Assembly (NCBI GenBank): GCA_964416895.1
Contig: CAYQGB010000001.1
Coordinates: 7,065-71,064, forward strand
Reading direction: 5' to 3'
DNA length: 64,000 bases
Source of the DNA: an uncultured Calditrichaceae bacterium
GTDB lineage: Bacteria; Calditrichota; Calditrichia; RBG-13-44-9; J075
The notes beneath the pieces were generated by a model. That model saw only the letters and a list, made by a program, of their open reading frames with translations. It had not been told where the DNA came from and did no database searches. Made by a program: the position numbers and the translations under genes. This document shows, in pieces, positions 1 to 64,000 of the stretch. How positions within the stretch are numbered: position 1 is the stretch's first letter; each line of letters begins with the position of its first letter.

Positions 1-1413
1 GGCCATCTGGTGCTCAGCACCCTGCACACCAACGATGCCTTCGCCACCCTTACCCGCCTGATGGATATGGGAGTGGATGCGGTGAAAGCCGGAGAAGCCA
101 TCCAGGCAGTGATTGCCCAGCGGCTGGTACGGCGCCTGTGCCCCCAATGCCGCCTGGAAACCGAACCGGATGAAATGGAAAAAAAGCTCATCCCGTTGAT
201 GAAGCGGCTCAACTGTGAACCCCGCTTCTTCCGGGCCAGGGGATGTCCCCATTGTGGATTTACCGGATATAAGGGGCGTACCGGGGTGTACGAAATCCTC
301 ATTCTGGACAATGACCTGAAGGCCATGATCCTGCGGCAAGCCCCCCTGTATGAGGTGCGCAAGGCCGCCCGGGAAAAGGGATTTCGCAATCTGTACGAAG
401 ATGCCCTGAACCTGATCAGCGAGGGCATCACCGATTATCGGGAAGTGCTGCGGGTGATTCATCCCGACAGTGATCAGGCGGTGGAACTGGAGGCGATGGA
501 GCCGGTATCGGCAGCCCCGGCGCCGGCGGAGGAACCGTTGCAGGAAGTAAAACCCCCGACAGAGGAAGCCCCGCTCCCGGTCACAGAGCGCGAATCTCTC
601 GCGGAGGCGCCGCCCCCCGACACCGCCCGGAGCGAATCGGCATCGGCCACCCTCTTGCTGGTGGAAGACAGCCGCACGCTGCGCGCCATCGCTCGAAAAT
701 TCCTGGAAGCCAAAACCAACTGGAAGGTACTGGAAGCCGCCGATGGCCTGGAGGGCCTGAACGTCCTGGAACACCATTCGGTGGATGCCATCGTGCTGGA
801 TTTGAAAATGCCCCACATGGACGGGTTCGAGTTTCTGGAACGCATCCGGGGAAATCCTTCCACGGCCGGGATCCCGGTGGTGATTCTGTCGGGGATGGAA
901 GGAGAATACATCACCCGGGGCATGAAACTGGGCGCGGACGACTATCTCATCAAGCCGTTCGACGGGCAGGCCCTGATCGAGAAAATACGAAATCTTCTGG
1001 ATCGCTCCCGCATCTTGATTGTGGAAGATAACAAGACCATGCGCAAGATGGCCCGGCGGATCATCGAAAAGAAGACCGCCTGGCAGGTGTACGAGGCGGA
1101 AGACGGCCTTCAGGCCCTGGAATTCCTCAAAGATCACCCGGTGGACGCCATCGTGCTGGATCTAATGATGCCCAATATGGACGGATTCGAGTTTTTGCAG
1201 CATCTCCGATTTAACCCGGAGACCGCGCTGATCCCGGTGCTGATCGTCACCGCTCTGGAAGGAGAGGACAGCGAACTCAAGAGTCTGGAGCTGGGAGCAG
1301 ATGACTACCTGGTAAAGCCCTATAAAGCCAGTATTTTAATTGCCCGCCTGCGACGGCTGCTGGAACGGGCCGGGGAAATCCGGCAAAAGGGGAAATCCGT
1401 TAAAGCCGCCTGA
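1..1413 (+). CDS. pilB: Type IV pilus / T2SS assembly ATPase (PilB/GspE family), C-terminal part (5' end lies outside the window), fused to two tandem CheY-like receiver (REC) domains
   Basis: Frame 1 translation begins GHLVLSTLHTNDA, the conserved GspE/PilB C-terminal motif. It is followed by the tetracysteine zinc-finger CPQC...CPHC-GFTGYKGRTGVYEIL. A P/E/A-rich linker then leads to two ~120 aa modules with the canonical REC signatures (VED...IVLDLKMP...ILSG...YLIKPF and IVED...IVLDLMMP...IVTA...YLVKPY). The ORF is open to position 1. Confidence 0.85.
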   Translation, partial: GHLVLSTLHTNDAFATLTRLMDMGVDAVKAGEAIQAVIAQRLVRRLCPQCRLETEPDEMEKKLIPLMKRLNCEPRFFRARGCPHCGFTGYKGRTGVYEILILDNDLKAMILRQAPLYEVRKAAREKGFRNLYEDALNLISEGITDYREVLRVIHPDSDQAVELEAMEPVSAAPAPAEEPLQEVKPPTEEAPLPVTERESLAEAPPPDTARSESASATLLLVEDSRTLRAIARKFLEAKTNWKVLEAADGLEGLNVLEHHSVDAIVLDLKMPHMDGFEFLERIRGNPSTAGIPVVILSGMEGEYITRGMKLGADDYLIKPFDGQALIEKIRNLLDRSRILIVEDNKTMRKMARRIIEKKTAWQVYEAEDGLQALEFLKDHPVDAIVLDLMMPNMDGFEFLQHLRFNPETALIPVLIVTALEGEDSELKSLELGADDYLVKPYKASILIARLRRLLERAGEIRQKGKSVKAA

Positions 1414-1461
1414 AAGCCGCCGATAATTAAGTATCCGGTTAAAAAGGAGTTGGAGAGGGAT

Positions 1462-2232
1462 ATGGAAGTCCTGTTAGGGATCACCGGGGCGGTGATCGGC
1501 AGCTTTTTGAATGTATGCATCTATCGGATTCCCAGAGGGCAATCGCTGATCCGCCCGGGTTCCCGATGCCCCTCCTGCCTGACTCCCATCCCCTTTTATC
1601 TCAACGTGCCCATTCTTTCGTATGTGATGCTGCGGGGCCGGTGCCATGCCTGCCGACGGCCAATCCCTTCACGCTATCCTCTGGTAGAAATTATTTCCGC
1701 CGCCTTAACCCTGGCCACCTACTGGCGGTTCGGGTTGACCGCTCCGTTTTTCTTCTACCTGATTTTCATCTACTTCCTGATCGTGATCAGCTTTATCGAT
1801 CTGGATACTCAATTGATCCATAACCGCCTGCTGCTGACGCTGCTGATCAGTGGGGTGGTATTGAACGCCGTGTTAGCGGTACATCCCTGGAAGGAGAGTT
1901 TCCTGGGATTCCTGGTGGGCGGGGGCACCCTGCTGGCCTGCGCGATTCTGGGAAAACTGCTTTTCCACAAAGAGGCCCTGGGCATGGGGGATGTCAAGCT
2001 GGCCGCCGTGGCAGGCTTCTTTCTGGGATGGAAAATGGTGGTGTACGCTCTGGGGTTTTCCTTTTTCCTCACCTTAATCCTGCTGATTCTGGCCCTGCCG
2101 TTTACTCGGTGGCGATGGGGGCAGTATATCCCCTTCGGACCGTTTCTGGCCCTGGGATGGATCATCTTTGTGTACTGGGGATCGCAACTGGTTCGATGGT
2201 ACTGGCAATATCTCATCGTGTATCCGGGATGA
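1462..2232 (+). CDS. pilD: Prepilin peptidase (A24 family, PilD/GspO)
   Basis: N-terminal Zn-binding CPSC...CHAC domain. Polytopic membrane profile. The GMGDVKLAAVAGFFLGW motif is typical of PilD. GGAG lies 6 nt upstream of ATG 1462; TTG 1450 is the alternative start. Confidence 0.85.
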   Translation: MEVLLGITGAVIGSFLNVCIYRIPRGQSLIRPGSRCPSCLTPIPFYLNVPILSYVMLRGRCHACRRPIPSRYPLVEIISAALTLATYWRFGLTAPFFFYLIFIYFLIVISFIDLDTQLIHNRLLLTLLISGVVLNAVLAVHPWKESFLGFLVGGGTLLACAILGKLLFHKEALGMGDVKLAAVAGFFLGWKMVVYALGFSFFLTLILLILALPFTRWRWGQYIPFGPFLALGWIIFVYWGSQLVRWYWQYLIVYPG

Positions 2233-2243
2233 CGGAGGAGGAT

Positions 2244-3443
2244 ATGCCCAATTTTAAGTATAAAGCCATTGACCCGGAGGGCAAAATCTTAGAAAGCCAG
2301 CTCAGCGCGGCGGATAAGATTGAGGTCATCCAGCAACTGCGCAACCTCAATCTGGTCACGCTGGAAATCCATAAAGCCGAAAAAACCGGGCCTAAGGCGG
2401 GTCGAAAAAATATCAAGAAAAAGCAGCTTATCCAGTTCACCAAGCAACTGCACACCCTGTTGAAGGCGGGGATCCCGGTTGTGCAATGCCTGCAATTGAT
2501 CCGGGAACAGCATGAGGAGCCGGCGTTTCAGGCGGTGGTAGAAGCACTGGCGACGAAGGTGAGCCAGGGAAGTGCCCTGTCGGAAGCGATGAGCGCTTTT
2601 CCCAAACTGTTTCCGCCCATCTACGTGAACTCGGTGCGAATCGGCGAGATCAGCGGCACCCTCGACGACACCCTGGCCTATCTGTACCGCTATCTGGAAG
2701 ATGAAGAGCAAATTCGCAAGGACGTGAAGAAAGCGCTGCGCTATCCCACGATTGTGCTTCTGGCGATTATCGGGGCGTTCGTGGTGTTCGTCAGCTTCGT
2801 GATCCCCGCCTTCAAACCCATATTCGAGATGACCGGCGCAGAACTCCCCCTGCCCACCCGGATTCTTCTGGGAATTAGCGATCTGGTCACCCACCACGGC
2901 TTGTTGCTGCTGGTGGGGGTTGGATTAAGCACGGCGGGAATCCTGTACTACAAACGCACTCCCGCCGGCCGGGCCCTGTTCGACCGGTGGATGCTGCGGC
3001 TGCCTCTGGTGGGAGAATTCGTGAAGAAAGTGGCCCTGACCCGGTTCGCCAAGATTTTCCACACCCTCAACCGTACCGGCGTGCCGGTGGTGCAGGCGTT
3101 TGAGATGCTGGCCGAGGCCATGGAAAATACGGTCTATCAGCAGGAATTGAGGAAAGTGCTGGAATACATGAAAGCGGGGGAAGGCATCGCCGCCTCCCTG
3201 GCGAAAAGCCCTTACTTCAGCCATTTGATGATCGAGATGATCACCATCGGGGAACGCTCCGGCTCCCTGGATGAAATGCTGGAAACCGTAATTCAGCACT
3301 ACGAACGAGAAGTCAGCGACGCCCTGCAGCGCCTGACCGCCTCCATCGAACCCATTACCACGGTGTTGATCGGAGGAATGGTGCTATTCCTGGCGCTGTC
3401 GGTATTGCTGCCATTGTGGGACACCATGATGCTGGTAAAATAA
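2244..3443 (+). CDS. pilC: Type IV pilus / T2SS inner-membrane platform protein (PilC/GspF family)
   Basis: About 400 aa with two GspF-type repeats (LxxGxP...TLDxxL motifs) and three TM segments. GGAGGAGG lies just upstream of ATG 2244. It overlaps the pilD stop, which suggests translational coupling. Confidence 0.85.
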   Translation: MPNFKYKAIDPEGKILESQLSAADKIEVIQQLRNLNLVTLEIHKAEKTGPKAGRKNIKKKQLIQFTKQLHTLLKAGIPVVQCLQLIREQHEEPAFQAVVEALATKVSQGSALSEAMSAFPKLFPPIYVNSVRIGEISGTLDDTLAYLYRYLEDEEQIRKDVKKALRYPTIVLLAIIGAFVVFVSFVIPAFKPIFEMTGAELPLPTRILLGISDLVTHHGLLLLVGVGLSTAGILYYKRTPAGRALFDRWMLRLPLVGEFVKKVALTRFAKIFHTLNRTGVPVVQAFEMLAEAMENTVYQQELRKVLEYMKAGEGIAASLAKSPYFSHLMIEMITIGERSGSLDEMLETVIQHYEREVSDALQRLTASIEPITTVLIGGMVLFLALSVLLPLWDTMMLVK

Positions 3444-3512
3444 AAAAGGAGTCTGCCACATGGAGTGGCGGAACAGCTTCACCCCAAAACCCAATACAAG
3501 GAGGTAGTTGCT

Positions 3513-3866
3513 ATGATCGCATTACGCAGTCAGAAGGGTTTCACCATGCTGGAACTGGTGATCGTGCTGGTGATTATCGCCACGCTGGCCGGTATCGGTG
3601 TGCCCAAATATCTGAGCATGCAGAAGCAGGCCCAGATTGCCGCGGATAAGGCCAACCGGGCAGCCATCCAGACCGCCATCATGAATCGGTATGTGGATAA
3701 GATCAATCGGGGCGACAGAGTGACCATGCAGGATATTGTCAACCAGTTCAACAGCAATCCCAATTCCTTCTTCCCCACCGGGAAAGTTCCCAATCCGCCC
3801 ACGGATATTAAGAAGCGCTATAAAGCCCGGATTCGGAACGATCGCATCGAAGTCTACATCCAGTAG
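3513..3866 (+). CDS. Type IV pilin / major pseudopilin with class III signal peptide
   Basis: N-terminus MIALRSQKG|FTMLELVIVLVIIATLAGIGVP is a prepilin cleavage/methylation motif: G at -1, F at +1, E at +5, followed by a hydrophobic helix. AAGGAGG lies 8 nt upstream of the ATG. The protein is about 118 aa. Confidence 0.8.
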   Translation: MIALRSQKGFTMLELVIVLVIIATLAGIGVPKYLSMQKQAQIAADKANRAAIQTAIMNRYVDKINRGDRVTMQDIVNQFNSNPNSFFPTGKVPNPPTDIKKRYKARIRNDRIEVYIQ

Positions 3867-3869
3867 AGG

Positions 3870-4298
3870 ATGAGGGTGCAGAGGGCAGTTGGAAAGCTGC
3901 TGCATGCTGCCGGGATGGAGCAGGGTCTATCTCTGTTGGAGATGGTGGTCATCATCGCCATCGCAGGGGTTACCCTGCCCATCCTGTTTTTATCCTTTGG
4001 TCAGGCCAATCAAACTCACCTCCAGAATCGGGTGATGCGGCAGTGCGTTAGCCTGGCCGCCAGCCGTATGGAACAGATCATCGCGTTCAAAGAAAACACG
4101 CCCGGTTGGGAAACCACGATTCAGCAATTCGCCGCAACGGAGGTGATCGACAGCCTCTATGTGCGGGAGACCCGGATAGCTCCCATCACCGGATGGGGCA
4201 GTGCCAACCTGAAGGCGGTGGAAGTTCAGGTGCGGGTGACGCATCCGGCGCTATCCGGGGGGTACTCACTGGTGTTGAGACTGAGAGAATCCGGCTAA
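3870..4298 (+). CDS. Minor pilin / pseudopilin (GspH/I-like), prepilin-type N-terminus
   Basis: QG|LSLLEMVVIIAIAG motif with E at +5 and a hydrophobic helix. The start is either ATG 3870 or ATG 3915. It sits directly after the pilin gene. Confidence 0.6.
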   Translation: MRVQRAVGKLLHAAGMEQGLSLLEMVVIIAIAGVTLPILFLSFGQANQTHLQNRVMRQCVSLAASRMEQIIAFKENTPGWETTIQQFAATEVIDSLYVRETRIAPITGWGSANLKAVEVQVRVTHPALSGGYSLVLRLRESG

Positions 4299-4307
4299 CA
4301 TCCGGCT

Positions 4308-4793
4308 ATGAAAACTTCTCCGGAAAAAGCGGTCAATGCCCGGGGGGCTACTCTGCTGGAAGTGGTGGTGGCTCTGAGCGTGGGCCTGACGCTTCTGACC
4401 GTACTGGTCCAGGTGGTTTTTCTAAGCAGTCGGGCGTATTCCCGGCTATATCAGGAGGCCCTGTGGATGGTCGATGTGCAGGAAGCCCAGCGATTGCTGT
4501 ATCGGGATTTGCAGCCGCTCTCCCCCGGAGATGTTCAGCAAATGGAAGAGGGGCGATTGGTGTTTACCGGTTCCGGGGGAGAGCAGGTGACCTATAGCTT
4601 TGAGGATAGCGCCCTGGTACGCAACGATGACGTGCTGGTGAAATTTTTGAAACGCTGGCCCCTGGAATATCTGGATGCTTCCGGGCAATCCACCACTCAA
4701 CCGGCGAACCTGACCTTTGTCCGGATTCACTGGGAAATTGAAAACGGGGGCTGGCGCCTTGAGCTGGAAGAGGATCTCTACGTGCGCAATTGA
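4308..4793 (+). CDS. Minor pilin / pseudopilin (GspJ/PilW-like), prepilin-type N-terminus
   Basis: N-terminus MKTSPEKAVNARG|ATLLEVVVALSVGLTLL matches the prepilin peptidase recognition pattern. Size is about 160 aa. Confidence 0.6.
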   Translation: MKTSPEKAVNARGATLLEVVVALSVGLTLLTVLVQVVFLSSRAYSRLYQEALWMVDVQEAQRLLYRDLQPLSPGDVQQMEEGRLVFTGSGGEQVTYSFEDSALVRNDDVLVKFLKRWPLEYLDASGQSTTQPANLTFVRIHWEIENGGWRLELEEDLYVRN

Positions 4794-4858
4794 GGTCGGG
4801 GGGGTGAATCCCGGAGTGTTCCAGAAAACCGGGGAGTACAGGGAAAAACCAAAGGATT

Positions 4859-4914
4859 GCAAATTTTAAAGTGCAAAATGCAAAGTGCAAAACGCAACAG
4901 GCAACAGGCAACAT
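4859..4914 (+). repeat. Degenerate heptanucleotide tandem repeat (8 x 7 bp): gcaaatt ttaaagt gcaaaat gcaaagt gcaaaac gcaacag gcaacag gcaacat
   Basis: Read directly from the sequence. It lies at the 5' end of, and inside the N-terminal coding part of, the GspK/PilX-like ORF. Confidence 0.7.
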
Positions 4915-5396
4915 CAGGGTTGAGAAACGAGAACCGGGGATTTGGAAAAATATTTTGGGTTCCAAAATGCCGGTCAGGATTATCCGGCCAGCAAGGCAGC
5001 ATCCAGTTGTTGATGCTGGTGTGGATCGTGATTCTGTCTGCGTTTTTCCTGGCCCTGTCCCGGTTTATCCATTCCGAAACCGAGGGACAGTTTTTTCAGG
5101 CCCGGGAGCGTAAGGCGTTCTATGCCGCGCAATCGGGGCTGGAATACGGGATCGGGCGCTTCCTCCGCAGCGATCCGGCCCAACTCTCCGATTGGAGCGA
5201 GACGGTAGACACCGGGGATTCCACCACCTGCGAGGTGATCGCCCGGCTGTTGCCGGGCAACCGGGCCTTAATTCAGGCTACCGGCCACGTGGAGGCCTAT
5301 AGCCGTTCGCTTCAGGTGCAAATTCAATATCGCAATCCCGGCGGGGGCGCCCCGATTCAGATTGAGCAGATCATCTGGAAGTATGTGGGGTGGTAG
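4878..5396 (+). CDS. GspK/PilX-like minor pilin (no Glu at +5); start codon uncertain
   Basis: The segment ...SGQQG|SIQLLMLVWIVILSAFFLALSRF resembles GspK/PilX N-termini (RQRG|VALLxVLxxL, lacking E5). The only in-frame starts are TTG 4857 and ATG 4878, and both lie within the heptad repeat. The gene sits between the pseudopilins and pilM. Confidence 0.45.
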   Translation: MQSAKRNRQQATSGLRNENRGFGKIFWVPKCRSGLSGQQGSIQLLMLVWIVILSAFFLALSRFIHSETEGQFFQARERKAFYAAQSGLEYGIGRFLRSDPAQLSDWSETVDTGDSTTCEVIARLLPGNRALIQATGHVEAYSRSLQVQIQYRNPGGGAPIQIEQIIWKYVGW

Positions 5397-5702
5397 GACG
5401 GGCATCTCTGCCTGTCGCAGCAACGGTCGCTTTTTCGGTAAACTTCACGGCTTCTTTGAGCATTCTGCGGTTGGATAGCATAAACCAGTTGATAAGGGAC
5501 AAAATTGGCGGCAGCGACACTCCATAAACCGACCATTGAATCACCCGGGGAAGAAACGGCGCTTCGTCCCCCTCCGGAACAGACCGGGGAAATCCCCCGG
5601 AGCACCAACGGGCATTTGACCGTATCCGGGAGTGAGGGAACCGTTTCCCCGGTAGAGCCGATAGTGGTCGGTTTCGGGGGACGTTTTTCCCAACCCCTTC
5701 GC

Positions 5703-7331
5703 ATGCTGTCCCGTGACTATCTTGCCGTCGATCTCCATCACGACCGCCTTCAATACGTACATTTCCAGAAGTTTCGCGCCGCGTTACGGGCGGTGGATTT
5801 CGGGGAGATGGCTCTGCCCCGGGAGTGGATCGGCGATCCCGCCGCCCTCACCGAAGCGCTCCGGGGGCTGCCGGAAGTGGCCCGTAAGGCATCCACCATA
5901 CTGACGGTGGGCTATTTCAGCCCCGCCATGCACCTGCGGGAAGTGGTACTGCCGGAGATCAAACGCCCCGCCGATCTGGTTCGGGCTATCGGGTTTCAGA
6001 ATACTCACGACCTCCCCCCGATTGACGGCCCGGTGGATTGCTGCTATCAAATCGTGGAAACCTTTACCGACGGGAGCCTGAAAAAGCAGCGTCTTCTGGT
6101 GCTGGTGGTTCCCCGTTCGGTGACCGACACCTGCTTAACCGCCTTCATCGACGCCGGGGCCGTTCCCACCCGGTTAATCCCCCGCCCGTTCCTGTTTCAG
6201 GAAGCGTATCGCCGGTTCGTGTCTGCACCGGGGAACGATCTGCTGGTGGAAGTCTCGGAACATTGCAGCACGATCGCCTATTTCCACCACGGGCAATTGC
6301 GATACCTCCGCACCGTGCCGGTGGGGTTTGTGCACATGGATCAAAGTGAATTGCACGCCCGCTCCCTAACCATCGATCCGGATGAACTGGCCCAGCAGGC
6401 GGAGGAAAATGTGTATCCGGAAACGATGGCCGAATCCGACGCCCTGCGGCGGCGATTGCAGCAAAAACTGGCCGAATTGCAGAGCCATCGGAACCCGGCT
6501 TTGCAGCGGTTATACGGGGAAATCTGGCGAACCCTGAAAAACCTTCCCGACGCTTCCTTTGAGCGAATTCTGCTGGCCGGATACGGCGGTCAGGTTCCCC
6601 CCCTGGCCCCTTTCCTGGGAACCATGTTTCACCGCCCCGTGAGCATCCTGGCCCCCCAATTTGATGAACCGGGAGAAGCTTCCCTTTACGCCCAGGGGCA
6701 ATACCTGTTGTCCATCGGCGCGGTGCTCACCGATAGCAAAACGGTGGATCTGCTTCCTTCCCAATACCGGCAACAGCGCACCTATCGCAAATTAAACAAG
6801 TGGCTGCTCATCTGGATGGGGCTGACCCTGGCGGGAATCGGAGCGATCTCCTTTCTGGGCAATCCCTCCCTGCAAATGCGGCAGGAGTTGCTGACCGAAT
6901 ATCAACAGCGGGTAGAACAACTGGAGGCCATCGAAACCGACTACCACCGCCTGTTGAAGGAACTGGAAGCCACCCGGAAGCAAAAGGAGGAGCTGCTAAG
7001 CGCCATCCCCCGGGATGATACCATTCTGCAAATGCTTCGCCTGTTCAGCCGGGAAACGCCCGGAGACATTCGGCTGCGCCGGCTGGAGATTTTCCCGGTG
7101 GAAGCGGAAACCCGGGAGAAAGCAAACGGCTCCCAAAAGCCGGCCGCCGACCACTACGAAATTCGAGTGGAAGGGCAAATTATCGACAACTACTTTCTGG
7201 CCGATCTGGTTTTGCTTAACTACATCAACCATCTGAACAGTTTACAGGTGTTCCGAAGCATTGAATTGCAGCAGGTACACAAGGAACCGGAAGAAAAACG
7301 GTTTGAATTTCAGATAAGCGCCCGGTTATGA
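5703..7331 (+). CDS. PilM-PilN fusion protein (actin-like PilM domain plus TM/coiled-coil PilN domain; GspL-like architecture)
   Basis: The N-terminal domain begins LAVDLHHDRLQYVHF (PilM-like actin fold). A TM helix KWLLIWMGLTLAGIGAISFLG is followed by a coiled-coil typical of PilN/GspL. The ORF is open from 5505; ATG 5703 was chosen with no clear SD. Confidence 0.7.
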   Translation: MLSRDYLAVDLHHDRLQYVHFQKFRAALRAVDFGEMALPREWIGDPAALTEALRGLPEVARKASTILTVGYFSPAMHLREVVLPEIKRPADLVRAIGFQNTHDLPPIDGPVDCCYQIVETFTDGSLKKQRLLVLVVPRSVTDTCLTAFIDAGAVPTRLIPRPFLFQEAYRRFVSAPGNDLLVEVSEHCSTIAYFHHGQLRYLRTVPVGFVHMDQSELHARSLTIDPDELAQQAEENVYPETMAESDALRRRLQQKLAELQSHRNPALQRLYGEIWRTLKNLPDASFERILLAGYGGQVPPLAPFLGTMFHRPVSILAPQFDEPGEASLYAQGQYLLSIGAVLTDSKTVDLLPSQYRQQRTYRKLNKWLLIWMGLTLAGIGAISFLGNPSLQMRQELLTEYQQRVEQLEAIETDYHRLLKELEATRKQKEELLSAIPRDDTILQMLRLFSRETPGDIRLRRLEIFPVEAETREKANGSQKPAADHYEIRVEGQIIDNYFLADLVLLNYINHLNSLQVFRSIELQQVHKEPEEKRFEFQISARL

Positions 7332-7894
7332 AAAAGATTGCCCTGAAACCACAGCGAGTATTTTTGATTCTGGTGATAGGATATATCCTCGGGCTGGGAG
7401 GTTGGTACCTGCTGGTGTATCAGCCCAGAGTACTGGAGGGCCGGGAGATGGATACCGCCTGGGAACAGATTCATCAGGTGCTGGAACGGGTGAACCTGGC
7501 CCTGCACTCCCTGGAAACCACCCGCAAAACGTTGCAGCAGGAAAAAACCGAACTGGCCAACATCCGGGCCGGTTTTATCCGCAGCCAGCACCTTTCCACG
7601 TTTACCCGGTCGGTAGAGGAACTGGCTCAAACCCATCGGTTGAAGCTGGTGGATTTCAGCCCGGCGGTGGAGAATTTTCTTCAGGATTCGGTGAAGACTC
7701 CCGTGCGCCCACTTCCGCTGTCGATGGTGGTGGAAGGACGGTATCTCGACATCGGCGCGTTTCTGGAAGCGTGGCAAAACTTCCCCGTTTATGTGACCAT
7801 CGAAGGCATCGCCATCGAGAAGGTAGAAGGTTCTCCGGTGCGGGTACGGGCAACCGTTCGGGCCAGGTTGTACACCCTGGAGGAACAAGGATGA
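7328..7894 (+). CDS. PilO/GspM-like inner-membrane pilus assembly protein
   Basis: 188 aa with an N-terminal TM segment (VFLILVIGYILGLGGWYLLVY) and a periplasmic coiled-coil plus ferredoxin-like region. Its position between pilMN and pilP fits. The ATG overlaps the pilMN stop (ATGA). Confidence 0.55.
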   Translation: MKKIALKPQRVFLILVIGYILGLGGWYLLVYQPRVLEGREMDTAWEQIHQVLERVNLALHSLETTRKTLQQEKTELANIRAGFIRSQHLSTFTRSVEELAQTHRLKLVDFSPAVENFLQDSVKTPVRPLPLSMVVEGRYLDIGAFLEAWQNFPVYVTIEGIAIEKVEGSPVRVRATVRARLYTLEEQG

Positions 7895-8382
7895 GCGGCG
7901 GTTTCCAGAACATGACCCGGGGCCAGAAGCGGAGCCTTATCCTCCTGCTGCTGGTGCTGGCCTACGGGGTATTCGATTTCATCACCAATCGAGAGGATTA
8001 TCTGGCCTTTTACGCCGGGGAGAAAACCGCCCTGGATATGGCTCTGGACTCCCTGAAGCAAGAAGGGGAAACCCCGGTGGATTCCACGGCCACAGAAGAG
8101 GCGCCGGTTACCACTGTGGTGTACACCGGGGAATGGGGTGAGGATCCCTTTGCCCTTCCGGCCAGGCCTTCCCGTGCCCGAAAGGCTCCTCCGGCGCAGA
8201 AGAGGCGGTTTCGTCTGCGGTTGCGAGGCGTCAGCATCAGTCAGACCCGCTCGGTGGCGCTGATTAACAACGCCGTGGTCAAAGAGGGCGAATACATCGG
8301 GCCGTACCGGGTGGTCAAGATATATCCCGATCGGGTGGTGTTAACCAATGGGCGTGAGCGACGGGTGTTAACGGTGGAATGA
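7891..8382 (+). CDS. PilP/GspC-like protein
   Basis: MSGGFQNMTRGQKRSLILLLLVLAYGV is a signal-anchor. The C-terminus RLRGVSISQTRSVALINNAVVKEGEYIGPYRVVKIYPDRVVLTNGRERRVLTV matches the PilP/GspC secretin-interacting domain pattern. GGAGG lies upstream and the ATG overlaps the pilO stop. Confidence 0.6.
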   Translation: MSGGFQNMTRGQKRSLILLLLVLAYGVFDFITNREDYLAFYAGEKTALDMALDSLKQEGETPVDSTATEEAPVTTVVYTGEWGEDPFALPARPSRARKAPPAQKRRFRLRLRGVSISQTRSVALINNAVVKEGEYIGPYRVVKIYPDRVVLTNGRERRVLTVE

Positions 8383-8437
8383 ACCGGGGAACCGGGTCAG
8401 TATATCTCGACAGGTTGGGAAAAACGGAGAAACGGAG

Positions 8438-9739
8438 ATGACAGAGATGCGGGCAATACAACGAGGCTGGTGGATGGTGCTGATGGTGCTGCTGGTGGGC
8501 ATTCCCCTTCTGGCCGAGAATCTTACCGAGAAGCTCAATCGTCGGGTCTCGCCCAATTTTGTGAACGCCTCCATTCGGGACATCCTGCGCGCCTTTGCCC
8601 GACAGTATGATCTGAACATCGTCATCGGAAAAGACGTTACCGGAACCGTCACCCTGCAATTGAAGAACGTCACCCTGCAGGATGCCCTGGATGTGCTCCT
8701 GAAATCCCAGGGGTATCGGTACATCGTGGATAACGAGGTCATCCTGGTGAAAGGTCCCACCAGCATCGCCAGCGACGAGTTGTCCACCCGGGTGATCAGG
8801 TTGGTGTATCTGGACGGGTATCAACTGCAAAAAACCCTGCAGCCGCTTCTGTCCGAGCGAGGGCAGATCGAGGCGCTGGTACTGGAAAAAGGAGACGGCG
8901 ATTCCGAACCCCGCTCCGATGCCCTGGTGGTCACCGATCTGCGGGAGAACGTGGAGAATATTGTGGCAGTGGTGAATCAATTAGACGTGCCCAGCCCCCA
9001 GCTCCAGATCGAAGTGCGCCTGGTGGAAACGGTGCTGGATGATGAAAAACGGGTGGGGCTGAAACTCCCCACTTCCATTCAGGTTTCGGCCACCGGGGCG
9101 GAGCAAAGTAAGGATGAAACCTCTTCGGAATCCTCCATCAGTCAGGGCAATCCCCTGGCGGCGACTTATGAACCGCCGGATCCCAACAGCCGGATTAATC
9201 TGGGCATACTCACGCTATCGGAGCTACAGGCGGCCCTGGAAGCGCTGGATAAGGATCAGAATTCCCGGCTGATTTCCAGCCCCCGGGTAACCACCCTGAA
9301 CAACCGCCGGGCTTTGATCAAAATCGGCACCGTGGTGCCGGTGCAGGAAATTTCCCGGGGAGTGGGCGGAGACCTGATCTCCTTCCGGGAAAAAGAGGTG
9401 AACCTCAATCTGGAAGTGATTCCCCGCATTAACCGGGACAGGCAGATTACCCTCACGGTGCATCCCATTCTGGAAGAGATCATCGGGTTCACCGGCCCAC
9501 CGGATGCCCCCCAACCGATCACCTCCAAGCGAGAAGTGGAAACCACCGTCACCGTGCAGGATGGGGAGACCGTGGTCATCGGAGGACTGATCAAAGAGAC
9601 CGAGAACAAGACGGTGGAAAAAGTATGGCTGTTAGGCGACATTCCCCTCCTGGGCTATCTGTTCCGCCACACCACCACCAAAAAGCAAAAAACCGATTTG
9701 CTGATTTTCATTACTCCCAAGATCATAACTCAGGAGTAA
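8438..9739 (+). CDS. Secretin (PilQ/GspD family), short form of about 433 aa
   Basis: N0-like domain (VNASIRDILRAFARQYDLNIVIGKDVTGTVTLQLKNVTLQDALDVLL). C-terminal secretin domain (VTTLNNRRALIKIG...VIGGLIKETENKTVEKVWLLGDIPLLGYLFRHTTTKKQKTDLLIFITPKII). GGAG RBS present. No AMIN-like N-terminal extensions are evident. Confidence 0.85.
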   Translation: MTEMRAIQRGWWMVLMVLLVGIPLLAENLTEKLNRRVSPNFVNASIRDILRAFARQYDLNIVIGKDVTGTVTLQLKNVTLQDALDVLLKSQGYRYIVDNEVILVKGPTSIASDELSTRVIRLVYLDGYQLQKTLQPLLSERGQIEALVLEKGDGDSEPRSDALVVTDLRENVENIVAVVNQLDVPSPQLQIEVRLVETVLDDEKRVGLKLPTSIQVSATGAEQSKDETSSESSISQGNPLAATYEPPDPNSRINLGILTLSELQAALEALDKDQNSRLISSPRVTTLNNRRALIKIGTVVPVQEISRGVGGDLISFREKEVNLNLEVIPRINRDRQITLTVHPILEEIIGFTGPPDAPQPITSKREVETTVTVQDGETVVIGGLIKETENKTVEKVWLLGDIPLLGYLFRHTTTKKQKTDLLIFITPKIITQE

Positions 9740-9746
9740 ACGGATC

Positions 9747-10772
9747 ATGAAAACATTGTCCGAGATTCTCCACTTCGCCATACAGAACAACGCCTCCGAT
9801 GTGCACCTGAGCAGCGGCATGTATCCCATGCTCCGGGTGCTGGGGAAGATCAAGAGCGTGACCGACGAGCCGATTCCTCACCGGCAACTGGAACAGATGC
9901 TCAGGGAGATTCTGGATGAGGAGCAGCGGCAAAAGTTCGAGAACCGGGAAGATATCGACTTTTCCTTCACCATGCCGGGAGTGGCCCGGGTGCGGGTGAA
10001 CATCTTCCATCACTTTGAAGGGATCAGCGCGGCCTTTCGGGTACTTCCCTCTCGAATTCGGTCCCTGGAAGAACTGCACATGCCTCCGGTGCTCAAAGAA
10101 TTGTGCAAGCGCAAGAAAGGGATGATTCTGGTCACCGGCCCCACCGGCAGCGGAAAGTCCTCCACTCTGGCCGCCATGATCCATCAGATCAACATGACCC
10201 GCAGCGAGCACATCATCACCATCGAAGACCCCATCGAATACGTGCACGCTTCCAAATACAGCATCATTCATCAGCGGGAGGTGGGTACCCACACCCGGGG
10301 GTTCGCCGAAAGTCTGCGCAGCGCCCTGCGGGAAGATCCGGACATCATTTTAGTGGGAGAGATGCGGGATCTGGAAACCATCTCCCAGGCCCTGACCGCC
10401 GCCGAAACCGGGCATCTGGTGCTCTCCACCCTGCACACCAATTCCGCCCCGGAAACCATCGACCGGATTGTGGATGCATTTCCCGGAGAGCAGCAGACCC
10501 AGATCCGGGTACTGCTGGCCAACGTGCTGGTGGCGGTGATCTCCCAGCGGCTGATCCCCATGCAGTTCAAACAGGATCGCATCGCCCTGATGGAGATTCT
10601 GATCGGATCCAAAGCGGTGGGGAATCTCATCCGGGAGGGAAAATCCCATCAATTGAGCACGGTGATGCAGACCGGCAGCGAATTTGGCATGCAAACGTTT
10701 GAGCAGCACTTCAAGAAGCTGGTGCAGCAGAACCTGGTGTCGCCCAATCTGAATCTGGGGGATTATCTATAA
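9747..10772 (+). CDS. pilT: Twitching-motility / pilus retraction ATPase (PilT family)
   Basis: 341 aa. Walker A GPTGSGKSST. The motifs LVLSTLHTN and GNLIREGK are PilT/PilU signatures. AGGAG RBS present. Confidence 0.85.
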   Translation: MKTLSEILHFAIQNNASDVHLSSGMYPMLRVLGKIKSVTDEPIPHRQLEQMLREILDEEQRQKFENREDIDFSFTMPGVARVRVNIFHHFEGISAAFRVLPSRIRSLEELHMPPVLKELCKRKKGMILVTGPTGSGKSSTLAAMIHQINMTRSEHIITIEDPIEYVHASKYSIIHQREVGTHTRGFAESLRSALREDPDIILVGEMRDLETISQALTAAETGHLVLSTLHTNSAPETIDRIVDAFPGEQQTQIRVLLANVLVAVISQRLIPMQFKQDRIALMEILIGSKAVGNLIREGKSHQLSTVMQTGSEFGMQTFEQHFKKLVQQNLVSPNLNLGDYL

Positions 10773-10836
10773 GCGATTTGATTGTGTACCATTTTTCAGG
10801 AAAGTGTCACATTCGTTCTCGTTACCAAACTTCTAC

Positions 10837-11078
10837 GGTGACATATGTCACCACAGCTGTCTCGTTGCTATCCCGACCGGTCGGGATAGCAACGGGGTAA
10901 GGCTCGAAACTGAGTTTCGACTATTATTGCGTTCCAAAACAGAGTTTTGGAACGAGAATAGTCCCGGATATCATCCTATAGTGACATATGTCACTATCTC
11001 TGTTTGGTTTGGTATTGAAACAGGAGTTTCAACCATTATTGCGTTCCCATCCCGCCGGGCGGGATGGGAACGAGATGA
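10837..11078. repeat. Palindrome-rich intergenic module: two tandem ~145 bp units, each with a GTGACATATGTCAC palindrome, a CGTTGC(T/C)ATCCCG...CGGGAT(A/G)G(C/G)AACG hairpin, a TCGAAAC/GTTTCGA-type hairpin and an ATTATTGCGTTCC box
   Basis: Read from the sequence. Perfect inverted repeats at 10837-10852, 10864-10893, 10904-10920, 10931-10953, 10980-10995, 11022-11039 and 11050-11078. They lie between the convergent pilT and anSME genes. Confidence 0.7.
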
Positions 11079-11134
11079 CCGACTTACTGAGTTTTGCAAA
11101 CCAGTTTCTTTTGAGTATAAAAATCAGAGATGAA

Positions 11135-12475
11135 TTATCGCCCACAGCACTTTTTGAATTTTCTCCCACTGCCACAGGGGCAGGGATCGTTCCGGCCCAC
11201 CCGTACCGAGGAAAAACCGCGATCTTTTTCTCCGGCCCAGATCATCACTCCGACTGCCGACCGCCCGGCCCGTAGTTCACGGGCCATAAACCGCATGTAC
11301 GGATCAATGTGCTTGAAAAATTTTTTATAACCGGCACAGAGGTAATTCAATCCCTCTTCCCCGTCCGGGGTTTTCAAGAAGCGGTGCTTGGGGCACTCGC
11401 CGTTGCAGGCAAAACGCACCTCGCAATTCCGGCAATATTGAGGTAGGGCATCCTTTTTATCCCGGCCAAATTTCTGCTGCTGAGGCGAATCTACCAGAGC
11501 GGCCAGCGGTTGCTCCAGAATGTTCCCCAGTCGATTCTCCGGATACACATAGTGATCGCAGGAGTAGAGGTCGCCGTTGTGCTCCAGCGCCAGAGCACGA
11601 CCGCAGGTTTCCCGGAACACACACAATCCCTGGGGTTTTCCCAGCCAGCTTTCCAGGCTCACCTCAAACAGGTTCACCACTACCTCCCCCACATCCCGGC
11701 GCACCCACTCATCGAAAATGGTGACAAGAAAATCGCCCCACTGCTCCGGTTCTACCGACCACTCGGCAACCTCGCACTCCCCGGGGGTATCCGGCTTTAC
11801 CAGGTGCAACTGATTCGGCAAGCCCCTTCTGGCCACCCGCTCCACCAGAGGAATAAACTGAATAAATCCGCTGCCAATCTCTTTGAGAAACCGATACACC
11901 TCCAGTGGATAGCGAGAATTTTCCCGATGCACCACGGTTAACGTGTTGAACTCTACCCGATGCCTTTTGAGTACCTCCAGACCGCGCATCACCTGATCGA
12001 AAGTCGGGCGTCCCCCCTTGTTCACCCGATAGCGATCATGCAACTCCCGGGGGCCGTCAATGGACAGCCCCACCAGGAATTTCTCCCGGGCCAGAAATTC
12101 GCCCCATTCGTCATTCAACAGGATGCCGTTGGTTTGCAAGGTATTTTCATACCGACGCCCATTTGCATATTTTTTCTGAAGCGCCACCACTTTGCGAAAA
12201 AAGTCCACTCCCAGCAAGGTAGGCTCGCCTCCCTGCCAGCCGAACACTTCCACCGCGGCGGTGCCGGATTCCATCTTTTGCCGGATGAAAGATTCCAGCA
12301 CCGCTTCGGACATCGCCCACTCGGTTTGCTCCGGATAGAGTTTCTCTTTTTCCAGATAGAAACAGTACCGGCAATCCAGATTGCAAATCGGCCCGGTGGG
12401 TTTGATCATCACATGAAAGGGCCTGGTGCGCAAGGGATTGGTCAAATTATCCATTGGCTCATCATGTTTAAGCAA
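11135..12475 (-). CDS. Anaerobic sulfatase-maturating enzyme (radical SAM / SPASM) with C-terminal SEC-C-like metal-binding motif
   Basis: CNLDCRYC radical SAM cluster motif. Cys-rich SPASM region (CVFRETCGRALALEHNGDLYSCDHYV, CRNCEVRFACNGECPKHRF). C-terminal NDPCPCGSGRKFKKCCGR. The start is TTG 12475 or ATG 12454. Confidence 0.85.
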   Translation of the reverse strand: MLKHDEPMDNLTNPLRTRPFHVMIKPTGPICNLDCRYCFYLEKEKLYPEQTEWAMSEAVLESFIRQKMESGTAAVEVFGWQGGEPTLLGVDFFRKVVALQKKYANGRRYENTLQTNGILLNDEWGEFLAREKFLVGLSIDGPRELHDRYRVNKGGRPTFDQVMRGLEVLKRHRVEFNTLTVVHRENSRYPLEVYRFLKEIGSGFIQFIPLVERVARRGLPNQLHLVKPDTPGECEVAEWSVEPEQWGDFLVTIFDEWVRRDVGEVVVNLFEVSLESWLGKPQGLCVFRETCGRALALEHNGDLYSCDHYVYPENRLGNILEQPLAALVDSPQQQKFGRDKKDALPQYCRNCEVRFACNGECPKHRFLKTPDGEEGLNYLCAGYKKFFKHIDPYMRFMARELRAGRSAVGVMIWAGEKDRGFSSVRVGRNDPCPCGSGRKFKKCCGR

Positions 12476-13634
12476 TCAACTCCCGGAAAACGGGGTAAAT
12501 TTCCGGCACCGCTTCGTATCCAATACCCGGCGCCTCCGGCAAGGTAATCTGACTGTTTTCCAGGACCATTCCTTCGGCAAACAGTCCAAAGGGTAAAAAC
12601 ACTTCCGGATAGGCTTCGTTGCCGTGCAATTGCAGACCGGCAGCCAGGTGCACCCCGAATAAATGGCCGCCGTGGGGAATGCACCGGCGTGGTGACCAGC
12701 CGTAGTCCTGTAACATGTCCAGAATGCGTAAATATTCCACCAATCCGTAACTGAGTGCGGGATCCATTTGCAGGTAGTCCCGCCGGGGATTCAGGCCGCC
12801 ATAGCGCATCAGGTTGCGAGAATCGCTCAGGGAGAACAGATTTTCCCCGGTGGCAATGGGAACCGGGGATGCCTGGGCCACCGCCGCATGCAGGAGATAA
12901 TCCAGGGGATCGACCGGCTCCTCATACCACCTTACCCGATACGGTGCCAGTGCTTCCGCATATTTCAACGCGGTGGGTAAATCAAACCGACCGTTGGCAT
13001 CCACCATCAGCGCTTCCCCTTCACCGACCACTTCCAGCGCCGCTTCGATGCGGGTCAAGTCTTCCTCCAGCGGTGCGCCGCCGATCTTCATCTTGCATAC
13101 GGTGAACCCCATATCCAGATAACGTTGAAATTCTTCCTGCAAGGCCCGGATATCTTTTCCGGGATAGTAATAGCCTCCGGCGGCATACACAAATACTTTT
13201 GGGTCAAACCGCCCGTGGTTGTACCGTTCCGCCAGCAGGCGATATAGCGGCTTATCCTCGATTTTGGCCACCAGATCCCACAGGGCCATGTCAATGGTGC
13301 CCACCGCCACGCTGCGATCCCCATGCCCTCCGGGCTTTTCGTTGCGCATCATCACCCGCCAGCACTTGAAAGGATCGAAATTGGCGCCGTCGTCGGTGGT
13401 CAACTCCGCTTCCGAAGCGGCCAGCAAACGCGGGATGATGCGCTCCCGGAGAATGCCTCCCTGGGCATAGCGACCGTTGGAATTGAAACCAAAACCGATC
13501 ACCGGTTTGCCGTTTCGCACCACATCACTCACCACCGCCACCACCGAGACGGTCATCTGGGAAAAGTCGATGACCGCATTGCGAATCTGAGAAGCGATGG
13601 GCACGGTTTTTTCATAAATGGCAGCAATTTTCAT
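12468..13634 (-). CDS. Enolase-superfamily enzyme (mandelate racemase / muconate lactonizing family; probable acid-sugar dehydratase)
   Basis: TIDMALWDLVAKIEDKPLYRLL capping/barrel signature. KMKIGG and DANGRF (metal ligand) motifs. GAAGGGGAG lies 6 nt upstream of ATG 13634. The ORF track start at 13697 looks like an N-terminal overextension. Confidence 0.75.
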   Translation of the reverse strand: MKIAAIYEKTVPIASQIRNAVIDFSQMTVSVVAVVSDVVRNGKPVIGFGFNSNGRYAQGGILRERIIPRLLAASEAELTTDDGANFDPFKCWRVMMRNEKPGGHGDRSVAVGTIDMALWDLVAKIEDKPLYRLLAERYNHGRFDPKVFVYAAGGYYYPGKDIRALQEEFQRYLDMGFTVCKMKIGGAPLEEDLTRIEAALEVVGEGEALMVDANGRFDLPTALKYAEALAPYRVRWYEEPVDPLDYLLHAAVAQASPVPIATGENLFSLSDSRNLMRYGGLNPRRDYLQMDPALSYGLVEYLRILDMLQDYGWSPRRCIPHGGHLFGVHLAAGLQLHGNEAYPEVFLPFGLFAEGMVLENSQITLPEAPGIGYEAVPEIYPVFRELIA

Positions 13635-13647
13635 GGTTAGCTCCCCT

Positions 13648-15090
13648 TCAATCGTGCACATACACGGCCTTTGGCCGGGTAAAAAACTCCAGCCCATACC
13701 TCCCCGCTTCGGGCCAGCCCCGGCCGGAATCTTTCCATCCTGAAAGCGGCAATGCCGGATCTCGATAACCGGTGGGCAAATTCAGGTGACAGAGACCGGC
13801 CTCAATTCGGTGCACCAGCCCTTCGGCCCTGGCCTTATCCCGGGTGTAAATGGAAACCGATAACCCGTACGGCGAACTATTCGTCAATTGCAGAATCTCG
13901 TCGGGGGTGTCGGCGGGCATGACCACCAGCACCGGACCGAAAATTTCCTCCCGAGACGCATGCATCCTTGCGGTCACATCCGCCAGGATGGTGGGTTCAT
14001 AAAAATAACCCCGGTCATATTGGGAGCCTTGAGGGCGTTTGCCGCCGACCAGCACCCGCGCCCCTTCCTGAACAGCCCGATTCACCGCCTGCTCAACCTT
14101 CTCCCGCCGGTGTTGAGAGATCAGCGGCCCCATGATCACTCCGGCATCCATCCCGTTTCCCACCACAATCCGGCGCACTCGACCCACCAGCATTTCCAGC
14201 ACCGGATGGTACACTTGCCGCTGTACAATCACCCGTCCGGTGCCGGTGCACCACTGACCGCAGCAGGCAAATCCGTTACTTACCGCAGCATCGACCGCCG
14301 CTTCCAGATCGGCATCTTCCAGAATAATCAGAGCATTGGAGCCGCCCATCTCTCCCTGAAAACGCACATCGCGGGCACCGAGAGAGGATGCCAGTTCCAA
14401 TCCGATCCGGGTAGAGCCGGTGAAGGATATGGCACCCACCGCGGGATGTTGGGCAATGGGGGGGCCGACCTCCGGGCCTTCTCCCAGCACCAGGTTCACC
14501 ACTCCCGGTGGAAATTCTAACTCTTCCATCAGGCCGACCAGCATGGCGGCGGTCAGGGAGGTAAATTCCGAGGGCTTCAGCACTACCGTGTTGCCGGCCA
14601 TCAGGGCGGGAACCATTTTGCGCAGCACCGTCGCCAGCGGGAAATTCCAGGGCGTAAACAAAGCAGCCACTCCCAGCGGTTCGTGCTGCACCCGGTGAGA
14701 CCCGTGGGGTTCGATCAGGTGGTCGGCGACATACGCCAGTTGAAAGTGCGCCTCCTTGAGCGAGGCCTCCACTTCGCCCAGCGACTCCGACAGGGTTTTG
14801 CCGTTTTCCCGGGTAATGATTCGGGCAAACGTTTCCCTGTGCAGGCGGATTTGCTGCAGAAGCCTCTCAAGGCGTTCCCGGCGTTTTTCAGAGGGAGTAA
14901 ACCGCCAGGCCATGCAGGCCTTCCGGGCGGCTTGCACGGCTATTTCAGCCAACGCCGCATCGGCAAAGACCACCCGCCCGACCACTTCATTCACATTCGC
15001 CGGATTGGGGATTTCCCTTACCCCGGCTCCATCCGGCGCCTGCCAGCCGCCGTTGAGGTAACTTTTTGCCACCTGCTCATTCAAACCCAA
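13648..15090 (-). CDS. NAD(P)+-dependent aldehyde dehydrogenase (ALDH family; e.g. 2-ketoglutarate-semialdehyde-type)
   Basis: ALDH motifs FTGSTRIG and EMGGSNALIILEDADLE with the catalytic Cys in GQWCTGTGRVIV. About 480 aa. Confidence 0.8.
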   Translation of the reverse strand: MGLNEQVAKSYLNGGWQAPDGAGVREIPNPANVNEVVGRVVFADAALAEIAVQAARKACMAWRFTPSEKRRERLERLLQQIRLHRETFARIITRENGKTLSESLGEVEASLKEAHFQLAYVADHLIEPHGSHRVQHEPLGVAALFTPWNFPLATVLRKMVPALMAGNTVVLKPSEFTSLTAAMLVGLMEELEFPPGVVNLVLGEGPEVGPPIAQHPAVGAISFTGSTRIGLELASSLGARDVRFQGEMGGSNALIILEDADLEAAVDAAVSNGFACCGQWCTGTGRVIVQRQVYHPVLEMLVGRVRRIVVGNGMDAGVIMGPLISQHRREKVEQAVNRAVQEGARVLVGGKRPQGSQYDRGYFYEPTILADVTARMHASREEIFGPVLVVMPADTPDEILQLTNSSPYGLSVSIYTRDKARAEGLVHRIEAGLCHLNLPTGYRDPALPLSGWKDSGRGWPEAGRYGLEFFTRPKAVYVHD

Positions 15091-15260
15091 TCTCCACCGC
15101 CTCCAGAATCGGTGAGTTCACGCCGTTGAAGGTATCCGTCGCCGAAAGATCCGTCCCGGAAATCGGCAAAGCCGCTTTTTCGCCAGACCTGAGTTTGGGT
15201 AAAAACCCTACAGGGAACCAGGCTGAGGGGGAAAAATGTCATAAAATGAGTCTCCTGCTG

Positions 15261-16928
15261 TCAGTGAAAGATGGTTTCCAGATTCGATTCATGAGCGACT
15301 GGTGTGGTTTCTGGCTCCACACGAAAAGCATAGAGGTAGCCTCCCGGCATCACCTGGAATCTTAACCGGAAACCGTGCTGCAAAACTTTATCGAGATCGG
15401 GCACATTTCGAAAGAGCCGATGACGAAGCGAATCCCCGCGAATGCTTTGTTGGCCAATGGGGCGGCCATTGGGATCCAGCAAAGTCACGTTGATCGGCCC
15501 TACCCCATTCAGGGTGAGCTTCTGGTTTTCTTTTGTCCGCAGCAGTCGGGTAGTCAATGTACCGGTGTCCACCGACACAAAGCCATCCAATCGCAGCCGT
15601 GCCCGGAAAATGCCCCCGCCGCTCATCATGCGCTCCGGAGGATGATTTTTTCCCCATGAGGAGCAGCCATAATAAAAAATTAGCTCATCCCCAATTCGCA
15701 AAGGGGGATTGCTAAATTCGGTTAAATACCCGCCATCGTTTTGTCCGTTATGGCCCCCTTCCTTGCCATTGGCAATAAAAATCCCGTGATAACCATCTTC
15801 ATTGGGATAATCGACTTTTTGCCAGTGGAGACCGTCGCGGCTTACAATGAGACGTAAGAATGCACACCCTGCTGCCGACCAGGGATAATCCCCTTTCTGA
15901 TGATATACCTTCAAACCGCCCAACCAAAGCGACTCGTAGCGCCAACCGGTGGAGCCATAATATTCGTCAAAACGTGTTTCCGATGACGTGTCCTTTAGAG
16001 GGGGAATCAAATCCACATGGGTGATCTGCTCGATATCGAAAGGCTGATCCAGGGGATGATTAAAGAAAGCATAGGCCCGGCTCCGCACCCGGTTACCGGA
16101 AGGCAATGGCTCTGCACTGTAAAATTTGAAGATACCTAAAAACCGCTCTCCCACCGGATCATAGGAAAAAATGGTCACATCCTGGGGGCCAACCAGGGTA
16201 TAGCCAGGATAGCGAAACCTCCGGTAAGTGGGATCGGTTTTGCCACCGTAAGCATTCACCACCAGAGGTCCCCTTTCCCAGTGGATACCATCGGGAGAGC
16301 GAAGAAAATATTGCCCTTCCCGATCGTCCCCCCAGTTGGAAAAATGTTGCCATCCTTTATACGGGTAAAGGGAGTCGTTCTGATCATAAAAGTAAGACCC
16401 AACGTCAATATTGGTGGCATAAGTCCCGCTCACAGGGTCAAACAAATCCCGTCGGGATCGGGGAAAAACCCACTGGGGCTGCCCGTTATCCCCTTTTGTC
16501 CAGTGCAAACCATCCTCAGAGGTGAAGCGATACACCCGATAATATTTCCAGCGATTTTCTCTGGTATCCTGACTTTTTCCGTGAACGGAATATCCCAGGG
16601 CAAACATCACGTATTTCTGTAAGCGGGGATCATAAAGGATCGTGCCATTGGCTTCCAGTGTAGCGGCGTAGGGTTTAAACTCATCTTCCAGGGCAATAAC
16701 GGGAAAACGCCCACCGTTTTCCTTAATTGGTTGGTGAAGTGTACGGTGCACATTTCGGGCACTCTCAATTAAAAAATCATCAATAAACAACTGCACCTGC
16801 CCGGTTTCAATAAAGTATGCATCGGAACCATGGCATCCCTGGAAAATGGATAACATCCCGCAAACCCAAAAGACAAACCCTGTATTCTTCAAAAAGGATA
16901 AAGCCCGTGCTATCATTCCCGGAACCAC
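15261..16928 (-). CDS. Secreted beta-propeller glycoside-hydrolase-like protein (recurrent DG-HW motifs; GH43/GH130-like superfamily), paralog 1
   Basis: Signal-like N-terminus. Repeated SxDG(L/I)HW blade motifs (SEDGLHW, SPDGIHW, SRDGLHW). It resembles the 20050-22548 and 29125-31110 products. Confidence 0.45.
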   Translation of the reverse strand: MVPGMIARALSFLKNTGFVFWVCGMLSIFQGCHGSDAYFIETGQVQLFIDDFLIESARNVHRTLHQPIKENGGRFPVIALEDEFKPYAATLEANGTILYDPRLQKYVMFALGYSVHGKSQDTRENRWKYYRVYRFTSEDGLHWTKGDNGQPQWVFPRSRRDLFDPVSGTYATNIDVGSYFYDQNDSLYPYKGWQHFSNWGDDREGQYFLRSPDGIHWERGPLVVNAYGGKTDPTYRRFRYPGYTLVGPQDVTIFSYDPVGERFLGIFKFYSAEPLPSGNRVRSRAYAFFNHPLDQPFDIEQITHVDLIPPLKDTSSETRFDEYYGSTGWRYESLWLGGLKVYHQKGDYPWSAAGCAFLRLIVSRDGLHWQKVDYPNEDGYHGIFIANGKEGGHNGQNDGGYLTEFSNPPLRIGDELIFYYGCSSWGKNHPPERMMSGGGIFRARLRLDGFVSVDTGTLTTRLLRTKENQKLTLNGVGPINVTLLDPNGRPIGQQSIRGDSLRHRLFRNVPDLDKVLQHGFRLRFQVMPGGYLYAFRVEPETTPVAHESNLETIFH

Positions 16929-17175
16929 CCGTTGTGTTAAGGATCAATCATTCCCGGCACCCGGAACAACGATGATATTTTCGATTTCTCCCAGACCCTG
17001 TATGGCTACCCTGACTACATCTCCATTGTGAGATATCAGGTCCGGCTGCACCACCAGCAGCAAAACAAACAAATAAACTCCTGCGCGCCAACAATTCACC
17101 ATTACGGGTCACCTTTTTCATTAAAACCGTGATCTCACCATCATAAACATAATGCCCCCCAATCCTATATTACCA

Positions 17176-18153
17176 TTACCAGGGCATCTTGCGTTTGGTG
17201 TATTTTCGTCCCACTTCGGCGGCATCCTGCCGTCGGCCGGCGCCGATCATCACTCCCCGCTGAATTTGCCGAATCACGTTCTCCGGCAACACATTGTCCA
17301 GGAAGAATAGGCCGTATTTTTTGCACAGGGCCAGCACTTTATCGCCGGCGGCTTGCACTTCCGGCGGCACCGGCGGATCGGCTCGCCCTTCCAGATAACC
17401 GTAGGAAAGCCCCATATCCCGCGGCCCGTGCTCAGCAAAGCAGATTCCGGGTACCGCCAGGGTCTTTTCGGCATTGGCCAGGGCGTGGGGATCTTCAATT
17501 TTCACTCCCAGCATCAGTTCGCCTTCGGGATTCAACGGCCACACGTCGGCTTTCTTCAAATACTCCTCCGGGGTGATGCCCCACACCCAGGCGGCGAATT
17601 TGTGGCTGCCCCAGCCGCGCAAGCCTTCGCCCAGCGTGTCGATGGCCTGTTTATGGATGGGATAGCGCACCGTGCGCACAAACTCCTTCACCGCTTCCGG
17701 ATCGCGTGCCCGCGCCAGGTGAATGCCGTGCACCCCCTGCAACAGCGCCTGGTGAATCATCCAGTGACCCGCCTGAACGGTTTCTTTATTCAGCCCCAGC
17801 AGCGGCAACACCACAATCACCGCCGGGGTGCGATGCCCGCTGGGCGTGGGGCCGCCATCCACCAGACCGCGCATGAACTCGCGCAACAGCCCAAAATCCA
17901 AAGGATTGTGCTCCATGTTGAACACGATGTAATCCGCCCAGGTCTTCGCCATCTTCTTGCCTTCCTCGTAACCGCCATAAGCCGCGGCATAATAGATGGG
18001 TTGACCCTCTTCTAATAGCTCAATGCACTTGTTGATGCGCCGGGGCGTGTAGGCCTTTTCCTGGGCAACCGCAGGAAGCGTGGCAAAGAACAGTGCCAGA
18101 ACCCAAAGGGTGTGGAAGAATGTTCTTCGGCGATGCATGGGTATCCTCCTCAA
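17176..18153 (-). CDS. HpcH/HpaI aldolase family protein with N-terminal signal peptide
   Basis: GICFAEHGPRDMGLSYG matches the GPxDLS signature of the HpcH/HpaI aldolase / citrate-lyase beta family. The N-terminus RRRTFFHTLWVLALFFATLPAVAQE is signal-peptide-like. Confidence 0.6.
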   Translation of the reverse strand: MRRIPMHRRRTFFHTLWVLALFFATLPAVAQEKAYTPRRINKCIELLEEGQPIYYAAAYGGYEEGKKMAKTWADYIVFNMEHNPLDFGLLREFMRGLVDGGPTPSGHRTPAVIVVLPLLGLNKETVQAGHWMIHQALLQGVHGIHLARARDPEAVKEFVRTVRYPIHKQAIDTLGEGLRGWGSHKFAAWVWGITPEEYLKKADVWPLNPEGELMLGVKIEDPHALANAEKTLAVPGICFAEHGPRDMGLSYGYLEGRADPPVPPEVQAAGDKVLALCKKYGLFFLDNVLPENVIRQIQRGVMIGAGRRQDAAEVGRKYTKRKMPW

Positions 18154-18202
18154 ATAAATACTTCCCCTTTCTCACATGTTCCGGGGCGCCACCGTCAACG
18201 GC

Positions 18203-19915
18203 TTATCCCGGCGTTACCTCATCCGCCCCGATATCCACCCCCTGCCCGGCGGGGCGAGCCTCACCATCCATATCCGTTTGCGGGGTAAAGCGCCCATCCC
18301 CCTGATCCACACCGGGGGAATCCGGTCGCAAATGATAGGTGGGCAACACAAAAAAGTGCACCTCACCGGATAAGTCCCCCCATATGCGGATGCTCCGGAT
18401 GGTATTGGTTTCTACCACCCCCCATTTCCCACCGGCGTGTACCACCCGACCGACCAGCGCATCGGGGGAAAAGGTGGCCCGAGAGGAGTAAATCTCGGTA
18501 ATGGCCCGGGTGGGATCGAAGGTAACCTTCTCGGCTTTGATTTCCAGCCAATCGTCGATAAACAAAGGCTCACCGGAGAGATTGTTCTCCGCCGCGGGCG
18601 ATGGAAGCAAATTTTTGCTCACCATCGCTTCGACCTGCAAATCAAATCTTCCCAGAATAATGTTGTTGACGATTTTCCCTTTCCGCAGCCCCGCTTTGGT
18701 CTCCACAAACAGAAAATCATCCAGGATGGTGTTGTTCACCACTTCCACTTCGCTGCGCTGAAAGTAAATCCCGGTGTTCATCGCGGTGATATTGTTGACA
18801 AACCGCCCCCTCGTTTCCATGGTCATGCGCATGGCCCCGGAATTCTTCGAGGGGTTTTCATTGCCGATGAACAGGTTTCGGGAGATGGTCACGAAAAAGT
18901 CATCGGAAGCCGGTAACGGATCCAACGGGCGGTCGTAGCGATGCTCCTGCCCCCCGACAAACAACGCGCCGCCGTCGTCATCGCAATAATTATTCACAAA
19001 GATGTTCCTCTGAATCACCGGGCTGGACCACAGGGCAACGAACAGTCCCCCGGCGTCATTTCGATTGAGGGCGCGATTCCCCAGAAAAATATTCTCTTCG
19101 ATGATCGGCCGGCTCCAGTCGAATACAGAAACCGCGCCGCCGTCGCTGCTGCGTTTGGGATCGCTTAATCCGGTGGTGTTGTTCAGGAATACATTGCCCC
19201 GAATCACGCCCCGGCATCGACCGTGAAGGGCAATAGCTGCTCCACGTCCCACTTCGGTAAAATTTTCCACAAACAGGTTGTTTTCGATAACCGGCGCCGA
19301 ACCACTCTGAGCATAAATTGCCCCGCCGTCATTGGCGATTTCGTGGCGATATTGGGGATTCCAGGGCTGAGGGGAGAGAGTGGTATTATTTCTGAAGACA
19401 TTATTCGTGATGATGCAGGAAACCCCGTTGCAAAAAACGGCGCCTCCTTTTCCGCGAATGCGACCATTGATGATGACAAATCCGTCAATCTGCGCCCCTT
19501 CTGCTGCGATGAGGAGGCGATCTTTTCCCCGGCCATCCAGAATCGAACGGTACCGAAAAATGTCCCGCCGGGCAAAACCGTCATCAAATCCCCCCAGTAA
19601 GGCCAGGTTTTCCTTCAACGTCAGGGCGTTGACCGGATACTCCCCCCGGGCCACCAGAATGGCGATCCGCGAGGGCGGTTCTGCCGTCGGCACCCGGGAC
19701 ACCGCATAGGCAAGGGATTTCCAGGGTCTTTGGCGGGTTCCCGCATCGGGCACATCCTGACCGCGATTTTGGGAGACGTAATAAACCCCGGCAAAGCTTT
19801 CCTGACGAACCGGAGTCGTTTCCGGCCCGGCGCTCAGGAGAGGCAATGTCATTAATACGGTGAGTAGAATTCCTATCCGGAGTTTCATATCTATAGCCTG
19901 TTGTAGAATTTCCAA
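18203..19915 (-). CDS. Right-handed parallel beta-helix repeat protein (pectate-lyase-like fold), secreted
   Basis: Signal peptide (KLRIGILLTVLMTLPLLSAG). Repeated PbH1-type turns (ITNNVFRNN, IENNLFVEN, IRGNVFLNN, IEENIFLGN, IQRNIFVNN). Confidence 0.6.
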   Translation of the reverse strand: MEILQQAIDMKLRIGILLTVLMTLPLLSAGPETTPVRQESFAGVYYVSQNRGQDVPDAGTRQRPWKSLAYAVSRVPTAEPPSRIAILVARGEYPVNALTLKENLALLGGFDDGFARRDIFRYRSILDGRGKDRLLIAAEGAQIDGFVIINGRIRGKGGAVFCNGVSCIITNNVFRNNTTLSPQPWNPQYRHEIANDGGAIYAQSGSAPVIENNLFVENFTEVGRGAAIALHGRCRGVIRGNVFLNNTTGLSDPKRSSDGGAVSVFDWSRPIIEENIFLGNRALNRNDAGGLFVALWSSPVIQRNIFVNNYCDDDGGALFVGGQEHRYDRPLDPLPASDDFFVTISRNLFIGNENPSKNSGAMRMTMETRGRFVNNITAMNTGIYFQRSEVEVVNNTILDDFLFVETKAGLRKGKIVNNIILGRFDLQVEAMVSKNLLPSPAAENNLSGEPLFIDDWLEIKAEKVTFDPTRAITEIYSSRATFSPDALVGRVVHAGGKWGVVETNTIRSIRIWGDLSGEVHFFVLPTYHLRPDSPGVDQGDGRFTPQTDMDGEARPAGQGVDIGADEVTPG

Positions 19916-19932
19916 GACTTCCGCTATTAACC

Positions 19933-19971
19933 GTGATGCGTGAAACGTGAAAAGAAGAAGTCACGCATCAC
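19933..19971. repeat. Intergenic hairpin GTGATGCGTGA-N17-TCACGCATCAC (CGTGAAACG family)
   Basis: Perfect 11-bp inverted repeat between two minus-strand genes; read from the sequence. Confidence 0.6.
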
Positions 19972-20049
19972 CCCGCCGCGGCGGGGTTGCACGCAAGATG
20001 GCGATCTTTATCGGAGATTCGTCGCTGAGATAGTGATTACAAAAACCAT

Positions 20050-22548
20050 CTACCTTTGCGAGGATACAAATTGCATGGCATACAGCTTTGCCCCCCGCAT
20101 CCGAAACATTAACCGCACCGGCTTCCCCACCAGCGCCGAGACATCGGTGCCTTTCTTCAGCCACTCCACCTCTGTGGCGATAAAATCTCCGTTGATGTAA
20201 ATGCACTCCTCCACCGAATAACCGGGAATGGGATTTCCCTTCTCATCAAGGAATCCCACCTGCGCATACCCGGTGGCATCGGTATCGATATTGAGCACCA
20301 GGCGGTTGCCCTTGAACAGCAGCGGTTTGGTGATGAGGATGGCTTCCTTATCATAGGGGGCATCCGCAGAAACGAAGCCATCCAGGCGCTGCACCAGCCG
20401 GTAAACCCCACGCCCCTGAGGATCGCGTTTCCAGGCGGAATGATACTGGGTTTCTCCAAAATAGTATTGCCAGATTTCGTTGCCCCGGCGCACCATCCCC
20501 TGGGCAATATAGGCCGTTTTCACATCCCGCCCGGCGTGAGGCCCGATACCCACATACGCCGGCCGGGGATAGCGCTTCCAGTGGAAACCATCCCGGCTCA
20601 CCGCCAATTGCGTCTCGATGGGGCCACTCCCCCGCCCCCGAAGAGAATCCATCAGCACCCGACGGGTTACCGGCGAATCCACTTCGTAATGAAAATACAC
20701 AATGGGAAAGGCCAGATACACATCCGGTGCCCAGGGGTATTTGATGGCTTTGGTAACGTAAATATCGGTTTCAGACGGATCCAGGGTATCCACGGGAGTA
20801 AACAGGTGGGGATATTCAAAGGAAAATCCCGGCGGGGCCAGAGGGCCGTTATCCAGAAACCAGGGCTGTGGTTCTCGCAGGGGATACTTCTTCGCTAAAT
20901 TTTCCACATCCTGCAACGTCAGCGGCTTAAATGACCAGGGAGGATAAATATTCCGGGAAACGGTAAAGGCAGTCTCGCGGCGCGTTTCCCCTCCGGGAAA
21001 TTGGAGCACATCGGAGCGATGGTAGGCCAGATATTTTTGCTGCTGGTCATCGTAAAAGGCACAACTCTGGGTACCGGAACGGAAAGGCAATAAATACGGT
21101 TTGAGTCGCTTCCAGTGCAATCCATCGGGAGAAACGAACAGGTAAATGCCCTGGCGGTGAAAATCGCTGATGTATTTCCAGCGCTCTTCCGGCGGGCCGT
21201 TGGGATCCCTGAAGGGGGTACCCAGTCCGCCCACCGGCGCAGGAATGGTGATGTTGCGGCGACCGAAATAGGTTGTGCCCAGATCCGGCGCTTGGAAATG
21301 TATCCCATCCCGGGAAATCAACACCTGCAAATAATCATCTTCCACAGAATTGTACATGCGGATATACCCCTGCTCGTCCTCCACCACGGTCAGGTGCTTT
21401 CGGAAGGGGCCTGTGATGTTATCAATCACCCGTTCGGCTTTACGGGGGGGATTCACCACATAGGTGATATGCTTTTGCGTCTCCACGATGGCATCGTCGA
21501 TAAACAGGTATTTTCGGTTTCCCAGAGGAATGGGCACCTGGTTTCGTTTTTCTTCTATGAACAGCAGCGGTGGCCCCTTTTTCAGGGGAGGATTTTGCTG
21601 TTTACCGTTAACATAGGGGGAAAAGCTTCCGGGTACCGGGAAATCTTCTTCATACAGGGCAGCGGCGGAAAATCGCAGTTCATCAAGCCGCCCGGGGAGG
21701 GGATGTCGCCACAATCCATCACGCCCCACGGTGAAATAATCCTCATCGCCTTCGGGAAGAGATTCAAACTGAACCCCTGATTTTTCATCTACCAGCTTGC
21801 CATCCAGAAAATGACGCAGCGTTTTCTTCCGGGAATTGTAAACAAAGGCCAGATGATGCCATTCCCCGGGGGAAGGATTCAGGGCACTGGCATCGGTCTG
21901 TAAAATCACCCGGGTGTTGGTGGGGTGGTTGAACCATTCAAATCCATCCAGGGTCGCCTTCACTGCCAGACGGGTCATTTGCCGATTTTCTCCGCGTGGG
22001 CCCGTGCCGATTTCAAACACCACGCCATCGCTGTCGGGCTTTTCCACAGGTCGGAACCAGAATTCCACCGTCCAGTCGAAATTGCCGAGATTCAGCTGGG
22101 TGCGGGTGGGATGGGGATAAGTGGCTTCCTTGCGCAGGTGATTTTCACCGCCGGGAATGAAGGCGCAAAATTGAGCCGTATGCCAGGAAAGCGGGGGCAC
22201 TTTACGACCCGGCCCGGGAGGCAGCGCTTTCAGGCCGAAACGCACTTCTCCTTCAGGGAAGGTCAGGCAATCCAGCTCCGGATAAGGCGATGGCTCCAGG
22301 GCGTTCCCGAACTTGCCGGGCACAATCCGACCGCCCAATCCCAGAACCATTGCATAATCGTTTTGCGAATGGTCGTTTAAAATGCAACTGGGGTACAGCC
22401 CCTGCGGTTCATCGAACAACCACAGGGCAATGACCGGGTTCTCCGACTTTCCGGATAAAGCTGAAGAAATCTCCCGGGCTGTATAGCTTTGATTTAGTAC
22501 GCCAACAAAGCACAGGATGAGAAGGGTGACCGATGATCTCATTTGCAT
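20050..22548 (-). CDS. Secreted ConA/LamG-like lectin domain plus beta-propeller glycoside-hydrolase-like domains, paralog 2
   Basis: Signal peptide. The N-terminal ~250 aa resemble a laminin-G/ConA-like fold (WTVEFWFRP...WHHLAFVYN). Downstream are SRDGIHF, SPDGLHWKR and SRDGFHWKR blade motifs. Confidence 0.5.
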   Translation of the reverse strand: MQMRSSVTLLILCFVGVLNQSYTAREISSALSGKSENPVIALWLFDEPQGLYPSCILNDHSQNDYAMVLGLGGRIVPGKFGNALEPSPYPELDCLTFPEGEVRFGLKALPPGPGRKVPPLSWHTAQFCAFIPGGENHLRKEATYPHPTRTQLNLGNFDWTVEFWFRPVEKPDSDGVVFEIGTGPRGENRQMTRLAVKATLDGFEWFNHPTNTRVILQTDASALNPSPGEWHHLAFVYNSRKKTLRHFLDGKLVDEKSGVQFESLPEGDEDYFTVGRDGLWRHPLPGRLDELRFSAAALYEEDFPVPGSFSPYVNGKQQNPPLKKGPPLLFIEEKRNQVPIPLGNRKYLFIDDAIVETQKHITYVVNPPRKAERVIDNITGPFRKHLTVVEDEQGYIRMYNSVEDDYLQVLISRDGIHFQAPDLGTTYFGRRNITIPAPVGGLGTPFRDPNGPPEERWKYISDFHRQGIYLFVSPDGLHWKRLKPYLLPFRSGTQSCAFYDDQQQKYLAYHRSDVLQFPGGETRRETAFTVSRNIYPPWSFKPLTLQDVENLAKKYPLREPQPWFLDNGPLAPPGFSFEYPHLFTPVDTLDPSETDIYVTKAIKYPWAPDVYLAFPIVYFHYEVDSPVTRRVLMDSLRGRGSGPIETQLAVSRDGFHWKRYPRPAYVGIGPHAGRDVKTAYIAQGMVRRGNEIWQYYFGETQYHSAWKRDPQGRGVYRLVQRLDGFVSADAPYDKEAILITKPLLFKGNRLVLNIDTDATGYAQVGFLDEKGNPIPGYSVEECIYINGDFIATEVEWLKKGTDVSALVGKPVRLMFRMRGAKLYAMQFVSSQR

Positions 22549-22678
22549 TTCCTAAAGTATGGCCAATTTTTGTCTATTCCATCTGGATCTGTTTTTTTCT
22601 TCGATTTCGCTGTTTTCACCTTCTTCCACTGCTCATGCGATGGAAGGAAGAAAGAAGGCGCTCCCGTGCCGAATTCAT

Positions 22679-23611
22679 CTACCGCGGTTTTTTCACCTCC
22701 CCTTTTTGAACCACAATCCGATATGGGCTGGAATAGAATTCAATGACGTAATGGGGCATGTCGTTTTCTTCCGCAAAATCATCCACTTCAAAGACCGGAA
22801 TACGATCGAACAGCATATCCTGCCGCCACATGTGCCCATGTCCCACAAAAATGCCTTTAATGCGATCCTGATATTTTTTCAGCAAGGCAAAAAAGCGGGG
22901 TTCGTTCTGGGAGGTAATCAAATCCTTTGGTTTGGCCCAGATTTTGAAGTGATCGGTCTTTAACGGAAAATGGGTCACCACAATGGTGGGCAACCCTTTT
23001 TCCAATTCCTGTTCAAAGAATCGCATCTGTTCATCGTCGAAATGGCGGTGCAAATACCGCCCCCGCATGCTGTTCAGAACGATGAAATTCCAGCCCCGAT
23101 GTTCAACGGCATAGTATGGATCCCGTCCGGTATGTTTTTTCCAGATTTTTTCCATCTGCAAAATTTCGGCTTCCGGGAAATAGGCGTCGGAATCGCGGCC
23201 GCTCCACAGCTTGTAATCATGATTACCCATGGCAGGATACCAGGGAATGTGCAAACGATTCAGGATTTGAACTGCTTTGGCCAGTCGATTCACCGCTTGC
23301 TGTGGAAATTGCTGCGGATGTTTATCAAAGACTGACGAAACCAGATCGCCACCGTGCAATAGGAGTTCGACTTTGGGGGGTTTTTGTTCATTTAAGATAT
23401 CCACCAATCGCTTCAGCCGCGCATCTTTCTCCATATCGTTACTCACATGGGTATCCGAAATGTAGACGGCACGAAAGGCAATTTGATTTTCGCGGTAATC
23501 GGGCGGTTTGTTTTGAGGTTTAACGCAGGTCAGTAGCAGAGCGGCCGCACCGAAGATGACCCCACACAGACTTATTGTCCTTTTCTGGAGTATTCTCCAC
23601 AAAATATTCAT
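22679..23611 (-). CDS. Metallophosphoesterase (calcineurin-like phosphoesterase)
   Basis: Motifs DTH (VYISDTHVS), GGDLV, GNHDY and GHGH in canonical order. N-terminal signal/TM. Confidence 0.75.
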   Translation of the reverse strand: MNILWRILQKRTISLCGVIFGAAALLLTCVKPQNKPPDYRENQIAFRAVYISDTHVSNDMEKDARLKRLVDILNEQKPPKVELLLHGGDLVSSVFDKHPQQFPQQAVNRLAKAVQILNRLHIPWYPAMGNHDYKLWSGRDSDAYFPEAEILQMEKIWKKHTGRDPYYAVEHRGWNFIVLNSMRGRYLHRHFDDEQMRFFEQELEKGLPTIVVTHFPLKTDHFKIWAKPKDLITSQNEPRFFALLKKYQDRIKGIFVGHGHMWRQDMLFDRIPVFEVDDFAEENDMPHYVIEFYSSPYRIVVQKGEVKKPR

Positions 23612-26244
23612 TCCCGATATGCCTCCAGTAACTGCCAGTAAGGAGAAAAATCGCTGTCTTCTGCAGCGACTTTTTTCATCATGGTTTTGATTTTTTCCCA
23701 GTCACTTTGAAATTCGCGAACGATTGCTGCCGATTTCTGAGGTTGTTGACTCAACCGCAACCCCACCTGCGCTGCCCGAACTACCAGATCATTGGAATAA
23801 CGGGATTTATCCCAACCATGTGCGGCAATGAATTGCGCCACCCGCATTAACCGCCTCATTTTCCCGTAAATTCCGGAACATGTTTCCCAGTCATTACCGG
23901 CAGGAAAGCTTATCTTCAACACAATTTTGCGCTGCACATCTGTTGCGGGGATAAAAACCCGTGTTTCCAACAATTGCCCCAAATAGTTCCAGCCTGGCCA
24001 GGACATATTCTGTTGATAAGGCACATCCTGCCCATTCACTTCAATCCTTTTCGGAGGCAGGGAAAAAGGGAGGCGAATTTCATAACGCCGTTTTTGAATC
24101 ATCTCCGGAAACATCCCCTGCTGGGGACCAATTGTAACAGTCAATGTGCTTTCCGATTGGATGGTAGTGACGGGAATTAATGTGAATTGCCCCTTCTGGT
24201 AATCCACTGTTTTTCCATCATCTTCGTAAATCGAAATACTGTCAGAGGCTCCGGGGAAAATGGTTAAAATCAGCGGATCCGGTTGAATGAGGGCGTGAAG
24301 GGAATCCGCCGGTTGCATGGGAATAATTGCGCCGGCTCTCACGAACACCGGTATTTCATCCAGTTGGTAGCCCTGCTTCCAGACCCTGCCGCCTTCTAAA
24401 AGCTTGCCGGAACTCCACTCCGCCCATCTGCCTGGCGGCAGCCAGGTCTGGTACTGAATAAAGACATGGCTTGAATCCATGGGACGGGTAATAGGATGGA
24501 CAATTATTCGATCCCCAAAAAAGTATTCGTTTTTGAATTGATAGGCAGCGGGATGATCCGGGAATTCATAATACAGCGGATGGCAGATACTAACGCCACT
24601 CCGGTAAGCCCGATAAGCCATGGTGTAGATGTAAGGAATGAGTTGTTCCCGCAAGCGGATGGCTTGCTGCATGGCCTGAAAATACTGGTAGGGATACACC
24701 CAGAACCGCCGTTCGATTTCAGGGCTTTTGGTGGCATGGGTTCGAAAGATGGGACTGAAAGCCCCAAACTGGACCCAGCGTGTGTACAATTCCGGCGGAC
24801 TATCCCCCCGGGTGTGCCCACCGATATCGTGGCTCCAATAGCCATAAGCAACGTTCGCCGCTGTGGCCGTAAAGTATGGTTGAAAATCCAGCGATTGCCA
24901 GGATATGCTGGCATCACCGGAAAAGCCAATGGGATAGCGATGGGAACCCAATCCGGCGTACCGACTGAGAATCAGTGGCCGTTTTTGCCCCTGTGCTGCA
25001 TGGCTGTAAAAGGTGTAATTCAACCAGAATTCGGTATTGACGCCAGCCACCGGCCCCGTATCCCAATTCTGCCAGTCCGGCCACCAGAAATCCACCCCCT
25101 GCTGTTCCAGCGGTTGCAATACAATGGCAAAAAATTTTTGCATGAATGTTTTGTCAAACAACCGAAAGGGGATGGGTTGGCGGTCGGTTGGATTAAGCCC
25201 CAGCGCACTGGCCAGTTCGGCATAGCGCGCTTCATGGGGTAAGATGCCCGCATCCAGATGCAAGTTCAATCCCACAGCAATCTGGTGGGCATGCATCCAT
25301 TGTAAGAAGTCTGTTGGTTCCGGAAAGTAATTTCGGTTCCAGGTAAATCCCGTCCAACCCATCTTTTTGCCGCCAGGGGCGCGCTTTCGTTTTCCATGTT
25401 CAAAAAATTCCGGCAGGCTGGTGACGTGCCAGTCCATATCCACCATCAACACATCCAGCGGTAAATGATAGCGATGGTATTCTTCCACCAACTGACGCAA
25501 TTCCTGATTGGTGTATTCCCAATACCGTGACCACCAGATACCGAAGGCAAAACGCGGTGGGATGGGCGGGTGTCCCGCCACCTGAACAAAATCGAACAAA
25601 GCGGTTTTAAATTGTTTACCATAGCCAAAAAAATAGAAATCTTGCGCTTCTTTTTGAGGGCGGGGCTGAACCCAGGGCCATTCCGAATTGTCCAGCAATG
25701 CGTGGTGCGAATCGTCAATAAGCGACCAGCCATCGCGGGAAACCAGACCCTCCATCAGTTTTAATGGCTTGCCCGTGTCCCGGTGGAACGGACCATTGTG
25801 GTCATCCAGGGAGTAAGCCGTGCCCTTCAAATTCCCCTGATTGGGCATTCCCGGATACCAGGTAAAAGTCGTGTCCGGTCCATGATAAACGATAGACAAA
25901 TTTTTTGCAGTAAACCGTCCACTATTGATTCGATATTTCAGCGTCAAAAATTGGGTTTGAATGACCAGCCAGTCCCCTTCACGCCTGGTTTGGAAAGGCG
26001 GAACCGGCAGGCGGCGATGGATGAAAACAATGGAAGGCTGGTCAATAAACTGCGCGGTAGCCGACCATTCCAGCCGAATCAGGTGAGGGGTCAGCACAGT
26101 AAAACGTGCCTGCCCACTGGTAACCACAGCTTCCGGGAAAGCCTGGGGATTGGCTTTTTCGGCTGCGAATATCGGCAAACAGAAAAATAGCAGCGCCAGA
26201 ATCAACCATGCTGTTTGGACATTCCGTTTCTTTAAAAATTTCAT
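23608..26244 (-). CDS. Glycoside hydrolase family 31-like enzyme (alpha-glucosidase / alpha-xylosidase family), secreted
   Basis: The GH31-type pattern GHPPIPPRFAFGIWWSRYWEYTNQELRQLVEEYHRYHLPLDVLMVDMDWH, then VDFWWPDWQNWD. Signal peptide. 878 aa. Confidence 0.6.
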   Translation of the reverse strand: MKFLKKRNVQTAWLILALLFFCLPIFAAEKANPQAFPEAVVTSGQARFTVLTPHLIRLEWSATAQFIDQPSIVFIHRRLPVPPFQTRREGDWLVIQTQFLTLKYRINSGRFTAKNLSIVYHGPDTTFTWYPGMPNQGNLKGTAYSLDDHNGPFHRDTGKPLKLMEGLVSRDGWSLIDDSHHALLDNSEWPWVQPRPQKEAQDFYFFGYGKQFKTALFDFVQVAGHPPIPPRFAFGIWWSRYWEYTNQELRQLVEEYHRYHLPLDVLMVDMDWHVTSLPEFFEHGKRKRAPGGKKMGWTGFTWNRNYFPEPTDFLQWMHAHQIAVGLNLHLDAGILPHEARYAELASALGLNPTDRQPIPFRLFDKTFMQKFFAIVLQPLEQQGVDFWWPDWQNWDTGPVAGVNTEFWLNYTFYSHAAQGQKRPLILSRYAGLGSHRYPIGFSGDASISWQSLDFQPYFTATAANVAYGYWSHDIGGHTRGDSPPELYTRWVQFGAFSPIFRTHATKSPEIERRFWVYPYQYFQAMQQAIRLREQLIPYIYTMAYRAYRSGVSICHPLYYEFPDHPAAYQFKNEYFFGDRIIVHPITRPMDSSHVFIQYQTWLPPGRWAEWSSGKLLEGGRVWKQGYQLDEIPVFVRAGAIIPMQPADSLHALIQPDPLILTIFPGASDSISIYEDDGKTVDYQKGQFTLIPVTTIQSESTLTVTIGPQQGMFPEMIQKRRYEIRLPFSLPPKRIEVNGQDVPYQQNMSWPGWNYLGQLLETRVFIPATDVQRKIVLKISFPAGNDWETCSGIYGKMRRLMRVAQFIAAHGWDKSRYSNDLVVRAAQVGLRLSQQPQKSAAIVREFQSDWEKIKTMMKKVAAEDSDFSPYWQLLEAYRE

Positions 26245-29168
26245 CCTTCCACCTTATTCCCATCCTGAAAAGTCACTTGCTGAATAAGTTGACCCTGGCG
26301 ATTCCAGCGGCGCGCTTTCCCCTGACAACGGCCATTCTGCCAAAACGATTCCGATTTTAATTGTCCATTTTCCCAGTACTGTCGCCAGATGGATCGACCA
26401 TTGGCCTGATGTTCCCACTCCCACAGTTTATGGCCCCTGGCATCCCAGTAGGTTTCCATCCCAATTTTCCGTCCCAGATGGTAGGTAACCTCCCATTGTT
26501 TCTGTCCGGTGGGATAATACCATATTTCCTCCCCCTCCAATAGAAACCGCCCATCATCAGCCACACCGCCATGCCAGACCGCCTTCAGCTTTCCGTTAGG
26601 GTAAAACTCACGAAAGGTTTTTACCTGATTGATTTGGGTGGCCCGGGATTGCAGGATTTCCGTTTCGTCCGGCATTTCGTCGCTTAAAATCCAGGCTTCG
26701 TTCATTTCAAAATGCAAGCAGGGATCGTTCATGGAAGTAATCAGATGAATTATGCCGTTTGGCGCCTGACGTGCCACGGCATAGCCCAGCGTACCGCCTT
26801 GCATTCTTTGAGCATGTTCCGGATTTTCATGTGGCTGCACACCTGGCAAGGGCTTGATATGCCAGGTTTTTCCTTCATCGTCGGATAGCGCAACAAAGGC
26901 GCCACGGTGGGCGAAACCCGGTGGTTGATAACCATCGAACCGCTGAAAATCGGAAGCAAAAAAGAGTCGACCGCTTTGCAAACGGATAACTGTTGGTCGC
27001 TGGTTGGTTCCCAGTGGAGGGAAAGGCGATGCGCTGGCCTGCCAGCTTTTTCCCTCGTCTTCTGAAATGGCCATTGGCATGTACCCCTGAATATCAGCAT
27101 TTTTGCCACCCAATCCCAGTATGGAACCATCCCGGCGTAAAACAAAAGTGGTGTGCCGGGCAGGAGTCCGCCCTCCCGTATCGAACCAGTGTTTCCCTCC
27201 ATCTGTACTGGCCCACAATAGCGAACTTGGCCCCAGCCCATCGCAGGAGAGGTACCAGGTGCCATCCAGTCCCTTAAACGCCGTATTAATCGGCTGGGGT
27301 GTAAACGGCCCTGGCGTGCCCACAATTTGCGGATAATGCACCGCACTCCAGCTGGCACCGTTGTCCGTGGATTCAATCCATTGAAAAGGGTAGTTGCCCC
27401 GCAGGTGCAAATTGGACCAGAACAATCGTATCGTGTTGCCGTCCCGCCACAAGCAAGGGGCAGTATCGTTGGCATCGGGAATATCTAAAAACGGTGTGGG
27501 AAAATCCCATTCGTCTGCGCCAAACCGCAAACGGCTGGCAATCAGGGATACGTAAGGTTCATCCTCCTTTATGGAACTGAAATAAACCGCCAGCAGATCA
27601 CCATTGGGACAAACCACCAGACCGGGACTGTGGTTGTGCGGTCGGAAAACCGGGGCGAATCCGGCGGCTACATTTTCTTCTATAGACCGATTGTCCGGCG
27701 GGACAGGAAATAAATACCGTTTTCGGAAATAGGGTTTGGTGGGATCCGGTGCCACCTGAACATATTTGCCACCATGTTTCACACACTGCTGCACAAATGG
27801 TTTTTGCACAGGTGTTGGTGGGGTGGAGGGCAATGCTCCCATAACCACCCGAAAACCAACAGCGGGTGCAGCCTGAGCGGCAGCCAGCGCTTTTTGAAAA
27901 CGATAACGAACCTGTTTTTCATCCGCCTGATTGTGATAGAACAACCCGGCCGGCACAATCTCAGGGGATTCCCCGGGCCATTGCCAGTAAAGTTTCAGAT
28001 AAGATTGGCCGCCGTTGTGACGGTAGTGTAGCTGCAACGGGAGCGGTCGGTTGGCTTCCACAGAAAGACTCAAGCCTTTTGCGGGCATCCATTTTCTGCC
28101 GGCTTGCAATTTTTTATCGCCAACTTGCAACCAGGCAGTGGAATCGGCGATCAGGAAAAAAAGCACCTTCCCCGTTCGTTCCGGCAGGAGAAAACCCTGC
28201 CATTCTCCAGACCAGTCGTTCAAATGCGGCCAGCGGTAACCGATGCTGCGGGAATCAATGACAGGCAATGGGCCTTCTTTTGTGGGATTGGTCCAATCGT
28301 CGGAATCGTAAAAAATACCCCATAATCCCGGTTTTGTAACCTTCATGTCCTGCGGTAGAATTTGAGGTGGTTGAAGCATCCGCGTCAGAACCCAACCATC
28401 AAAATTAAGAGGCAGTCCGGCACGATTGCTGGCCCGTTGAAATTGAGGTGCCAACTCCTTAAGGCGCTTTTCCAGACTGTCCGGTAAACCGCTCCGAACC
28501 ACCCTTGTCCAGCCAGAAGCGGCCCCAACCGGATCGGTCTGTTCTTCGATGGAGTAAGGACCATACCAATCCCAACACCACTCCAGTACGCCGCTTAACA
28601 TGTTCTTCACGCCCCAGGGATGGGTTTCTTGCGGTAAAACAGTCTTCCGTCCAGCCCGACACACATATTCCCACTCCGCTTCGGTTGGTAGGCGATAAGT
28701 ATGCCCTTCCCTCTGGCTTAACCAGCGGCAAAAAGCGACCGCATCCTCCCAGCTTATGCCAGCCGCGTAGGGGGCATAACGGGGAATTCCCCGGTAATTC
28801 GACCGAAACTTCTGAAATTGTTCAATGGTGACTTCTGTTTCCGAAATCCAGAACCCGTTGGATATTTTAACCTGATGTACCGGATGTTCATCCCACTCCC
28901 CATTCCCGGTAAGATCGCCCATCCGGAAGTTTCCCGGTTCGATGCGAATCATCCGCATCCCCAGGGAATTGGTAAACGTTTCGGGCGAATCCGTTCGACA
29001 ACTGACAAAAAGCGCCAACACGAACACCATGCACAAACCAACGGCAAGGCGCTTCTGGTGGAAAGATAGAATTCCTCTCTGCCATAGCCGGGGAGGGAAA
29101 GGTAACCATTTTTTACGTTTCCTTTTAACGCACTTCCACATCGTCAATTCCCACTTTGATTGGCTCAA
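26241..29168 (-). CDS. Multidomain protein: FGE-sulfatase (SUMF1-like) domain, PA14-like region, BNR/sialidase-like beta-propeller, C-terminal MORN-variant repeats
   Basis: N-terminal lipoprotein-like signal. FGE-domain signature (RMIRIEPGNFRMGD...HPVHQVKISNGFWISETEVT...RLPTEAEWEYVCRAG). BNR SxDxGxTW repeats (STDNGASWS, STDGGKHWF, SEDEGKSWQ, SDDEGKTWH). The C-terminal tail has YxxGxxxxEgxW repeats of the MORN_2/YwqK type. Confidence 0.65.
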   Translation of the reverse strand: MSQSKWELTMWKCVKRKRKKWLPFPPRLWQRGILSFHQKRLAVGLCMVFVLALFVSCRTDSPETFTNSLGMRMIRIEPGNFRMGDLTGNGEWDEHPVHQVKISNGFWISETEVTIEQFQKFRSNYRGIPRYAPYAAGISWEDAVAFCRWLSQREGHTYRLPTEAEWEYVCRAGRKTVLPQETHPWGVKNMLSGVLEWCWDWYGPYSIEEQTDPVGAASGWTRVVRSGLPDSLEKRLKELAPQFQRASNRAGLPLNFDGWVLTRMLQPPQILPQDMKVTKPGLWGIFYDSDDWTNPTKEGPLPVIDSRSIGYRWPHLNDWSGEWQGFLLPERTGKVLFFLIADSTAWLQVGDKKLQAGRKWMPAKGLSLSVEANRPLPLQLHYRHNGGQSYLKLYWQWPGESPEIVPAGLFYHNQADEKQVRYRFQKALAAAQAAPAVGFRVVMGALPSTPPTPVQKPFVQQCVKHGGKYVQVAPDPTKPYFRKRYLFPVPPDNRSIEENVAAGFAPVFRPHNHSPGLVVCPNGDLLAVYFSSIKEDEPYVSLIASRLRFGADEWDFPTPFLDIPDANDTAPCLWRDGNTIRLFWSNLHLRGNYPFQWIESTDNGASWSAVHYPQIVGTPGPFTPQPINTAFKGLDGTWYLSCDGLGPSSLLWASTDGGKHWFDTGGRTPARHTTFVLRRDGSILGLGGKNADIQGYMPMAISEDEGKSWQASASPFPPLGTNQRPTVIRLQSGRLFFASDFQRFDGYQPPGFAHRGAFVALSDDEGKTWHIKPLPGVQPHENPEHAQRMQGGTLGYAVARQAPNGIIHLITSMNDPCLHFEMNEAWILSDEMPDETEILQSRATQINQVKTFREFYPNGKLKAVWHGGVADDGRFLLEGEEIWYYPTGQKQWEVTYHLGRKIGMETYWDARGHKLWEWEHQANGRSIWRQYWENGQLKSESFWQNGRCQGKARRWNRQGQLIQQVTFQDGNKVEG

Positions 29169-31110
29169 CTTTTTCTCCTCCGCAGGGCAGGTCTTCGCGG
29201 TATAATCCGGCTGTTTTCGGTTCGCCCATTTCGGCTAACCATTTCGGGACTTCGCCGCGGTAGGGACCGGTGCGAAATACCAGCCGTTGGACCTTGGCAG
29301 CTTTCTCTCCAAAAGCAACTCCCTTTCGTTCCCATTGGCCATTCAGCGCCAGGTCGTACGCTTGCGCCTTGCAATCGATTTTTAAAGACACATCATACCA
29401 TTGATTGGTTTGAATGGGCAGAGGGCTCACCTTGACTTTCAAATGATCCAGGCTCAACCAGTCTTTGTCAATACGCAGGGCAATGGGGCGTTCTCCGGTA
29501 GCGCTCTGAATTTCCACAAAAACTGCCCGACCCTGTGGCAGTTGATCGGCGCGAAAACGAAAGTGCACGGTGACCGCTTCATCTTCCGGAAAAATGCGTT
29601 CCACCTTGCAGTAGTCATAAGGATCTTCATCTTTTAGCAGCAAATAGTGATTGCCATTTGCCTCCTGGCGAATTCCGGCCGGCGCCCACTGCGGCAGGTA
29701 CAGATTCCACCATTCCAGCCCGGCGATGGAAGACAATCCTTCAAAATTTTGCGCTACAGGTTCGCTTACCTCCCCGGATACGGGCACACGAATCCGGCCT
29801 ACCCAGATGTCTTCTTTGTTCACGCTGTAAGTGATCCACAGGTGGTCGCCGGGAGGATTGCCGTTTCCCTCCACAATACCGCGCACATACTGGGGCCCGG
29901 GATTTTTGTGCAGTCCCTGATAGCGCATGGGGGGCACCTCCCCGTTAATCACAAACATGGCCTCGTAGTGGTATCCATCTTTACCGGGACGAATGACCAT
30001 GGGATAGCGATTGCGCCCGGTAGCGGAGTGATCGTACACCAAAGCATAGCTACCGTCGTCCAGGCGTTGCCCCCAGATTTTGGCCCCTGGCGAGCGGATT
30101 TTGTCCTGGATTTTGACGATCGGCGACCAGGTGTATCCCCGGTCCGGCGAGAGGGAAAAGTAGGCGTTTTTCCAGATGCCCACGACTTTTCCGTCCGGGC
30201 GGGTGTAAAAGCAAAACGCTTTTCCAGAACCTTTGGAAGTGGTCACCCCCAATTGAGTAGCCGATAAATCTACCGGCCCCACCACCCTGGAGGGATCAAT
30301 CGGGTAAAAGCCATCTTTGCCCCGATCTTCTTCCCACCATTGGAGAATCATCAGCTTATCGTTTAACAATGCTTCGCAGGCTTCCACAAAGCCGGTATCC
30401 GGCGAAGATTTGTAAAAGAGATAGCGGGTGTTGGTTTCGTTCCACCCGTTGTGACGATTGTAGCGAATAAAATAAATCGGCCCCAGGGTGCCGTCCCGAT
30501 ACACCTCCCGCACCACCCGGCCAATCCCCTGCCCTTTGTTGGGGGAAAAACGCGGTGTGGGGCAAAAGCTGTAAAAGGCCAGGGTCAACAGGCGCCCATT
30601 GGGAGCGACATAAAAGCCCATTCGCTGATGCATTACCGAAATGGTACCTTCGGGGATGGTGTAGCCGGCATAGTGAATCTCCGGCAGAGGATACTCCGGA
30701 AAGGCCACCACCGGTTTGCTCCAGTGGCGCCCATCTTCAGACCAGGTGAGCATGGTACGGGTGGGCGGTTCGTGTTCCCAATAAAGCCCGCTGAGATATT
30801 GCACATAAAATTTACCGTTCCAGTAAGCCAGATAGGGTTGATGGCTGTAGGTCCAGCCCTGTTGGCCTCCTTCCGGCGGATGGGCGCGATTGGCACGCAA
30901 GACCTGATACAGGTGCACCCCCACTGCATGGGGCAACCGCCCATCGTAATAATATCGATCCGGTTCTGCCCGATTGATCACCTCAATGGGAGGTCGAGGG
31001 GGCTGAGCTTTGGGAGGATCGCCGGCAAAGGCGATTTTCCCCAGAATCATCATTATGCTTATCGTACTCCATAGAAAACCCGGAAGTAGGGGATTCACAT
31101 TCCATCGCAT
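29125..31110 (-). CDS. Secreted beta-propeller protein of unknown function (sialidase/GH-like), paralog 3
   Basis: Signal peptide. SEDGRHWSKP and SPDRGYTWSP blade motifs. About 660 aa. Confidence 0.45.
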   Translation of the reverse strand: MRWNVNPLLPGFLWSTISIMMILGKIAFAGDPPKAQPPRPPIEVINRAEPDRYYYDGRLPHAVGVHLYQVLRANRAHPPEGGQQGWTYSHQPYLAYWNGKFYVQYLSGLYWEHEPPTRTMLTWSEDGRHWSKPVVAFPEYPLPEIHYAGYTIPEGTISVMHQRMGFYVAPNGRLLTLAFYSFCPTPRFSPNKGQGIGRVVREVYRDGTLGPIYFIRYNRHNGWNETNTRYLFYKSSPDTGFVEACEALLNDKLMILQWWEEDRGKDGFYPIDPSRVVGPVDLSATQLGVTTSKGSGKAFCFYTRPDGKVVGIWKNAYFSLSPDRGYTWSPIVKIQDKIRSPGAKIWGQRLDDGSYALVYDHSATGRNRYPMVIRPGKDGYHYEAMFVINGEVPPMRYQGLHKNPGPQYVRGIVEGNGNPPGDHLWITYSVNKEDIWVGRIRVPVSGEVSEPVAQNFEGLSSIAGLEWWNLYLPQWAPAGIRQEANGNHYLLLKDEDPYDYCKVERIFPEDEAVTVHFRFRADQLPQGRAVFVEIQSATGERPIALRIDKDWLSLDHLKVKVSPLPIQTNQWYDVSLKIDCKAQAYDLALNGQWERKGVAFGEKAAKVQRLVFRTGPYRGEVPKWLAEMGEPKTAGLYREDLPCGGEKVEPIKVGIDDVEVR

Positions 31111-31133
31111 GGTAGTACCCTCAAATTTTTAAA

Positions 31134-32480
31134 TTAGAACAGCAGAGATAGCAAAACCACCATAACCGCGCCGGTTATTCCCTGCACCAGCGTTCCCAGG
31201 GTAAGTCCCCGCAGGGCGGTGCTGACTTCCATATTGGAGAACTGTGCGACTACCCAGAAGTAGCTGTCATTCAAGTGGGAAACGGTCATGGCTCCGGCGC
31301 CGATGGCAACGACCACCAGAGCACGTCCCATCGGCCCGGCAAATCCCAGAGGTTCCAATAAGGGAGACATGAGCGCGGCGGTGGTAATAATGGCCACGGT
31401 GGAAGATCCCTGCGCCGACTTGAGCAGGGCGGCGACCAGAAAGGGCAACAACACTCCGATCCGGTACTGTATCAGGAATTTCCCAATGCTCTCCCCTACC
31501 CCGCTTTCCCGCAGCACGTATCCCAAAGCGCCCCCGGCGCCGGTAATCAAAATAATGGACCCGGCATTTTGTAAGGCGGTGTTCACCCAGACAAACGTCT
31601 TCCGGGAGTTAGATCCGCCTGCCAGTGAAAAAGCCAGCATCACTCCCAGTAACAGCGCCACCACCGGATGTCCTAAAAAACCGAACGCCCGGGCCATCCA
31701 ACCGATTCCCAGGGGATGAGTGGGGTAATCCGCCACAGACTTGAGCGCGATCAAAAAGATGGGCAATACAATGGGCATCAACGCCGGGGCGAGCGAAGGG
31801 GTTGGTTGCTCCGCGGTTTTGGGTTCCCTTTTCTCAACCGGTTGATCGGCTTTCGGGTCGGACAAATGCCTGCCGATCACTATCGCCCAGAACAAACCGG
31901 CTGCGGAGACCGGTACCGCCACCAACAATCCTAACAACAGCACCAGCCCCAGATCTGCTTCCAGCGTGGCCGCCGCTGCTAAAGGCCCCGGTGTTGGAGG
32001 GACAAACACATGGGTGGCATACAGACCGGTGGCCAGGGCAACCGCCAGCAGAGAGAGGCGAACACCGCTCCGCCTGCTGATGGCTCGATTGAGCGAGGAA
32101 AGGATCACGAAGCCGGAGTCGCAAAACACCGGTATGGAGACGATAAAACCGGTCAGATTCATGGCCAGAGGAGCGCGCCGATCTCCCAGACGGGAGAGCG
32201 CCGCTTCGGCCAGGGTAGTAGCTGCCCCGCTGCGCTCCAGAAAAACTCCGATAATTGTGCCAAACGCAATGACAATGCCGATGCTCTTCAGGGTACCGCC
32301 AAATCCTTCTACAATTTTACCGACTACAGCTATCGGCGACATTCCTAAAAGAACTCCCATCAGAAGTGAGGCTCCTAAAAGCGCCAGAAACGGGTGTACA
32401 TGCCAGCGGGTAGTGCTCAGGATGATGAGGAAGACGATGAGTATCAGCAAAACAAGAGATAACATCGGATTTCTCCGCAA
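31134..32480 (-). CDS. GntP family permease (gluconate / acid-sugar:H+ symporter)
   Basis: N-terminal HPFLALLGASLLMGVLLGM...GFGGTLKSIGIVIAFGTIIGVFLERSGAA matches the GntP N-terminal consensus. About 12-13 TM segments. Confidence 0.8.
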   Translation of the reverse strand: MRRNPMLSLVLLILIVFLIILSTTRWHVHPFLALLGASLLMGVLLGMSPIAVVGKIVEGFGGTLKSIGIVIAFGTIIGVFLERSGAATTLAEAALSRLGDRRAPLAMNLTGFIVSIPVFCDSGFVILSSLNRAISRRSGVRLSLLAVALATGLYATHVFVPPTPGPLAAAATLEADLGLVLLLGLLVAVPVSAAGLFWAIVIGRHLSDPKADQPVEKREPKTAEQPTPSLAPALMPIVLPIFLIALKSVADYPTHPLGIGWMARAFGFLGHPVVALLLGVMLAFSLAGGSNSRKTFVWVNTALQNAGSIILITGAGGALGYVLRESGVGESIGKFLIQYRIGVLLPFLVAALLKSAQGSSTVAIITTAALMSPLLEPLGFAGPMGRALVVVAIGAGAMTVSHLNDSYFWVVAQFSNMEVSTALRGLTLGTLVQGITGAVMVVLLSLLF

Positions 32481-32629
32481 AAGGGATCCTGGGTTATTCG
32501 GGTATCAGAGATCTGGCGTATCGGTTCGTCATATCTGAGTATGTGTATTGCTCACGGCAATGGGTTCGTAAAATGTGAAAGATACCGCCGAGGGGGTCAT
32601 ATTGATTCTGTGTTCGGGCCGGAAACATT

Positions 32630-34666
32630 TTACCGAATCAAGACCATTTTGCGGGTTTGCCTCCAACGGTTGCCTGCCTTCAGGCGATACAGGTATACCC
32701 CGCCGGCCACCGGATTTCCCGCCTCATCGGTTCCATCCCACTGCACCTCGTATCTGCCCGGCGGCAGTTTCTCCTGTATGAGCGTTCTCACCGCTCGCCC
32801 CATCAGATCGTAAATCCTCAGTTCCACAAATCCGAATTCGGCGATCTGAAATCTGAAATTCGTGGTGGGGTTGAACGGATTGGGATAATTCTGCTCCAGG
32901 GCAATGCGTCGGATATGGGGTTCCGGAGGGTCACCAATGGTCATGACAGGGGAAAAATACAGGCTCCAGGTCTCCCAGCTTCGACGGAAGTCATGCCCAT
33001 CGGAGGCCCGGACGTACCAGGTAAGGGTATCCTCCCGATCCCAATGGGCTACATGAAGCGCAAAAGTGGTATCTCCGATGGCGGCGATGAGGGTATCGTG
33101 ATGGGTGCCGCTGAGGTGGAGTTCGTACGCGATGGCCCGGCCGCTGTCAGGATCGATAGCCGGGGTCCAGGTAAAGTGGATGACCGAATCGGCGAGGGCC
33201 GTTTGATCCGGGGGAGATTGAAGATGAAACCATCCCGGGGGAACGTTGCCACTCTGGGAAACGGTGAGGAGTTGATTGGTGGGGATGTTCATCACTCGCT
33301 GGATTGTTCCCCCCGGCCAGTAAACGACCAGACTATCTACCACGGTGAGCGTGTCTACTCCGAAGTGAAGCCGAAGTCCGTTTTGCCCTCTGGCTCCGTT
33401 CCCGCCGTGGAGTTGCTGAACCTGCCGATGTCCCCCGGCATAGAGGGCCACTTCCGCCCCGATGCCATCGGCGTTATCAAAAACCCCCTGTAATTTTATT
33501 TTCAGGTAGTTTTTTTGATTGCCTCCCTCATTTCGCAACAATGCGACCCCGCCGGCAAAATGGCCGGCGATCAACACATCCACATCACCGTCGTTGTCAA
33601 AATCGCTCCAACTGACATCGAAACCATCTTGCGGAGAGGCGATGTTTGCCATTGAAGCAATGTCGGTGAAGGTGCCGTCGTGGTTGTTGCGGTACAGGCG
33701 GTTGGGGTTGACATGATTGGTGGTGAACAGATCCATCCATCCATCGTTGTCAACATCTACCCAACTGGAAGTGCGGCCATCGCCGACATCGGCGACACCG
33801 GCGGTCATGGTTACATCGGTAAAAGTGCGGTCGCCGTTGTTGGCGTAGAGGAGATTGCGGGTGGCCCCGATGTTGGCAACATACAGATCCAGATCGCCGT
33901 CCCGGTCATAGTCTGCCCAGGTGCTGGATACAGCCCGACGGAAATCCAGTACATGAGCGGCAAGGGAAATGTCGATGAAATCGGCCCCGGCCCAGTTGTA
34001 ATACAGGCGATTCCCGGCCGTATAAACGGCGCAGAAGATTTCCGGAAGCCCATCCCGATCAATATCTGCCGCCGTGGAGGTGCTCCCGGAGTTGGGATGA
34101 AATCCCATCCCCCCGGCCACTTCGGTAAAGGTGCCGTCGGGATTGTGTCGATAAAGGAGAGGATATCCCTCCGGTAAATGACAAAAGATATCCAGATATC
34201 CGTCACCGTTGTAATCCAGCCAGATGGCTCGCACGACTCCTACCTGCCCGGAAAACACCAGGTCAAAGACGCCGCTGCCATCCCGGTTACGAAAGATTTT
34301 TACCGGCTGGTTGACATGATTGGAGGCAATTAATAGATCAGGATAACCATCTTTGTCATAATCGGCCACGGCCACGGCATTGGGCAATTCCTGCGTTAAC
34401 CCACTGTTCTGGATCACGTCGGTAAATGTGCCATCCCCGTTGTTTCGATACAGGGCATTCTGATTGATGGTGCTGGCAAAGATGTCCGGCCACCCGTCCT
34501 GATTGTAATCGATCCAGGTGGAAAGATGCCCCAATCCCCCGGAAAAGCCGATATTGGCCGAAGCGGTGATGTCGGTAAAGGTTTGTGCGACCAGGGGGAG
34601 CAGGCTCATCCACCAGAGGAGGAGCACTCTCCTAAACAAGACACCCTGCCGGGAAGCTATGCTCAT
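32630..34666 (-). CDS. FG-GAP repeat beta-propeller protein with T9SS-type C-terminal sorting domain
   Basis: Seven DxDxDGxxD Ca-binding FG-GAP loops (DYNQDGWPD, DYDKDGYPD, DYNGDGYLD, DIDRDGLPE, DYDRDGDLD, DVDNDGWMD, DFDNDGDVD). The C-terminus NYPNPFNPTTNFRF...VYLYRLKAG...KMVLIR is a Por/T9SS sorting-domain signature. The start was moved to ATG 34666 (MSIASRQG..., signal peptide) because the upstream part of the ORF is the palindromic intergenic repeat. Confidence 0.7.
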   Translation of the reverse strand: MSIASRQGVLFRRVLLLWWMSLLPLVAQTFTDITASANIGFSGGLGHLSTWIDYNQDGWPDIFASTINQNALYRNNGDGTFTDVIQNSGLTQELPNAVAVADYDKDGYPDLLIASNHVNQPVKIFRNRDGSGVFDLVFSGQVGVVRAIWLDYNGDGYLDIFCHLPEGYPLLYRHNPDGTFTEVAGGMGFHPNSGSTSTAADIDRDGLPEIFCAVYTAGNRLYYNWAGADFIDISLAAHVLDFRRAVSSTWADYDRDGDLDLYVANIGATRNLLYANNGDRTFTDVTMTAGVADVGDGRTSSWVDVDNDGWMDLFTTNHVNPNRLYRNNHDGTFTDIASMANIASPQDGFDVSWSDFDNDGDVDVLIAGHFAGGVALLRNEGGNQKNYLKIKLQGVFDNADGIGAEVALYAGGHRQVQQLHGGNGARGQNGLRLHFGVDTLTVVDSLVVYWPGGTIQRVMNIPTNQLLTVSQSGNVPPGWFHLQSPPDQTALADSVIHFTWTPAIDPDSGRAIAYELHLSGTHHDTLIAAIGDTTFALHVAHWDREDTLTWYVRASDGHDFRRSWETWSLYFSPVMTIGDPPEPHIRRIALEQNYPNPFNPTTNFRFQIAEFGFVELRIYDLMGRAVRTLIQEKLPPGRYEVQWDGTDEAGNPVAGGVYLYRLKAGNRWRQTRKMVLIR

Positions 34667-34708
34667 GAGTACTGTATCCGGGTTTTGATATTGGCCGATG
34701 TTGGTGTT

Positions 34709-34794
34709 GCCGGAAGGGCGCTTAAGCGCCCTTGTAGCCACCGGGAAGCCGAACCCTCACCGGGGGGAGGCCGGAAGGGCGCTTAAGCGCCCTT
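34709..34794. repeat. Two copies, 61 bp apart, of a 25-bp GC-rich element GCCGGAAGGGCGCTTAAGCGCCCTT; its core AAGGGCGCTTAAGCGCCCTT is a perfect 20-bp palindrome
   Basis: Read from the sequence. It lies in the intergenic region between two same-strand T9SS-cargo genes. Confidence 0.8.
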
Positions 34795-34823
34795 CTCCAT
34801 CCCCCGACCTCCCACAACCCCAC

Positions 34824-37448
34824 CTATTTCAGCAGCAGCATCTTCCGGGAATCCTCAAACCGCTCCACCGGTTGGGAAAGCGTTTCTGCGGTCATCCGGG
34901 CCACATACACCCCGCTGGCCATTGCTGTGCCCTCATCCCCTGTTCCGTCCCAGACGGCCGCATAAATTCCCGGCGCGTGGGGTCCATTCACCAGCGTGCG
35001 AACCTTTTGTCCCAGGTTATTAAACACCTCGATCTTCACTCGTGCCGTTCGGGGCACCCGATAGCGGAGTGTGGTAGTGGGATTAAACGGATTGGGGTAA
35101 TTGGCCTCCAGGGCGAATCGTTCCGGGAGGTCGTATTCATCCGGATCAACCCCGGTGGTAACCAACGCAAACTGAAAGGTATCCTCTGCGGTCCGGGTAA
35201 ATGCTCCGTCGGTTACCTCCACCGTCCAGTGGTATGTTCCGTCGCCGGGAAACAGAGACGCCGGCACCGAAAGCATCGTATCGGAAGTATTCAGGGTTGT
35301 ATCCCATTGACTCTCCCACAGGTGCAGAGAATACATCAGAGAATCCCCGTTGGCGTCGATGCTCCGCTCCCACAGAAAGTCGATGCTCTGGCTGCTGAGG
35401 GTAGTATCGTTTGCCGGGGCGATCAGAGAAAACGGCAACGGGTTGTAATTGAACAGAGGACGATAAATCCCCAGATCCAGGTGATCGGACACATACACCC
35501 GGGAGCCGTAATGGGAAACCCGCATCTGTCGGGGGACTCCGGAAGTGTTATAAGTTCCCAAACTCACCGGCTGCTCCGGATCGGTAATATCGAACACCTC
35601 GATAGTGCGGTCTCCGCGGGTTACAAAAATCAAATTATTCTCCCCGGTGATATACCACACGCTGGAAGCAGTGGGGATGGTAGTCACCGGCATCAGAATA
35701 TGGTTCATATCCCGCAGCACCACAATGCCGGTAAAGTCGGCCACATACACATAGCCGTTGTGCAAGTACACGTCGAAAGCCGAGCCGGGAGTATCATACC
35801 AGTTGTACATGAACCCACCCGAAGGGTTGGCGACATTATAAATCTGAACCCCCTGAGTCAGCCCGGCCACATAAGCCCATTCGGTTCCCTGCATACGCAG
35901 CGATTCCGAGGCTCCTCCCAGGATACTCACGGTTCCCAGCGTCTGAAATGCTCCGCCGGTCACCCGCATAATCGTAAGCCGATTGATATCGGCGATAAAC
36001 AGAGTATCCCCGATCATCACCATACTGTTGAGTTGATCGAATCGCTGTCCGGCGGCAATGGTCGCCTGATTGATGATCAGGGGGTGGTTCAAATCGGTAA
36101 TATCCACCAGATACAGATGATGGACCCAGTTGGGCCAGCTAATTTCGTAGCCGCGCACCACGGCGTAATTCCCGCCGGCGACCACACAGAACGCCTCGTT
36201 GGGAATCTCCACCGTGGAAATCAAATCCGGTTGAGAAGGATTGGTTACATCCACGATGCGTAGAAATCCCCCGAAAGCATTATTTCGGGAATTTCCCTGC
36301 GCCACCAGCGCGTAAGTGTGCCCATCTCGTTCCAGAATGTGCGTGCTTTTGCTGACTCCCGAAATCGTCTGGAAACTGGAAATTTCCATCGGATTGGTGA
36401 TGTTGGTCATATCCCAGATATGCACCGTCCAGCCGTTGCCGTTGGGCTGTCCCCGATCCAGAAAAAACATATACGGGTCGGTAAACGCTCCCAGACTATA
36501 ATGCCAGTAAAAGGGATTGGAATTTCCCCCTCCACTGGCATACACCAGCGTGGGAGAGACAGGATTGGAAACATCGTATATCTTCCACACCCCCTGCCAG
36601 TGGTTCAGGATCATGTAATTTCCCCGAAGGGCAATATCATAAATCGAACTGGAACCGGCCGGAAGCGTGTTGTAGACCACCACCGGTTGGTTGGGATTGC
36701 TTATATCATACACAAAAAGCGCCAGCGTCGTCACCACATACAGGTAATTCCCACTGATCGCCATATTTCCCCAGCAGGTGCCGCCGGAATTATAAGCCAT
36801 AGAAAAAGTCAGTACGGGCTGGGCAGGATTGCTAATATCCAGCACATAGAGATGCAACCCGGTGGTCAAATACAGCGTATTGCCGTAACGCATCAATGAA
36901 GTCAGATCAATGTTGCCCGAGGCGGGAAGTGTCCATTGATACACCGGCGTCACCGCAGCAGGATTCGAGACATCGAACACCCACAATTCCGAATTGCTGG
37001 AAACATAAGCATAGTGATCCTTGAGTTCTATCCCATACGCGCCGCTGTCGATCTCCACATAATTCACCAGTTCGGGGTGGTAAATGTCCTGAATATCCAC
37101 AATTGTTAGCCCCGTCCAATCGGCGATGAAGGCCAGAGAGTCGGTTAAACGGAATCGGGTAGCAAAACCGGGAGTGCCCACCCGGGAAACCTCTACCGGA
37201 GCGGTAACCGTGGAAACATCATAGATGCGCAGCCCGTACATGTCGGTGACATACAGCGTATCCCCGGAGAGCTGTGCATCCACGCCTACCAGGGCATCCA
37301 TGTCTCCCTTCACCAGGGTTTCGGAATAGATTTGCATTCCCTGATTTCCCCAATATTGAGCCGGGGAAATGCCGGGAAAGATCAAGAGCAATACCAGAAA
37401 AATTCCGATATGCTCCCGCCATCGCAAAATATCGGTTGCATCGTTCAT
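34824..37448 (-). CDS. LVIVD-repeat beta-propeller cell-surface protein with T9SS-type C-terminal sorting domain
   Basis: At least 11 repeats of the LxxxDVSNPxxP type (LRIYDVSTVTAP, LWVFDVSNPAAV, LYVLDISNPAQP, LFVYDISNPNQP, IYDVSNPVSP, LRIVDVTNPSQP, IEVFDITDPEQP). The C-terminus NYPNPFNPTTTLRY...KIEVFNNLGQ...SGVYVARM...KMLLLK is the T9SS sorting signature. Signal peptide at the N-terminus. Confidence 0.7.
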   Translation of the reverse strand: MNDATDILRWREHIGIFLVLLLIFPGISPAQYWGNQGMQIYSETLVKGDMDALVGVDAQLSGDTLYVTDMYGLRIYDVSTVTAPVEVSRVGTPGFATRFRLTDSLAFIADWTGLTIVDIQDIYHPELVNYVEIDSGAYGIELKDHYAYVSSNSELWVFDVSNPAAVTPVYQWTLPASGNIDLTSLMRYGNTLYLTTGLHLYVLDISNPAQPVLTFSMAYNSGGTCWGNMAISGNYLYVVTTLALFVYDISNPNQPVVVYNTLPAGSSSIYDIALRGNYMILNHWQGVWKIYDVSNPVSPTLVYASGGGNSNPFYWHYSLGAFTDPYMFFLDRGQPNGNGWTVHIWDMTNITNPMEISSFQTISGVSKSTHILERDGHTYALVAQGNSRNNAFGGFLRIVDVTNPSQPDLISTVEIPNEAFCVVAGGNYAVVRGYEISWPNWVHHLYLVDITDLNHPLIINQATIAAGQRFDQLNSMVMIGDTLFIADINRLTIMRVTGGAFQTLGTVSILGGASESLRMQGTEWAYVAGLTQGVQIYNVANPSGGFMYNWYDTPGSAFDVYLHNGYVYVADFTGIVVLRDMNHILMPVTTIPTASSVWYITGENNLIFVTRGDRTIEVFDITDPEQPVSLGTYNTSGVPRQMRVSHYGSRVYVSDHLDLGIYRPLFNYNPLPFSLIAPANDTTLSSQSIDFLWERSIDANGDSLMYSLHLWESQWDTTLNTSDTMLSVPASLFPGDGTYHWTVEVTDGAFTRTAEDTFQFALVTTGVDPDEYDLPERFALEANYPNPFNPTTTLRYRVPRTARVKIEVFNNLGQKVRTLVNGPHAPGIYAAVWDGTGDEGTAMASGVYVARMTAETLSQPVERFEDSRKMLLLK

Positions 37449-37556
37449 TACACATCCCCCCTTCAGTCTGGATAAGCATAAACGTTGGATTGCTTTCGGG
37501 CAACCTTTCAGATTTCCTTACCAACCTATTTTGCCGAAATCCACATTCGTTCCGGC

Positions 37557-39143
37557 TTACTCCGCCTCCTCCCTCAGTTTCGCCCGAATCAAATCCCGTT
37601 TTTCTTTGAAGCCGTAGAAAGTGAGATGCTTTTCCGGTTCCTGCGCCGGGAAGAGAAAGCTGGCAATATACCCCACAAAAAACAGCACCAGATGGCTGTA
37701 CACCCCGATCATATATTTGTGATGGGTAAAGTTGTAATCCCCCAGATCCAGCAGCAGGCGCTTCTCCCCTCCGATGGGCAAAGGCGTGGATGTAAGCACC
37801 GCCCAGGCGGTAAACAGTACACAGGCGGCAATGCCAATATAGGCCCCCTGTTTATTGGTTCGATTGCTGAACAACCCCAACAGGAACAGCCCGGCAATTC
37901 CCCCGGAGAAGATGGCATACAGGGTAAACACCACCCCCAGCACCCCTTTGTTGCCGGCCTTGACGTAGAAGGTCGCCACCCCCACGGCGGCAAGGCCGGA
38001 AAGCGCCACCAGAAGGCGGCCCACCCACAGCTTCTCTTTTTCCGAACAATTGGGCCGAAACCGGAGATAATAATCCTCCAATCCCACTGCCGCCAGACTG
38101 TTCATGTCCGAGTCCAGGCTGGAGATGGCCGCAGCAATTAACGCCGCGACAATCAAACCGGTGATGCCGGGGGGAAGCTTGGTCATAATGAAATAGGGGA
38201 ACACCGCATCCGCGCGGATGCCCTCCGGGAGCGGCGCGCCGGTCAGGTTATAATATGCATACAGCGCGGTACCGATGAACATGAACAGCGTCCATACGGG
38301 AACGCACAGCAACACCCCGGTCATGGCCGCTCGAATGGCGTCCTTATCGGAACGAGCGGTGAGATAGCGTTGCACGATGGTTTGATCGGTGCCGTATTTT
38401 TGAATGGCGTAAAAAATCCCATTAATCGCCATCACGAAAAAGGTCAGCCTGGTGAAATCCCAGTCGTACGGGGCAAACCCGATCTTATCCTGTTCCAGGG
38501 CAAAGTTGAGCACGGCTGCCGGCCCCCCGGGCGGGGTGAACAGCAGAATGATCGCACACAGGACTCCCCCGACCATAAGTAACAGCCCCTGAATCACATC
38601 CAGCCAGATCACCGCCTCGATCCCTCCCAGCACGGTCAGCAGCACCACGGTGATCCCGATAATCCAGATCACCACGTAAGTATTCAGTCCCATCATACTG
38701 GCCAATGCCAGCGCCAGAAGAAAAAACACCGTCCCCATCTTGGAAAAGTGAGCCGCCACAAACCCCAGTGAGGTATACAGACGGGCGAAAAAGCCGAAGC
38801 GTTTTTCAAAATATTCGTAAGCGCTGATGCCGATAACATCCCGGTACAGGGGAACGATGAACCAGACCATAAACACCAGCACCACCGGCACCATCAATCC
38901 CTGCACCAGCAATATCCAGTTAGAGGAGTACCCCGCTCCGGGATAAGCCAGAAAGGTGACGCTGCTGATCAGAGTGGCCAGAATCGACAGACCGATGGCC
39001 CAGGAAGGCAAACTCCCTTCCGCCGCGAAATAGCGCCGAGTGCTCTTCTGCCGTCGGGAAAAGTAGGCCCCAATCGCCAGCGATACGATCAGGGAAATAA
39101 CGATCACCCCAAAATCCAGGGGGTGTAGCATGTTCTGTTCCAT
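37557..39143 (-). CDS. Sodium:solute symporter (SSS family)
   Basis: SSS-like N-terminal region (AIGAYFSRRQKSTRRYFAAEGSLPSWAIGLSILATLISSVTFLAYPG) and about 13 TM segments. The start was set at ATG 39143, which has GGAGGTGG 4 nt upstream. Confidence 0.8.
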   Translation of the reverse strand: MEQNMLHPLDFGVIVISLIVSLAIGAYFSRRQKSTRRYFAAEGSLPSWAIGLSILATLISSVTFLAYPGAGYSSNWILLVQGLMVPVVLVFMVWFIVPLYRDVIGISAYEYFEKRFGFFARLYTSLGFVAAHFSKMGTVFFLLALALASMMGLNTYVVIWIIGITVVLLTVLGGIEAVIWLDVIQGLLLMVGGVLCAIILLFTPPGGPAAVLNFALEQDKIGFAPYDWDFTRLTFFVMAINGIFYAIQKYGTDQTIVQRYLTARSDKDAIRAAMTGVLLCVPVWTLFMFIGTALYAYYNLTGAPLPEGIRADAVFPYFIMTKLPPGITGLIVAALIAAAISSLDSDMNSLAAVGLEDYYLRFRPNCSEKEKLWVGRLLVALSGLAAVGVATFYVKAGNKGVLGVVFTLYAIFSGGIAGLFLLGLFSNRTNKQGAYIGIAACVLFTAWAVLTSTPLPIGGEKRLLLDLGDYNFTHHKYMIGVYSHLVLFFVGYIASFLFPAQEPEKHLTFYGFKEKRDLIRAKLREEAE

Positions 39144-39187
39144 AAAACCACCTCCGATAAAATGTTCCGAAATGGAGAAGCCGTATT

Positions 39188-40345
39188 CTATTCCCACAGA
39201 CAGGAAGGCCAGCTGTAGCTTCCCGGTTTGACGGTCAAATAAGGAGTTTCTTTGTCTGCGATTTTCAGACGCACCACGCCCAACGCTAGCTCCTGCACCG
39301 GGGTAAATCGGTTCCAGTGCAATCGATTCAACACCGCCGCCGCAGTGGCCCCCCCTTCGATGACCAGTTCATCAATTTGAACCTGATGAAACAGCTTTTC
39401 TACCAGTCGGGCGGTAAACCCGGCTAACAGGGAAGGAACGTTCCGATTTTTCACCGGGGATTGCCCAATAGCCACAATCACCCGGCGAGAAGCATTAAAT
39501 GCATCGACAATCGAGGTGAACCAGCGTTGCAGGGTCTCCTCGGAAAAGGTGCTCAGATCGGAGAGATCACCGGGGAACAGGCAAATCGGATAGGGCATGC
39601 ATCTCAGTTGTTGCAAAAACTGCTGACTATAACCGGAACGGCTCCCCAGGAGAAACAGCATCTTGCGATGGCGGAAATCCACTTCCTCCGGATAGGGCAC
39701 TCCCCGGGGCCTGCACCTTCGGGATTCCAGAATGACCTCGAAAAATTCCGAACCGCCGGCGGGGAGCACTGCCGGGCCTAAGGCCTTCGTCCACTTTTTC
39801 AGATCCTCCCGGGAAGCCACCTCACCGATCACAATCCCTTCCGGGGGAAGCGGCTCCTCGGGGCTTTTCAGCACCAGAGGGGCTTTACCTTCCTGACCGA
39901 TGAGATCCAGCACATAAGCGCTCTGCACCGGATGACGGCGCCCGATCCCCAAATCCGTTTCGTGCAATGGCTTACCCTGCAGATAATAAACCCCATTCCG
40001 AATCACCCGTCCACGGGAAGGATTGGCCGGGAGCAGCAAAATCAGGCGGTAATCCAGCCCTTCCAGGAGGTGCTCCAACTCCAACCGAACGTGCCCCCGT
40101 AGCACCGAGTCGGTTTTCTTATACAGGAAATCCAGTGGAAGAGGCCGAATAGCAGTCACCACCTGCCGCATCCGATGGGAAACATCGGTTTGAGTTCGGG
40201 AACGGGAGTCCACATCCATCACCAGAAGCTGGGGCCGGGAAGAAAAATCCAGATCCCGCCGCACTTCCACCTGAAATCCACACCGAAAACCAATCCCCGC
40301 CAGCTCCGCTGCACCGGTAAAATCATCTGCCAGCACCAGCTTCAT
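39188..40345 (-). CDS. Four-carbon acid-sugar kinase family protein (DUF1537; OtnK / threonate / erythronate kinase-like)
   Basis: N-terminal MKLVLADDFTGAAELAG is the DUF1537 signature. Size is about 385 aa. It is adjacent to a PdxA-family gene, the canonical partner. Confidence 0.75.
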   Translation of the reverse strand: MKLVLADDFTGAAELAGIGFRCGFQVEVRRDLDFSSRPQLLVMDVDSRSRTQTDVSHRMRQVVTAIRPLPLDFLYKKTDSVLRGHVRLELEHLLEGLDYRLILLLPANPSRGRVIRNGVYYLQGKPLHETDLGIGRRHPVQSAYVLDLIGQEGKAPLVLKSPEEPLPPEGIVIGEVASREDLKKWTKALGPAVLPAGGSEFFEVILESRRCRPRGVPYPEEVDFRHRKMLFLLGSRSGYSQQFLQQLRCMPYPICLFPGDLSDLSTFSEETLQRWFTSIVDAFNASRRVIVAIGQSPVKNRNVPSLLAGFTARLVEKLFHQVQIDELVIEGGATAAAVLNRLHWNRFTPVQELALGVVRLKIADKETPYLTVKPGSYSWPSCLWE

Positions 40346-40369
40346 GCCTCGTTTCCCACAGGTTTTCGA

Positions 40370-41413
40370 TTACGCTCTTTTCGACCGACCGGCCAGTTGC
40401 ACCGCCACCTGTATGGCTTCCAACAACGGTTCTTCACTGGCTTTGCCCGTCCAGGCAATATCGAACGCCGTCCCATGATCCACCGAAGTGCGAACAATAG
40501 GAAGTCCCAGGGTAACATTCACCCCGTACATTTTCTTAATACTTCCCGATTGAGCATCCCAATGAAAGGTGAGCATTTTAAAGGGGATGTGCCCCTGATC
40601 GTGGTACATGGCCACGCACCCGTCGTACAGTCCATCTTTGAGTTGGCTGAACAGGGCATCGGGGGAGATCGGGCCTGCAGCCTGAATACCCTCCCGACGG
40701 GCATCTTCCACGGCGGGGCGTATTTCCCGGGCTTCTTCATCCCCGAAGAGTCCCCCATCGCTGGCATGAGGATTCAGCCCGGCCACGGCGATGCGCGGTC
40801 GATCTACCCCGAAGCGCCCACAGGCCTGATTCAGCAAACGGATCACTTCCAGCACCCGTTCCCGCTTAACCCGGTCGCACGCTTCCCGAAGGGAAACATG
40901 GGTGCTGACATGAGCAATCCGCAAAGAACCGTGCACCAACAGCATGGTGACGGAAGCCGCACCGGTATAATGGGCCAGGATTTCCGTGTGACCGGCAAAA
41001 GGATAACCGGCCTGATGAAGGGCTTCCTTATGAATGGGGTTGGTGACCAGGGCATCCACTTCGCCGCTCATTGCCAGCTGGATGCCCCGCTGGATGGCAT
41101 GAAACGCCGCCCGGCCCGCCGCCGGGGAAATTGTTCCCGGCGGCACCGCCTCCGATAACGGCTCCTCCAGCGGCAACACTTCCACAATTCCGGGTAGAAA
41201 TTCTGCTTCCGCAACAGAACGAAGCTGCCTCAGTTTTAAGTGCGGTGCGATCAGTTCCACCGCCTTTTGCAGGGTGAGCTTATCGCCGACGATCACCGGG
41301 CGGCACCGCTCATAAAGGTCGGGATGCAACAGGGCTTTCACGGCGATCTCCGGGCCGACGCCGGCCGGATCGCCCATGGTGATGGCAATGAGAGGTCGAT
41401 ATGCATCGTTCAT
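40370..41413 (-). CDS. PdxA family NAD-dependent dehydrogenase (PdxA2-like 4-phospho-acid-sugar dehydrogenase)
   Basis: PLIAITMGDPAGVGPEI near the N-terminus and GHTEILA are PdxA motifs. The start was set at ATG 41413, overlapping the upstream stop (ATGA). The longer ORF-track extension overlaps the neighbouring gene and has no family match. Confidence 0.8.
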   Translation of the reverse strand: MNDAYRPLIAITMGDPAGVGPEIAVKALLHPDLYERCRPVIVGDKLTLQKAVELIAPHLKLRQLRSVAEAEFLPGIVEVLPLEEPLSEAVPPGTISPAAGRAAFHAIQRGIQLAMSGEVDALVTNPIHKEALHQAGYPFAGHTEILAHYTGAASVTMLLVHGSLRIAHVSTHVSLREACDRVKRERVLEVIRLLNQACGRFGVDRPRIAVAGLNPHASDGGLFGDEEAREIRPAVEDARREGIQAAGPISPDALFSQLKDGLYDGCVAMYHDQGHIPFKMLTFHWDAQSGSIKKMYGVNVTLGLPIVRTSVDHGTAFDIAWTGKASEEPLLEAIQVAVQLAGRSKRA

Positions 41414-42339
41414 GAGGAAAAAAACTCCGGCCACTCCTGTTTGATTTCCCGGAACTGTTGCCCGATGCTGCGGGCTTCTTCCTCGCTGCAAGGGATTAGC
41501 GGGGGAAGCACATGCGGCGCACACAGCCCCATTTGATGCAGAATGACTTTGAGGGCCGCCAGCGCCTGGCTCAACCGCCGTTGAGATTGATACAGGGCCG
41601 ACACCCGGTCGGAGATCTTCTGGAGATGCTCCACCACTTCCCAATCCTCTCGATCGGCCGCGATAAGCATCTGATGGTATAGCCCGGGAATCACATTGCC
41701 GGTGCCGGGAACCATTCCCCGGCTCCCCCACCGAAGGGCATTACCGATCCGGGCACCCCAACCGGTCAAATGGGCAAAATCGGGGCGTTCCCGGAACAAA
41801 GCCACCGCTTCTCGCAGACGGGTCTCATCGCGCTCGGAATCTTTAATCCCGATGATGTTCGGATGATGACTCAACGCTTCCACCACCGACAGGGGAATCG
41901 AATGGTGGGTGGTAACCGGGATGTTGTACAACAACAGGGGCACGGGAAGCCGGTCGGCCAGGAGGGTGAAATACATCTGCATTTCCGTCCCGCCGATAGG
42001 ATAATAACCAGGGGGATGCGCCACCACCGCATGAACTCCCAATTGGGTATATTCTTCCGCGGTTTCCAGAGACTCTTCCATACAGGTGCCGGAAATACCG
42101 GCAAATACCGGCTGCTTTCCCCGGCTTACCTCACAGACCGTCTTTACCACCTGAGTGCGTTTTTTCCTGGACAGGGAGGCGTATTCTCCGGTGGTGCCCA
42201 GAATAAACGGGCTGGCGTTCGCTTCTACTACCCGGTGGGTTAATTTTTCCAGGGCAGGAACATCTATTTGCCCGTCTTCGGTAAAAGGCGTCACTAACGG
42301 AACGAAGACGCGACGCAGGGTGAGCGGGGAACTTTGCAT
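41410..42339 (-). CDS. Dihydrodipicolinate synthase / N-acetylneuraminate lyase family aldolase (class I, Schiff-base)
   Basis: VPLVTPFTEDGQIDVPALEKLTHRVVEANASPFILGTTGEYASLS matches the DHDPS/NAL N-terminal signature. About 309 aa. Confidence 0.75.
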   Translation of the reverse strand: MQSSPLTLRRVFVPLVTPFTEDGQIDVPALEKLTHRVVEANASPFILGTTGEYASLSRKKRTQVVKTVCEVSRGKQPVFAGISGTCMEESLETAEEYTQLGVHAVVAHPPGYYPIGGTEMQMYFTLLADRLPVPLLLYNIPVTTHHSIPLSVVEALSHHPNIIGIKDSERDETRLREAVALFRERPDFAHLTGWGARIGNALRWGSRGMVPGTGNVIPGLYHQMLIAADREDWEVVEHLQKISDRVSALYQSQRRLSQALAALKVILHQMGLCAPHVLPPLIPCSEEEARSIGQQFREIKQEWPEFFSS

Positions 42340-42357
42340 AAATCCTCGTAGGTTGGG

Positions 42358-43503
42358 TTAAAATGCGCGTTCATAGATCTGGACGGCGTCTTCCAGAGTT
42401 ACCGGACGCAAATTGTTTTTCAGCAAACGGGTTACTTTCAGGGCCCCTTCGGCCATCCGGGGAATGGCTTCCCGGGGGATATTCAGTTCCGATAAGCAGG
42501 TGGGTATTCCACACTGCCGGGCCAATTCAACAATGCGTTCAATCCCCTTGCGGGCAATCACCTCCTCGGAGCCGGTATCGGCCACGCCCAGCGCCCGGGC
42601 AATTTGCGCATACCGCCCGGGAGCAGCAGACACGTTGAATTCCAGAACGTAAGGCAACAGCACGGCATTGGAAATTCCGTGGGGCACATGGAATTCTCCC
42701 CCCAGAGGATAGGAAAGGGCGTGCACCGCCGCGGTATTGACCGGCCCCAGGCACATGCCCCCATAAAGGCTCCCCAGAGAAAGGGCAGCCCTCGCCTCCG
42801 AATCATCCCCGTTGTCCACTGCCCGTTTCAAATGCCCACCGATCAGTCGTACCCCTTCCAGCGCCAGAGTGTCGATCATGGGGTGGGCAAATTTGTTGGC
42901 GTAGGCCTCGATGCAGTGGGTTAACGCATCCATGCCGGTGGCGGCAGTGACCTGAGGGGGAACGGTACGGGTTAAGGCCGGGTCAACGTAGGCAAAATCC
43001 GGCACCAGATGGGGGCTGATAACCCCTTTCTTCAACTGATCGGCGGGATCCAGCAGAATGGCATTGGGAGACACTTCCGAGCCGGTGCCCGAGGTGGTGG
43101 GCAAACAGGCCAGGGGCAGGGTTCGCCGCTTCAGGTTACCGATGCCCAGCACCTCCAACAGCCCCTGTTCATTCCGGTATAGCGCCGCCACCAATTTGGC
43201 CACATCCAGCACACTCCCTCCGCCGATGCCGGCCACCGCATCCACCCCGGATTGATGAGCCTGTTCCAGCACGGCGGCAAAGGTGTCAAACGAGGGTTCG
43301 GTGCGGATGGAGGTATCCAGAACCACCTCCACACCCGCTTTTTTCAAGGCAACTATTTTCCCCTCTATCAAAGGGAGTATTTCTTCAATGGTGAGGATAA
43401 ACACCCGTCGGTATCCCTGCCCGGCGAAATCGTGTACGAAGACATCCGCACACCCCTCGCCGAAACAGAGCTTTCGTGGATTGGTGATGGCAATCTGCCG
43501 CAT
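42358..43503 (-). CDS. Iron-containing (group III) alcohol dehydrogenase
   Basis: GGGSVLDVAKLVA NAD-binding motif. Fe-ADH His-rich region (HALSYPLGGEFHVPHG). 381 aa. Confidence 0.8.
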   Translation of the reverse strand: MRQIAITNPRKLCFGEGCADVFVHDFAGQGYRRVFILTIEEILPLIEGKIVALKKAGVEVVLDTSIRTEPSFDTFAAVLEQAHQSGVDAVAGIGGGSVLDVAKLVAALYRNEQGLLEVLGIGNLKRRTLPLACLPTTSGTGSEVSPNAILLDPADQLKKGVISPHLVPDFAYVDPALTRTVPPQVTAATGMDALTHCIEAYANKFAHPMIDTLALEGVRLIGGHLKRAVDNGDDSEARAALSLGSLYGGMCLGPVNTAAVHALSYPLGGEFHVPHGISNAVLLPYVLEFNVSAAPGRYAQIARALGVADTGSEEVIARKGIERIVELARQCGIPTCLSELNIPREAIPRMAEGALKVTRLLKNNLRPVTLEDAVQIYERAF

Positions 43504-43521
43504 GATTCTATCCCGAAATTA

Positions 43522-45012
43522 TCACCCTTGTTTGTTGGGATGAAGCATATCCAGATACTCATAGTCCTTATCCTGGGGCCAGTCTTTCTCCGGCCAGTAC
43601 TGCTTTTCAGGATCAAAATCCGGGTTTACCGTCATCATCTGAGCGTTCACGTCCTTCAGCCATTTGTGGAACATCTCTCGCAATTGTTTCACTTTTTCCG
43701 GCATACGGTCGGCCAGGTTATTGCTCTCACTCATATCTTCGGTGATCCGGTACAGATCCACCTGATGCTCTTCATTCAAAAGCGTCTGCTCGTACCACTC
43801 AATTAGTTTATACTCTCCCCATCGAATGGCCCCCGAGGGTTTGAATCCCTGACGGTGATAATGGGGATAATGCCAGCACAGCGCCCTCTCGGGGAGAGTG
43901 CCCCCGCCGGTGAGAAGGGGCATTAAACTGACCCCATCCACGCTTCCGTCGGGCACCTGCGCCCCGGCGATTTCGGCAAAGGTGGGGAAAAAGTCATTGG
44001 ATATGACCGGCACATGGGAGACGCTTCCCGGCTGGATGACTCCCGGCCAGCGAATGGCGAAAGGCACCCGAATGCCCCCTTCAAACACCATCGCCTTGCC
44101 GCCCCGCAACGGCGCCTGATCCTGAAGATATTTGAATCCCCCGTTATCGGAGAAAAACACCACCACGGTGCGTTCGGCCAATCCCAGTGCATCCAGCTTA
44201 TCCAGAATTTTGCCGATTCCCCAGTCCATCCGCTTGATCATGGCCCCCATGATGGGGTTGTTCACCGGATCGGCGTGGTGAGGTTTGGTCTTGTAGTAGT
44301 TGATCAAATCTTTGTTTTCCATCAACGGGCGGTGCACCACATGATGCGACACATAAGCGAAAAACGGGCGATCTTTATTATGTTCGATAAACTCCAGGGT
44401 TCTGCGGGTGATTTCAATGGCGTGGTGGGCATCTTTATCGGGATCGGCGTCTGGTTTGGGTTTCACCGAGGTATATACCACATCAAAGCCCTGAGAACCC
44501 GGATCGCCCGGCCGACCGGGCTGGTAATTTTTGTCGTAATTCAGATGCCATTTACCAAAATGCCCGGTGACATATCCCTGTTGCTTCAGCAACTCCGCAA
44601 TGGTGACTTCTTCCAGAGGGAGCGCCCGCACCTGTTGGGGGGTTTTCAGTTTGGCGTAGGGATAGCGGTTGCCGGGAAGATAATCGGTCAGGTGCAGCCG
44701 GGCGGGATATTTGCCGGTGAGAATACTGGCGCGCGCCGGAGAACATACCGGGGCGGCGGTGTAAGCATCCGTAAAATAGATCCCCTCGTGGGCAATGCGG
44801 TCGATGTTGGGGGTATCGTAAAAGTCGCTCACCCCGTGGTATCGCACCTGATTCCACCCCTGATCATCGGACAGGATAAACACTATATTCCAGGGTTTAT
44901 CGCCGGAACCCGACCGGGCCAGCAGGGAATTCAGCCCCCCCGGCCAGAGACTGCTTGCCGCCAGCGCCAGCGATCCCCGACCACAAACTTTCACAAACTT
45001 ACGCCGGTTCAT
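43522..45012 (-). CDS. Cys-type sulfatase (arylsulfatase family) with twin-arginine-like signal
   Basis: Sulfatase signature CSPARASILTGKYPARLH (C-x-P-x-R core). N-terminal MNRRKFVKVCGRGSLALAASS is a Tat-type signal. About 496 aa. Confidence 0.85.
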   Translation of the reverse strand: MNRRKFVKVCGRGSLALAASSLWPGGLNSLLARSGSGDKPWNIVFILSDDQGWNQVRYHGVSDFYDTPNIDRIAHEGIYFTDAYTAAPVCSPARASILTGKYPARLHLTDYLPGNRYPYAKLKTPQQVRALPLEEVTIAELLKQQGYVTGHFGKWHLNYDKNYQPGRPGDPGSQGFDVVYTSVKPKPDADPDKDAHHAIEITRRTLEFIEHNKDRPFFAYVSHHVVHRPLMENKDLINYYKTKPHHADPVNNPIMGAMIKRMDWGIGKILDKLDALGLAERTVVVFFSDNGGFKYLQDQAPLRGGKAMVFEGGIRVPFAIRWPGVIQPGSVSHVPVISNDFFPTFAEIAGAQVPDGSVDGVSLMPLLTGGGTLPERALCWHYPHYHRQGFKPSGAIRWGEYKLIEWYEQTLLNEEHQVDLYRITEDMSESNNLADRMPEKVKQLREMFHKWLKDVNAQMMTVNPDFDPEKQYWPEKDWPQDKDYEYLDMLHPNKQG

Positions 45013-45092
45013 CCGAAACTCCCATCTTCATTAAAGGGTGAAAACTTGCGTTTCTCCACAGATATAAAATTTCCGAGTTTTTCGCTACCGAC

Positions 45093-45153
45093 CGTGAAAC
45101 GTAAAACATGGTGCGTGAATAGGTCGATCACGTTTCACGTTTTACGTTTCACG
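45093..45153. repeat. Intergenic nested inverted repeat CGTGAAACGTAAAAC...GTTTTACGTTTCACG (CGTGAAACG family)
   Basis: 15-bp perfect arms with internal CGTGAA / TTCACG sub-repeats; read from the sequence. Confidence 0.6.
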
Positions 45154-45263
45154 CAATGCGACTTTTCAAGAAAGGCTCTTGGCACATCGTATCTTCCCTT
45201 TAACCGCTAAGGTATGCGGGACCCCCTCAACCGAGAGTCCCACATACCCGATTCAGGAGAGGT

Positions 45264-48068
45264 TCAGCGGGTAATCTTCAGGCCACCCCGCATCCACCAG
45301 GAGTAGAATTCGTTCAGGCGTGGGCGGGTTTCCTCGCCAAAATATTCCCGCTTCGGCTCATTGTTCAGGTTGATCATCTGCACGTAAAGGCTCACGCCTT
45401 TTACCACCTGATAAGCGGCCGAAAAGTCGATTTGCAAATGATCGTCGATGAACCGGTCGAAGTCCGGGGTATCCCCCACCCGATACATCAGATCGCTGGT
45501 GTAGTTGGCGCTCAGGCGGGCGGTAAACCCGTATTTGTCGTAGCTGATCCCCACATTGCCCACATCGCCGGCCTGACCGGGAAGGGTAGACACTTCCGGG
45601 CGGAAAGTGAGATCGGCTTCGGACTTGGTGTAGGTGTAATTCCCGAAGATTCCCAATCCGCTGAGCGCCCCGGGCAAGAAGGTCAATTGCTGGGTAAAGC
45701 CAATTTCAAAACCATACAGTTTGGCCTTTCCACCGTTTACCGGCTGTTCCACGAAAAAGCCGTCGAAGGGGCCGCCCTGCTGGCGGGTGATCACCGGGTA
45801 GATGATCTTATCCAGGGATTTGTAGAATACACCCAGCGCAATGCCTCCCACCTGCCGGAAATAGTGCTCAAACATCAGGTCGAAATTGAGCGAAGTGGTG
45901 GGTTCCAGTTCCGGATTCCCCCGGAGAATTTCCTGGTCTTCAGGGAAGACCCATCGGTAGGGAGCCAGATCAAAGTAGTTGGGGCGAGAGATACCCGTGG
46001 TCACCGCAAAGCGCAGGTTGCTCAGAGGAGTTACCCGATACCGGATGTGCAGCGCCGGAAACACATTGTTGTAGGAGTTTTCCTGTTTCACATCCTTGGA
46101 ACTTAAGAATTCTCCCTGATCATCGTAGAGGAGTTCCACGCCCTCGTAGTTGGTTTTGGTGAACTCATCGCGCACGCCGGCCAGCAGGGTAAAATTCCCC
46201 GCTTCCAGGGTGGCCATGGCATACCCGGCAAAGATATCTTCTCCGGCGTTGTATTTCCCGCCCGCACCGTCGGGATCGTCCAGACGAGGTTCTTCCCTCA
46301 AACCATCATCCTGTCCCCGAAACTGCTCAAAGAAGGGCCAGTAACGATCGGCGTTCATAATCGGAGCGAAGGTGTAATGATCCTCCAGAAAACCGGTGAT
46401 TTGATCCCCACCGGCAAACTGGCTCATCAGGATGTCATCCGCCCCTCTCCATTTGTACTTGAACCGCTGGCTATTCCGATCCTTGTCTTCCAGCTTGAGT
46501 TTGCCACCCAGCTTAAAATAGGTGGGATTGTTCCCCAGCAGGGTTCGAACTTGCAGGTTCAGGCTTCCGATCAGTTTTTTGTTGGAAGTGAAGGTTTCCC
46601 GGAAATCCTGATTGTCGATTTCCCAGTGGGAAGGATCGTAAATGTAATTGGGATCCAGATTGGTCACCGTAATGCCGGGAAAATCCACATCCGAAAGATC
46701 CAGCTTTAGATCCACTTTTTCATCCAGTTGAAATTCGGATTTGATTTGGCCGGGATCCTTTTTGGTCTCTTCCGCATAGCTGTAGGAGAGGGTATAGTCC
46801 AGGTTAATCCGCCCGGCCTGATGTTTTCCCCCGCCGAGGATGGTGTAAATTTTCTGCACCTCATCCCGGGCTTGCATTTCATAGGCCAGTCGGGCTTTGC
46901 TGATGGTAGTGCGATCCAGGTAATCCCCTTTCTTAACCCGAAAACGGATCATATTGCGCACCTGGTCGTCGTTCCGCTGGTTGTACATTCCCCGCACGAA
47001 GAAACGGTTGTTGTCGTTCACCCGATATTCCAGGGTGGAACTCAAGCCCAGGTGGTCCCGCCGGGTATCGTAATTAAACATCCGAAAATCGGTGAGGGCA
47101 AAAGGGATGGGATTGCCGTTGACATCCTCCTCCTCGTCCCAGTCCATTTCATCGGAATGGCTGCCGATGTTGTTGCGATACCAGTTGGCATTTATCGACA
47201 GGCCGAAACTCCGATTTTCCCCCAGCACATTGCTGTAGGAAAGGGATCCCCGATATAACGGTTCCTGAGGCAGGTCAGAGTACCCGCTACCCAGATCCAG
47301 ATCAATATGCTGTCCCGGATAATCGAAGGCGCTGTGGGTAATCAGATTGACCACCCCCCCGATGGCGTCGCCATCCATATCCGGCGTGAGGGCTTTCACG
47401 ACCTCCATATAAGCCAGCTGGCTGGAATTGATTACATCCAGCCCCACGAAGCGCTCCTCATCCTGAGGGGAGGCAATGGGTTCTCCATCCACCTCCACGG
47501 TGGTTAAACGGGGTTCAGTGCCGCGCAGATACACGAACCGCCCTTCTCCCAGGCTCCGCTGAATGGCCACTCCGGGGATGCGCTGCAATACTTCGGCGGT
47601 GTTCATATCCGGAAAGCGTTCCATTTCTTCCCGGGAGAGCACGTTTTTGATATTGGCCGAATTGAGCTGCTGACTCAGGGCCTTCATCTGCCCCCGTACA
47701 TATTCCACGACTTCCACTTCCTCCCCGGGAACCGCCGAAACTTCCAGGCTAATATTGACCCGAACCGAAGGCTCCGTTTCCGAAAGGGTCACCGTTTGGG
47801 AATAATCTTTATACCCGATATAGGAGACCTTCAGGGTATAGGAACCGAAGGGTACCTGGTCGATCAAAAATACCCCGTAACGGTCGGTAGTTGCCCCATA
47901 TACGGTGCCTTCCAGATAGGCAATGGCCCCGGGAAGATTGTCGCCGGTGGTGGCATCGGTAATCACCCCAACAATCCGTCCGGTATTCTGAGCCTGTACA
48001 GGCATCCAGCAAATGCCCAGCCACAGGGTCAGAAGCACAAGCATAGAGATTGTGTAACCTCGTTTCAT
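45264..48068 (-). CDS. TonB-dependent outer-membrane receptor with N-terminal carboxypeptidase-regulatory-like domain
   Basis: Signal peptide. CarbopepD_reg-like domain (GRIVGVITDATTGDNLPGAIAYLEGTVYGATTDRYGVFLI). Plug domain (FPDMNTAEVLQRIPGVAIQRSLGEGRFVYLRGTEPRLTTVEVDGEPI). Long beta-barrel. 934 aa. Confidence 0.8.
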   Translation of the reverse strand: MKRGYTISMLVLLTLWLGICWMPVQAQNTGRIVGVITDATTGDNLPGAIAYLEGTVYGATTDRYGVFLIDQVPFGSYTLKVSYIGYKDYSQTVTLSETEPSVRVNISLEVSAVPGEEVEVVEYVRGQMKALSQQLNSANIKNVLSREEMERFPDMNTAEVLQRIPGVAIQRSLGEGRFVYLRGTEPRLTTVEVDGEPIASPQDEERFVGLDVINSSQLAYMEVVKALTPDMDGDAIGGVVNLITHSAFDYPGQHIDLDLGSGYSDLPQEPLYRGSLSYSNVLGENRSFGLSINANWYRNNIGSHSDEMDWDEEEDVNGNPIPFALTDFRMFNYDTRRDHLGLSSTLEYRVNDNNRFFVRGMYNQRNDDQVRNMIRFRVKKGDYLDRTTISKARLAYEMQARDEVQKIYTILGGGKHQAGRINLDYTLSYSYAEETKKDPGQIKSEFQLDEKVDLKLDLSDVDFPGITVTNLDPNYIYDPSHWEIDNQDFRETFTSNKKLIGSLNLQVRTLLGNNPTYFKLGGKLKLEDKDRNSQRFKYKWRGADDILMSQFAGGDQITGFLEDHYTFAPIMNADRYWPFFEQFRGQDDGLREEPRLDDPDGAGGKYNAGEDIFAGYAMATLEAGNFTLLAGVRDEFTKTNYEGVELLYDDQGEFLSSKDVKQENSYNNVFPALHIRYRVTPLSNLRFAVTTGISRPNYFDLAPYRWVFPEDQEILRGNPELEPTTSLNFDLMFEHYFRQVGGIALGVFYKSLDKIIYPVITRQQGGPFDGFFVEQPVNGGKAKLYGFEIGFTQQLTFLPGALSGLGIFGNYTYTKSEADLTFRPEVSTLPGQAGDVGNVGISYDKYGFTARLSANYTSDLMYRVGDTPDFDRFIDDHLQIDFSAAYQVVKGVSLYVQMINLNNEPKREYFGEETRPRLNEFYSWWMRGGLKITR

Positions 48069-48344
48069 AACACACCCCTACGGTTTAGGTGGACTGTGTA
48101 CAAGTTTTTTCCATCCCACCCCGAAAAAACACCTCGTGCGGATGTCGTACAGTTATCCGGTAGCGGCTTGCATGGCGATCCTCCTCCAACGTTGGTGAAC
48201 CGGTGAAAAGATGACAAAGGCGTTGTTACCATTCGGTCAACACTCACCTTTGCTTTATTTTACCAAAATCCTATGCGGTGAACTCCTCCCAGGCTATTTA
48301 GACCGTCTCTTGATCCTGTGGAAAAATTCGGTGCTACATTTTGG

Positions 48345-50051
48345 CTATTGGGGGGCAAACATTCCGAAATCTTCTTTATAAGCGTTTCGGGCGAATGAAG
48401 ACCACTCGTTTTCCGGAAGGTTTGCATAGACGAGGGAGCCATCAGGAGTGACTTTAAGAAAATAGATGTCGTTGCTTTTGCTATAGCTGGAAGTATTCCC
48501 GCAAACCACAATGCCCCCATCGGAAGCTAACAGAAGGTCGGCAACGCTTTCATTCCCATCTCCCCCCAGTGTCAGCGACCACAGCAGATCTCCGCTTTCG
48601 GTAAGTTTAAGCAGATAGGCATCGGTGAACTGGCTTTGTTGGGTAACCCGGGTAACTGCGGAACCGCCGAGATAAATTTCTCCCGAGGGGGCGATCAAAA
48701 TCGTTCCGGTGGATTCGTTGCGAGGGCCGCCAAAAGTGCGCTCCCAGATCAGGTTTCCGGAGGCATCTATTTTCAACACATACACATCCCGCCCACCGGC
48801 GCCCTGGCTGGACGTATATCCGCACAACACAAAGTTGCCATCGTTGGTCATGGCCACGTCGAAGGCCTCTTCCCACAATTCCTGACCCACCGCGCCGTAG
48901 GTGCGACTCCAGAGCACATTCCCATCCCCATTGACCAGGGTAATCAGAATGTCAAAATCCCCGGTCTGCCCGGAAGCCACAGCACCGACCAGCAACAGCA
49001 GGCTATCCGCCAGCGCTTCGACTCCGGAATAAAAAATTTCCCCGGCGTTGTTGTCGCCCACGGTGGTTTCCCACAGGGGGTTGCCGCTGGCATCCACCCG
49101 GAGCACCCAGGCATCCCGATCCGAACCGGAGGATTTCAACGTGGCGCCGGTTAGCAGGAAATCTCCGTTGTCGAGGAGCACAACTTCGGTCAATTGATCC
49201 GTAAAGGGACCGCCCACTGTTCGGGTCCATTCTGTTTGCCCGGCCCCGCTGAGCTTTATCAGATACCCATCCTGTCCCCCGGCGCCGAAGCTGGAAGTGT
49301 TTCCCACGATCAAGAAACTCCCATCCGGATGGGGAACCACGCCGCCGGCACCATCAGACTCGCTTCCCCCTTCGTTTACCGACCACAATACTTTGCCCCG
49401 GGCGTCGGTTTTTACCACATAAACATCGGCGAACTCCTCCGTGCCCGGGGGAATGGTCGATCCCACCAGCAAGTACCCCTGATCGGAGGTGGCGATCACG
49501 GCGCCGGCACCATCATCCCGGGTAGTTCCCAGAATGCGTTCAAAAGGGGTTATTCCGCCGACATCACCGGTTCCCTCCCCTTGCAGAGTATCCACGAATG
49601 CTCCCGCCTGGGTGGTCACGGAGAAAAAGGCCTGAGCAGAAGCCGCCGCCGAGGGCTGATATTGAAAGGGTAGCGCCACCGACTCTAATGGATCGAGGGT
49701 CACCGGAGGAGTCGGCACCGAAGGGGAGAGAGAAAAATCGCCTGCGTTGGGCCCTTCGATGGCGAACGATTGCAACGTGGTTGGTTTGCTGCTGTTGTTA
49801 AAGATCAACAACTCTCGCGTGGCCGAACTTCCCACGGGAATGCGCCCGAAATACAGGGGGTTGGGCGTAAACACCACTTCTACGGTTGGCTCCGGGGGAG
49901 GCGGGGGTTCGGTTGTACCTTTGCAGGCCAGCAATACCAGCATTCCCACCAGCACTCCCCGGATACCCTTCCCAACCACCTTTCCCATGGGAACATTCCT
50001 GGCGATGGATTTCATGGGTAAACCGCCTGTTACAGGGTTCAATAAGTTCAA
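48345..50051 (-). CDS. Lipoprotein with SBBP-type beta-propeller repeats
   Basis: Lipobox-like LVLLACKG. Repeated ~50 aa units (G.TxSxGxGxxDxYxxKLxxxGxxLW), as in the SBBP beta-propeller repeat. N-terminal Ig-like region. Confidence 0.5.
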   Translation of the reverse strand: MNLLNPVTGGLPMKSIARNVPMGKVVGKGIRGVLVGMLVLLACKGTTEPPPPPEPTVEVVFTPNPLYFGRIPVGSSATRELLIFNNSSKPTTLQSFAIEGPNAGDFSLSPSVPTPPVTLDPLESVALPFQYQPSAAASAQAFFSVTTQAGAFVDTLQGEGTGDVGGITPFERILGTTRDDGAGAVIATSDQGYLLVGSTIPPGTEEFADVYVVKTDARGKVLWSVNEGGSESDGAGGVVPHPDGSFLIVGNTSSFGAGGQDGYLIKLSGAGQTEWTRTVGGPFTDQLTEVVLLDNGDFLLTGATLKSSGSDRDAWVLRVDASGNPLWETTVGDNNAGEIFYSGVEALADSLLLLVGAVASGQTGDFDILITLVNGDGNVLWSRTYGAVGQELWEEAFDVAMTNDGNFVLCGYTSSQGAGGRDVYVLKIDASGNLIWERTFGGPRNESTGTILIAPSGEIYLGGSAVTRVTQQSQFTDAYLLKLTESGDLLWSLTLGGDGNESVADLLLASDGGIVVCGNTSSYSKSNDIYFLKVTPDGSLVYANLPENEWSSFARNAYKEDFGMFAPQ

Positions 50052-51061
50052 TTGCCCGATGGAGCGCCGCAGGAAGAGCGCACCATTAACCGGGTGTTTA
50101 ACACAATCTGAGCCGTGGGCCGGCCGGGTTCGTTGATCCGTTGAAACAGCATCTCTGCGGCCCGTCGTCCAATTTCAAAACCCGGCTGACTGACCGCCGT
50201 AAGCGGAGGGTTGAGAGAGATCGACCAGTACATATCGTCAAACCCCAGGATGGAGATGTCCCGGGGAATCCGCATATTTTGCCGGTGAAGCACCTCCAGC
50301 GCTCCTAACGTGAGCAGATTGTTGCCGGTGAACAGCGCCGTGGGCGGCGGGGAAAGCTCCAGCAATTCCCGGGCGATCCGCTTTCCGGCTTCCAGAGTAG
50401 AATCACAAAAACGCACCAGAGCCTCATCGTAGGCAATGCCGTTTTCCTCTAAAGCTTCCCGGTATCCGTTCAATCGTTCCCGATAAGTGGGAATTTTCAA
50501 GGGGCCGCAAATAAAAGCGATCCGACGGTGCCCTAATTGAACCAGGTACTGGATGGCATCGTACGCCCCCTGGCGATTGTTCACCACCACCGCATCCACG
50601 TTTACCCCCCGAAGTACCCGGTCGATGCACACCACCGGCAGGCCGCTTTTGACAATAGCTTTCACTTTGGCATCCTCTTCGTGGGCCGGAGCCACAATTA
50701 ACCCATCCACCGATTCCGAAAGCATGATGTCCAGATAAAAGCGTTCCTTTTCTTCACTCTGAGAGAAGTTGGACATCAGGAAGGCGTAGGACATCTCTGT
50801 GGTCGCCAGATCAATCCCATGAACCACTTCCACATAGAAGGGATTCTGGATGTCGGGAATCAACACCCCGATCAGATTGCTCTGCACCCGCTTGGCCCGC
50901 AACCGACGGGCAACCCGGTTGGGCTGAAAATTGAGTTGTTGAACCGCCTGCTCCACTTTGAGTCGGGTTTCCGGATTGACGTTTTTCGCTCCGTTTAACA
51001 CCCGGGAAACTGTGGCGATTGAAACCCCCGCCAGGCGGGCGACATCCTTGAGATTGGGCAT
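50048..51061 (-). CDS. LacI family transcriptional regulator
   Basis: N-terminal HTH MPNLKDVARLAGVSIATVSRVLNG followed by a periplasmic-binding-protein-like sugar-binding domain. 337 aa. Confidence 0.85.
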   Translation of the reverse strand: MPNLKDVARLAGVSIATVSRVLNGAKNVNPETRLKVEQAVQQLNFQPNRVARRLRAKRVQSNLIGVLIPDIQNPFYVEVVHGIDLATTEMSYAFLMSNFSQSEEKERFYLDIMLSESVDGLIVAPAHEEDAKVKAIVKSGLPVVCIDRVLRGVNVDAVVVNNRQGAYDAIQYLVQLGHRRIAFICGPLKIPTYRERLNGYREALEENGIAYDEALVRFCDSTLEAGKRIARELLELSPPPTALFTGNNLLTLGALEVLHRQNMRIPRDISILGFDDMYWSISLNPPLTAVSQPGFEIGRRAAEMLFQRINEPGRPTAQIVLNTRLMVRSSCGAPSGN

Positions 51062-52764
51062 ATTGTGTAAACGTTTACAGGTTAAAAAGACTGTTATTTA
51101 AGGAAAATTTATTACTAAAATGCTAATTTTGTAAAAACGTTTTCAAACAAAAACAATATACCCATCCGGATAAAATTTGTCAATAGGTGGAAAAATTTTT
51201 GTGGGATGAAGAGTGGTAGGTGCGCGTTTAACCGTGGGGGACGTTTTTCTTTTTTGATTACACTGCTCCGTGGCACCGAAACAGAGTTTCACTTATTCTC
51301 TCTTTGCTTAAACAGAGTTTAGCAAAGAGGTAAAAAGACACCTTGTCAGGATGAACAAACTTATAGTGTCCAGGTAAATCCCATCTGAGCTTTAAATGCT
51401 TCCACTTCCTCCCTTCCAAGCAACATCCGTGCATTGGAATAAAACAGGAAGTGATTTTTCCCTACCCGGATTCCAATCAATACAAATGGATAAAATAGAT
51501 AATGCCGAACTTTTGAATCAAGAATTTCAATTTGATAAGTGTTCCCAGTGTATCCACCACCCAAATCGATTCTGAAACCATCAGAGATCGGTATAGTAAG
51601 AAAACTACTACCAGACCAACTCCAACCTTTAGCGATCAAGTTCCAATATGTACCATTACTTTTGATTTTTGCTTTTTGGTCGAATAGGAAACCTGTTTCA
51701 ATTTGTAATATAATAATCCGGCGCAACCAAATTCCCATTGAGATCCCCATCCCATGGAGAATAACCACCGAATCTAAACGTGCAGGCATATGAGAATAAT
51801 ACTTACCCCATTTATCATTTTTATATGAAAATCCCTGATAAAACAAGCTAACAATAACATCTGTTTGATAATGTTGCTTCATTAAATACAATCTCCGTTC
51901 CATTGCATCAATCCTCTGAAAAATACTATCAACCTTGTCGCTCAAACCTCCAAAGGATTTTTCAAGTTTCCTCCCCTTATCTTCTAACTCTGTAACTCTT
52001 CTCGTTAAATTATCAATCCTTCGCGACATAGGTGTTATTTCTTTCTCTAAAATGCTTCTAAAATAGCTTTTAATCTCACTATCTGACATTTTGCGATTCT
52101 TCACTCGTTTTTCAATTTCCACAAGAAGTTTTTCGGTCTTCCTAAGTATTTCTAACGCTTGTTGACGTTCTTCCCCTTTGAGATTTATTCTAGCATAGTT
52201 CACATCTTGATTCAGCTTTCTTCGAGTTTCCTCAATATTGTGTTTAACCTTCCATCGGTCCACTACCTCATCTAAAATCCTATCTCCAACCCATTCAATC
52301 AAAAACCAAAAAGCCCTAGTCCACCCACTTCCGGCAAAAGTATAATTAGGGATAAACAGAAGTGAGAGAAAACCCACAAAAAATACAATACGTAATTTAC
52401 TCATAACATTCTCCTATTTTATATTTTAGCTAAGAATTAATCATAGCGAATGTCTTTTCTAACTATCTTTCTGAAGAATCCGAACAATTTTCAAAATATG
52501 CTTTTCAAAAGTAAGTGATGCAGAAATATGTTCTAAAGCCTTACTGAAGCTTTAAAAACGAAAAATTTGAAAAATAAAACGAACTGCTTGGGTTAAAGTT
52601 TCATTGCACGTTTATTGACTTTATAATTGTGAATTCTTTACCACTGCTGCAGAGGCAGAGATCGTTTCAACCCACCTTTGGTATTTGTGTAACTGTGGCG
52701 GGATTAAGATATTGAACCTACGACTAAATAACTACAGCCTGTATTATCTGAGTACCTCCGTAAA
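51062..52764. other. AT-rich compositional island (about 35-38% GC versus about 60% flanking), probable horizontally acquired DNA
   Basis: Base composition read directly from the sequence. The transition is sharp, at the LacI start on one side and the DUF58 stop on the other. Confidence 0.5.
51361..52404 (-). CDS. Hypothetical protein in the AT-rich island: signal/TM N-terminus, long coiled-coil, beta-rich C-terminal half
   Basis: 347 aa ORF with atypical codon usage. The N-terminus LRIVFFVGFLSLLFIPNYTFA is hydrophobic. A heptad-rich central region is followed by a C-terminal region of alternating aromatic and hydrophobic residues. No family recognised. Confidence 0.5.
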   Translation of the reverse strand: MSKLRIVFFVGFLSLLFIPNYTFAGSGWTRAFWFLIEWVGDRILDEVVDRWKVKHNIEETRRKLNQDVNYARINLKGEERQQALEILRKTEKLLVEIEKRVKNRKMSDSEIKSYFRSILEKEITPMSRRIDNLTRRVTELEDKGRKLEKSFGGLSDKVDSIFQRIDAMERRLYLMKQHYQTDVIVSLFYQGFSYKNDKWGKYYSHMPARLDSVVILHGMGISMGIWLRRIIILQIETGFLFDQKAKIKSNGTYWNLIAKGWSWSGSSFLTIPISDGFRIDLGGGYTGNTYQIEILDSKVRHYLFYPFVLIGIRVGKNHFLFYSNARMLLGREEVEAFKAQMGFTWTL

Positions 52765-53670
52765 TTAATACAGCCGCTTCCGCTTCAATAGATACCGCAG
52801 CAGGGCCTTGTCGAAACTCTCCGTGGTAAGGATATTCTGGAACTCCACCTGCATGTTGTAACAGGCGGCTTTTAATTCCTCGTAAAACGCCTCGATCAAT
52901 TCCCGGTAATCCTGCCGGATCAAAAAGGGCTGGGTTTTCAGCTCCTCGCCGGTTTCCATATCCACAAAGGTGGCCTCGTCCCCGAAGTTGAAAAAGCGGT
53001 CGTTGGGATCCAGAATGTTGAACACCAGCACCTCGTGCCCGTAGTACCGGAAATGCCGCAGGCCTTCCAGAATTTTGGGGGCGTCTTCATACAGGAATTC
53101 CGACAGCAGAATAATCAGCCCCCGCCGTTTAATCTTTTCCGCCATGATGTGCAGGGTCTCGCTGACGTGTGTGGGAGCGGTCTCCGGTTGGGCTTCCTGC
53201 AACGCCTGAAGCAGGAATTTGATGTACGACTGGGTGGATTTGGGGGGCAAATAGCGGTGAATCTTATCCGAGAACAACACCAGCCCCACCGCATCCCGCT
53301 GCTTCAACAACAGGTAGGAAAAGGCCGCCGCCAGATACACCGAGTACTGCAATTTGGTAATCTTGTGGCTGGTGTAGCCCATGGAACCGGAAACATCCAC
53401 CAGGATGTGGGCTTTCAGGTTGGTTTCCTCTTCATACTGTTTGATGTAGTACCGGTCGGTGCGGCCGTACACCTTCCAGTCGATGTCCCGGATGTTATCG
53501 CCGGGCATGTATTGCCGGTGCTCGGAGAATTCCACGCTGAAGCCGTGGAAGGGGCTTTTGTGCAGCCCCACCAGAAATCCTTCCACGATAAACCGGGCAA
53601 TCAATTCCAGATTCTTCACTTTGGCGACGACTTCCGGGAGGAGATATTGTCGGGCGTCGGAAACCTTCAT
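52765..53670 (-). CDS. DUF58 family protein (vWA-like; usually MoxR-associated)
   Basis: EFSEHRQYMPGDNIRDIDWKVYGRTDRYYIKQYEEETNL...ILVDVSGSMGY is the DUF58 signature. Confidence 0.75.
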   Translation of the reverse strand: MKVSDARQYLLPEVVAKVKNLELIARFIVEGFLVGLHKSPFHGFSVEFSEHRQYMPGDNIRDIDWKVYGRTDRYYIKQYEEETNLKAHILVDVSGSMGYTSHKITKLQYSVYLAAAFSYLLLKQRDAVGLVLFSDKIHRYLPPKSTQSYIKFLLQALQEAQPETAPTHVSETLHIMAEKIKRRGLIILLSEFLYEDAPKILEGLRHFRYYGHEVLVFNILDPNDRFFNFGDEATFVDMETGEELKTQPFLIRQDYRELIEAFYEELKAACYNMQVEFQNILTTESFDKALLRYLLKRKRLY

Positions 53671-53774
53671 GGGTGGCTCCTGGTCATGGATTTATCGCTA
53701 AAGAAGATGAAAGATAAAAGGTTAAACTCAGTTCGGTTATTTTTTTGAGTTCCAAATTTTCTGCTACTGTTCAT

Positions 53775-53810
53775 CTCGTTCACATCCCGAAGCGTCGGGA
53801 TGGAAACGAG
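53775..53810. repeat. Third copy of the CGTT-CATCCCGA...TCGGGATGGAAACG palindrome family seen at 10864-10893 and 11050-11078
   Basis: CTCGTTCACATCCCGA-agc-GTCGGGATGGAAACGAG; read from the sequence. Confidence 0.6.
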
Positions 53811-54258
53811 TATATTGGAAAAATATTTACATATCGAGGTAACATTCCTTTGATCACGCTTAAGCATGTACTTCCCGGAGAGAAACTGCTTCGGGAAATT
53901 TCAAACCGGCGAAAAAACAATCCAACCAAGAGCAATAGTATAGCCTTCACCGCCGATGTACAAAGGCAAGGCTATAAGATACACAAAAAATCCGCCGTTG
54001 CTTGCAGGAGAATAAACTTTTGTGTATCCTCACCGGGGCGGTGGCATCTAAACGTTGCCTTTTGTCCCATGGTGACCGGGGGTTCCCGGCCAGGGGCAAG
54101 GTTTCAAAGATTCTGCCGATATTTGGTGAAACAGGATGCGCAATGGGTAAACGCATCTTTCACGTTTCATGCATCACGTTTCACGCTGGATACCAGAAGT
54201 CTCAGAATTTTGTACCCACAGGCAACACCGGAACAAACGAAAACGGAGGAGAACTACC

Positions 54259-55227
54259 GTGAGCAATCCTGAACATCACAAACTGATCATCATCGGTTCG
54301 GGGCCGGCGGGAGATACCGCGGCTCTGTATGCGGCGCGGGCGGAATTGCAGCCGGTGGTCTTTGCCGGGGCACAGCCCGGAGGGCAGCTGACCATCACCA
54401 CCGATGTGGAAAATTATCCCGGTTTTCCCGAAGGCATTATGGGGCCGGAGCTAATGGAGCGGTTTCGCCAGCAGGCGGAGCGGTTCGGGGCAAAGTTCAT
54501 CTATAAAACGGTCACCGGGGTGGACTTTTCCCGGCGCCCCTTTGTGCTGGATGTGGAAGGCACCCCCTACACCGCCGATGCGGTGATCATCGCCTCCGGA
54601 GCCTCGGCCCGGCTGTTAGGGCTGGAATCGGAATCCCGGTTGATGGGCTATGGGGTCTCCGCCTGCGCCACCTGCGACGGGTTCTTCTTTAAGGACAAGC
54701 ATGTGGTGGTGGTCGGCGGAGGGGACTCGGCCATGGAAGAGGCCCTCTTTCTGACCAAATACGCCTCCCGGGTGACCGTCATTCACCGGCGGGATCAACT
54801 GCGGGCCTCCAAAATCATGCAGCAGCGAGCCTTTCAGAACGAGAAGATCGACTTTCTATGGAACAAGGTGGTGGTGGAGATTCTGGGCAGCCGGGAAGCA
54901 GGAGTGACCGGCGTGCGTCTGAAAGACACCGTCACCGGGGAGGAAAGCGAATTCACCTGCGAAGGGGTGTTCCTGGCCATCGGGCACCGGCCCAACACGG
55001 AGATTTTCCGGGGCCAACTGGAGTTAGATGAACAGGGCTACATCGTCACCCAGCCCGGAACCACCAAGACCTCGGTGCCGGGAGTCTTCGCCGCCGGGGA
55101 TGTGCAGGATCGGGTGTACCGGCAGGCGGTAACCGCAGCAGGCAGCGGGTGCATGGCCGCCATCGATGCGGAGCACTATCTGGCAACGCTGGAGTTTGAA
55201 CAGAAGACCGTTTCCCGGGCCGGCTGA
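54259..55227 (+). CDS. trxB: Thioredoxin-disulfide reductase
   Basis: FAD motif [12 protein letters not shown]. Redox-active CATCDG. NADPH motif [20 protein letters not shown] lies upstream of GTG 54259. Confidence 0.85.
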
Positions 55228-55237
55228 TCCGGTTTTT

Positions 55238-55267
55238 CTCTTTCCCCCGCAGGAGCGGGGGAAAGAG
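55238..55267. terminator. Strong 13-bp stem hairpin (CTCTTTCCCCCGC-agga-GCGGGGGAAAGAG) between convergent trxB and the downstream minus-strand gene
   Basis: Perfect inverted repeat read from the sequence, preceded by GGTTTTTCT. There is no canonical U-tract on either side, so its terminator function is uncertain. Confidence 0.4.
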
Positions 55268-55309
55268 ACATCAGGCGTTCCGGCGCCACAAAAAAGTAGG
55301 ACATTCGCT

Positions 55310-56242
55310 TCAAGGCTTTCCCCGACGGCTGAGGAGGTTCAACTGCCAGTTGGCTTCGATCAGCACCCCCCATTTTCCTTCCCGTTCCAACAGGCCGTGG
55401 GTGGGGAAAATCTCCACACTCACATACGGCAATCGCCAGGTAACCCCCACCCGGGCCAGGGAACGATCTTCCGTGCCCCGGGGAATAAACCGCCGGGTGG
55501 AATGGATACCGTTCACCTCCGCCGACAGGAGCAGCCGGGGATGAAGCTGCCACATCAGCCCCAGCCCATAGGCCAGCACGTCGTTCTGCACGTTGGGCAA
55601 TTGGGGCGCCGCCAGAATGGCCACACCCACATCGGAAAATACGGTGAGGCCGGCAATCCGGTGGGTGAGCACAATCGCCAGGGTAATGTCGGTGGTGTTG
55701 GGGCCTAATCCCCGATCCTGATTGGTATTGGGCAGAGTGGTGCTCAGGCGCAGCCCGATGGCGGGATGATACTTCCCCGCCGCCACCAATTGCGCCAGGG
55801 TGGTGATGGTAAAATCCCCCACATCCCGGGCGCTTTCCAAAGCGGCCATCCCCCCCGGTAGCGCCTCCGGATGCAACACCTGATGAATAATCCCCCGCAC
55901 CCGCAGGGAGACATTCTCGGAAAGGTAAAACTCCACTCCCAGAACTCCATAACGGTTCAGATTGCCTCGCAGTTCAGAGACAGGCGCAATCCAGTCGTCC
56001 CGGAACTCGTATCCCCAGTGGATCAATACCGTGCGCGCCTTCATGGGATGCAGATAAGCCGTGCGCAGCCCGATAACCCGATTGGGGGCGGTCAACCAGC
56101 TTCGGCTTGGGGATTTTTTTTCCTCGCCCGCCCATATCGTGGTCGCAATCAACAGCACCGACAGGATGAACCGCGCCCATCCGCCGGTGCGAAAGCTCGG
56201 CTTCCATCGGCGAGATCCTTTTCGCTTCGGGAAATTGCTCAT
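55310..56242 (-). CDS. Hypothetical secreted / outer-membrane-like protein
   Basis: Signal-like N-terminus (RFILSVLLIATTIWAGEE) with beta-strand-rich sequence downstream. GGAGGAG lies 10 nt upstream of ATG 56242. No family recognised. Confidence 0.4.
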   Translation of the reverse strand: MSNFPKRKGSRRWKPSFRTGGWARFILSVLLIATTIWAGEEKKSPSRSWLTAPNRVIGLRTAYLHPMKARTVLIHWGYEFRDDWIAPVSELRGNLNRYGVLGVEFYLSENVSLRVRGIIHQVLHPEALPGGMAALESARDVGDFTITTLAQLVAAGKYHPAIGLRLSTTLPNTNQDRGLGPNTTDITLAIVLTHRIAGLTVFSDVGVAILAAPQLPNVQNDVLAYGLGLMWQLHPRLLLSAEVNGIHSTRRFIPRGTEDRSLARVGVTWRLPYVSVEIFPTHGLLEREGKWGVLIEANWQLNLLSRRGKP

Positions 56243-56406
56243 CAACGTCAGACTCCTCCGGGATTCCTTATGGATGATCATTGTCGCGATAGTGGGGGAA
56301 AATATATTCCGTTTCTTCCGGCGCAATGTTAGCTTTCCCACACTGCGCCGGAAGAAAACGACCGGGGAAATCAGGCGGCGGTAAGATACACAGGAAGGCC
56401 ATTGAT

Positions 56407-56634
56407 GTTATCGTTGACGCAGGAGGGTAAGAATTTCCTCGTGTTCGGGAAAACGCCCCTCTTTCTTCTTGGAAAAGATCAACTCTCCATCGGCCACCAC
56501 CTCGAAGACCCCTCCGGAAGACTTGATCAATTCCGCCTCGATCCCCAACTCCTTCTTGAGCGTCTCCGCCAAACTGGCGGCTTTGGGGTAGTAGTTTCAC
56601 TCCACGCAATATTCAATGCTCAGTTTTCGTACCA
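56407..56634 (-). CDS. SelW/Rdx-family selenoprotein (SelW-like), 75 aa, with in-frame TGA (selenocysteine) codon at 56596-56598
   Basis: Minus-strand translation reads MVRKLSIEYCVE-U-NYYPKAASLAETLKKELGIEAELIKSSGGVFEVVADGELIFSKKKEGRFPEHEEILTLLRQR*. The CxxU redox motif and the GG(V/I)FEV...DG.LI(F/W)SK...G.FP core are the Rdx/SelW signature. GGAGGT lies 7 nt upstream of the ATG. The ORF is invisible to stop-to-stop ORF calling because of the TGA. Confidence 0.75.
56565..56579 (-). promoter_or_regulatory. Candidate bacterial SECIS hairpin (CCGCCA-GUU-UGGCGG) 16 nt downstream of the UGA codon
   Basis: Perfect 6-bp stem with a G/U-containing apical loop, placed where bacterial SECIS elements usually sit, about 10-25 nt 3' of the UGA. 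Confidence 0.45.
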
Positions 56635-56996
56635 TGAGATTTACCTCCGGCTTAAGGGTTTATTACGGCGATTTTCCCGAGGAATCGGGAGCTTCCATCC
56701 AATTTGATTTCCCTTACCACGAAACCTACCCGGTAAAAGAATTGCCCAAATTCTCACATCTCCGGTGTCAGTTCCCCCCCCTGCACATTTACCGGTATAC
56801 CTCATAAGGGCTCTTCTGCCGGGAAAATAAGAGATTTTCAAATATAACCACTTTCCCGAAAAGGTTGAATCGGTTTTTGCAATTTTGAATTGGATGTTTC
56901 ATATCCTTGTGTAAATTTGTTTGCCGGATGGCAAGGTAGTGTGGGGGGCTTGGGTTTAGCCCCGGGAGACTTCATCTAAACCGAGAGCCAAGTGCC

Positions 56997-57671
56997 ATGA
57001 ACGTGTTGAGGAATCTTTTTGCCAGATCCCCCTTTTCTCCGCTTCAGTCGCACATGGAGAAAGTGGCCGCCTGCGTCAAAAAACTGAACGAGTTATATCA
57101 GGCCTACGTTCACAACGATTGGGATCGGATCAATGCCCTGGCCGAGGAAATCTCCGAGATGGAACATGCCGCCGATCTCACCAAAAACGAAATCCGCAAT
57201 CACCTTCCCAAAGGGCTGTTTTTGGCGGTGAATCGGGGGGATTTGCTGGAAATTCTGGCCCTTCAGGATACCCTCGCCGACCGGGCCGAAGACATCGGCA
57301 TCCTGATGACCCTCAAGCGGCTGGAACCGCTGGAAGGGATGGAAGATGATCTCAAAAAATTTCTGGACAAGAACCTGGAAGCGGTTGAGCATGTGCATGC
57401 GATTATCCGGGAGATGGATGAACTGGTGGAAGCTTCCTTCGGCGGGAGGGAAGCGGAAAAAGTCATGCGCATGGTGGAAGAAGTGGCCTATATGGAACAT
57501 GAAGCGGATGTGTTGCAACGGGAGCTTTTGAAGAAGCTGTACAATATGGATGACACCCTTCCGTATAGCAGCTTTCAATTATGGATCAATATTTTGCAGG
57601 CCGTGGCCTCTCTGGCCAATCTTGCCGAAAAGTTAGCCAATCGAGTTCGGATGTTGCTGGAAGTGAAATAG
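56997..57671 (+). CDS. DUF47 / TIGR00153 PhoU-like phosphate-transport regulator family protein
   Basis: Helical protein of 224 aa encoded directly upstream of a PiT transporter, the classic DUF47-Pit pair. The sequence MNVLRNLFARSP...LKKLNELY is consistent with that family. Confidence 0.75.
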   Translation: MNVLRNLFARSPFSPLQSHMEKVAACVKKLNELYQAYVHNDWDRINALAEEISEMEHAADLTKNEIRNHLPKGLFLAVNRGDLLEILALQDTLADRAEDIGILMTLKRLEPLEGMEDDLKKFLDKNLEAVEHVHAIIREMDELVEASFGGREAEKVMRMVEEVAYMEHEADVLQRELLKKLYNMDDTLPYSSFQLWINILQAVASLANLAEKLANRVRMLLEVK

Positions 57672-57719
57672 CGATTCCGGGAATAAATTCGCAGACCAAC
57701 GGATACGGAAGACGCAACG

Positions 57720-59147
57720 ATGGGAATTGAAACGGTTATTCTGCTTATTGCGTTGGTGGCAGGGTTTTACATGGCCTGGAGTGTGGGCGCGAACGACGTG
57801 GCCAATGCCATGGGCACGTCGGTGGGTTCCGGCGCGCTGACCATCAAGCGGGCGGTGATCATCGCGGCGGTTCTGGAATTCATCGGGGCGGTGTTTGTAG
57901 GAACGCATGTCTCGGAGACCATCCGCAAAGGCATCATCAGCCCGGAAATTTTCACCGGCAACGAGTTCCACCTGATGTACGGGATGATCGGGGCGCTGAT
58001 GGCGGCGGCGGTATGGTTGCAGGTGGCCTCTTATTTCGGCTGGCCCGTCTCCACCACCCATTCCATCGTCGGTTCGGTGCTGGGATTCGGGGTGATGTAT
58101 GCCGGTACCCACGCCGCCGACTGGGGAAAAGTCGCCTCCATTGTGGCCAGCTGGATCATCTCCCCCCTCCTGTGCGGCACCCTCGCCTATCTGATCTTCA
58201 GCCTGCTACGCCGCCTGATCTTTCATAACCAGGAACCGGTGCAGGCGGCCAAAAAGATTACCCCCTATGTCTCTTTCTGCGTGTTCTGGGTGTTGACCCT
58301 GGCCATGGTATTCAAAGGGCTGAAAAACCTGCACCTGCATCTGGAATTTGGACGGGCCTCCCTGATCGCCACGGCAGTGGGACTGGTGGCGGCGGCGATC
58401 AGTTTTTTTCTGGTGCGCCGCATTCAGCCTCAGGACGACCGGGAAGATCGGGTGACAGTGCGCCAACCTCCGCCGGTCATTCAGGAGATTACCGAAGCTG
58501 CGCATCATCTGGAAAAAGCGGTAGTGGATGCCAGAGGAGCATTCAAAGAGCAAATCGCCACCCTGTATCAGGATTTGTTGCTCCTGAGCAAAGAAGCGGA
58601 ACAAGGCACCACCGTGGAGCGGGGCAGCGCCGAGTTCCGGGCGGTGGAGCGGATTTTTGTTTACCTTCAGGTGCTGAGTGCGGCGTTTGTGGCTTTTGCC
58701 CACGGCGCCAACGATGTGGCCAATGCCGTGGGGCCTCTGGCAGCGGTGATCAGCATTTTGCAGACCGGGCAGGTGGCCATGAAGACCGCGGTGCCTCTGT
58801 GGGTGCTGGTGTTAGGGGGTACCGGCATCGTTATCGGGTTGGCGACCTGGGGCTGGCGGGTGATGATCACCATCGGAAAGAAAATCACCGAACTCACCCC
58901 CACCCGGGGATTCTCCGCCGAATTTGCCGCCGCCTCGACCATTGTTCTGGCCAGCAAGCTGGGATTGCCGGTGAGCACGACCCATACGCTGGTGGGCGGC
59001 GTACTGGGGGTGGGGCTGGCCCGGGGGCTGAGCGCTCTGAACCTCCGGGTGGTTACCCACATCATCATCTCCTGGATCGTCACCCTTCCGGCAGGCGCCC
59101 TGGGGGCAATGCTGTTTTACCACCTCATGCGGATACTCTTTGGATAG
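57720..59147 (+). CDS. Inorganic phosphate transporter (PiT family)
   Basis: Duplicated GANDVANAMGTSVG and GANDVANAVGPL PiT signature motifs. About 10 TM segments. Confidence 0.85.
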   Translation: MGIETVILLIALVAGFYMAWSVGANDVANAMGTSVGSGALTIKRAVIIAAVLEFIGAVFVGTHVSETIRKGIISPEIFTGNEFHLMYGMIGALMAAAVWLQVASYFGWPVSTTHSIVGSVLGFGVMYAGTHAADWGKVASIVASWIISPLLCGTLAYLIFSLLRRLIFHNQEPVQAAKKITPYVSFCVFWVLTLAMVFKGLKNLHLHLEFGRASLIATAVGLVAAAISFFLVRRIQPQDDREDRVTVRQPPPVIQEITEAAHHLEKAVVDARGAFKEQIATLYQDLLLLSKEAEQGTTVERGSAEFRAVERIFVYLQVLSAAFVAFAHGANDVANAVGPLAAVISILQTGQVAMKTAVPLWVLVLGGTGIVIGLATWGWRVMITIGKKITELTPTRGFSAEFAAASTIVLASKLGLPVSTTHTLVGGVLGVGLARGLSALNLRVVTHIIISWIVTLPAGALGAMLFYHLMRILFG

Positions 59148-59159
59148 GCGATCGAAACC

Positions 59160-59189
59160 AGCCCCGGCTTCTGGCCGGGGTTCTTTTTT
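59160..59189 (+). terminator. Rho-independent terminator after the phosphate transporter gene
   Basis: GCCCCGGC-ttctg-GCCGGGG stem followed by TTCTTTTTTG. Confidence 0.7.
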
Positions 59190-59617
59190 GCCTCAACCGA
59201 AGCATTTTTCTCTTTACCCTCCCGCCCGACGGGAAAGGAAGGCATTGACACTCTGCGTCTTTATGTTTTCCAAAAACAATGTGTTATGTGGATTTGACGC
59301 GGGAGCGCCTCTTGTTTCCTTCCACCTCCGTCCCGACGGGGTGGGAAGGAAGAATTTTGAGACATTTTTTAACCCAATCAAAAAATTGTCATGACTATTT
59401 TACGATTCGGTTAAAAATAGTCGCTATATTTTACAGCATCCATTGCCGAATAGGGAAAAACTTATTCCACCAATGGATTTTCCCCAAAAATTTCGTAACT
59501 TTTTTCCGTGAAGAATATTTCTTTTCCGCAATCCATAAACGGAGCAGGTGGAGGTTCAGGGGTTTTCGCCATGATCTGCTGACCATGTCATGGTATAAAA
59601 TGAAGGAGGATTCCGGT

Positions 59618-60268
59618 ATGGCCAAACTGTATGTGTCTAACAAAGATGAAACTCCCCGGTTGTTCCAGAACGACTTTCTGGAAAAATTATCCCGGGTACA
59701 CCCCAGCGTGCCCCTCATTCTGTATCTGCCGCTGGTGGCCTTCCTGCTGTATCGGTCGGCGAACAATCCTCAGATTGGCGCCGCGGAGATCGTGGGGCTG
59801 TTCGCTCTGGGCGTGCTGTTCTGGACGTTTATGGAATACGTCATCCATCGGTTTGCCTTTCATTATGAATTCAAAAGCGAGATGGGAAAAAGGATACACT
59901 TCCTCATCCACGGCATTCACCACGATTATCCCCGGGATTCCAAACGTCTGGTAATGCCCCCTTCGGTGAGCATTCCCCTGGCAATTTTGTTTTACGGGTT
60001 GTTCCGATGGGCCTTAGGCGTGACCGTGGGGGAACCTTCTTTTGCCGGATTTGTATTCGGCTACGTGTGTTACGATTCCATTCATTATGTGCTGCACCAC
60101 TGGTCGATGCGGGGAAGCCGGCTGGGATTGTGGCTTCAGCAGCATCACAACCTGCACCACTATCAAGATCCTGATCGGGGATACGGCGTCAGCACGCCCC
60201 TGTGGGATTACGTGTTTGGCACCATGCCGGAACCGATAAAGAAGAAAAAGATGCCCGTGGACGCCTGA
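59618..60268 (+). CDS. Fatty acid hydroxylase superfamily / sterol desaturase family membrane protein
   Basis: Histidine boxes HRFAFH, HGIHH and HNLHHY in TM context. AGGAGG RBS upstream of ATG 59618. Confidence 0.7.
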   Translation: MAKLYVSNKDETPRLFQNDFLEKLSRVHPSVPLILYLPLVAFLLYRSANNPQIGAAEIVGLFALGVLFWTFMEYVIHRFAFHYEFKSEMGKRIHFLIHGIHHDYPRDSKRLVMPPSVSIPLAILFYGLFRWALGVTVGEPSFAGFVFGYVCYDSIHYVLHHWSMRGSRLGLWLQQHHNLHHYQDPDRGYGVSTPLWDYVFGTMPEPIKKKKMPVDA

Positions 60269-60431
60269 GCGTCTGCCAGGCCTCTGCCTTTCAATTTGCG
60301 TGGAAAACGCCTCGAGGGAATTTCCCTCGAGGCGTTTGTGTTGTACAGCGTATGCCGTGTACTATCACGTCACATCTGAGAATTTCGCAGAAGTCACTCA
60401 ACAGTCAGCGCCCATCGGCGTAAAATGCCAG

Positions 60432-60497
60432 AAAACGTATTGCGTATTGCGTAACCGGCTACATCAAAATACGCAATACGCATTACGAAATACGTTT
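60432..60497. repeat. Intergenic inverted repeat AAAACGTATTGCGTATTGCGTA...TACGCAATACGCATTACG...ATACGTTT
   Basis: 18-bp arms with one mismatch; read from the sequence. It lies upstream of the GT4 gene. Confidence 0.5.
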
Positions 60498-60646
60498 CTT
60501 AAAGCTGGACGTCGGTTTCCAAACACATTCCAGGGAATTCTCATATGCCAGGTGATAGTACAGCTGTACAGCGTACGCCGCCTTACGGAACTCCCGGAAC
60601 GTTGGGGAATATATTTCCGGTTGGAAAAAAACAGAACGATTCGGGA

Positions 60647-61795
60647 ATGCGGATCTTACAAACCTGCGGCTCTCCGGCCTGGGGCGGACTGGAGATGCAG
60701 ACGTTGAGGATTTCCCTGGCCCTGGCCGACCGGGGGCACGAGATCACCCTGCTGTGCCGACCGGACACAATCCTGGCGCAGGAAGCCGCCCGAAATGGCC
60801 TGGCGGTGGCGCCTCTGCTCCGGGAAGACCGCCATATCTGGCAGGGAATATGGCAAACCCTTCGGTTTCTGCGCCAATCCCGATGGGACATCATCCATTG
60901 CCACCTCTCCCACGATCTATGGACACTGGTGCCGGCGTTGCACCTGGCGGGAAGGGCCACTCCCCTGCTGATGAGCAAGCGCATGGCCAGCGGCGTACGC
61001 AAATGCGATCCCCTGCACCGCTATCTATACCGCCGGGTGAATCGAATTTTGACCGTCTCCGGATTTATCCGGGAGAACGTTCTCCGTACCTGCCCCGTTC
61101 CTCCGGAGAAAGTGCATGTTCTGCTCAACGGATTGCCCATAGACGCCTACGATCCGGGAAAATATAATCGGGAAGAAATTCGTCGGGAGCTGGGGCTAAA
61201 CGCCTCCGATGTGGTGGTGGGAATGGTGGCCCGCCTGACCCCCAAAAAAGGGCATCGAGAATTTCTGGAAGCGGCGAGAAGGATTCTGGATCAGACCGAT
61301 GTGCCGGTGCATTTTCTGGTGGTGGGCGGCGCCAGCTACGGGGAAGAGGAATACGAGCAGGCAATTCGGGCGCTGGCGGCTTCCCGGCAACTCTTTCCGC
61401 ACATTACCTTCACCGGTTTTCGCCGGGACGTCCCTCGAATGATGGCCGCGATGGATATTCTGGCTTTTCCTTCCTACGGGGAATCTTTTCCCAACACCCT
61501 GTTAGAGGCGATGGCGTTGCAACTGCCGGTGGTAGCGGCGGCCGGCGGAGCGGTACCGGAAGTGGTGGTGGAAGGCCACACCGGGTTGCTGGTGCCCCCC
61601 CGGGATGGGCAAGCGCTGGCGGAAAAGCTTCTGGAGTTGATCCGGGATCCCCGGCGGCGGGAGGAGATGGGACGGCAGGGCCGCCGCCGGGTGGAAACCC
61701 ACTTTCGCTTCGATCACTATCTGGAAAAGTTAGAAGGGCATTATCAGGAGTTTGTCACCTCCATGGGGAAAAATCCGGTGGTGTTGGAAATGTGA
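60647..61795 (+). CDS. Glycosyltransferase family 4 (GT-B, group 1)
   Basis: N-terminal GGLEMQTLRISLALADRGHEITLL. C-terminal EAMALQLPVVAAAGGAVPEVVVEGHTGLLVPP with the E-x7-E-like motif. Confidence 0.8.
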   Translation: MRILQTCGSPAWGGLEMQTLRISLALADRGHEITLLCRPDTILAQEAARNGLAVAPLLREDRHIWQGIWQTLRFLRQSRWDIIHCHLSHDLWTLVPALHLAGRATPLLMSKRMASGVRKCDPLHRYLYRRVNRILTVSGFIRENVLRTCPVPPEKVHVLLNGLPIDAYDPGKYNREEIRRELGLNASDVVVGMVARLTPKKGHREFLEAARRILDQTDVPVHFLVVGGASYGEEEYEQAIRALAASRQLFPHITFTGFRRDVPRMMAAMDILAFPSYGESFPNTLLEAMALQLPVVAAAGGAVPEVVVEGHTGLLVPPRDGQALAEKLLELIRDPRRREEMGRQGRRRVETHFRFDHYLEKLEGHYQEFVTSMGKNPVVLEM

Positions 61796-61843
61796 GGCTT
61801 TGCGATAGTGTTCAAGAAAAAGATTTTGGGGGAATGCAAAGTG

Positions 61844-62039
61844 ACCCCAGGGCGGTGCCCTTCGCTATCTCATTTAGACCCCTTCGGGGTCTGAAATATG
61901 GAACCTACAGTCTAAATGGCTACAGCCTATGTACCGGAATAGCCCCGGGGCGGTGCCCTTCGTTATCTCATTTAAACCCCTTCGGGGTCTGAAATATGGA
62001 ACCTACAGTCTAAATGGCTACAGCCTATGTACCTGAATA
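61844..62039. repeat. Perfectly tandem direct repeat, 2 x 98 bp (4 mismatches); each unit contains a GACCCC-UUCG-GGGGUC tetraloop hairpin
   Basis: Read from the sequence. It lies in the intergenic region between the GT4 and rsmB genes. Confidence 0.85.
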
Positions 62040-62122
62040 GCTTTCATCTTTAATCTCGACCGGGTATACCCCCCACCGGATTTGAATTCCCCAAAATTTT
62101 CCTTAGCAGCCACCGGGAATTT

Positions 62123-63583
62123 TTGTATATTATTCTAAATTGGGTCGTGTTATCAAACATCAGGAAAAAAGCAGCGTTGAGTGACGAAGAAAAATTGGTA
62201 AACCTTTCGCAATCTCAGGATTCCGACAGCAGTACCTCCGCCGCTCCTCCATCTCAGATTAACGCCCGGACGAAGATCGTGGATATTCTTACCCGGGTGG
62301 AGACCCGCCAGGCCTTTACCGACAAACTGCTGGAACGGGAGATCAACACCTTTGAAGAGGCGGATCGAGGGCTGATCACCGAAGTGGTGTACGGCGTTCT
62401 GCGCTGGCGGTTACGGCTGGACTGGTATCTGCGCCAGCTATACGTGGGAGAATACGAGAACCTGATCCCCGACGTGAAGAATAATCTCCGCTCTTCGGTG
62501 TATCAGCTGATGTATCTGGACAAAATCCCCCCCTATGCGGTGCTCAACGAGGCGGTGGAGATTGCCAAAAACAAGTACAATCAGAAAACCGCCAATCTGG
62601 TCAATGCCATCCTGAGAAATTTTTTGCGCCAGCGGAAAAAGCTGGAGTATCTGGAAACCCAGCTGGAATACGTGGAGCGCCTTTCCATCCGGTATTCCCA
62701 TCCCCTGTGGCTGGTGCAACGCTGGATCGAAGAATGGGGCGTGGATCATACCATCCGCCTGTGCGTTGCCAACAACGAACGCCCCACCCTGGCGGTTCGG
62801 ATCAACTACCTTCAAGCGCACCCGGAAACGCTATTCAAATCCCTGGAGGAGGCCGAGGTAGACCACGAGGTACACCCGGATTTTCCCGAATTCGTACGGA
62901 TCAAAGATTTTTCCGAATTTCGCAAGCTGGATTTTCTGCGCCGGGGATGGGTATCGGTACAGGATGTCAGCACGGGGATTCCGGTGCGGCTGTTAAATCC
63001 TCAACCGGGAGAGAAGGTGCTGGACATGTGTGCGGCGCCCGGTGGTAAAGCCGGGTACATCGGCGAGCGCATGAACAACCTGGGCACGCTGGTCTGTTTT
63101 GAGAAGCACCATAGCCGGGCCTGTCTGCTGCGAGACAACCTTCAACGCCTGGGAATTTCTCACTCCTTGATCGTCGCCACCGATGCCCTGCAAATGCCGG
63201 TGGAGTATCAGTTCGATAAAATCTTGCTGGATGCCCCCTGCACCGGCTTCGGCGTATTGAGCAAACGGGTGGATCTCAAATGGAAGCGCACCGCCCAGGA
63301 TATTGAGAACATGCAGCAGATTCAACTGCAATTGTTAGAGGCGGCGGCCCGGGTGCTCCGGATCGGCGGCAAACTGGTATATAGCACCTGCACCATTACT
63401 CCGGAAGAAAACGAACAGGTCGTGGAACGATTCTTGAAAATCCATCCCGAGTTTGAGCGGGATTCCCTGAAAGATGATCTCCCCCAGAAATATCTCTGGG
63501 ACGGGTATTCCGTTCGCACTTTTCCCCACGTGCACGACATGGACGGCTCCTTCGCCGTTCGCCTGACCAAAACCACCCGATAA
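62123..63583 (+). CDS. rsmB: 16S rRNA (cytosine-C5)-methyltransferase RsmB/Sun family (NusB-like N-domain plus SAM methyltransferase)
   Basis: N-terminal NusB-like region. Methyltransferase motifs CAAPGGKAGYIGE, LLDAPCTGFGVLSKRVDLKW and YSTCTI. The start codon is uncertain (the ORF opens at 62123). Confidence 0.8.
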   Translation: MYIILNWVVLSNIRKKAALSDEEKLVNLSQSQDSDSSTSAAPPSQINARTKIVDILTRVETRQAFTDKLLEREINTFEEADRGLITEVVYGVLRWRLRLDWYLRQLYVGEYENLIPDVKNNLRSSVYQLMYLDKIPPYAVLNEAVEIAKNKYNQKTANLVNAILRNFLRQRKKLEYLETQLEYVERLSIRYSHPLWLVQRWIEEWGVDHTIRLCVANNERPTLAVRINYLQAHPETLFKSLEEAEVDHEVHPDFPEFVRIKDFSEFRKLDFLRRGWVSVQDVSTGIPVRLLNPQPGEKVLDMCAAPGGKAGYIGERMNNLGTLVCFEKHHSRACLLRDNLQRLGISHSLIVATDALQMPVEYQFDKILLDAPCTGFGVLSKRVDLKWKRTAQDIENMQQIQLQLLEAAARVLRIGGKLVYSTCTITPEENEQVVERFLKIHPEFERDSLKDDLPQKYLWDGYSVRTFPHVHDMDGSFAVRLTKTTR

Positions 63584-63630
63584 CGCCGATCTTCTTTCGA
63601 CGGCGCCGTACAAACATCGGATTCGATTGC

Positions 63631-64000
63631 ATGAGAGGCTATCGATTGCCGGGGTGGCTGCTGCCGTTGCTGATGGGCATCGGCTGGAGTTGCGGCTCCC
63701 CTCCTCAACAAGCTCCTCCGGTGGAGGACATCACCACTCCCCCACCGGTTGCCCCGGCCGATACTCCCCACGCCGGGGTTTTTCAATCGCTGGATGGGGT
63801 GTGGGAAGGGGAATTTCGAATCTATCGAATACCCCAACAGCCCCCTTCGCCGGTGCGCCCCCGGCTTGGGGAAGACGCGCTCCCGGATACGCTTCCCTTG
63901 CAACTGACACAAATCATTCGGGTGCGGCAGGAATACACCTCCCAATCCCCTTACTTTCAGCGGGTACACATCCGGGATCAGTACGTCACCGAAACCGGTG
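63631..64000 (+). CDS. Putative lipoprotein, 3' end outside the window
   Basis: MRGYRLPGWLLPLLMGIGWSCGSPP has a signal peptide with a lipobox-like cysteine, followed by a Pro-rich linker. Confidence 0.4.
   Translation, partial: MRGYRLPGWLLPLLMGIGWSCGSPPQQAPPVEDITTPPPVAPADTPHAGVFQSLDGVWEGEFRIYRIPQQPPSPVRPRLGEDALPDTLPLQLTQIIRVRQEYTSQSPYFQRVHIRDQYVTETG

What the first reader, a model, noticed from the sequence alone, without database searches (positions are those of the whole stretch)
1..1413. Pilus/secretion assembly ATPase (PilB/GspE) with two C-terminal tandem receiver domains
The ORF carries the complete conserved C-terminus of a GspE/PilB ATPase (LSTLHTNDA, tetracysteine Zn finger). It then continues in frame through an acidic Pro-rich linker into two full receiver domains.

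Both REC domains keep the canonical acidic pocket, the phospho-acceptor Asp in the I-V-L-D-L context, the conserved Ser/Thr, and the Lys in the KP motif. They are therefore likely to be phosphorylatable rather than pseudo-receivers.

A phosphorelay input wired directly into the extension motor would be an unusual architecture. Regulation of T4P ATPases is normally through separate proteins such as PilZ or FimX, or the N-terminal MshEN domain.
Basis: partly seen in the sequence, partly recalled or inferred. Interest (0 to 1): 0.7.

Follow-up and report, generated by a model that had tools for sequence, protein, structure and literature searches.

The report
Pilus motor ATPase with twin receivers
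The window opens inside a real gene for a type IV pilus extension motor whose tail carries two intact phosphorylation-receiver domains; the one-receiver form is common but unstudied in Calditrichota and related phyla, and this two-receiver form is a lineage-specific duplication.

Summary
Window 1-1413 (+) is one uninterrupted frame. It encodes the last ~155 aa of a PilB/GspE ATPase, a ~60-aa disordered Glu/Pro/Ala linker, and two complete CheY-like receivers with all catalytic residues.

An overlapping MAG contig (L001, Calditrichaeota) supplies the N-terminus. The full protein is ~878 aa: MshEN-T2SSE-linker-REC1-REC2.

It is the first gene of an 11-gene operon that is syntenic across Calditrichota. 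The operon ends in a bona fide PilT retraction ATPase, so the machine is a retractile T4aP-like pilus rather than a classical T2SS.

The ATPase-REC fusion is not rare. All 119 other best database hits carry one C-terminal REC, and they include Gemmatimonadota, Zixibacteria and deltaproteobacterial members.

The second REC here is a lineage-specific tandem duplication. REC2 keeps the ancestral family signature and REC1 has diverged. An unrelated relative (P0131) independently evolved three C-terminal RECs and sits next to an Hpt gene.

No paper describing the C-terminal fusion was found. N-terminal REC-MshEN-T2SSE is catalogued (Wang 2016).

Most likely mechanism (inferred): two-component phosphorylation of tethered receivers gates pilus extension, an in-cis analogue of PixG/PixH or PilG/PilH.

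Verdict: a new variant of a known kind, of moderate interest.

The parts
1..465 (+). C-terminal ~155 aa of a PilB/GspE-type (T2SSE) ATPase. Includes the His box GHLVLSTLHTNDA (nt 1-39) and the tetracysteine CPQC...CPHC (Cys47/50/82/85, nt 139-255). The gene starts upstream of the window.
   Evidence: Pfam PF00437 6.3e-35, profile 236-370/370. Closest solved chains are PilF of T. thermophilus, GspE of V. cholerae and PilB of Geobacter. pLDDT 89-98. The N-terminus was recovered from L001.
466..645 (+). Disordered Glu/Pro/Ala-rich tether between the ATPase and the receivers.
   Evidence: 59-aa linker with E12, A11, P11. pLDDT below 50 over residues 168-182, 187-189 and 191-214. In 74 homologs where both anchors could be located, linkers are 28-105 aa (median 57) and E/P/K/A-rich.
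646..999 (+). REC1, a receiver domain (aa 216-333) with phospho-acceptor Asp267 (nt 799-801). It is the diverged copy of a tandem duplication.
   Evidence: Pfam Response_reg. CheY D12/D13/D57/T87/K109 equivalents are E/D/D/S/K. (beta-alpha)5 fold with pLDDT 72-87. 52% identical to REC2 and a mean of 40% to homolog RECs. Family signature positions are changed: D+2 M to K, and alpha4 E/K to I/R.
1009..1365 (+). REC2, a receiver domain (aa 337-455) with phospho-acceptor Asp387 (nt 1159-1161). It is the counterpart of the single REC of the family.
   Evidence: CheY equivalents are E/D/D/T/K. pLDDT 95-98. It is closer than REC1 to the homolog REC in 113 of 119 cases. MAFFT aligns the homologs' REC onto it, with D387 invariant. 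It keeps family signature residues M at D+2 and E/K in alpha4.
1366..1413 (+). Short basic C-terminal extension of REC2 helix alpha5, plus the stop codon. It lacks the hydrophobic C-terminal tail motif found in most homologs.
   Evidence: Translation. Helix 443-469. Tail motif present in 77 of 107 full-length homologs.
1462..2232 (+). Prepilin peptidase (PilD/GspO-like).
   Evidence: Pfam A24_N_bact 2.3e-33 and Peptidase_A24 6.4e-21. ATG at 1462 preceded by GGAG.
2229..3443 (+). Platform protein GspF/PilC. The probable start ATG at 2229 overlaps the peptidase stop.
   Evidence: Pfam T2SSF, 2 stretches, 2.3e-60. NCBIfam GspF 345 bits and PilC 310 bits, both below cutoff, with alignment starting at ORF aa 73-76. 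Homologs are 399-403 aa.
3465..5396 (+). Four small pilin-like genes (3465-3866, 3870-4298, 4308-4793, 4857-5396). The first three have G|F/L/A-x-x-L-E prepilin leaders.
   Evidence: Pfam N_methyl 3e-07, and weak GspG/H/I hits below cutoffs. Leader sequences seen in translations.
5505..8382 (+). Alignment/assembly subcomplex: a 608-aa PilM-like protein (5505-7331), PilO-like (7328-7894), and a small protein with weak GspC similarity (7891-8382).
   Evidence: NCBIfam pilM and Amuc_1101 weak hits. Pfam PilO 2.5e-08. T2SSC/GspC weak hits at E about 3-6e-4. Same order in L002, L003, L004 and L166.
8438..9739 (+). Outer-membrane secretin (PilQ-like, with an STN domain).
   Evidence: Pfam Secretin 1.9e-45 and STN. 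NCBIfam PilQ 263 bits (cutoff 284) against GspD 225 bits.
9747..10772 (+). PilT/PilU-family retraction ATPase, the last gene of the operon.
   Evidence: TIGR01420 pilT_fam 467.1 bits, above the curated cutoff of 319.1. Conserved at this position in L002, L003, L004 and L166.

Best explanation
The window starts at codon ~409 of an ~878-aa PilB-type extension ATPase: MshEN-T2SSE-disordered linker-REC1-REC2. This is the first gene of a Calditrichota-wide, 11-gene, retractile type IVa-pilus-like operon.

Shown here:
- The fusion is real and in frame.
- Both receivers are structurally complete and keep every residue needed for Asp phosphorylation.
- The single-REC version is the conserved ancestral state of this motor.
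- The second REC is a lineage-specific tandem duplication. REC2 retains the family-specific surface and D+2 signature, and REC1 has diverged at those positions.
- The receivers hang on a flexible 28-105-aa tether in the homologs measured.

Inferred:
- A histidine kinase phosphorylates the tethered receiver(s). In this organism the candidate is the divergently transcribed REC-PAS x3-HisKA-HATPase_c protein immediately upstream.
- The phosphorylation-induced change on the alpha4-beta5-alpha5 face switches the receiver's contacts. These contacts could be with the ATPase hexamer, with neighbouring protomers, or with the PilM/PilC platform. The switch turns pilus extension on or off, or recruits the motor.
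- This would do in cis what free response regulators do in trans (phospho-PixG on PilB1, PilG/PilH).
- In the twin-REC form, REC2 is the output receiver. REC1 is a second input or a phosphate sink that tunes REC2 phosphorylation.
For: - Open frame and domains.
- Catalytic residues kept in REC1, REC2 and ~118 of 119 homologs.
- Two (beta-alpha)5 folds and a disordered linker.
- Foldseek top hits are the PleD tandem REC and PilF/PilB.
- Full-length reconstruction, MshEN + T2SSE at 447 bits.
- All 119 other best hits have exactly one C-terminal REC.
- REC1 and REC2 are sisters in an NJ tree, and REC2 is nearer the family REC in 113 of 119 cases.
- Family signature retained in REC2 only.
- Operon synteny in L002, L003, L004 and L166.
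- PilT above the curated cutoff.
- Adjacent divergent kinase.
- Independent triple-REC relative P0131, preceded by an Hpt gene and a MshEN-REC gene.
- Published precedent that only phosphorylated PixG binds PilB1, with PixH acting as a sink: PMC11181946.
- c-di-GMP motif absent in this protein and in 106 of 107 full-length homologs, leaving REC as the obvious regulatory input.
Against: - No experiment or structure shows that REC phosphorylation affects this ATPase. The tool returned no inter-domain confidence, so REC docking could not be assessed.
- The kinase adjacency is not conserved. L002 and L003 have a PAS-kinase-REC gene 5 kb away with unrelated genes between. L004 and L166 have none within 10 kb. 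The cognate kinase is therefore unknown.
- The twin-REC form was found only in this window. No second assembly covers the RECs, because L001 ends in the linker, and neither collection scan found a close relative.
- The output/sink division of labour rests on a handful of substituted positions.
- The N-terminal 408 aa come from a different, 99.2%-identical assembly.
Confidence: 0.65

Rival explanations
1. The machine is a type II secretion system. The REC-bearing ATPase is a GspE, so phosphorylation gates protein secretion rather than pilus extension.
For: The one-operon E-O-F-pseudopilins-L/M-like-C-like-D layout is T2SS-like. NCBIfam scores GspF above PilC for the platform protein (345 against 310 bits). 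The pilin-like genes hit GspG/H/I models, and a small protein hits GspC weakly. The C-terminal ATPase fragment alone scores GspE 159 bits against PilB 143 bits. The window is rich in secreted glycoside hydrolases and sulfatases.
Against: A PilT/PilU-family retraction ATPase passes its curated cutoff and is the conserved last gene of the operon in every Calditrichota locus examined. From established knowledge, classical T2SSs lack PilT. The full-length ATPase scores PilB 558 bits against GspE 546 bits. The secretin scores PilQ 263 bits against GspD 225 bits. A PilO domain is present. All GspE/F/G/H/I/C hits are below their curated cutoffs. Several of the neighbouring hydrolases carry T9SS-type C-terminal domains.
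Confidence: 0.15
2. The receivers are phosphorylation-independent scaffolds. They act as localisation or protein-docking modules, as proposed for the FimX REC domain.
For: The long flexible tether suits a recruitment module. No conserved cognate kinase lies next to the operon. FimX-type REC domains that act without phosphorylation are documented (PMC11656802).
Against: Phosphorylation-independent RECs typically lose the acidic pocket. FimX lacks the conserved Asp. Here D13, D57, T/S87 and K109 equivalents are kept in both copies and in ~118 of 119 homologs across several phyla, which indicates selection on phosphotransfer chemistry. The triple-REC relative sits next to an Hpt gene.
Confidence: 0.12
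3. The fusion or the second REC is an artefact. Either it is a metagenomic mis-assembly or frameshift joining separate genes, or the repeat was wrongly expanded.
For: The sequence is metagenome-derived. The overlapping public contig L001 breaks inside the linker. No second assembly spans REC1-REC2.
Against: The ATPase-linker-REC junction lies inside the window in one frame and recurs in 119 independent homologs with conserved downstream synteny. REC1 and REC2 are only 52% identical at protein level and 68% at DNA level over 218 nt. That is far too diverged to arise from repeat mis-assembly. Both copies retain intact folds and catalytic residues.
Confidence: 0.03

Closest known systems
PilB / PilF type IVa pilus extension ATPases (Geobacter PilB 5TSG/5TSH/5ZFR; Thermus PilF 5IT5/5OIU/6EJF) and GspE (V. 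cholerae 4KSR/1P9R)
   Same: The His box, tetracysteine Zn motif and C-terminal domain fold match (Foldseek rmsd 2.0-3.5 A, 32-38% identity). The full-length protein has MshEN + T2SSE. It sits in an operon with prepilin peptidase, PilC/GspF, pilins, secretin and PilT.
   Different: It scores below both the curated PilB and GspE equivalog cutoffs. It carries a ~60-aa disordered tether and two receivers after the point where those proteins end.
REC-MshEN-T2SSE (e.g. Geobacter metallireducens Gmet_3473) and MshEN-T2SSE-cNMPbind (Desulfotalea DP2226), catalogued by Wang et al. 2016 (PMC5013675, Suppl. Table 4)
   Same: These are signalling domains fused directly to a T2SSE pilus/secretion ATPase. 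They show that direct sensory wiring of these motors is a known, though uncharacterised, theme.
   Different: There the REC is N-terminal and single. A C-terminal REC, single or tandem, is not in that table. None of these fusions has been studied experimentally, as far as the library searches show.
Free response-regulator pairs acting on PilB: PixG/PixH on PilB1 in Synechocystis, and PilG/PilH in Pseudomonas aeruginosa
   Same: Phosphorylated REC proteins bind or activate the extension motor. A second REC acts as antagonist or phosphate sink (PMC11181946). The two-receiver logic matches the twin REC here.
   Different: Those regulators are separate proteins fed by CheA-type kinases. PixG acts through a PATAN output domain. 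Here the receivers are covalently tethered to the motor, with no other output domain and no chemosensory genes nearby.
PleD tandem receiver (REC-REC-GGDEF; 1W25, 2V0N, 9G85)
   Same: PleD is the best structural and sequence match for the REC-REC unit (Foldseek E 5e-18, and NCBIfam PleD model as top hit). The two receivers are directly abutting.
   Different: From established knowledge, PleD's second REC is a pseudo-receiver adaptor that lacks the phospho-acceptor. Here both copies keep it. The output is an upstream ATPase, not a downstream GGDEF domain. The relative domain orientation is not matched (TM 0.25, rmsd ~13 A).
MshE-type c-di-GMP-regulated ATPases
   Same: An N-terminal MshEN domain is detected (Pfam 66.5 bits).
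   Different: The published relaxed 24-residue c-di-GMP motif is absent in this protein and in 106 of 107 full-length homologs.

Membership tests
T2SSE (PilB/GspE/PilT) secretion-ATPase superfamily, PF00437 | Pfam domain above the gathering score, with His box and C-terminal domain | tested here: met
   The window fragment scores 120.9 bits (cutoff 24.9), covering profile 236-370/370. The reconstructed full-length protein scores 447.5 bits. The His box LSTLHTNDA is at nt 13-39.
T2SSE (PilB/GspE/PilT) secretion-ATPase superfamily, PF00437 | Walker A (GPTGSGKS/T) and Walker B/Asp boxes | tested here: met
   GPTGSGKST and DPDVILVGEIRD are present in the upstream part recovered from L001/P0011. 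They lie outside the window itself.
PilB/GspE extension-ATPase subgroup | Tetracysteine CxxC...CxxC zinc motif in the C-terminal domain | tested here: met
   C47-P-Q-C50 and C82-P-H-C85. These four Cys are invariant in the 82-sequence alignment.
Type IV-A pilus assembly ATPase PilB equivalog (TIGR02538) | Score at or above the curated cutoff of 675.65 | tested here: not met
   558.5 bits for the ATPase part. It is the best-scoring model but falls below the cutoff.
Type II secretion ATPase GspE equivalog (TIGR02533) | Score at or above the curated cutoff of 630.25 | tested here: not met
   546.3 bits.
CheY-like receiver domain (PF00072), phosphorylatable class | Acidic pair, phospho-acceptor Asp, Thr/Ser and Lys (CheY D12/D13, D57, T87, K109) | tested here: met
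   REC1 has E/D, D267, S, K. REC2 has E/D, D387, T, K. Pfam scores 190.6 bits in two stretches.
CheY-like receiver domain (PF00072), phosphorylatable class | (beta-alpha)5 fold | tested here: met
   The AF2 model shows five strand-helix units in each copy. Foldseek matches to CheY and RR468 have rmsd 0.7-1.5 A.
CheY-like receiver domain (PF00072), phosphorylatable class | Actual phosphotransfer from a kinase or small-molecule donor | not testable with these tools
   This needs biochemistry.
Type IVa pilus system (versus T2SS) | Dedicated PilT-family retraction ATPase | tested here: met
   Window 9747-10772 scores TIGR01420 467.1 bits against a cutoff of 319.1. The gene is syntenic in four other loci.
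Type IVa pilus system (versus T2SS) | PilQ secretin and PilM/N/O/P alignment complex | tested here: inconclusive
   PilQ scores 263 bits against a cutoff of 284. PilM matches are weak. The PilO Pfam domain is met at 34.6 bits against a cutoff of 22. No PilN or PilP was recognised.
Classical type II secretion system | GspF, GspG-K, GspC/L/M equivalogs above cutoff, and no PilT | tested here: not met
   GspF scores 345 bits against a cutoff of 424. GspG scores 39 against 88.85. GspH, GspI and GspC hits are far below cutoff. PilT is present.
MshE-type c-di-GMP receptor ATPases | Tandem 24-residue RLGxx(L/V/I)(L/V/I)xxG...LxxxLxxQ motifs (relaxed pattern from PMC5013675) | tested here: not met
   There is no match in the first 200 aa of the reconstructed protein, and a match in only 1 of 107 full-length homologs. 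A synthetic consensus sequence used as a control matched twice.
PleD-like tandem receiver (active REC + pseudo-receiver adaptor) | The second REC lacks the phospho-acceptor pocket | tested here: not met
   Both RECs keep the full pocket. The resemblance is limited to the tandem arrangement.

The most novel reading that the evidence does not exclude
Direct two-component control of a type IV pilus extension motor through covalently tethered receivers is the native regulatory mode of the pilus in Calditrichota and occurs in related lineages, taking the place of the degenerate c-di-GMP site. C-terminal receiver arrays expanded independently at least twice, to x2 here and x3 in P0131. These arrays build an in-cis push-pull (output plus sink) or multi-input gate on the motor, equivalent to PilG/PilH or PixG/PixH but fused to their target.
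Probability: 0.35. Interest if true: 0.6.

Novelty: new variant of a known kind. Interest (0 to 1): 0.45.

Why it matters
How pilus extension motors are switched on, off or localised is an active question. Every characterised case works through separate adaptor proteins (PilZ/FimX, PilG/PilH, PixG/PixH, SgmX/FrzS) or through c-di-GMP binding.

A motor that carries its own phosphorylatable receivers offers a simple system for study. One polypeptide contains both the signal acceptor and the ATPase. The coupling between Asp phosphorylation and hexamer activity could therefore be measured in vitro.

The single-REC orthologue exists in a cultivable organism, Caldithrix abyssi. The twin-REC and triple-REC variants are natural experiments on how extra receivers reshape the response.

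The practical limits are that this is so far a bioinformatic architecture, common in databases, with no functional data.

Tried and rejected
1. Scans of genome contigs and metagenome contigs with the 470-aa fragment. The automatically chosen peptide patterns included generic REC motifs. The 80 kept loci were therefore mostly unrelated REC-REC proteins. No close relative and no second twin-REC PilB was found. The useful by-product was a Zixibacteria MshEN-T2SSE-REC (L005/L085). The Patescibacteria hit (L045/L116) is an ordinary PilB without a fused REC.

2. Looking for a conserved cognate kinase by neighbourhood. The adjacency seen in L001 is not conserved, so it cannot be used as family-level evidence. 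The remaining ~53 kb of the window contains no HisKA, HATPase_c or Hpt gene.

3. Literature searches for a described PilB/GspE-REC fusion. Only a one-line mention of a 'Pili IV cluster' in Caldithrix abyssi was found, plus the 2016 domain-architecture table, which lists N-terminal REC fusions but not the C-terminal one.

4. AlphaFold2 of the fragment. It confirmed the folds and the disorder. However, it returns no inter-domain error estimates or coordinates, so REC-REC or REC-ATPase docking could not be judged. The full-length protein could not be submitted, because its N-terminus comes from outside the window.

5. The exhaustive representative search as a census. The count at E<=1e-30 (3549) mixes fusions with REC-REC hybrid kinases and cannot serve as a family size. 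Only the top 150 could be parsed: 46 have the ATPase tail, and 45 of those have at least one REC.

6. DNA for the triple-REC protein's contig was not available.

7. The idea that the twin REC is a PleD-type active + pseudo-receiver pair was rejected, because both pockets are intact.
Full report

Yes. Frame 1 of window 1-1413 is open for 470 codons and ends at TGA 1411-1413. Pfam finds the C-terminal end of T2SSE (aa 1-151, profile positions 236-370 of 370, E 6.3e-35) and two Response_reg stretches (E 8.3e-57).

- The His box GHLVLSTLHTNDA.
- The tetracysteine CPQC...CPHC (Cys47/50/82/85).
- A 59-aa linker rich in Glu, Ala and Pro.

Aligned with E. coli CheY, REC1 has E/D/D/S/Y/K and REC2 has E/D/D/T/Y/K at D12/D13/D57/T87/Y106/K109. 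The phospho-acceptors are D267 (nt 799-801) and D387 (nt 1159-1161).

An AlphaFold2 model built with 81 homologs shows three things:
- A well-folded ATPase tail (pLDDT 89-98).
- A disordered linker (pLDDT below 50 over most of residues 168-214).
- Two complete (beta-alpha)5 receivers: REC1 at 216-333 with pLDDT 72-87, and REC2 at 337-455 with pLDDT 95-98.

Foldseek against the PDB returns the PleD tandem receiver first (E 5e-18). PilF/PilB/GspE follow for the tail, and CheY-type receivers match at rmsd 0.7-1.5 A.

**2. The whole gene**

The best database hit, P0011, is 100% identical over the first 167 residues. It is a 3'-truncated 'type II/IV secretion system protein, partial [Calditrichaeota bacterium]'. 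Its contig is L001 (RFFW01000439.1 of GCA_003695965.1), which overlaps window 1-501 with 4 mismatches.

The deposited gene call starts at GTG L001:4223. An in-frame ATG at 4022 adds 67 residues that align with the N-termini of all homologs.

The reconstructed protein is 878 aa:
- MshEN, aa 66-152.
- T2SSE, aa 179-559, 447.5 bits.
- Linker.
- REC1 and REC2.

The ATPase part scores PilB (TIGR02538) 558.5 bits and GspE (TIGR02533) 546.3 bits. Both are below their curated cutoffs. It is therefore a PilB/GspE-class motor outside both curated equivalogs.

**3. Genomic setting**

The genes downstream, on the same strand, are:
- Prepilin peptidase (1462-2232).
- GspF/PilC (2229-3443).
- Four small pilin-like genes. 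Three have G|(F/L/A)xxLE leaders (3465-5396).
- A 608-aa PilM-like protein (5505-7331).
- PilO-like (7328-7894).
- A small protein with weak GspC similarity (7891-8382).
- A PilQ-like secretin with STN domain (8438-9739).
- A 341-aa ATPase (9747-10772) that passes the curated PilT/PilU model, at 467 bits against a cutoff of 319.

The same eleven-gene order, starting with the ATPase-REC gene and ending with the PilT-like gene, is found around homologs P0066, P0086, P0008 and P0083.

The conserved retraction ATPase, the PilB>GspE and PilQ>GspD score order, and the PilO domain favour a retractile T4aP-like machine over a classical T2SS. The operon layout and several sub-cutoff Gsp hits do look T2SS-like, though. 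The only literature trace is a sentence noting a 'Pili IV cluster (Cabys_2584-2567)' in Caldithrix abyssi (PMC5317091).

**4. How common is the fusion?**

All 119 other best hits in the 5.8-billion-protein collection carry PF00437 + PF00072, usually with PF05157. They are mostly 720-820 aa and are mostly labelled Calditrichaeota, Calditrichia or Caldithrix where named.

A domain count shows exactly one REC in each of the 119.

More distant members occur in:
- Gemmatimonadaceae (the P0117 cluster).
- A deltaproteobacterial MAG (P0113).
- Zixibacteria (L005/L085).

In the two loci examined for the Gemmatimonadaceae-type members (L165 for P0117, L167 for P0116), the gene is an orphan between a DUF5686 gene and a NUDIX gene, not part of a pilus operon.

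The exhaustive search of 1.84 billion representatives gave 46 proteins with the ATPase tail among its top 150, and 45 of these carry at least one REC:
- 38 have a single REC.
- 5 have one REC at each end.
- 1 has two N-terminal RECs plus one C-terminal REC.
- 1 (P0131, 1081 aa) has three C-terminal RECs.

P0131's three receivers cluster together in the tree (R1-R2 63% identical). They are 25-40% identical to REC1 and REC2 here. Its array therefore arose independently. Its gene is preceded by an Hpt gene and a MshEN-REC gene.

**5. The second receiver**

REC1 and REC2 are 52% identical in protein, and 68% identical in DNA over 218 nt. That is too diverged to be an assembly artefact.

In a neighbour-joining tree they are sisters, inside a small clade with the RECs of P0008 and P0101. 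REC2 is closer than REC1 to the family REC in 113 of 119 comparisons (mean 50% against 40%). MAFFT places the homologs' REC on REC2.

At positions conserved in at least 87% of the family, REC2 keeps the family residue and REC1 does not:
- D+2: M in the family, K in REC1.
- Two alpha4 surface positions: E/K in the family, I/R in REC1.
- T87: replaced by S in REC1.

All catalytic residues are retained in both copies. The simplest history is a lineage-specific tandem duplication. REC2 continues the ancestral role and REC1 has partly diverged.

**6. Candidate signal input**

On L001 a sensor kinase is transcribed divergently from the ATPase gene. The deposited 996-aa call would overlap the corrected ATPase start. 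A GTG at 3823, preceded by GGAGG, gives a REC-PAS x3-HisKA-HATPase_c protein and a 198-bp divergent intergenic region.

This adjacency is not conserved. L002 and L003 have a PAS-kinase-REC gene 5 kb upstream, behind four unrelated genes. L004 and L166 have none within 10 kb.

The rest of the 64-kb window has no kinase or Hpt gene. It encodes mainly carbohydrate, sulfatase and transport functions.

**7. Other regulatory inputs**

Wang et al. 2016 define the c-di-GMP site of MshEN as two 24-residue motifs and give a relaxed search pattern (PMC5013675). That pattern is absent from the first 200 residues of this protein. It is found in only 1 of 107 full-length homologs. A synthetic consensus control matched twice. 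By this criterion the family is predicted not to bind c-di-GMP, which leaves the receiver as the evident regulatory module.

**8. Mechanism**

Shown:
- The motor carries receivers that are fully competent, by sequence and fold, to be phosphorylated.
- They sit on a flexible tether, measured at 28-105 aa in 74 homologs (median 57).
- The arrangement is conserved across phyla, with near-invariant catalytic residues.

Inferred:
- Phosphorylation of the receiver changes its alpha4-beta5-alpha5 face.
- That alters its contacts with the ATPase ring, with neighbouring protomers, or with the PilM/PilC platform.
- The result is gating or recruitment of the extension motor.

Precedent in trans:
- PilG/PilH behave similarly in Pseudomonas (PMC11181946).

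The twin REC may be a fused version of such a pair, with REC2 as output and REC1 as sink or second input. This last step is the most speculative.

Rivals:
- A T2SS reading.
- Phosphorylation-independent scaffolding.
- An artefact.

Each rival is weighed in the rival-explanations section. None is favoured.

**9. Comparison with what is known, and novelty**

Wang et al. (Suppl. Table 4) catalogue REC-MshEN-T2SSE (Gmet_3473), GAF-MshEN-T2SSE and MshEN-T2SSE-cNMPbind. They do not list MshEN-T2SSE-REC. A 2024 review of PilB regulation mentions no REC-fused PilB (PMC11656802). Five further full-text searches found no description.

The components and the idea of a receiver acting on PilB are known. 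The single-REC fusion is abundant in databases and auto-annotated, but unstudied. The tandem C-terminal REC is a rare variant.

I rate it a new variant of a known kind, with interest 0.45. It is a clean, testable system for how phosphorylation could control a pilus motor. It is not a new kind of machine, and no functional evidence exists yet.

Noticed in passing
Homologs P0001-P0120 (C-termini); absent at window 1366-1410: 77 of 107 full-length single-REC homologs end, after a ~27-aa low-complexity spacer, in a conserved hydrophobic tail: acidic/polar-[LFMVI]-[KRQNS]-[LMIV]-[IVLM...]-COOH (DFKLI, NLKLV, ELQLM, NVNMI). The window protein and the ~720-aa subgroup (P0008, P0083, P0068) lack it. 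It could be a docking peptide. Its function is unknown.
   Followed up: partly
L001 3823-4223 (upstream of the window, other assembly): Both deposited gene calls at the divergent junction look wrong. The ATPase most likely starts at ATG 4022 rather than GTG 4223, which adds 67 conserved residues. The kinase most likely starts at GTG 3823 (GGAGG upstream) rather than ATG 4201. A 1498-aa antisense ORF also runs through the ATPase gene and is spurious.
   Followed up: yes
P0131 (ENA ERZ1426827, 27.9-kb contig; no DNA available): This is a MshEN-T2SSE ATPase with three C-terminal receivers. Two are canonical; the third has D/N in the acidic pair. Its MshEN N-terminus appears by eye to fit the c-di-GMP motif (not run through the pattern search). 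It is preceded by an Hpt gene and a MshEN-REC gene. This is an independent expansion of a receiver array on a pilus-type motor, with a phosphorelay component next door.
   Followed up: partly
P0214, P0219, P0227, P0235, P0243, P0183: These T2SSE ATPases have receivers at both ends (REC-...-T2SSE-REC). One has two N-terminal RECs plus one C-terminal REC. All have canonical pockets where checked.
   Followed up: partly
L165, L167 (P0117 of a Gemmatimonadaceae-named cluster, and P0116): In these two loci the PilB-REC gene is not in a pilus operon. It sits between a DUF5686 gene and a NUDIX gene, with an FHA-GAF-guanylate/adenylate cyclase gene nearby in both loci.
   Followed up: no
Reconstructed N-terminus (L001 4022-4222) and homolog N-termini: The MshEN_N four-helix region is present, but the c-di-GMP-binding motif is degenerate. 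For example, WLVDALIEAGIM replaces RLGxxLLxxGLI. This holds across almost the whole family.
   Followed up: yes
window 11135-12475 (-): A radical SAM/SPASM protein ends in a SEC-C motif immediately after the pilus operon, on the opposite strand. A radical SAM/SPASM gene also lies ~5 kb upstream of the operon in L166.
   Followed up: no
window ~12468-51061 (-): This is a long minus-strand block of glycan and sulfated-glycan utilisation genes. It includes GH31, an FGE-sulfatase/BNR/PA14 protein, a BT_1020-like sialidase-CBM protein, a sulfatase, a TonB-dependent receptor, a GntP permease, an SSF symporter and a LacI regulator. It also includes FG-GAP/ASPIC and LVIVD proteins with FlgD_ig/CHU_C-type (T9SS-like) C-terminal domains.
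   Followed up: no
L001 296-1020 (-): A PIN-domain toxin / PhdYeFM antitoxin pair lies downstream of the sensor kinase.
   Followed up: no
window 4857-5396 and the equivalent position in L002, L003, L004, L166: The fourth pilin-like gene of the operon varies greatly in size between genomes: 179 aa here, against 299, 341, 558 and 562 aa elsewhere. It has no family hit, and is possibly a variable tip or GspK-like minor pilin.
   Followed up: no

Follow-up and report, generated by a model that had tools for sequence, protein, structure and literature searches.

A stretch of 64,000 nucleotides from an uncultured Calditrichaceae bacterium (hereafter the window) opens with the genes of a pilus or secretion machine, and the question raised by this locus is whether it encodes a type IVa pilus (T4aP), a type II secretion system (T2SS) or, as an earlier note on this DNA had claimed, a mixture of the two. 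The cluster is probably a complete, retractile T4aP machine of a diderm Calditrichota bacterium, encoded in a single operon and driven by a motor that bears receiver (REC) domains. As far as can be judged from sequence comparison, a true pilus/secretion hybrid is mostly not supported.

Positions 1-10,772 (+ strand) are occupied by 12 co-directional, tightly packed genes encoding an extension ATPase, a prepilin peptidase, a platform protein, a major pilin, two minor pilins, a pilin resembling PilX/GspK, PilM fused to PilN, PilO, PilP, a secretin and PilT. Overlaps of 4 nt (ATGA) join pilD to pilC, pilMN to pilO and pilO to pilP. The earlier description of a complete machine in one contiguous, one-strand operon with overlapping stops and starts thus holds, with every listed component found; of the four to five pilin-like genes that it counted, four are present and the fifth is absent. 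The widest intergenic gaps lie upstream of the PilX-like gene and of pilMN, both of which have uncertain start codons, and promoter-like and terminator-like sites within the cluster show no excess over shuffled sequence. The operon is separated from a convergent sulfatase-maturase gene by a hairpin-rich spacer (10,773-11,134) with two units 143 nt apart, each containing the palindrome GTGACATATGTCAC (2 matches against 0 expected) and a perfect 15-16 bp stem; an Rfam search of this spacer returned no match.

This set of 12 genes recurs in unchanged order in loci L002/L007, L006, L008, L010 and L013 and, up to the limit of its contig, in L009. This makes at least six other loci with identical gene order, and all loci with an organism name belong to Calditrichota. 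A chance grouping can be dismissed, since orthologues of all 12 proteins (25-57% identity) stand in the same order elsewhere.

Three of the parts do not discriminate between the two classes, because their scores against T4aP and T2SS models are similar: the ATPase, the platform and the major pilin fall below all curated cut-offs of both, with T2SS-model scores about equal to or slightly above T4aP-model scores. The ATPase gene (1-1413, +; 470 codons in the window; PilB/GspE family) is cut by the window start, and its first 409 residues were read from a near-identical NCBI contig (L001), where the true start lies at 4022 and the full protein has 879 aa. Its catalytic core scored 558 bits against PilB and 546 against GspE in NCBIfam, both below cut-off; the best PDB matches were T4aP PilF/PilB at 387-420 bits (PilB 414-420 vs GspE 370), and among E. 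coli proteins GspE (458 bits) scored above HofB (393). The platform gene pilC (2229-3443, +; PilC/GspF family; Pfam T2SSF in two stretches, 1e-60) gave 346 bits against GspF, 311 against Thermus PilC and 277 against Myxococcus PilC in NCBIfam, all below the cut-offs, and its best PDB match was M. xanthus PilC (225 bits). The major pilin (3513-3866, +; N_methyl motif 3e-7) is preceded by an AGGAGG ribosome-binding site and has the leader MIALRSQKG, a mature sequence beginning FTMLE and about 108 aa long, and no cysteines; it matched GspG (40 bits), PilA and ComGC weakly, GspG best.

The peptidase and the prepilin signals are those expected of a T4aP. Prepilin peptidase/N-methyltransferase is encoded by pilD (1462-2232, +; Pfam A24_N_bact 2e-33, Peptidase_A24 6e-21). 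Three pilins carry a prepilin signal with G at -1 followed by (F/L/A)T/SxLE: besides the major pilin, these are minor pilin 1 (3870-4298, +, start possibly 3915; G-LSLLE, cleavage after G), with a weak N-terminal match to the GspH model and orthologues in L002 and L006, and minor pilin 2 (4308-4793, +; G-ATLLE, cleavage after G), with weak GspI and GspJ matches and orthologues. The PilX/GspK-like protein (4857-5396, +; start uncertain, 4857-5013) has a hydrophobic N-terminal helix, lacks Glu5 and is much shorter than its orthologues (314-569 aa), with which, in L002 and L006, it shares the N-terminal 80-120 residues including AFYAAQSGLEYG; it matched no Pfam or NCBIfam profile, T2SSK included. 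A core minor-pilin set homologous to GspH-K is also found in T4aP systems, and the number of pilin-like genes, which the earlier note had taken as a T2SS-like trait, is not diagnostic of T2SS.

The PilM-PilN fusion (5505-7331, +; candidate starts 5505 (TTG), 5664 (GTG) and 5703 (ATG)) was identified by profile and fold as an actin-like PilM domain followed by the PilN xNLLP motif, a transmembrane helix, a coiled coil and a ferredoxin-like PilN domain, the last without a profile match. In a profile search of the PDB the fusion matched M. xanthus PilM at E = 4.7e-22, and GspL was not matched in the same search. The AlphaFold model (mean pLDDT 83.6) places a transmembrane helix, a long coiled coil and an alpha/beta domain in the C-terminal part. 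When this model was searched with Foldseek, PDB ranks 1-10 all went to PilM, aligned over some 360 columns (target TM-score 0.62-0.74, E 1e-19 to 1e-16), whereas the cytoplasmic domain of GspL came no higher than ranks 32-34, with an alignment of about 206 columns. Related proteins form 274 clusters, mostly of 500-950 aa, and in most of 35 fused homologues the junction combines the PilN signature xN[LF][LIV]P with basic residues and a transmembrane helix; the N-terminus of E. coli HofN reads MNPPINFLPWR. Identification of the fusion as GspL, which has a reduced fold, is contradicted by the full PilM actin-like fold and the junction motif. The claim that a PilM-PilN fusion is T2SS-like is not supported; such a fusion also occurs, in one locus with PilT, in the T4aP of C. 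difficile.

The next gene, pilO (7328-7894, +; Pfam PilO 2.5e-8), passed its Pfam cut-off (34.6 bits vs 22). The PilP/GspC-HR-like product of pilP (7891-8382, +) was recognised from weak matches to T2SSC (22 bits, below the cut-off of 27) and GspC, confined to residues 88-161, and from its orthologues in related loci. It has an N-terminal transmembrane anchor without a lipobox Cys, a GspC-like rather than lipoprotein mode of anchoring, and a short C-terminal beta domain; no PDZ domain was found with Pfam or NCBIfam. T2SSL, T2SSM and T2SSK of Pfam/NCBIfam had no match in the cluster, and Calditrichota profiles scored at most 3 bits against E. coli GspL and GspM.

The secretin (8438-9739, +; Pfam Secretin 2e-45) consists of a signal peptide, N0 (STN), a single Secretin_N and the secretin domain, and AMIN domains are absent from it. 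It matched the PilQ model TIGR02515 at 263 bits over positions 1-427 of 428, below the cut-off of 284, compared with 225 bits for GspD and 164 for the HofQ "DNA uptake porin" models, and its alignment with E. coli HofQ (412 aa; 157 bits) spans the full length. Against the PDB, PilQ structures gave 119-144 bits from residues 28-35 to 430-432, whereas GspD reached at most 107 bits in alignments starting about residue 156 at the earliest. Its shortness (433 aa) had been read as T2SS-like; E. coli GspD is in fact the longer protein (650 aa), and assignment as a T2SS GspD is contradicted, the protein lacking N2 and N3 and being closest to PilQ/HofQ along its whole length.

The last gene, pilT (9747-10,772, +), encodes the retraction ATPase, as had been claimed: TIGR01420 (PilT/PilU) is matched at 467 bits against a cut-off of 319, and the motifs GPTGSGKS (Walker A), AVGNLIRE and GMQT are present. 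T2SS systems generally lack PilT, and here pilT closes the operon in every related locus. With a full PilM fold, a PilQ/HofQ-type secretin, PilT and no GspL, GspM or GspK profile match, the proposed T2SS/T4P mixture finds little support.

The closest parts list is that of the T4aP machines of M. xanthus, T. thermophilus and P. aeruginosa (PilBTCD, PilA, minor pilins, PilMNOPQ), which provide the best solved-structure matches for the ATPase (PilF/PilB), platform (M. xanthus PilC), PilM and secretin (PilQ), and PilT is canonical. Unlike these, the Calditrichota genes form one operon, PilM is fused to PilN, PilP is anchored by a transmembrane helix instead of a lipid, the secretin has no AMIN domain and 433 aa instead of 571-901 aa, the minor pilin-like genes number only three, genes for a pilotin, TsaP or PilY1 were not seen, and the ATPase has REC domains and no c-di-GMP motif. 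The primary T4aP of C. difficile likewise occupies a single locus with fused PilMN, PilO, PilB, PilT, PilD and three minor pilins; as the system of a monoderm it has neither PilP nor secretin, and its description mentions no REC on PilB. Its gene order (pilA1-pilB1-pilC1-pilMN-pilO-pilV/U/K-pilT-pilD) also differs from that of the Calditrichota operon. C. difficile thus already provides a described case of a T4aP that combines fused PilMN and PilT at a single locus. The remark that classical T4aP genes are scattered stands in so far as single-locus organisation is unusual by comparison with proteobacterial T4aP (Denise et al. 2019); it is not unprecedented, as C. difficile shows.

A T4aP-like sequence is no proof of pilus function, because the "T2SS" of Bacteroidetes clusters with T4aP. 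This system (Cytophaga hutchinsonii chu_3191-3202, Flavobacterium johnsoniae Fjoh_0611-0622), compared here by description only, resides at one locus and resembles the Calditrichota cluster in its small GspG-like pilin and in grouping with T4aP, not T2SS; its PilM/N/O/P-like proteins are very divergent and recognisable only by HHpred. Bacteroidetes and Calditrichota belong to the same superphylum (FCB). The Bacteroidetes genes differ from those described here in that PilT is not reported, they do not form one operon and their order is another. Their secretion function was deduced from cellulose-utilisation phenotypes.

By analogy, the Calditrichota machine may serve T2SS-like secretion or surface display, a short GspG-like pseudopilus pushing folded hydrolases through the secretin and PilT only resetting it, which we regard as unlikely. 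Such a role would suit the small major pilin with GspG as its best profile match, the slightly higher scores of platform and ATPase against GspF/GspE than against PilC/HofB, and the membrane-anchored PilP-like protein with its weak T2SSC/GspC matches. It would also suit the rest of the window, which contains many exported glycan-degrading and sulfatase-related proteins; however, several of these exported neighbours end in FlgD_ig-like domains, and such C-terminal domains hint at another export route. The full T4aP-type PilM fold, the secretin without N2 and N3 and the missing GspL, GspM and GspK profile matches likewise speak against it. Although the Cytophaga cluster is required for cellulose use and yet groups with T4aP in phylogenies (Denise et al. 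2019; Cytophaga report), the Cytophaga report mentions PilT 0 times and PilT is frequently lost in T2SS (Denise et al. 2019), whereas pilT is kept as the last gene in every related Calditrichota locus.

The secretin raises a second alternative, a dedicated DNA-uptake (competence) pilus of the Hof/Com-like kind known from Enterobacteriaceae and Pasteurellaceae, in which PilT retraction would import DNA by means of the compact secretin and the small pilin. Like the Hof/Ppd system of E. coli (HofB, HofC, PpdD, HofMNOPQ), the cluster has a compact, AMIN-less secretin that matches the HofQ models (412 aa) over its full extent in the same N0-N1-secretin layout; the weak ComGC match of the pilin and the presence of PilT agree with this. 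The E. coli system also has a PilN motif, INFLP at the start of HofN, but its genes are dispersed among several loci, it has PilM and PilN as two proteins and its sequences are distant (HofQ 157 bits). The PilQ model also outscores the HofQ models (263 vs 164 bits), DNA-receptor and ComEA/ComEC genes were found neither in the operon nor in the window, and a REC-controlled motor together with the Che linkage in locus L004 better fits control of motility or adhesion, so we give little credence to a dedicated competence role. A true evolutionary intermediate or chimera that drew its parts from T4aP and T2SS alike, an origin also suggested for the chlamydial T2SS, would accommodate T4aP-like PilQ, PilM, PilO and PilT beside slightly better GspF and GspG scores and a weak GspC match, and T2SS is inferred to derive from a T4aP (Denise et al. 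2019), but it is highly improbable given that the ambiguous proteins differ little in score between the two (12-35 bits on 240-560), that the preference reverses with the PDB (PilB over GspE, M. xanthus PilC best), that this pattern is expected of a deep T4aP lineage measured against Proteobacteria-dominated models, and that all discriminating accessory parts are of T4aP type.

The one unusual feature of the cluster is the extension motor with two phospho-receiver domains, which were absent from the earlier description. The part of the ATPase within the window comprises the end of the catalytic domain with a CxxC...CxxC zinc motif (Pfam T2SSE 6e-35), a Pro/Glu/Ala-rich linker and, at the C-terminus, two intact REC domains (Response_reg 8e-57 in two stretches), REC1 (646-999, +) and REC2 (1006-1359, +), which are 55% identical. 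T2SSE and REC are combined in 119 of the best 120 ATPase matches. A single REC is found in more than 100 relatives and two in none of these 119 homologues, 115 of which are nearer to REC2 than to REC1; REC2 is the receiver common to the whole ATPase-REC family, and REC1, the less family-like copy, is an extra domain of this lineage only. Residues E12, D13, D57, T/S87, Y/F106 and K109 are kept in both domains and in 28/28 aligned homologues (S87 and Y106 in REC1), the numbering following what we take to be the CheY sequence. The c-di-GMP-binding MshEN motif was searched as the tandem pattern RLGxx(L/V/I)(L/V/I)xxG(L/V/I)(L/V/I)xxxxLxxxLxxQ taken from the literature; in strict, relaxed and core form it was absent from the N-terminal 160 residues here and in 106/107 full-length homologues, while the Pfam MshEN fold domain is still found in relatives.

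Candidate sources of a phosphate signal vary between loci. In the source genome (contig L001) a REC-PAS-HisKA-HATPase hybrid kinase gene is divergently adjacent to the ATPase gene; PAS kinases are also encoded near L002 and L006, at a distance of 5 kb and with another architecture, and no kinase was found within 10 kb of the L013 operon. In L004, genes for CheA, CheW, MCP, CheY, CheB and CheR come directly after the ATPase-REC gene. Several ATPase-REC genes are orphans, and kinase adjacency is not conserved among related loci. A receiver domain that carries kinase or chemosensory input to the extension motor is also known from CheY-like and PatA-type response regulators, PixG and PixE of Synechocystis and PilG/PilH of Pseudomonas, and action of CheY-type regulators on PilB1 in trans is documented in Synechocystis. 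There a separate regulator binds PilB1 via PATAN, whereas here REC is covalent at the ATPase C-terminus and PATAN is lacking. With every catalytic receiver residue in place, the REC domains may be phosphorylated.

Judged by its homologues in Myxococcus, Thermus and Pseudomonas, the Calditrichota T4aP may work as follows. The four prepilins would be cleaved and methylated by PilD, and assembly at the tip would be primed by both minor pilins together with the PilX-like protein. The hexameric PilB-type ATPase would then rotate the PilC platform and thereby add subunits of the small major pilin, with the covalent PilM-PilN, PilO and membrane-anchored PilP coupling the motor to the compact PilQ/HofQ-type secretin, and the fibre would be retracted when PilT takes the place of PilB. 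A histidine kinase or CheA may phosphorylate the REC domains of the extension ATPase, which could switch the extension motor on or off or govern how it competes with PilT for docking to PilM/PilC. Such a pilus would presumably serve twitching, adhesion or DNA uptake. If this is true, two-component or chemosensory signals would act on the motor directly in this bacterium, without a separate CheY-like protein or c-di-GMP.

The gene content at the start of the window was derived from a six-frame ORF listing and translation, after which the start codons were refined. Within 1-10772, 12 co-directional genes were found on the + strand, with identities supported by Pfam and NCBIfam scans, and the earlier note's description of a complete, contiguous pilus machine was thereby borne out. 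The cluster begins with the 3' part of the extension ATPase gene (1-1413), the 5' end of which is cut by the window start, and continues with pilD (1462-2232), pilC (2229-3443, joined to pilD by an ATGA overlap), the major pilin (3513-3866; leader MIALRSQKG, mature FTMLE...), minor pilin 1 (3870/3915-4298, two possible starts), minor pilin 2 (4308-4793) and a PilX/GspK-like gene whose product is without Glu5 (4857-5396). These are followed by a pilM-pilN fusion (5505/5703-7331, start uncertain), pilO (7328-7894) and a pilP-like gene (7891-8382), the latter two each with an ATGA overlap, the secretin (8438-9739) and pilT (9747-10772). Four pilin-like genes are thus present, as had been noted; the fifth, allowed for in the wording "four to five", is absent. 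In a scan of 1-12000, promoter-like and terminator-like sites inside the cluster were not more numerous than in shuffled sequence, and no Rfam match was obtained for the same interval. The genes 3' of the operon (anaerobic sulfatase maturase, enolase-family dehydratase and aldehyde dehydrogenase) are convergent and unrelated.

Gene neighbourhoods with all 12 genes in unchanged order were found at the related loci L002/L007 (a 4.73-Mb Calditrichales chromosome), L006, L008, L010 and L013, and L009 shares the gene order as far as its contig extends. Pairwise identity to the window proteins was lowest for PilMN (the PilM-PilN fusion) and PilO (25–29%) and highest for PilC, PilQ and PilT (50–57%). 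A profile search of genome contigs, seeded with the secretin alignment and using very specific patterns, returned four loci, all from Calditrichota. The 12-gene operon is conserved at phylum level, and a chance grouping of the genes was ruled out by the content and order shared with the related loci.

The PilX-like protein has 179 aa in the window versus 314–569 aa in relatives. Only its N-terminal 80–120 residues are kept between genomes (window 4857-5396; L002 15639-17315; L006 15606-17294; L008 5382-7079; L010 5904-6848; L013 15504-16517), and the C-terminal part ranges from almost nothing to ~450 extra residues. This is the pattern to be expected if the protein is a variable tip module.

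Directly 3' of pilT, four related Calditrichota loci carry a gene of ~470 aa with a lipoprotein-type signal peptide (L007 12313-13749, L008 12314-13723, L009 7247-8659, L010 12295-13698). Three translated orthologues were 50–52% identical to that of L007, and the protein had no Pfam match. The gene is absent from L013 and from the window, where tblastn gave no match; its product may serve the machine as an accessory component or be one of its cargoes. The spacer after pilT in the window (10773-11134) sits exactly where the relatives have this extra gene. It contains two units 143 nt apart, each with the 14-nt palindrome GTGACATATGTCAC (2 matches in 64 kb versus 0 expected), and a perfect GC-rich hairpin of 15–16 bp follows each palindrome (10863-10894 and 11042-11072). 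The spacer, which had no Rfam match, also contains other short hairpins and a direct repeat of 24 nt.

To place the operon relative to type IVa pili (T4aP) and type II secretion systems (T2SS), the accessory proteins were the most informative. PilT exceeded its cut-off of 319 with 467 bits and has both the AVGNLIRE and the GMQT motif, and PilO was above its Pfam cut-off. A PilMN profile built from six Calditrichota sequences matched PilM of M. xanthus in the PDB (4.7e-22), as well as Thermus and Pseudomonas PilM, with no match to GspL. An AlphaFold model of PilMN, based on 35 homologues, had a mean pLDDT of 83.6; its ten best PDB matches were all PilM (E 1e-19 to 1e-16, ~360 aligned columns), FtsA came next, and the cytoplasmic domain of GspL appeared only at ranks 32–34 with ~206 columns. 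In most of the 35 fused homologues the PilM domain is followed immediately by xN[LF][LIV]P, basic residues and a TM helix, a signature that matches the PilN N-terminus of E. coli HofN (MNPPINFLPWR). From the PilM fold and the PilN junction motif, the gene is pilM joined end to end with pilN, and its product is not a GspL. The fusion had been listed among the T2SS-like traits, a reading with which the full-length PilM matches and the low GspL ranks disagree; in function, however, the fusion is analogous to GspL (Berry and Pelicic 2015). Word-indexed homologue searches with PilMN, using either the single sequence or the 6-sequence profile, returned the self-match alone. An index-free HMMER search found 274 related clusters, mostly of 500–950 aa, so PilM-PilN fusions are widespread.

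The secretin is composed of N0, one Secretin_N and the secretin domain. It matched the PilQ core model over the whole model length with 263 bits, under that model's cut-off of 284, compared with 225 bits for GspD, and 412-aa HofQ models also matched. Alignments to PilQ structures begin at residues 28–35, those to GspD structures no earlier than residue 156. Its shortness, also previously taken as T2SS-like, is due to the absence of AMIN domains, and GspD proteins are longer. The T2SSL, T2SSM, T2SSK, T2SSI and T2SSJ models had no match in the operon proteins. The discriminating accessory parts are all of T4aP type.

Core components gave closer scores. The ATPase core scored 558 bits for PilB and 546 bits for GspE in NCBIfam, and in the PDB 387–420 bits for PilB/PilF and 370 bits, over a shorter stretch, for GspE. 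The platform protein scored 311 bits for PilC and 346 bits for GspF in NCBIfam; in the PDB its best match was M. xanthus PilC, with GspF represented only by fragments of ~60 bits. Matches of the pilin to PilA (33 bits) and to a GspG-like model (40 bits) were both weak. For the PilP-like protein, which has a TM-helix anchor, there was no T4aP match, and a weak match to the GspC HR region fell below the cut-off. When core proteins were compared with paired E. coli Gsp and Hof/Ppd proteins, a slight lean to Gsp was seen, the Hof proteins themselves being divergent. According to Denise et al. 2019, T2SS derived from T4aP, and the "T2SS" of Bacteroidetes always clusters with T4aP; near-equal scores therefore do not discriminate between the two and are expected of a deep T4aP lineage.

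The proposed mixture of T2SS and T4P features is accordingly attributed largely to profile cross-hits, the discriminating accessory parts agreeing on T4aP. We consider 1-10772 to be a real, complete and conserved Calditrichota operon that probably encodes a T4aP, as assigned by its accessory parts. A secretion role like that of the Bacteroidetes system would fit a pilin that is small and resembles GspG, the TM anchor of PilP and the large number of neighbouring genes for exported glycan-degrading or sulfatase-related enzymes, and is judged rather improbable. The HofQ-like secretin suggests a dedicated competence pilus as another alternative, also improbable. A true T4aP/T2SS chimera is unlikely because the discriminating parts all agree. 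Apparent T2SS/T4P "mixtures" in deep-branching phyla can arise from profile cross-hits, and for annotation the PilM versus GspL fold, the secretin N domains and PilT separate T4aP from T2SS more reliably.

T4aP genes are usually dispersed over several loci (Denise et al. 2019), but organisation at a single locus is not unprecedented. The primary cluster of C. difficile holds PilA1, PilB, PilC, a fused PilMN, PilO, three minor pilins, PilT and PilD together; relative to this cluster, three things are new in the Calditrichota operon: it includes the diderm parts PilP and secretin, its genes are ordered differently, and its ATPase is fused to receiver (REC) domains. Among related phyla, the nearest counterpart is the Cytophaga/Flavobacterium "T2SS" cluster, which also occupies one locus and in which, by description, the PilMNOP-like proteins are barely recognisable; no PilT has been reported for it. 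The operon packs a complete diderm T4aP into 12 genes, with PilM and PilN naturally fused and the secretin reduced to a minimum, and this makes it attractive for heterologous reconstitution and structural work.

Downstream, the long block on the - strand at 11135-51061 resembles a cluster for the utilisation of sulfated glycans. Its products include an anaerobic sulfatase maturase, a sulfatase, GH31, BNR/sialidase-like, BT_1020-like and FGE-sulfatase proteins, FG-GAP/ASPIC and LVIVD beta-propellers, a TonB-dependent receptor, GntP and SSF transporters and a LacI regulator; two large exported proteins in the block end in FlgD_ig-like domains. G+C falls to 0.44–0.46 in 50001-54000, versus ~0.55 elsewhere in the window. 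This stretch, which includes an ORF without Pfam match (51361-52404) and a DUF58/VWA gene (52765-53670), may be acquired DNA.

The noteworthy feature of the operon is its receiver-fused extension ATPase (PilB-REC), here with two receivers, which were absent from the parts list of the earlier note. As the window starts inside the ATPase gene, the missing 5' part was taken from the NCBI contig L001. A homologue search identified a partial NCBI protein from this contig (P0011, Calditrichaeota MAG GCA_003695965.1), in which the first 166 residues encoded by the window recur without a difference. Over the 501 nt that L001 and the window share there are 4 mismatches, and the window is therefore a different assembly of a near-identical genome. 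The frame on L001 extends upstream of the called start to MLKLENSS..., a sequence that lines up with homologue N-termini, and with this true start the full-length ATPase has 879 aa. The deposited L001 gene calls (1211-4201 on the - strand; 4022-4223) set the ATPase start ~67 codons too late, with a divergent REC-PAS-HisKA-HATPase kinase overlapping the true start; the contig breaks off within the ATPase gene, shortly upstream of the region that codes for the RECs.

In the ATPase, the catalytic domain is followed by a Pro/Glu/Ala-rich linker and two Response_reg domains (Pfam 8e-57, two stretches). T2SSE with one REC was found in 119 of the 120 best matches to the ATPase fragment, many of these 119 being labelled Calditrichia, Calditrichaeota or Caldithrix abyssi, the last a cultured species. 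The second REC is found in this genome alone, none of those 119 having a pair. REC2 is the receiver of the family (the closer of the two for 115 of 119 homologues), and REC1 is an extra copy, 55% identical to REC2. An assembly artefact was rejected as the origin of REC1, since the copy has diverged. E12, D13, D57, S/T87, Y106 and K109 are kept in both RECs and in 28/28 aligned homologues.

Outside the operon, the ATPase-REC gene occurs in varied surroundings. At L004 (10001-19553, a JGI contig) genes for CheA, CheW, a TonB_C protein, MCP, CheY, CheB and CheR come directly after a homologue of 37% identity; no pilus genes adjoin this homologue in this interval, and neighbouring genes carry PSD/PSCyt domains. 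At L012 (7267-12445) a relative with a double zinc-ribbon insert has a T2SSG-like pilin gene next to it, which places the fusion in another pilus-type setting; a second, REC-less PilB-like ATPase gene, divergent, and several small genes without Pfam match were also observed there. The gene is an orphan at three further loci (L003, L005, L011). The ATPase gene of the source genome has a divergent REC-PAS-HisKA-HATPase kinase gene as its direct neighbour, an arrangement not kept in L002, L006 or L013. A conserved cognate kinase beside the operon was rejected, as the neighbouring kinases vary in architecture and position between genomes.

In sensory pathways such as Pil-Chp, Tax and Frz, how extension and retraction are switched at the motor is still debated, the switch usually being ascribed to free CheY-like proteins or c-di-GMP. 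In Synechocystis, the direction in which the pilus is assembled is determined by response regulators of the PatA type that bind PilB1 and PilC in trans. On the basis of these in-trans regulators, the intact REC residues and the gene context, we tentatively propose that Calditrichota PilB-REC proteins may be phosphorylation-gated extension motors, with two-component or chemosensory output covalently wired into the ATPase; we regard this as possible, at somewhat less than even chances. The phosphorylated REC would gate the extension motor, either through motor activity or through access to the PilM/PilC base against PilT, and the fusion would stand in for MshEN c-di-GMP sensing and free CheY-like adaptors. 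The tandem pair found here could integrate two kinases, or one REC could act as a dimerisation adaptor as in PleD. We found no description of a PilB-REC fusion in the literature and nothing specific on Calditrichota pili; Wang et al. 2016 state only that MshEN domains can co-occur with REC. A widespread family of REC-fused extension ATPases, in one lineage beside a complete Che cluster, offers a simple system for sensory-motor coupling. If the proposal is true, PilB-REC would be a natural "Rosetta-stone" fusion and would indicate what CheY-like regulators target directly on the T4P motors of other bacteria.

Follow-up and report, generated by a model that had tools for sequence, protein, structure and literature searches.

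Here we describe a gene on the minus strand of a 64-kb stretch of DNA, referred to below as the window, that encodes a SelW-like protein of 75 residues and carries an in-frame TGA codon. The gene is very probably functional, its product being a selenoprotein in which UGA would be recoded through a hairpin SECIS lying inside the coding region. The occurrence of this TGA in a SelW-like gene is more than a matter of chance, since the translation matches the Rdx profile with E=3.7e-21, the TGA is present in all 80 of the genomic relatives examined, and the hairpin is both conserved and covarying. The gene represents a known sort of selenoprotein, and the gain is one of annotation, with no change to selenocysteine biology.

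Translation of 56408-56635 (-) gives MVRKLSIEYCVE*NYYPKAASLAETLKKELGIEAELIKSSGGVFEVVADGELIFSKKKEGRFPEHEEILTLLRQR*, with LLRQR as its last residues. The residues directly following the TGA at codon 13 are NYYPK, and with the TGA read as selenocysteine the active-site motif is C10-V-E-U13 (Table 1). An earlier note, made from the sequence alone, had placed the gene at 56407-56634; these coordinates are one base off and fall in the wrong frame, which is full of stops, but the 75-aa protein that it described is reproduced exactly one base further on. The other local elements that it had read from the sequence are all present: a GGAGGT Shine-Dalgarno sequence at a spacing of 7 before the ATG, and a perfect 6-bp hairpin 16 nt 3' of the UGA. 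Its statement that the ORF track has only overlapping low-complexity ORFs here was likewise borne out, for the only entries at this locus are a 54-aa ORF starting at a TTG (56408..56572) and overlapping spurious ORFs.

Table 1. Features of the SelW-like locus and its neighbours, in window coordinates.
Feature	Position	Strand	Remarks
DUF58 protein	53670..52765	-	HMM annotation
Thioredoxin reductase trxB	54169..55227	+	TIGR01292, 426 bits
343-aa ORF, no family assigned	56341..55310	-	between SelW-like gene and trxB
17-bp stem-loop, then A/U-rich stretch	56313..56356	-	52 nt after stop codon
SelW-like CDS	56408..56635	-	75 codons + TAA stop; ATG 56635..56633
SECIS-type hairpin CCGCCA-GUU-UGGCGG	56566..56580	-	inside CDS, codons A-A-S-L-A
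TGA codon 13	56597..56599	-	in-frame; U of CxxU, read as selenocysteine
Cys10 codon TGC	56606..56608	-	first residue of CxxU redox motif
Shine-Dalgarno GGAGGT	56643..56648	-	7 nt 5' of ATG; read from sequence
DUF47/TIGR00153 protein	56997..57671	+	HMM annotation
Pit-type transporter	57720..59147	+	HMM annotation

Upstream of the gene, a promoter scan of the minus strand, of a type that may not suit this lineage, found no sigma-70-like promoter. Downstream, the 17-bp stem-loop lies in a 116-nt region with a folding energy of -40.4 kcal/mol (z=-4.1), and none of 200 shuffled sequences folded as well. It is possibly the transcription terminator of the SelW-like gene, an uncertain assignment. A simple terminator scan of the minus strand near the gene did not report this stem-loop, because its loop and tail are beyond the limits of that scan.

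Profile searches, in which Cys was put in place of Sec in the query protein, gave a full-length match to the Pfam family PF10262 (Rdx), with 75.5 bits against a cutoff of 22.6 and coverage of profile positions 2-74 of 74, so that the SelW/Rdx assignment proposed in the earlier note stands. Two more specific models were also matched above their cutoffs: the NCBIfam equivalog NF041051, 'SelT/SelW/SelH family (seleno)protein' (98.4 bits, cutoff 88), and TIGR02174, CXXU_selWTH (67.6 bits, cutoff 34.2). The truncated 54-aa ORF covers only Rdx profile positions 26-74. Sequence matches to the PDB extend over residues 4-73 of the window protein, the best being 2fa8 (E=1e-10), together with 3dex, 2p0g, 2obk, 2oka, 2ojl and human MIEN1 (2ljk), the bacterial proteins ranging from E=1e-10 to 1e-6. 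The CxxU of the window protein aligns with the CxxC found in Cys homologs and in solved SelW-related structures, 2fa8 and 3dex among them. Judged by these matches, the window gene is a genuine member of the bacterial SelW-like (Rdx) selenoprotein family.

The fold was modelled not on the window protein itself but on P0032, the nearest homolog that truly has Cys, with 63% identity to the window protein. The model has a mean pLDDT of 95 and the topology b1(3-8)-CxxC-a1(14-28)-b2-b3-b4-a2, with the CxxC placed between strand E3-8 and helix H14-28. It superposes on 2fa8 with a TM score of 0.91 and an rmsd of 1.3 A; mouse SelW (2npb) appears further down the list of structure matches, followed by thioredoxins. 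Through this homolog, the window protein is predicted to adopt the thioredoxin-like b1-a1-b2-b3-b4-a2 fold.

Relatives were collected at both the protein and the DNA level. A search of a collection of 5.8 billion proteins returned 282 relatives, and among the best 120 of these, 90 have 'W' at the Sec position, 17 are fragments of 52-56 aa that start 3' of the TGA, and 9 are true CxxC proteins. The 'W' in these database entries is a gene-calling artefact: the DNA of one such entry, P0003, has TGA at the recorded 'W', and translation with code 11 does not reproduce the recorded protein. At the DNA level, a scan using one genome per species gave 428 relatives, of which the best 80, at 52-82% identity, were examined. 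The codon aligned with codon 13 is TGA in 80 of these 80, codon 10 is TGC or TGT in every one, and the frame stays open before and after the TGA. The SIEYC motif 5' of the TGA is conserved in this set, as are the GGVFEV...LIFSKK...RFPE motifs. Its members come from Calditrichota, Desulfobacterota, Planctomycetota, Zixiibacteriota and KSB1, and also from Krumholzibacteriia, Eisenbacteria, Thermoanaerobaculia, Fibrobacter and others. Metagenome contigs, scanned with Cys forms as seeds, yielded 80 loci, in which codon 13 is TGA in 43 and TGC or TGT in 37. Alternation of TGA with TGC/TGT at the same codon makes this a classic Sec/Cys pair.

The pattern of substitution was examined in 13 relatives. 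Differences at codon positions 1:2:3 number 46:40:82 over codons 1-12 and 180:95:428 over codons 14-71, and the ATG and an AGGAG/GGAGG Shine-Dalgarno sequence are kept at the same spacing in the closest relatives. The third-position bias on both sides of the TGA and the conserved ATG and Shine-Dalgarno sequence thus show a single frame under purifying selection straight through the TGA. The earlier note had named two findings in orthologs that would weigh against a selenoprotein: a frameshift or stop with nothing conserved beyond the TGA, and a lack of third-position bias 3' of it. The orthologs have neither a frameshift nor a random stop, TGC or TGT replaces the TGA in the distant homologs, and the bias is there.

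The same codon is an ordinary stop in this genome. TGA terminates 13 of the 35 long, family-supported ORFs in the window, and hence the genetic code is not reassigned.

The hairpin has a loop of GUU on its 6-bp stem; the G (56574) and the U next to it (56573) lie 23-24 nt after the UGA. When sequences are folded singly, most relatives form the same hairpin with the same spacing from the UGA, and in 124 TGA-type genes the hairpin keeps one register and has an invariant loop G. An ungapped alignment of 81 sequences (A3), with columns numbered from the U of the UGA as 1, was used to follow the individual pairs. In this alignment G26 never varies and U27 is conserved to at least 90%. The core pairs 20:34, 21:33, 23:31, 24:30 and 25:29 form in 93-100% of the sequences, with pair 22:32 formed in 63 of 81 and showing 13 double changes. 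Two of the pairs are silent at the protein level and show compensatory changes: 21:33, which joins two synonymous Ala third positions, occurs as CG (54), UA (12), GC (8), UG (3) and AU (2), and 24:30, also synonymous, is paired in 81 of 81 sequences with four double changes. When the stem is taken as 8 bp, 81.8% of the cells are paired, and sliding the 3' partners by 1-3 columns lowers this to 23-50%. The covariation score was not attained in any of 500 shuffles, a statistic that ignores relatedness among the sequences.

The peptide A-A-S-L-A encoded by the hairpin is itself conserved, and the Cys-type genes served as the control for coding-driven mimicry of structure by this peptide. Among distinct sequences, a mean of 5.85 of the 6 stem pairs form in TGA-type genes and 3.81 in Cys-type genes (Mann-Whitney p=2e-11), and restriction to genes for the identical AASLA peptide gives 5.92 and 4.0 (p=6e-6); both p values ignore relatedness among the sequences. 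Over the 37 Cys-type homologs the mean is 3.9 of 6, against 5.9 of 6 in the TGA type. The bases at the synonymous pairs are essentially random in Cys-type genes. The loop reads GU[CU] in 30 of 33 Sec-type genes and in 13 of 31 Cys-type genes. Since pairing and the loop GU are lost in Cys-type genes even where the AASLA peptide is identical, the hairpin is tied to the UGA and not to the encoded peptide, and it is selected as RNA, beyond what the protein code demands. From the 81-sequence alignment RNAalifold gave no consensus structure, and support for the hairpin comes from the named structure, the folds of individual sequences and the Sec-versus-Cys control. Rfam searches, at the gathering threshold over the whole window and at a permissive threshold over 56480-56680, found nothing relevant. 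The published rule for bacterial SECIS elements is a stem of 6-8 bp with a small apical loop whose conserved G lies about 20 nt 3' of the UGA (PMC4605307, PMC1088965), and the epsilonproteobacterial SelW genes have a hairpin of 5/6 bp (PMC4607533). In its stem length and in the position of its loop G, the window hairpin fits this rule (PMC4605307), and it also agrees with the epsilonproteobacterial hairpin.

Four other readings of the locus were weighed against that of a functional selenoprotein gene. It could be that the gene is intact but the machinery for decoding Sec was recently lost, so that the UGA now terminates and the locus is a selenoprotein fossil. Loss of selenoproteins is frequent in bacteria (PMC1794560), and the window offers no sign of the machinery: its long ORFs, annotated with HMMs (40 queries, with three ORFs run against both libraries), include no selA, selB or selD in the 64 kb, and neither the window nor the loci of 60 relatives gave a tRNA-Sec in tRNA scans. 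A second selenoprotein gene was sought in the window by two scans, one of the coding potential round every TGA and the other for a SECIS-like hairpin combined with an open frame, and no credible gene with an in-frame TGA came up elsewhere in the 64 kb. The only match of the latter scan in unassigned DNA is 56599; its six other matches are inside long annotated ORFs, and the two of these that were inspected are out of frame. At the locus itself, however, the ATG, the Shine-Dalgarno sequence, Cys10, the TGA, the perfect 6-bp stem with its GU loop and the downstream frame are all intact. The changes that separate the gene from relatives at 71-82% protein identity are mostly synonymous, which is not expected under decay, and the close Calditrichaceae relatives are all of the TGA form. 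We consider a fossil of this kind quite improbable. A TGA that arose as a nonsense mutation of the ancestral Cys codon, turning a CxxC Rdx protein into a pseudogene, would need only one base change from TGC or TGT, and Cys-form homologs do exist. Such a mutation would hardly recur as the same TGA throughout the best 80 genomic relatives, drawn from many phyla, and in 43 metagenome loci; nor does it sit with the presence of a Sec-specific hairpin or with purifying selection that continues 3' of the TGA. The conserved TGA and the selection past it effectively refute the pseudogene, to which we give very little credence.

The remaining two readings concern how the gene is translated. If the real product were the 54-aa protein from the internal TTG (56572), the 12 codons upstream would be non-coding or a short leader peptide. 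This agrees with the presence of the 54-aa ORF in the ORF list and with the 17 of the best 120 relatives that are recorded as proteins of 52-56 aa. The TTG is, however, a Leu codon inside the hairpin with no Shine-Dalgarno sequence in front of it, its product would be without strand b1 and CxxU and would retain only the later part of the Rdx profile, and the SIEYC codons, the ATG and the Shine-Dalgarno sequence are conserved in frame across phyla; a start at this TTG is highly unlikely. Reassignment of TGA to an ordinary amino acid (code 4 or 25, giving Trp or Gly) might be suggested by the 90 of the best 120 database homologs that are recorded with W. This 'W' is an artefact, as the TGA in the P0003 DNA attests, the relatives come from many standard-code phyla, and the true homologs have Cys, not Trp, at this position. 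Reassignment, which we regard as having practically no chance of being correct, is refuted by the stop-codon usage in the window.

Bacterial SelW-like selenoproteins with CxxU have been described since 2004-2006 (PMC1088965, PMC1794560, PMC4607533). No selenoprotein family was more abundant in the Sargasso Sea data, which contained 48 of these genes (PMC1088965); they were also found in 10 sequenced genomes, with few Cys homologs (PMC1794560). The window gene shares with this family a length of about 75 aa, a single Rdx domain with CxxU after strand b1, and a short SECIS hairpin in the coding region just after the Sec codon. It resembles the family also in that Sec forms predominate and in that annotation usually misses or truncates the gene. 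Nothing sets it apart in kind, and by synteny the host lineage of the window is Calditrichaceae-like. In the selenoprotein literature searched, no relevant report of selenoproteins or selenocysteine in Caldithrix or other Calditrich- taxa was found.

A bacterial counterpart of the hairpin is that of E. coli fdhF, a SelB-dependent signal for Sec insertion, whose SECIS sequence is present with 100% identity in the fdhF of more than 5,400 genomes and has the loop GGUC. Both hairpins lie within the coding sequence, directly behind the UGA, and both have G-U in the apical loop. The loop GGUCU of many relatives of the window gene is akin to the GGUC of fdhF; column 25 of the alignment is G in 21 of 81 sequences, which mostly read GGUCU. 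The two elements differ in that the loop G-U of the window gene is at nt 26-27, against 23-24 in fdhF, that is, one codon further 3'. Moreover, the window stem is a perfect 6-bp helix without a bulged U, and it has no evident counterpart of the long lower stem of fdhF.

Among proteins of known structure, mammalian SelW/SELENOW (2npb) and MIEN1 (2ljk) have the Rdx thioredoxin-like fold and the same position of the CxxU/CxxC motif as the window protein, but identity is only about 22-31%. Eukaryotic SelW genes use a SECIS of an unrelated type in the 3'-UTR, together with SBP2 and eEFSec. The Cys Rdx proteins 2fa8 (Atu0228), 3dex (SAV_2001), 2p0g (VcR75), 2obk, 2oka and 2ojl have the same fold, with TM scores of 0.8-0.9 to the P0032 model. 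They differ from the window protein in having CxxC, a length of about 100 aa and extra termini, and no in-frame UGA or SECIS in their genes.

The surroundings of the gene are conserved within one lineage. Thioredoxin reductase (trxB) adjoins the SelW-like gene in 17 of 161 loci, and a DUF58 gene then comes in 15. In the twelve loci listed with coordinates, trxB is convergent with the SelW-like gene and lies 36-189 nt past its stop. Those trxB-adjacent loci that have names belong to Calditrichaceae/Calditrichia MAGs, and protein identity to the window is 66-85%; one locus, L003, has the DUF47 and Pit genes in common with the window as well. The gene order Pit-DUF47-SelW-trxB-DUF58 is conserved in the Calditrichaceae lineage. 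Whereas trxB adjoins the SelW-like gene in those loci, the two are separated here by the 343-aa ORF, an insertion specific to the window genome.

On these grounds a mechanism can be proposed. Translation would start at the ATG behind GGAGGT and would not terminate at the UGA of codon 13. The hairpin, with its 6-bp stem and a loop in which an invariant G is followed by U, would act as the bacterial SECIS. In bacterial Sec decoding, hairpin-bound SelB decodes a UGA located about 20 nt 5' at the A site (PMC4605307). By this analogy, SelB carrying Sec-tRNA(Sec) would bind the hairpin of the window gene through domains 3-4 of its C-terminal winged-helix region and would deliver Sec-tRNA(Sec) to the A site, with insertion of Sec as the presumed outcome in this organism. 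The product would then most likely be a small thiol/selenol oxidoreductase, a role suggested by the CxxU in a thioredoxin-like fold (PMC1088965). In such a protein Sec13 would make the nucleophilic attack and Cys10 would resolve, giving a selenenylsulfide to be re-reduced by a thiol system. For SelB binding, Sec insertion, the redox chemistry and the reductant alike, these are the steps that we infer.

The thioredoxin/thioredoxin-reductase system is a candidate for the reductant, since trxB is a conserved neighbour in the lineage. The two genes are convergent and not co-transcribed, and the link between trxB and the SelW-like protein is only a lead. A stronger version, in which the neighbouring TrxB has the selenoprotein as its dedicated substrate or partner and the two form a minimal Sec-based, thioredoxin-like redox relay, seems to us unlikely. 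If true, a TrxB-SelW relay would provide a concrete and testable handle on the function of bacterial SelW-like proteins.

The main value of the finding is in annotation quality. Standard gene calling either misses the gene or produces a 54-aa fragment without the active site, as had been foreseen in the earlier note; the ORF list of the window and the 17 fragments stored among the best 120 relatives are instances of the latter. In public collections most of the close homologs are stored in truncated form or with Trp in place of Sec, the Trp arising from TGA read under genetic code 4. The comparison of Sec-type with Cys-type genes offers a clean illustration of RNA-level selection on a SECIS hairpin beyond the protein code. 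For the organism, the correct gene call marks the genome as that of a probable Sec user, and it extends the host range of SelW-like selenoproteins by a Calditrichaceae-type lineage.

Gene order around the SelW-like gene, Pit - DUF47 - SelW-like - trxB (convergent) - DUF58 (window 52765-59147), is conserved in Calditrichaceae/Calditrichia MAGs, with protein identities of 66-85% between the syntenic loci and the window (related loci L001, L003, L004, L005, L008, L011-L013, L017, L019, L021, L081, L113, L117, L118 and L142). This conserved order assigns the window to the same lineage, and it also gives a hint that the SelW-like gene is functionally tied to trxB, the thioredoxin reductase gene. 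The real start of trxB is probably an internal codon of the listed ORF; the TIGR01292 match begins only at residue 38 and is preceded by an N-terminal extension of ~37 residues that is rich in Arg, Lys and His.

In the window, a 343-aa ORF is situated between the two genes. It has a hydrophobic signal-like segment in its N-terminal region, and profile searches of Pfam and NCBIfam returned no match to it. Since the ORF is missing from all 161 related loci compared, it appears, from this sequence comparison, to be an insertion particular to the window genome; in 17 of these loci trxB lies immediately next to the SelW-like gene. A strong stem-loop with a perfect 17-bp stem (UUUCUUCCGGCGCAGUG...CAUUGCGCCGGAAGAAA) is located 52 nt past the SelW-like stop codon and may act as a terminator or in regulation. 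Its region folds with z=-4.1, and equally good folds were obtained in 0 of 200 shuffles. Because the stem-loop overlaps the GTG given as start codon of the 343-aa ORF, this ORF probably has its true start further downstream.

Features of the window and of related loci
Feature	Location	Strand
Type IV pilus / type II secretion-like cluster	10-10772	+
Anaerobic sulfatase maturase	11135-12475	-
GH31 glycosidase	23608-26244	-
FGE-sulfatase/BNR protein	26241-29168	-
Sulfatase	43522-45012	-
TonB-dependent receptor	45264-48068	-
trxB ORF as listed	54169-55227	+
343-aa ORF	55310-56341	-
Stem-loop	56313-56356	-
DNA encoding P0003	L081:302-529	
Cys-type gene	L104:593-802	
TGA-type near-identical counterparts	L111:412-621; L114:3001-3210	

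Elsewhere, the window is rich in genes for the utilisation of polysaccharides and sulfated glycans, among them the sulfatase, sulfatase maturase and glycosidase genes tabulated above and a TonB-dependent receptor containing a CarboxypepD_reg domain, and several of its large secreted proteins end in C-terminal FlgD_ig domains. The pilus/secretion-like cluster runs in the order GspE/PilB-like ATPase (C-terminal part), GspF/PilC, PilM-like protein, PilQ secretin and PilT. The ATPase part is fused to two response-regulator receiver domains, an unusual arrangement which may be an artefact of an ORF entering from the window edge.

Among the related loci, the Cys-type gene of L104 (CVQCNYGPQAVSLADAIK) retains the complete 6/6 SECIS hairpin and GU loop, and two TGA-type genes (CVE*NYGPQAVSLADA[LI]K) match it almost exactly. 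This Cys-type gene appears to have switched from Sec to Cys very recently, with a "fossil" SECIS left behind.

In the protein database, Trp (CxxW) is recorded at the selenocysteine position in 90 of the 120 closest homologs (the best 120 of 282), and a further 17 of the 120 are on record as fragments of 52-56 aa. Because the DNA encoding one such homolog, P0003, carries TGA where the protein record shows W, the recorded W looks like a gene-calling artefact of short metagenome contigs, with TGA translated under genetic code 4. If true, this would constitute a systematic error for the SelW-like family across public protein collections.
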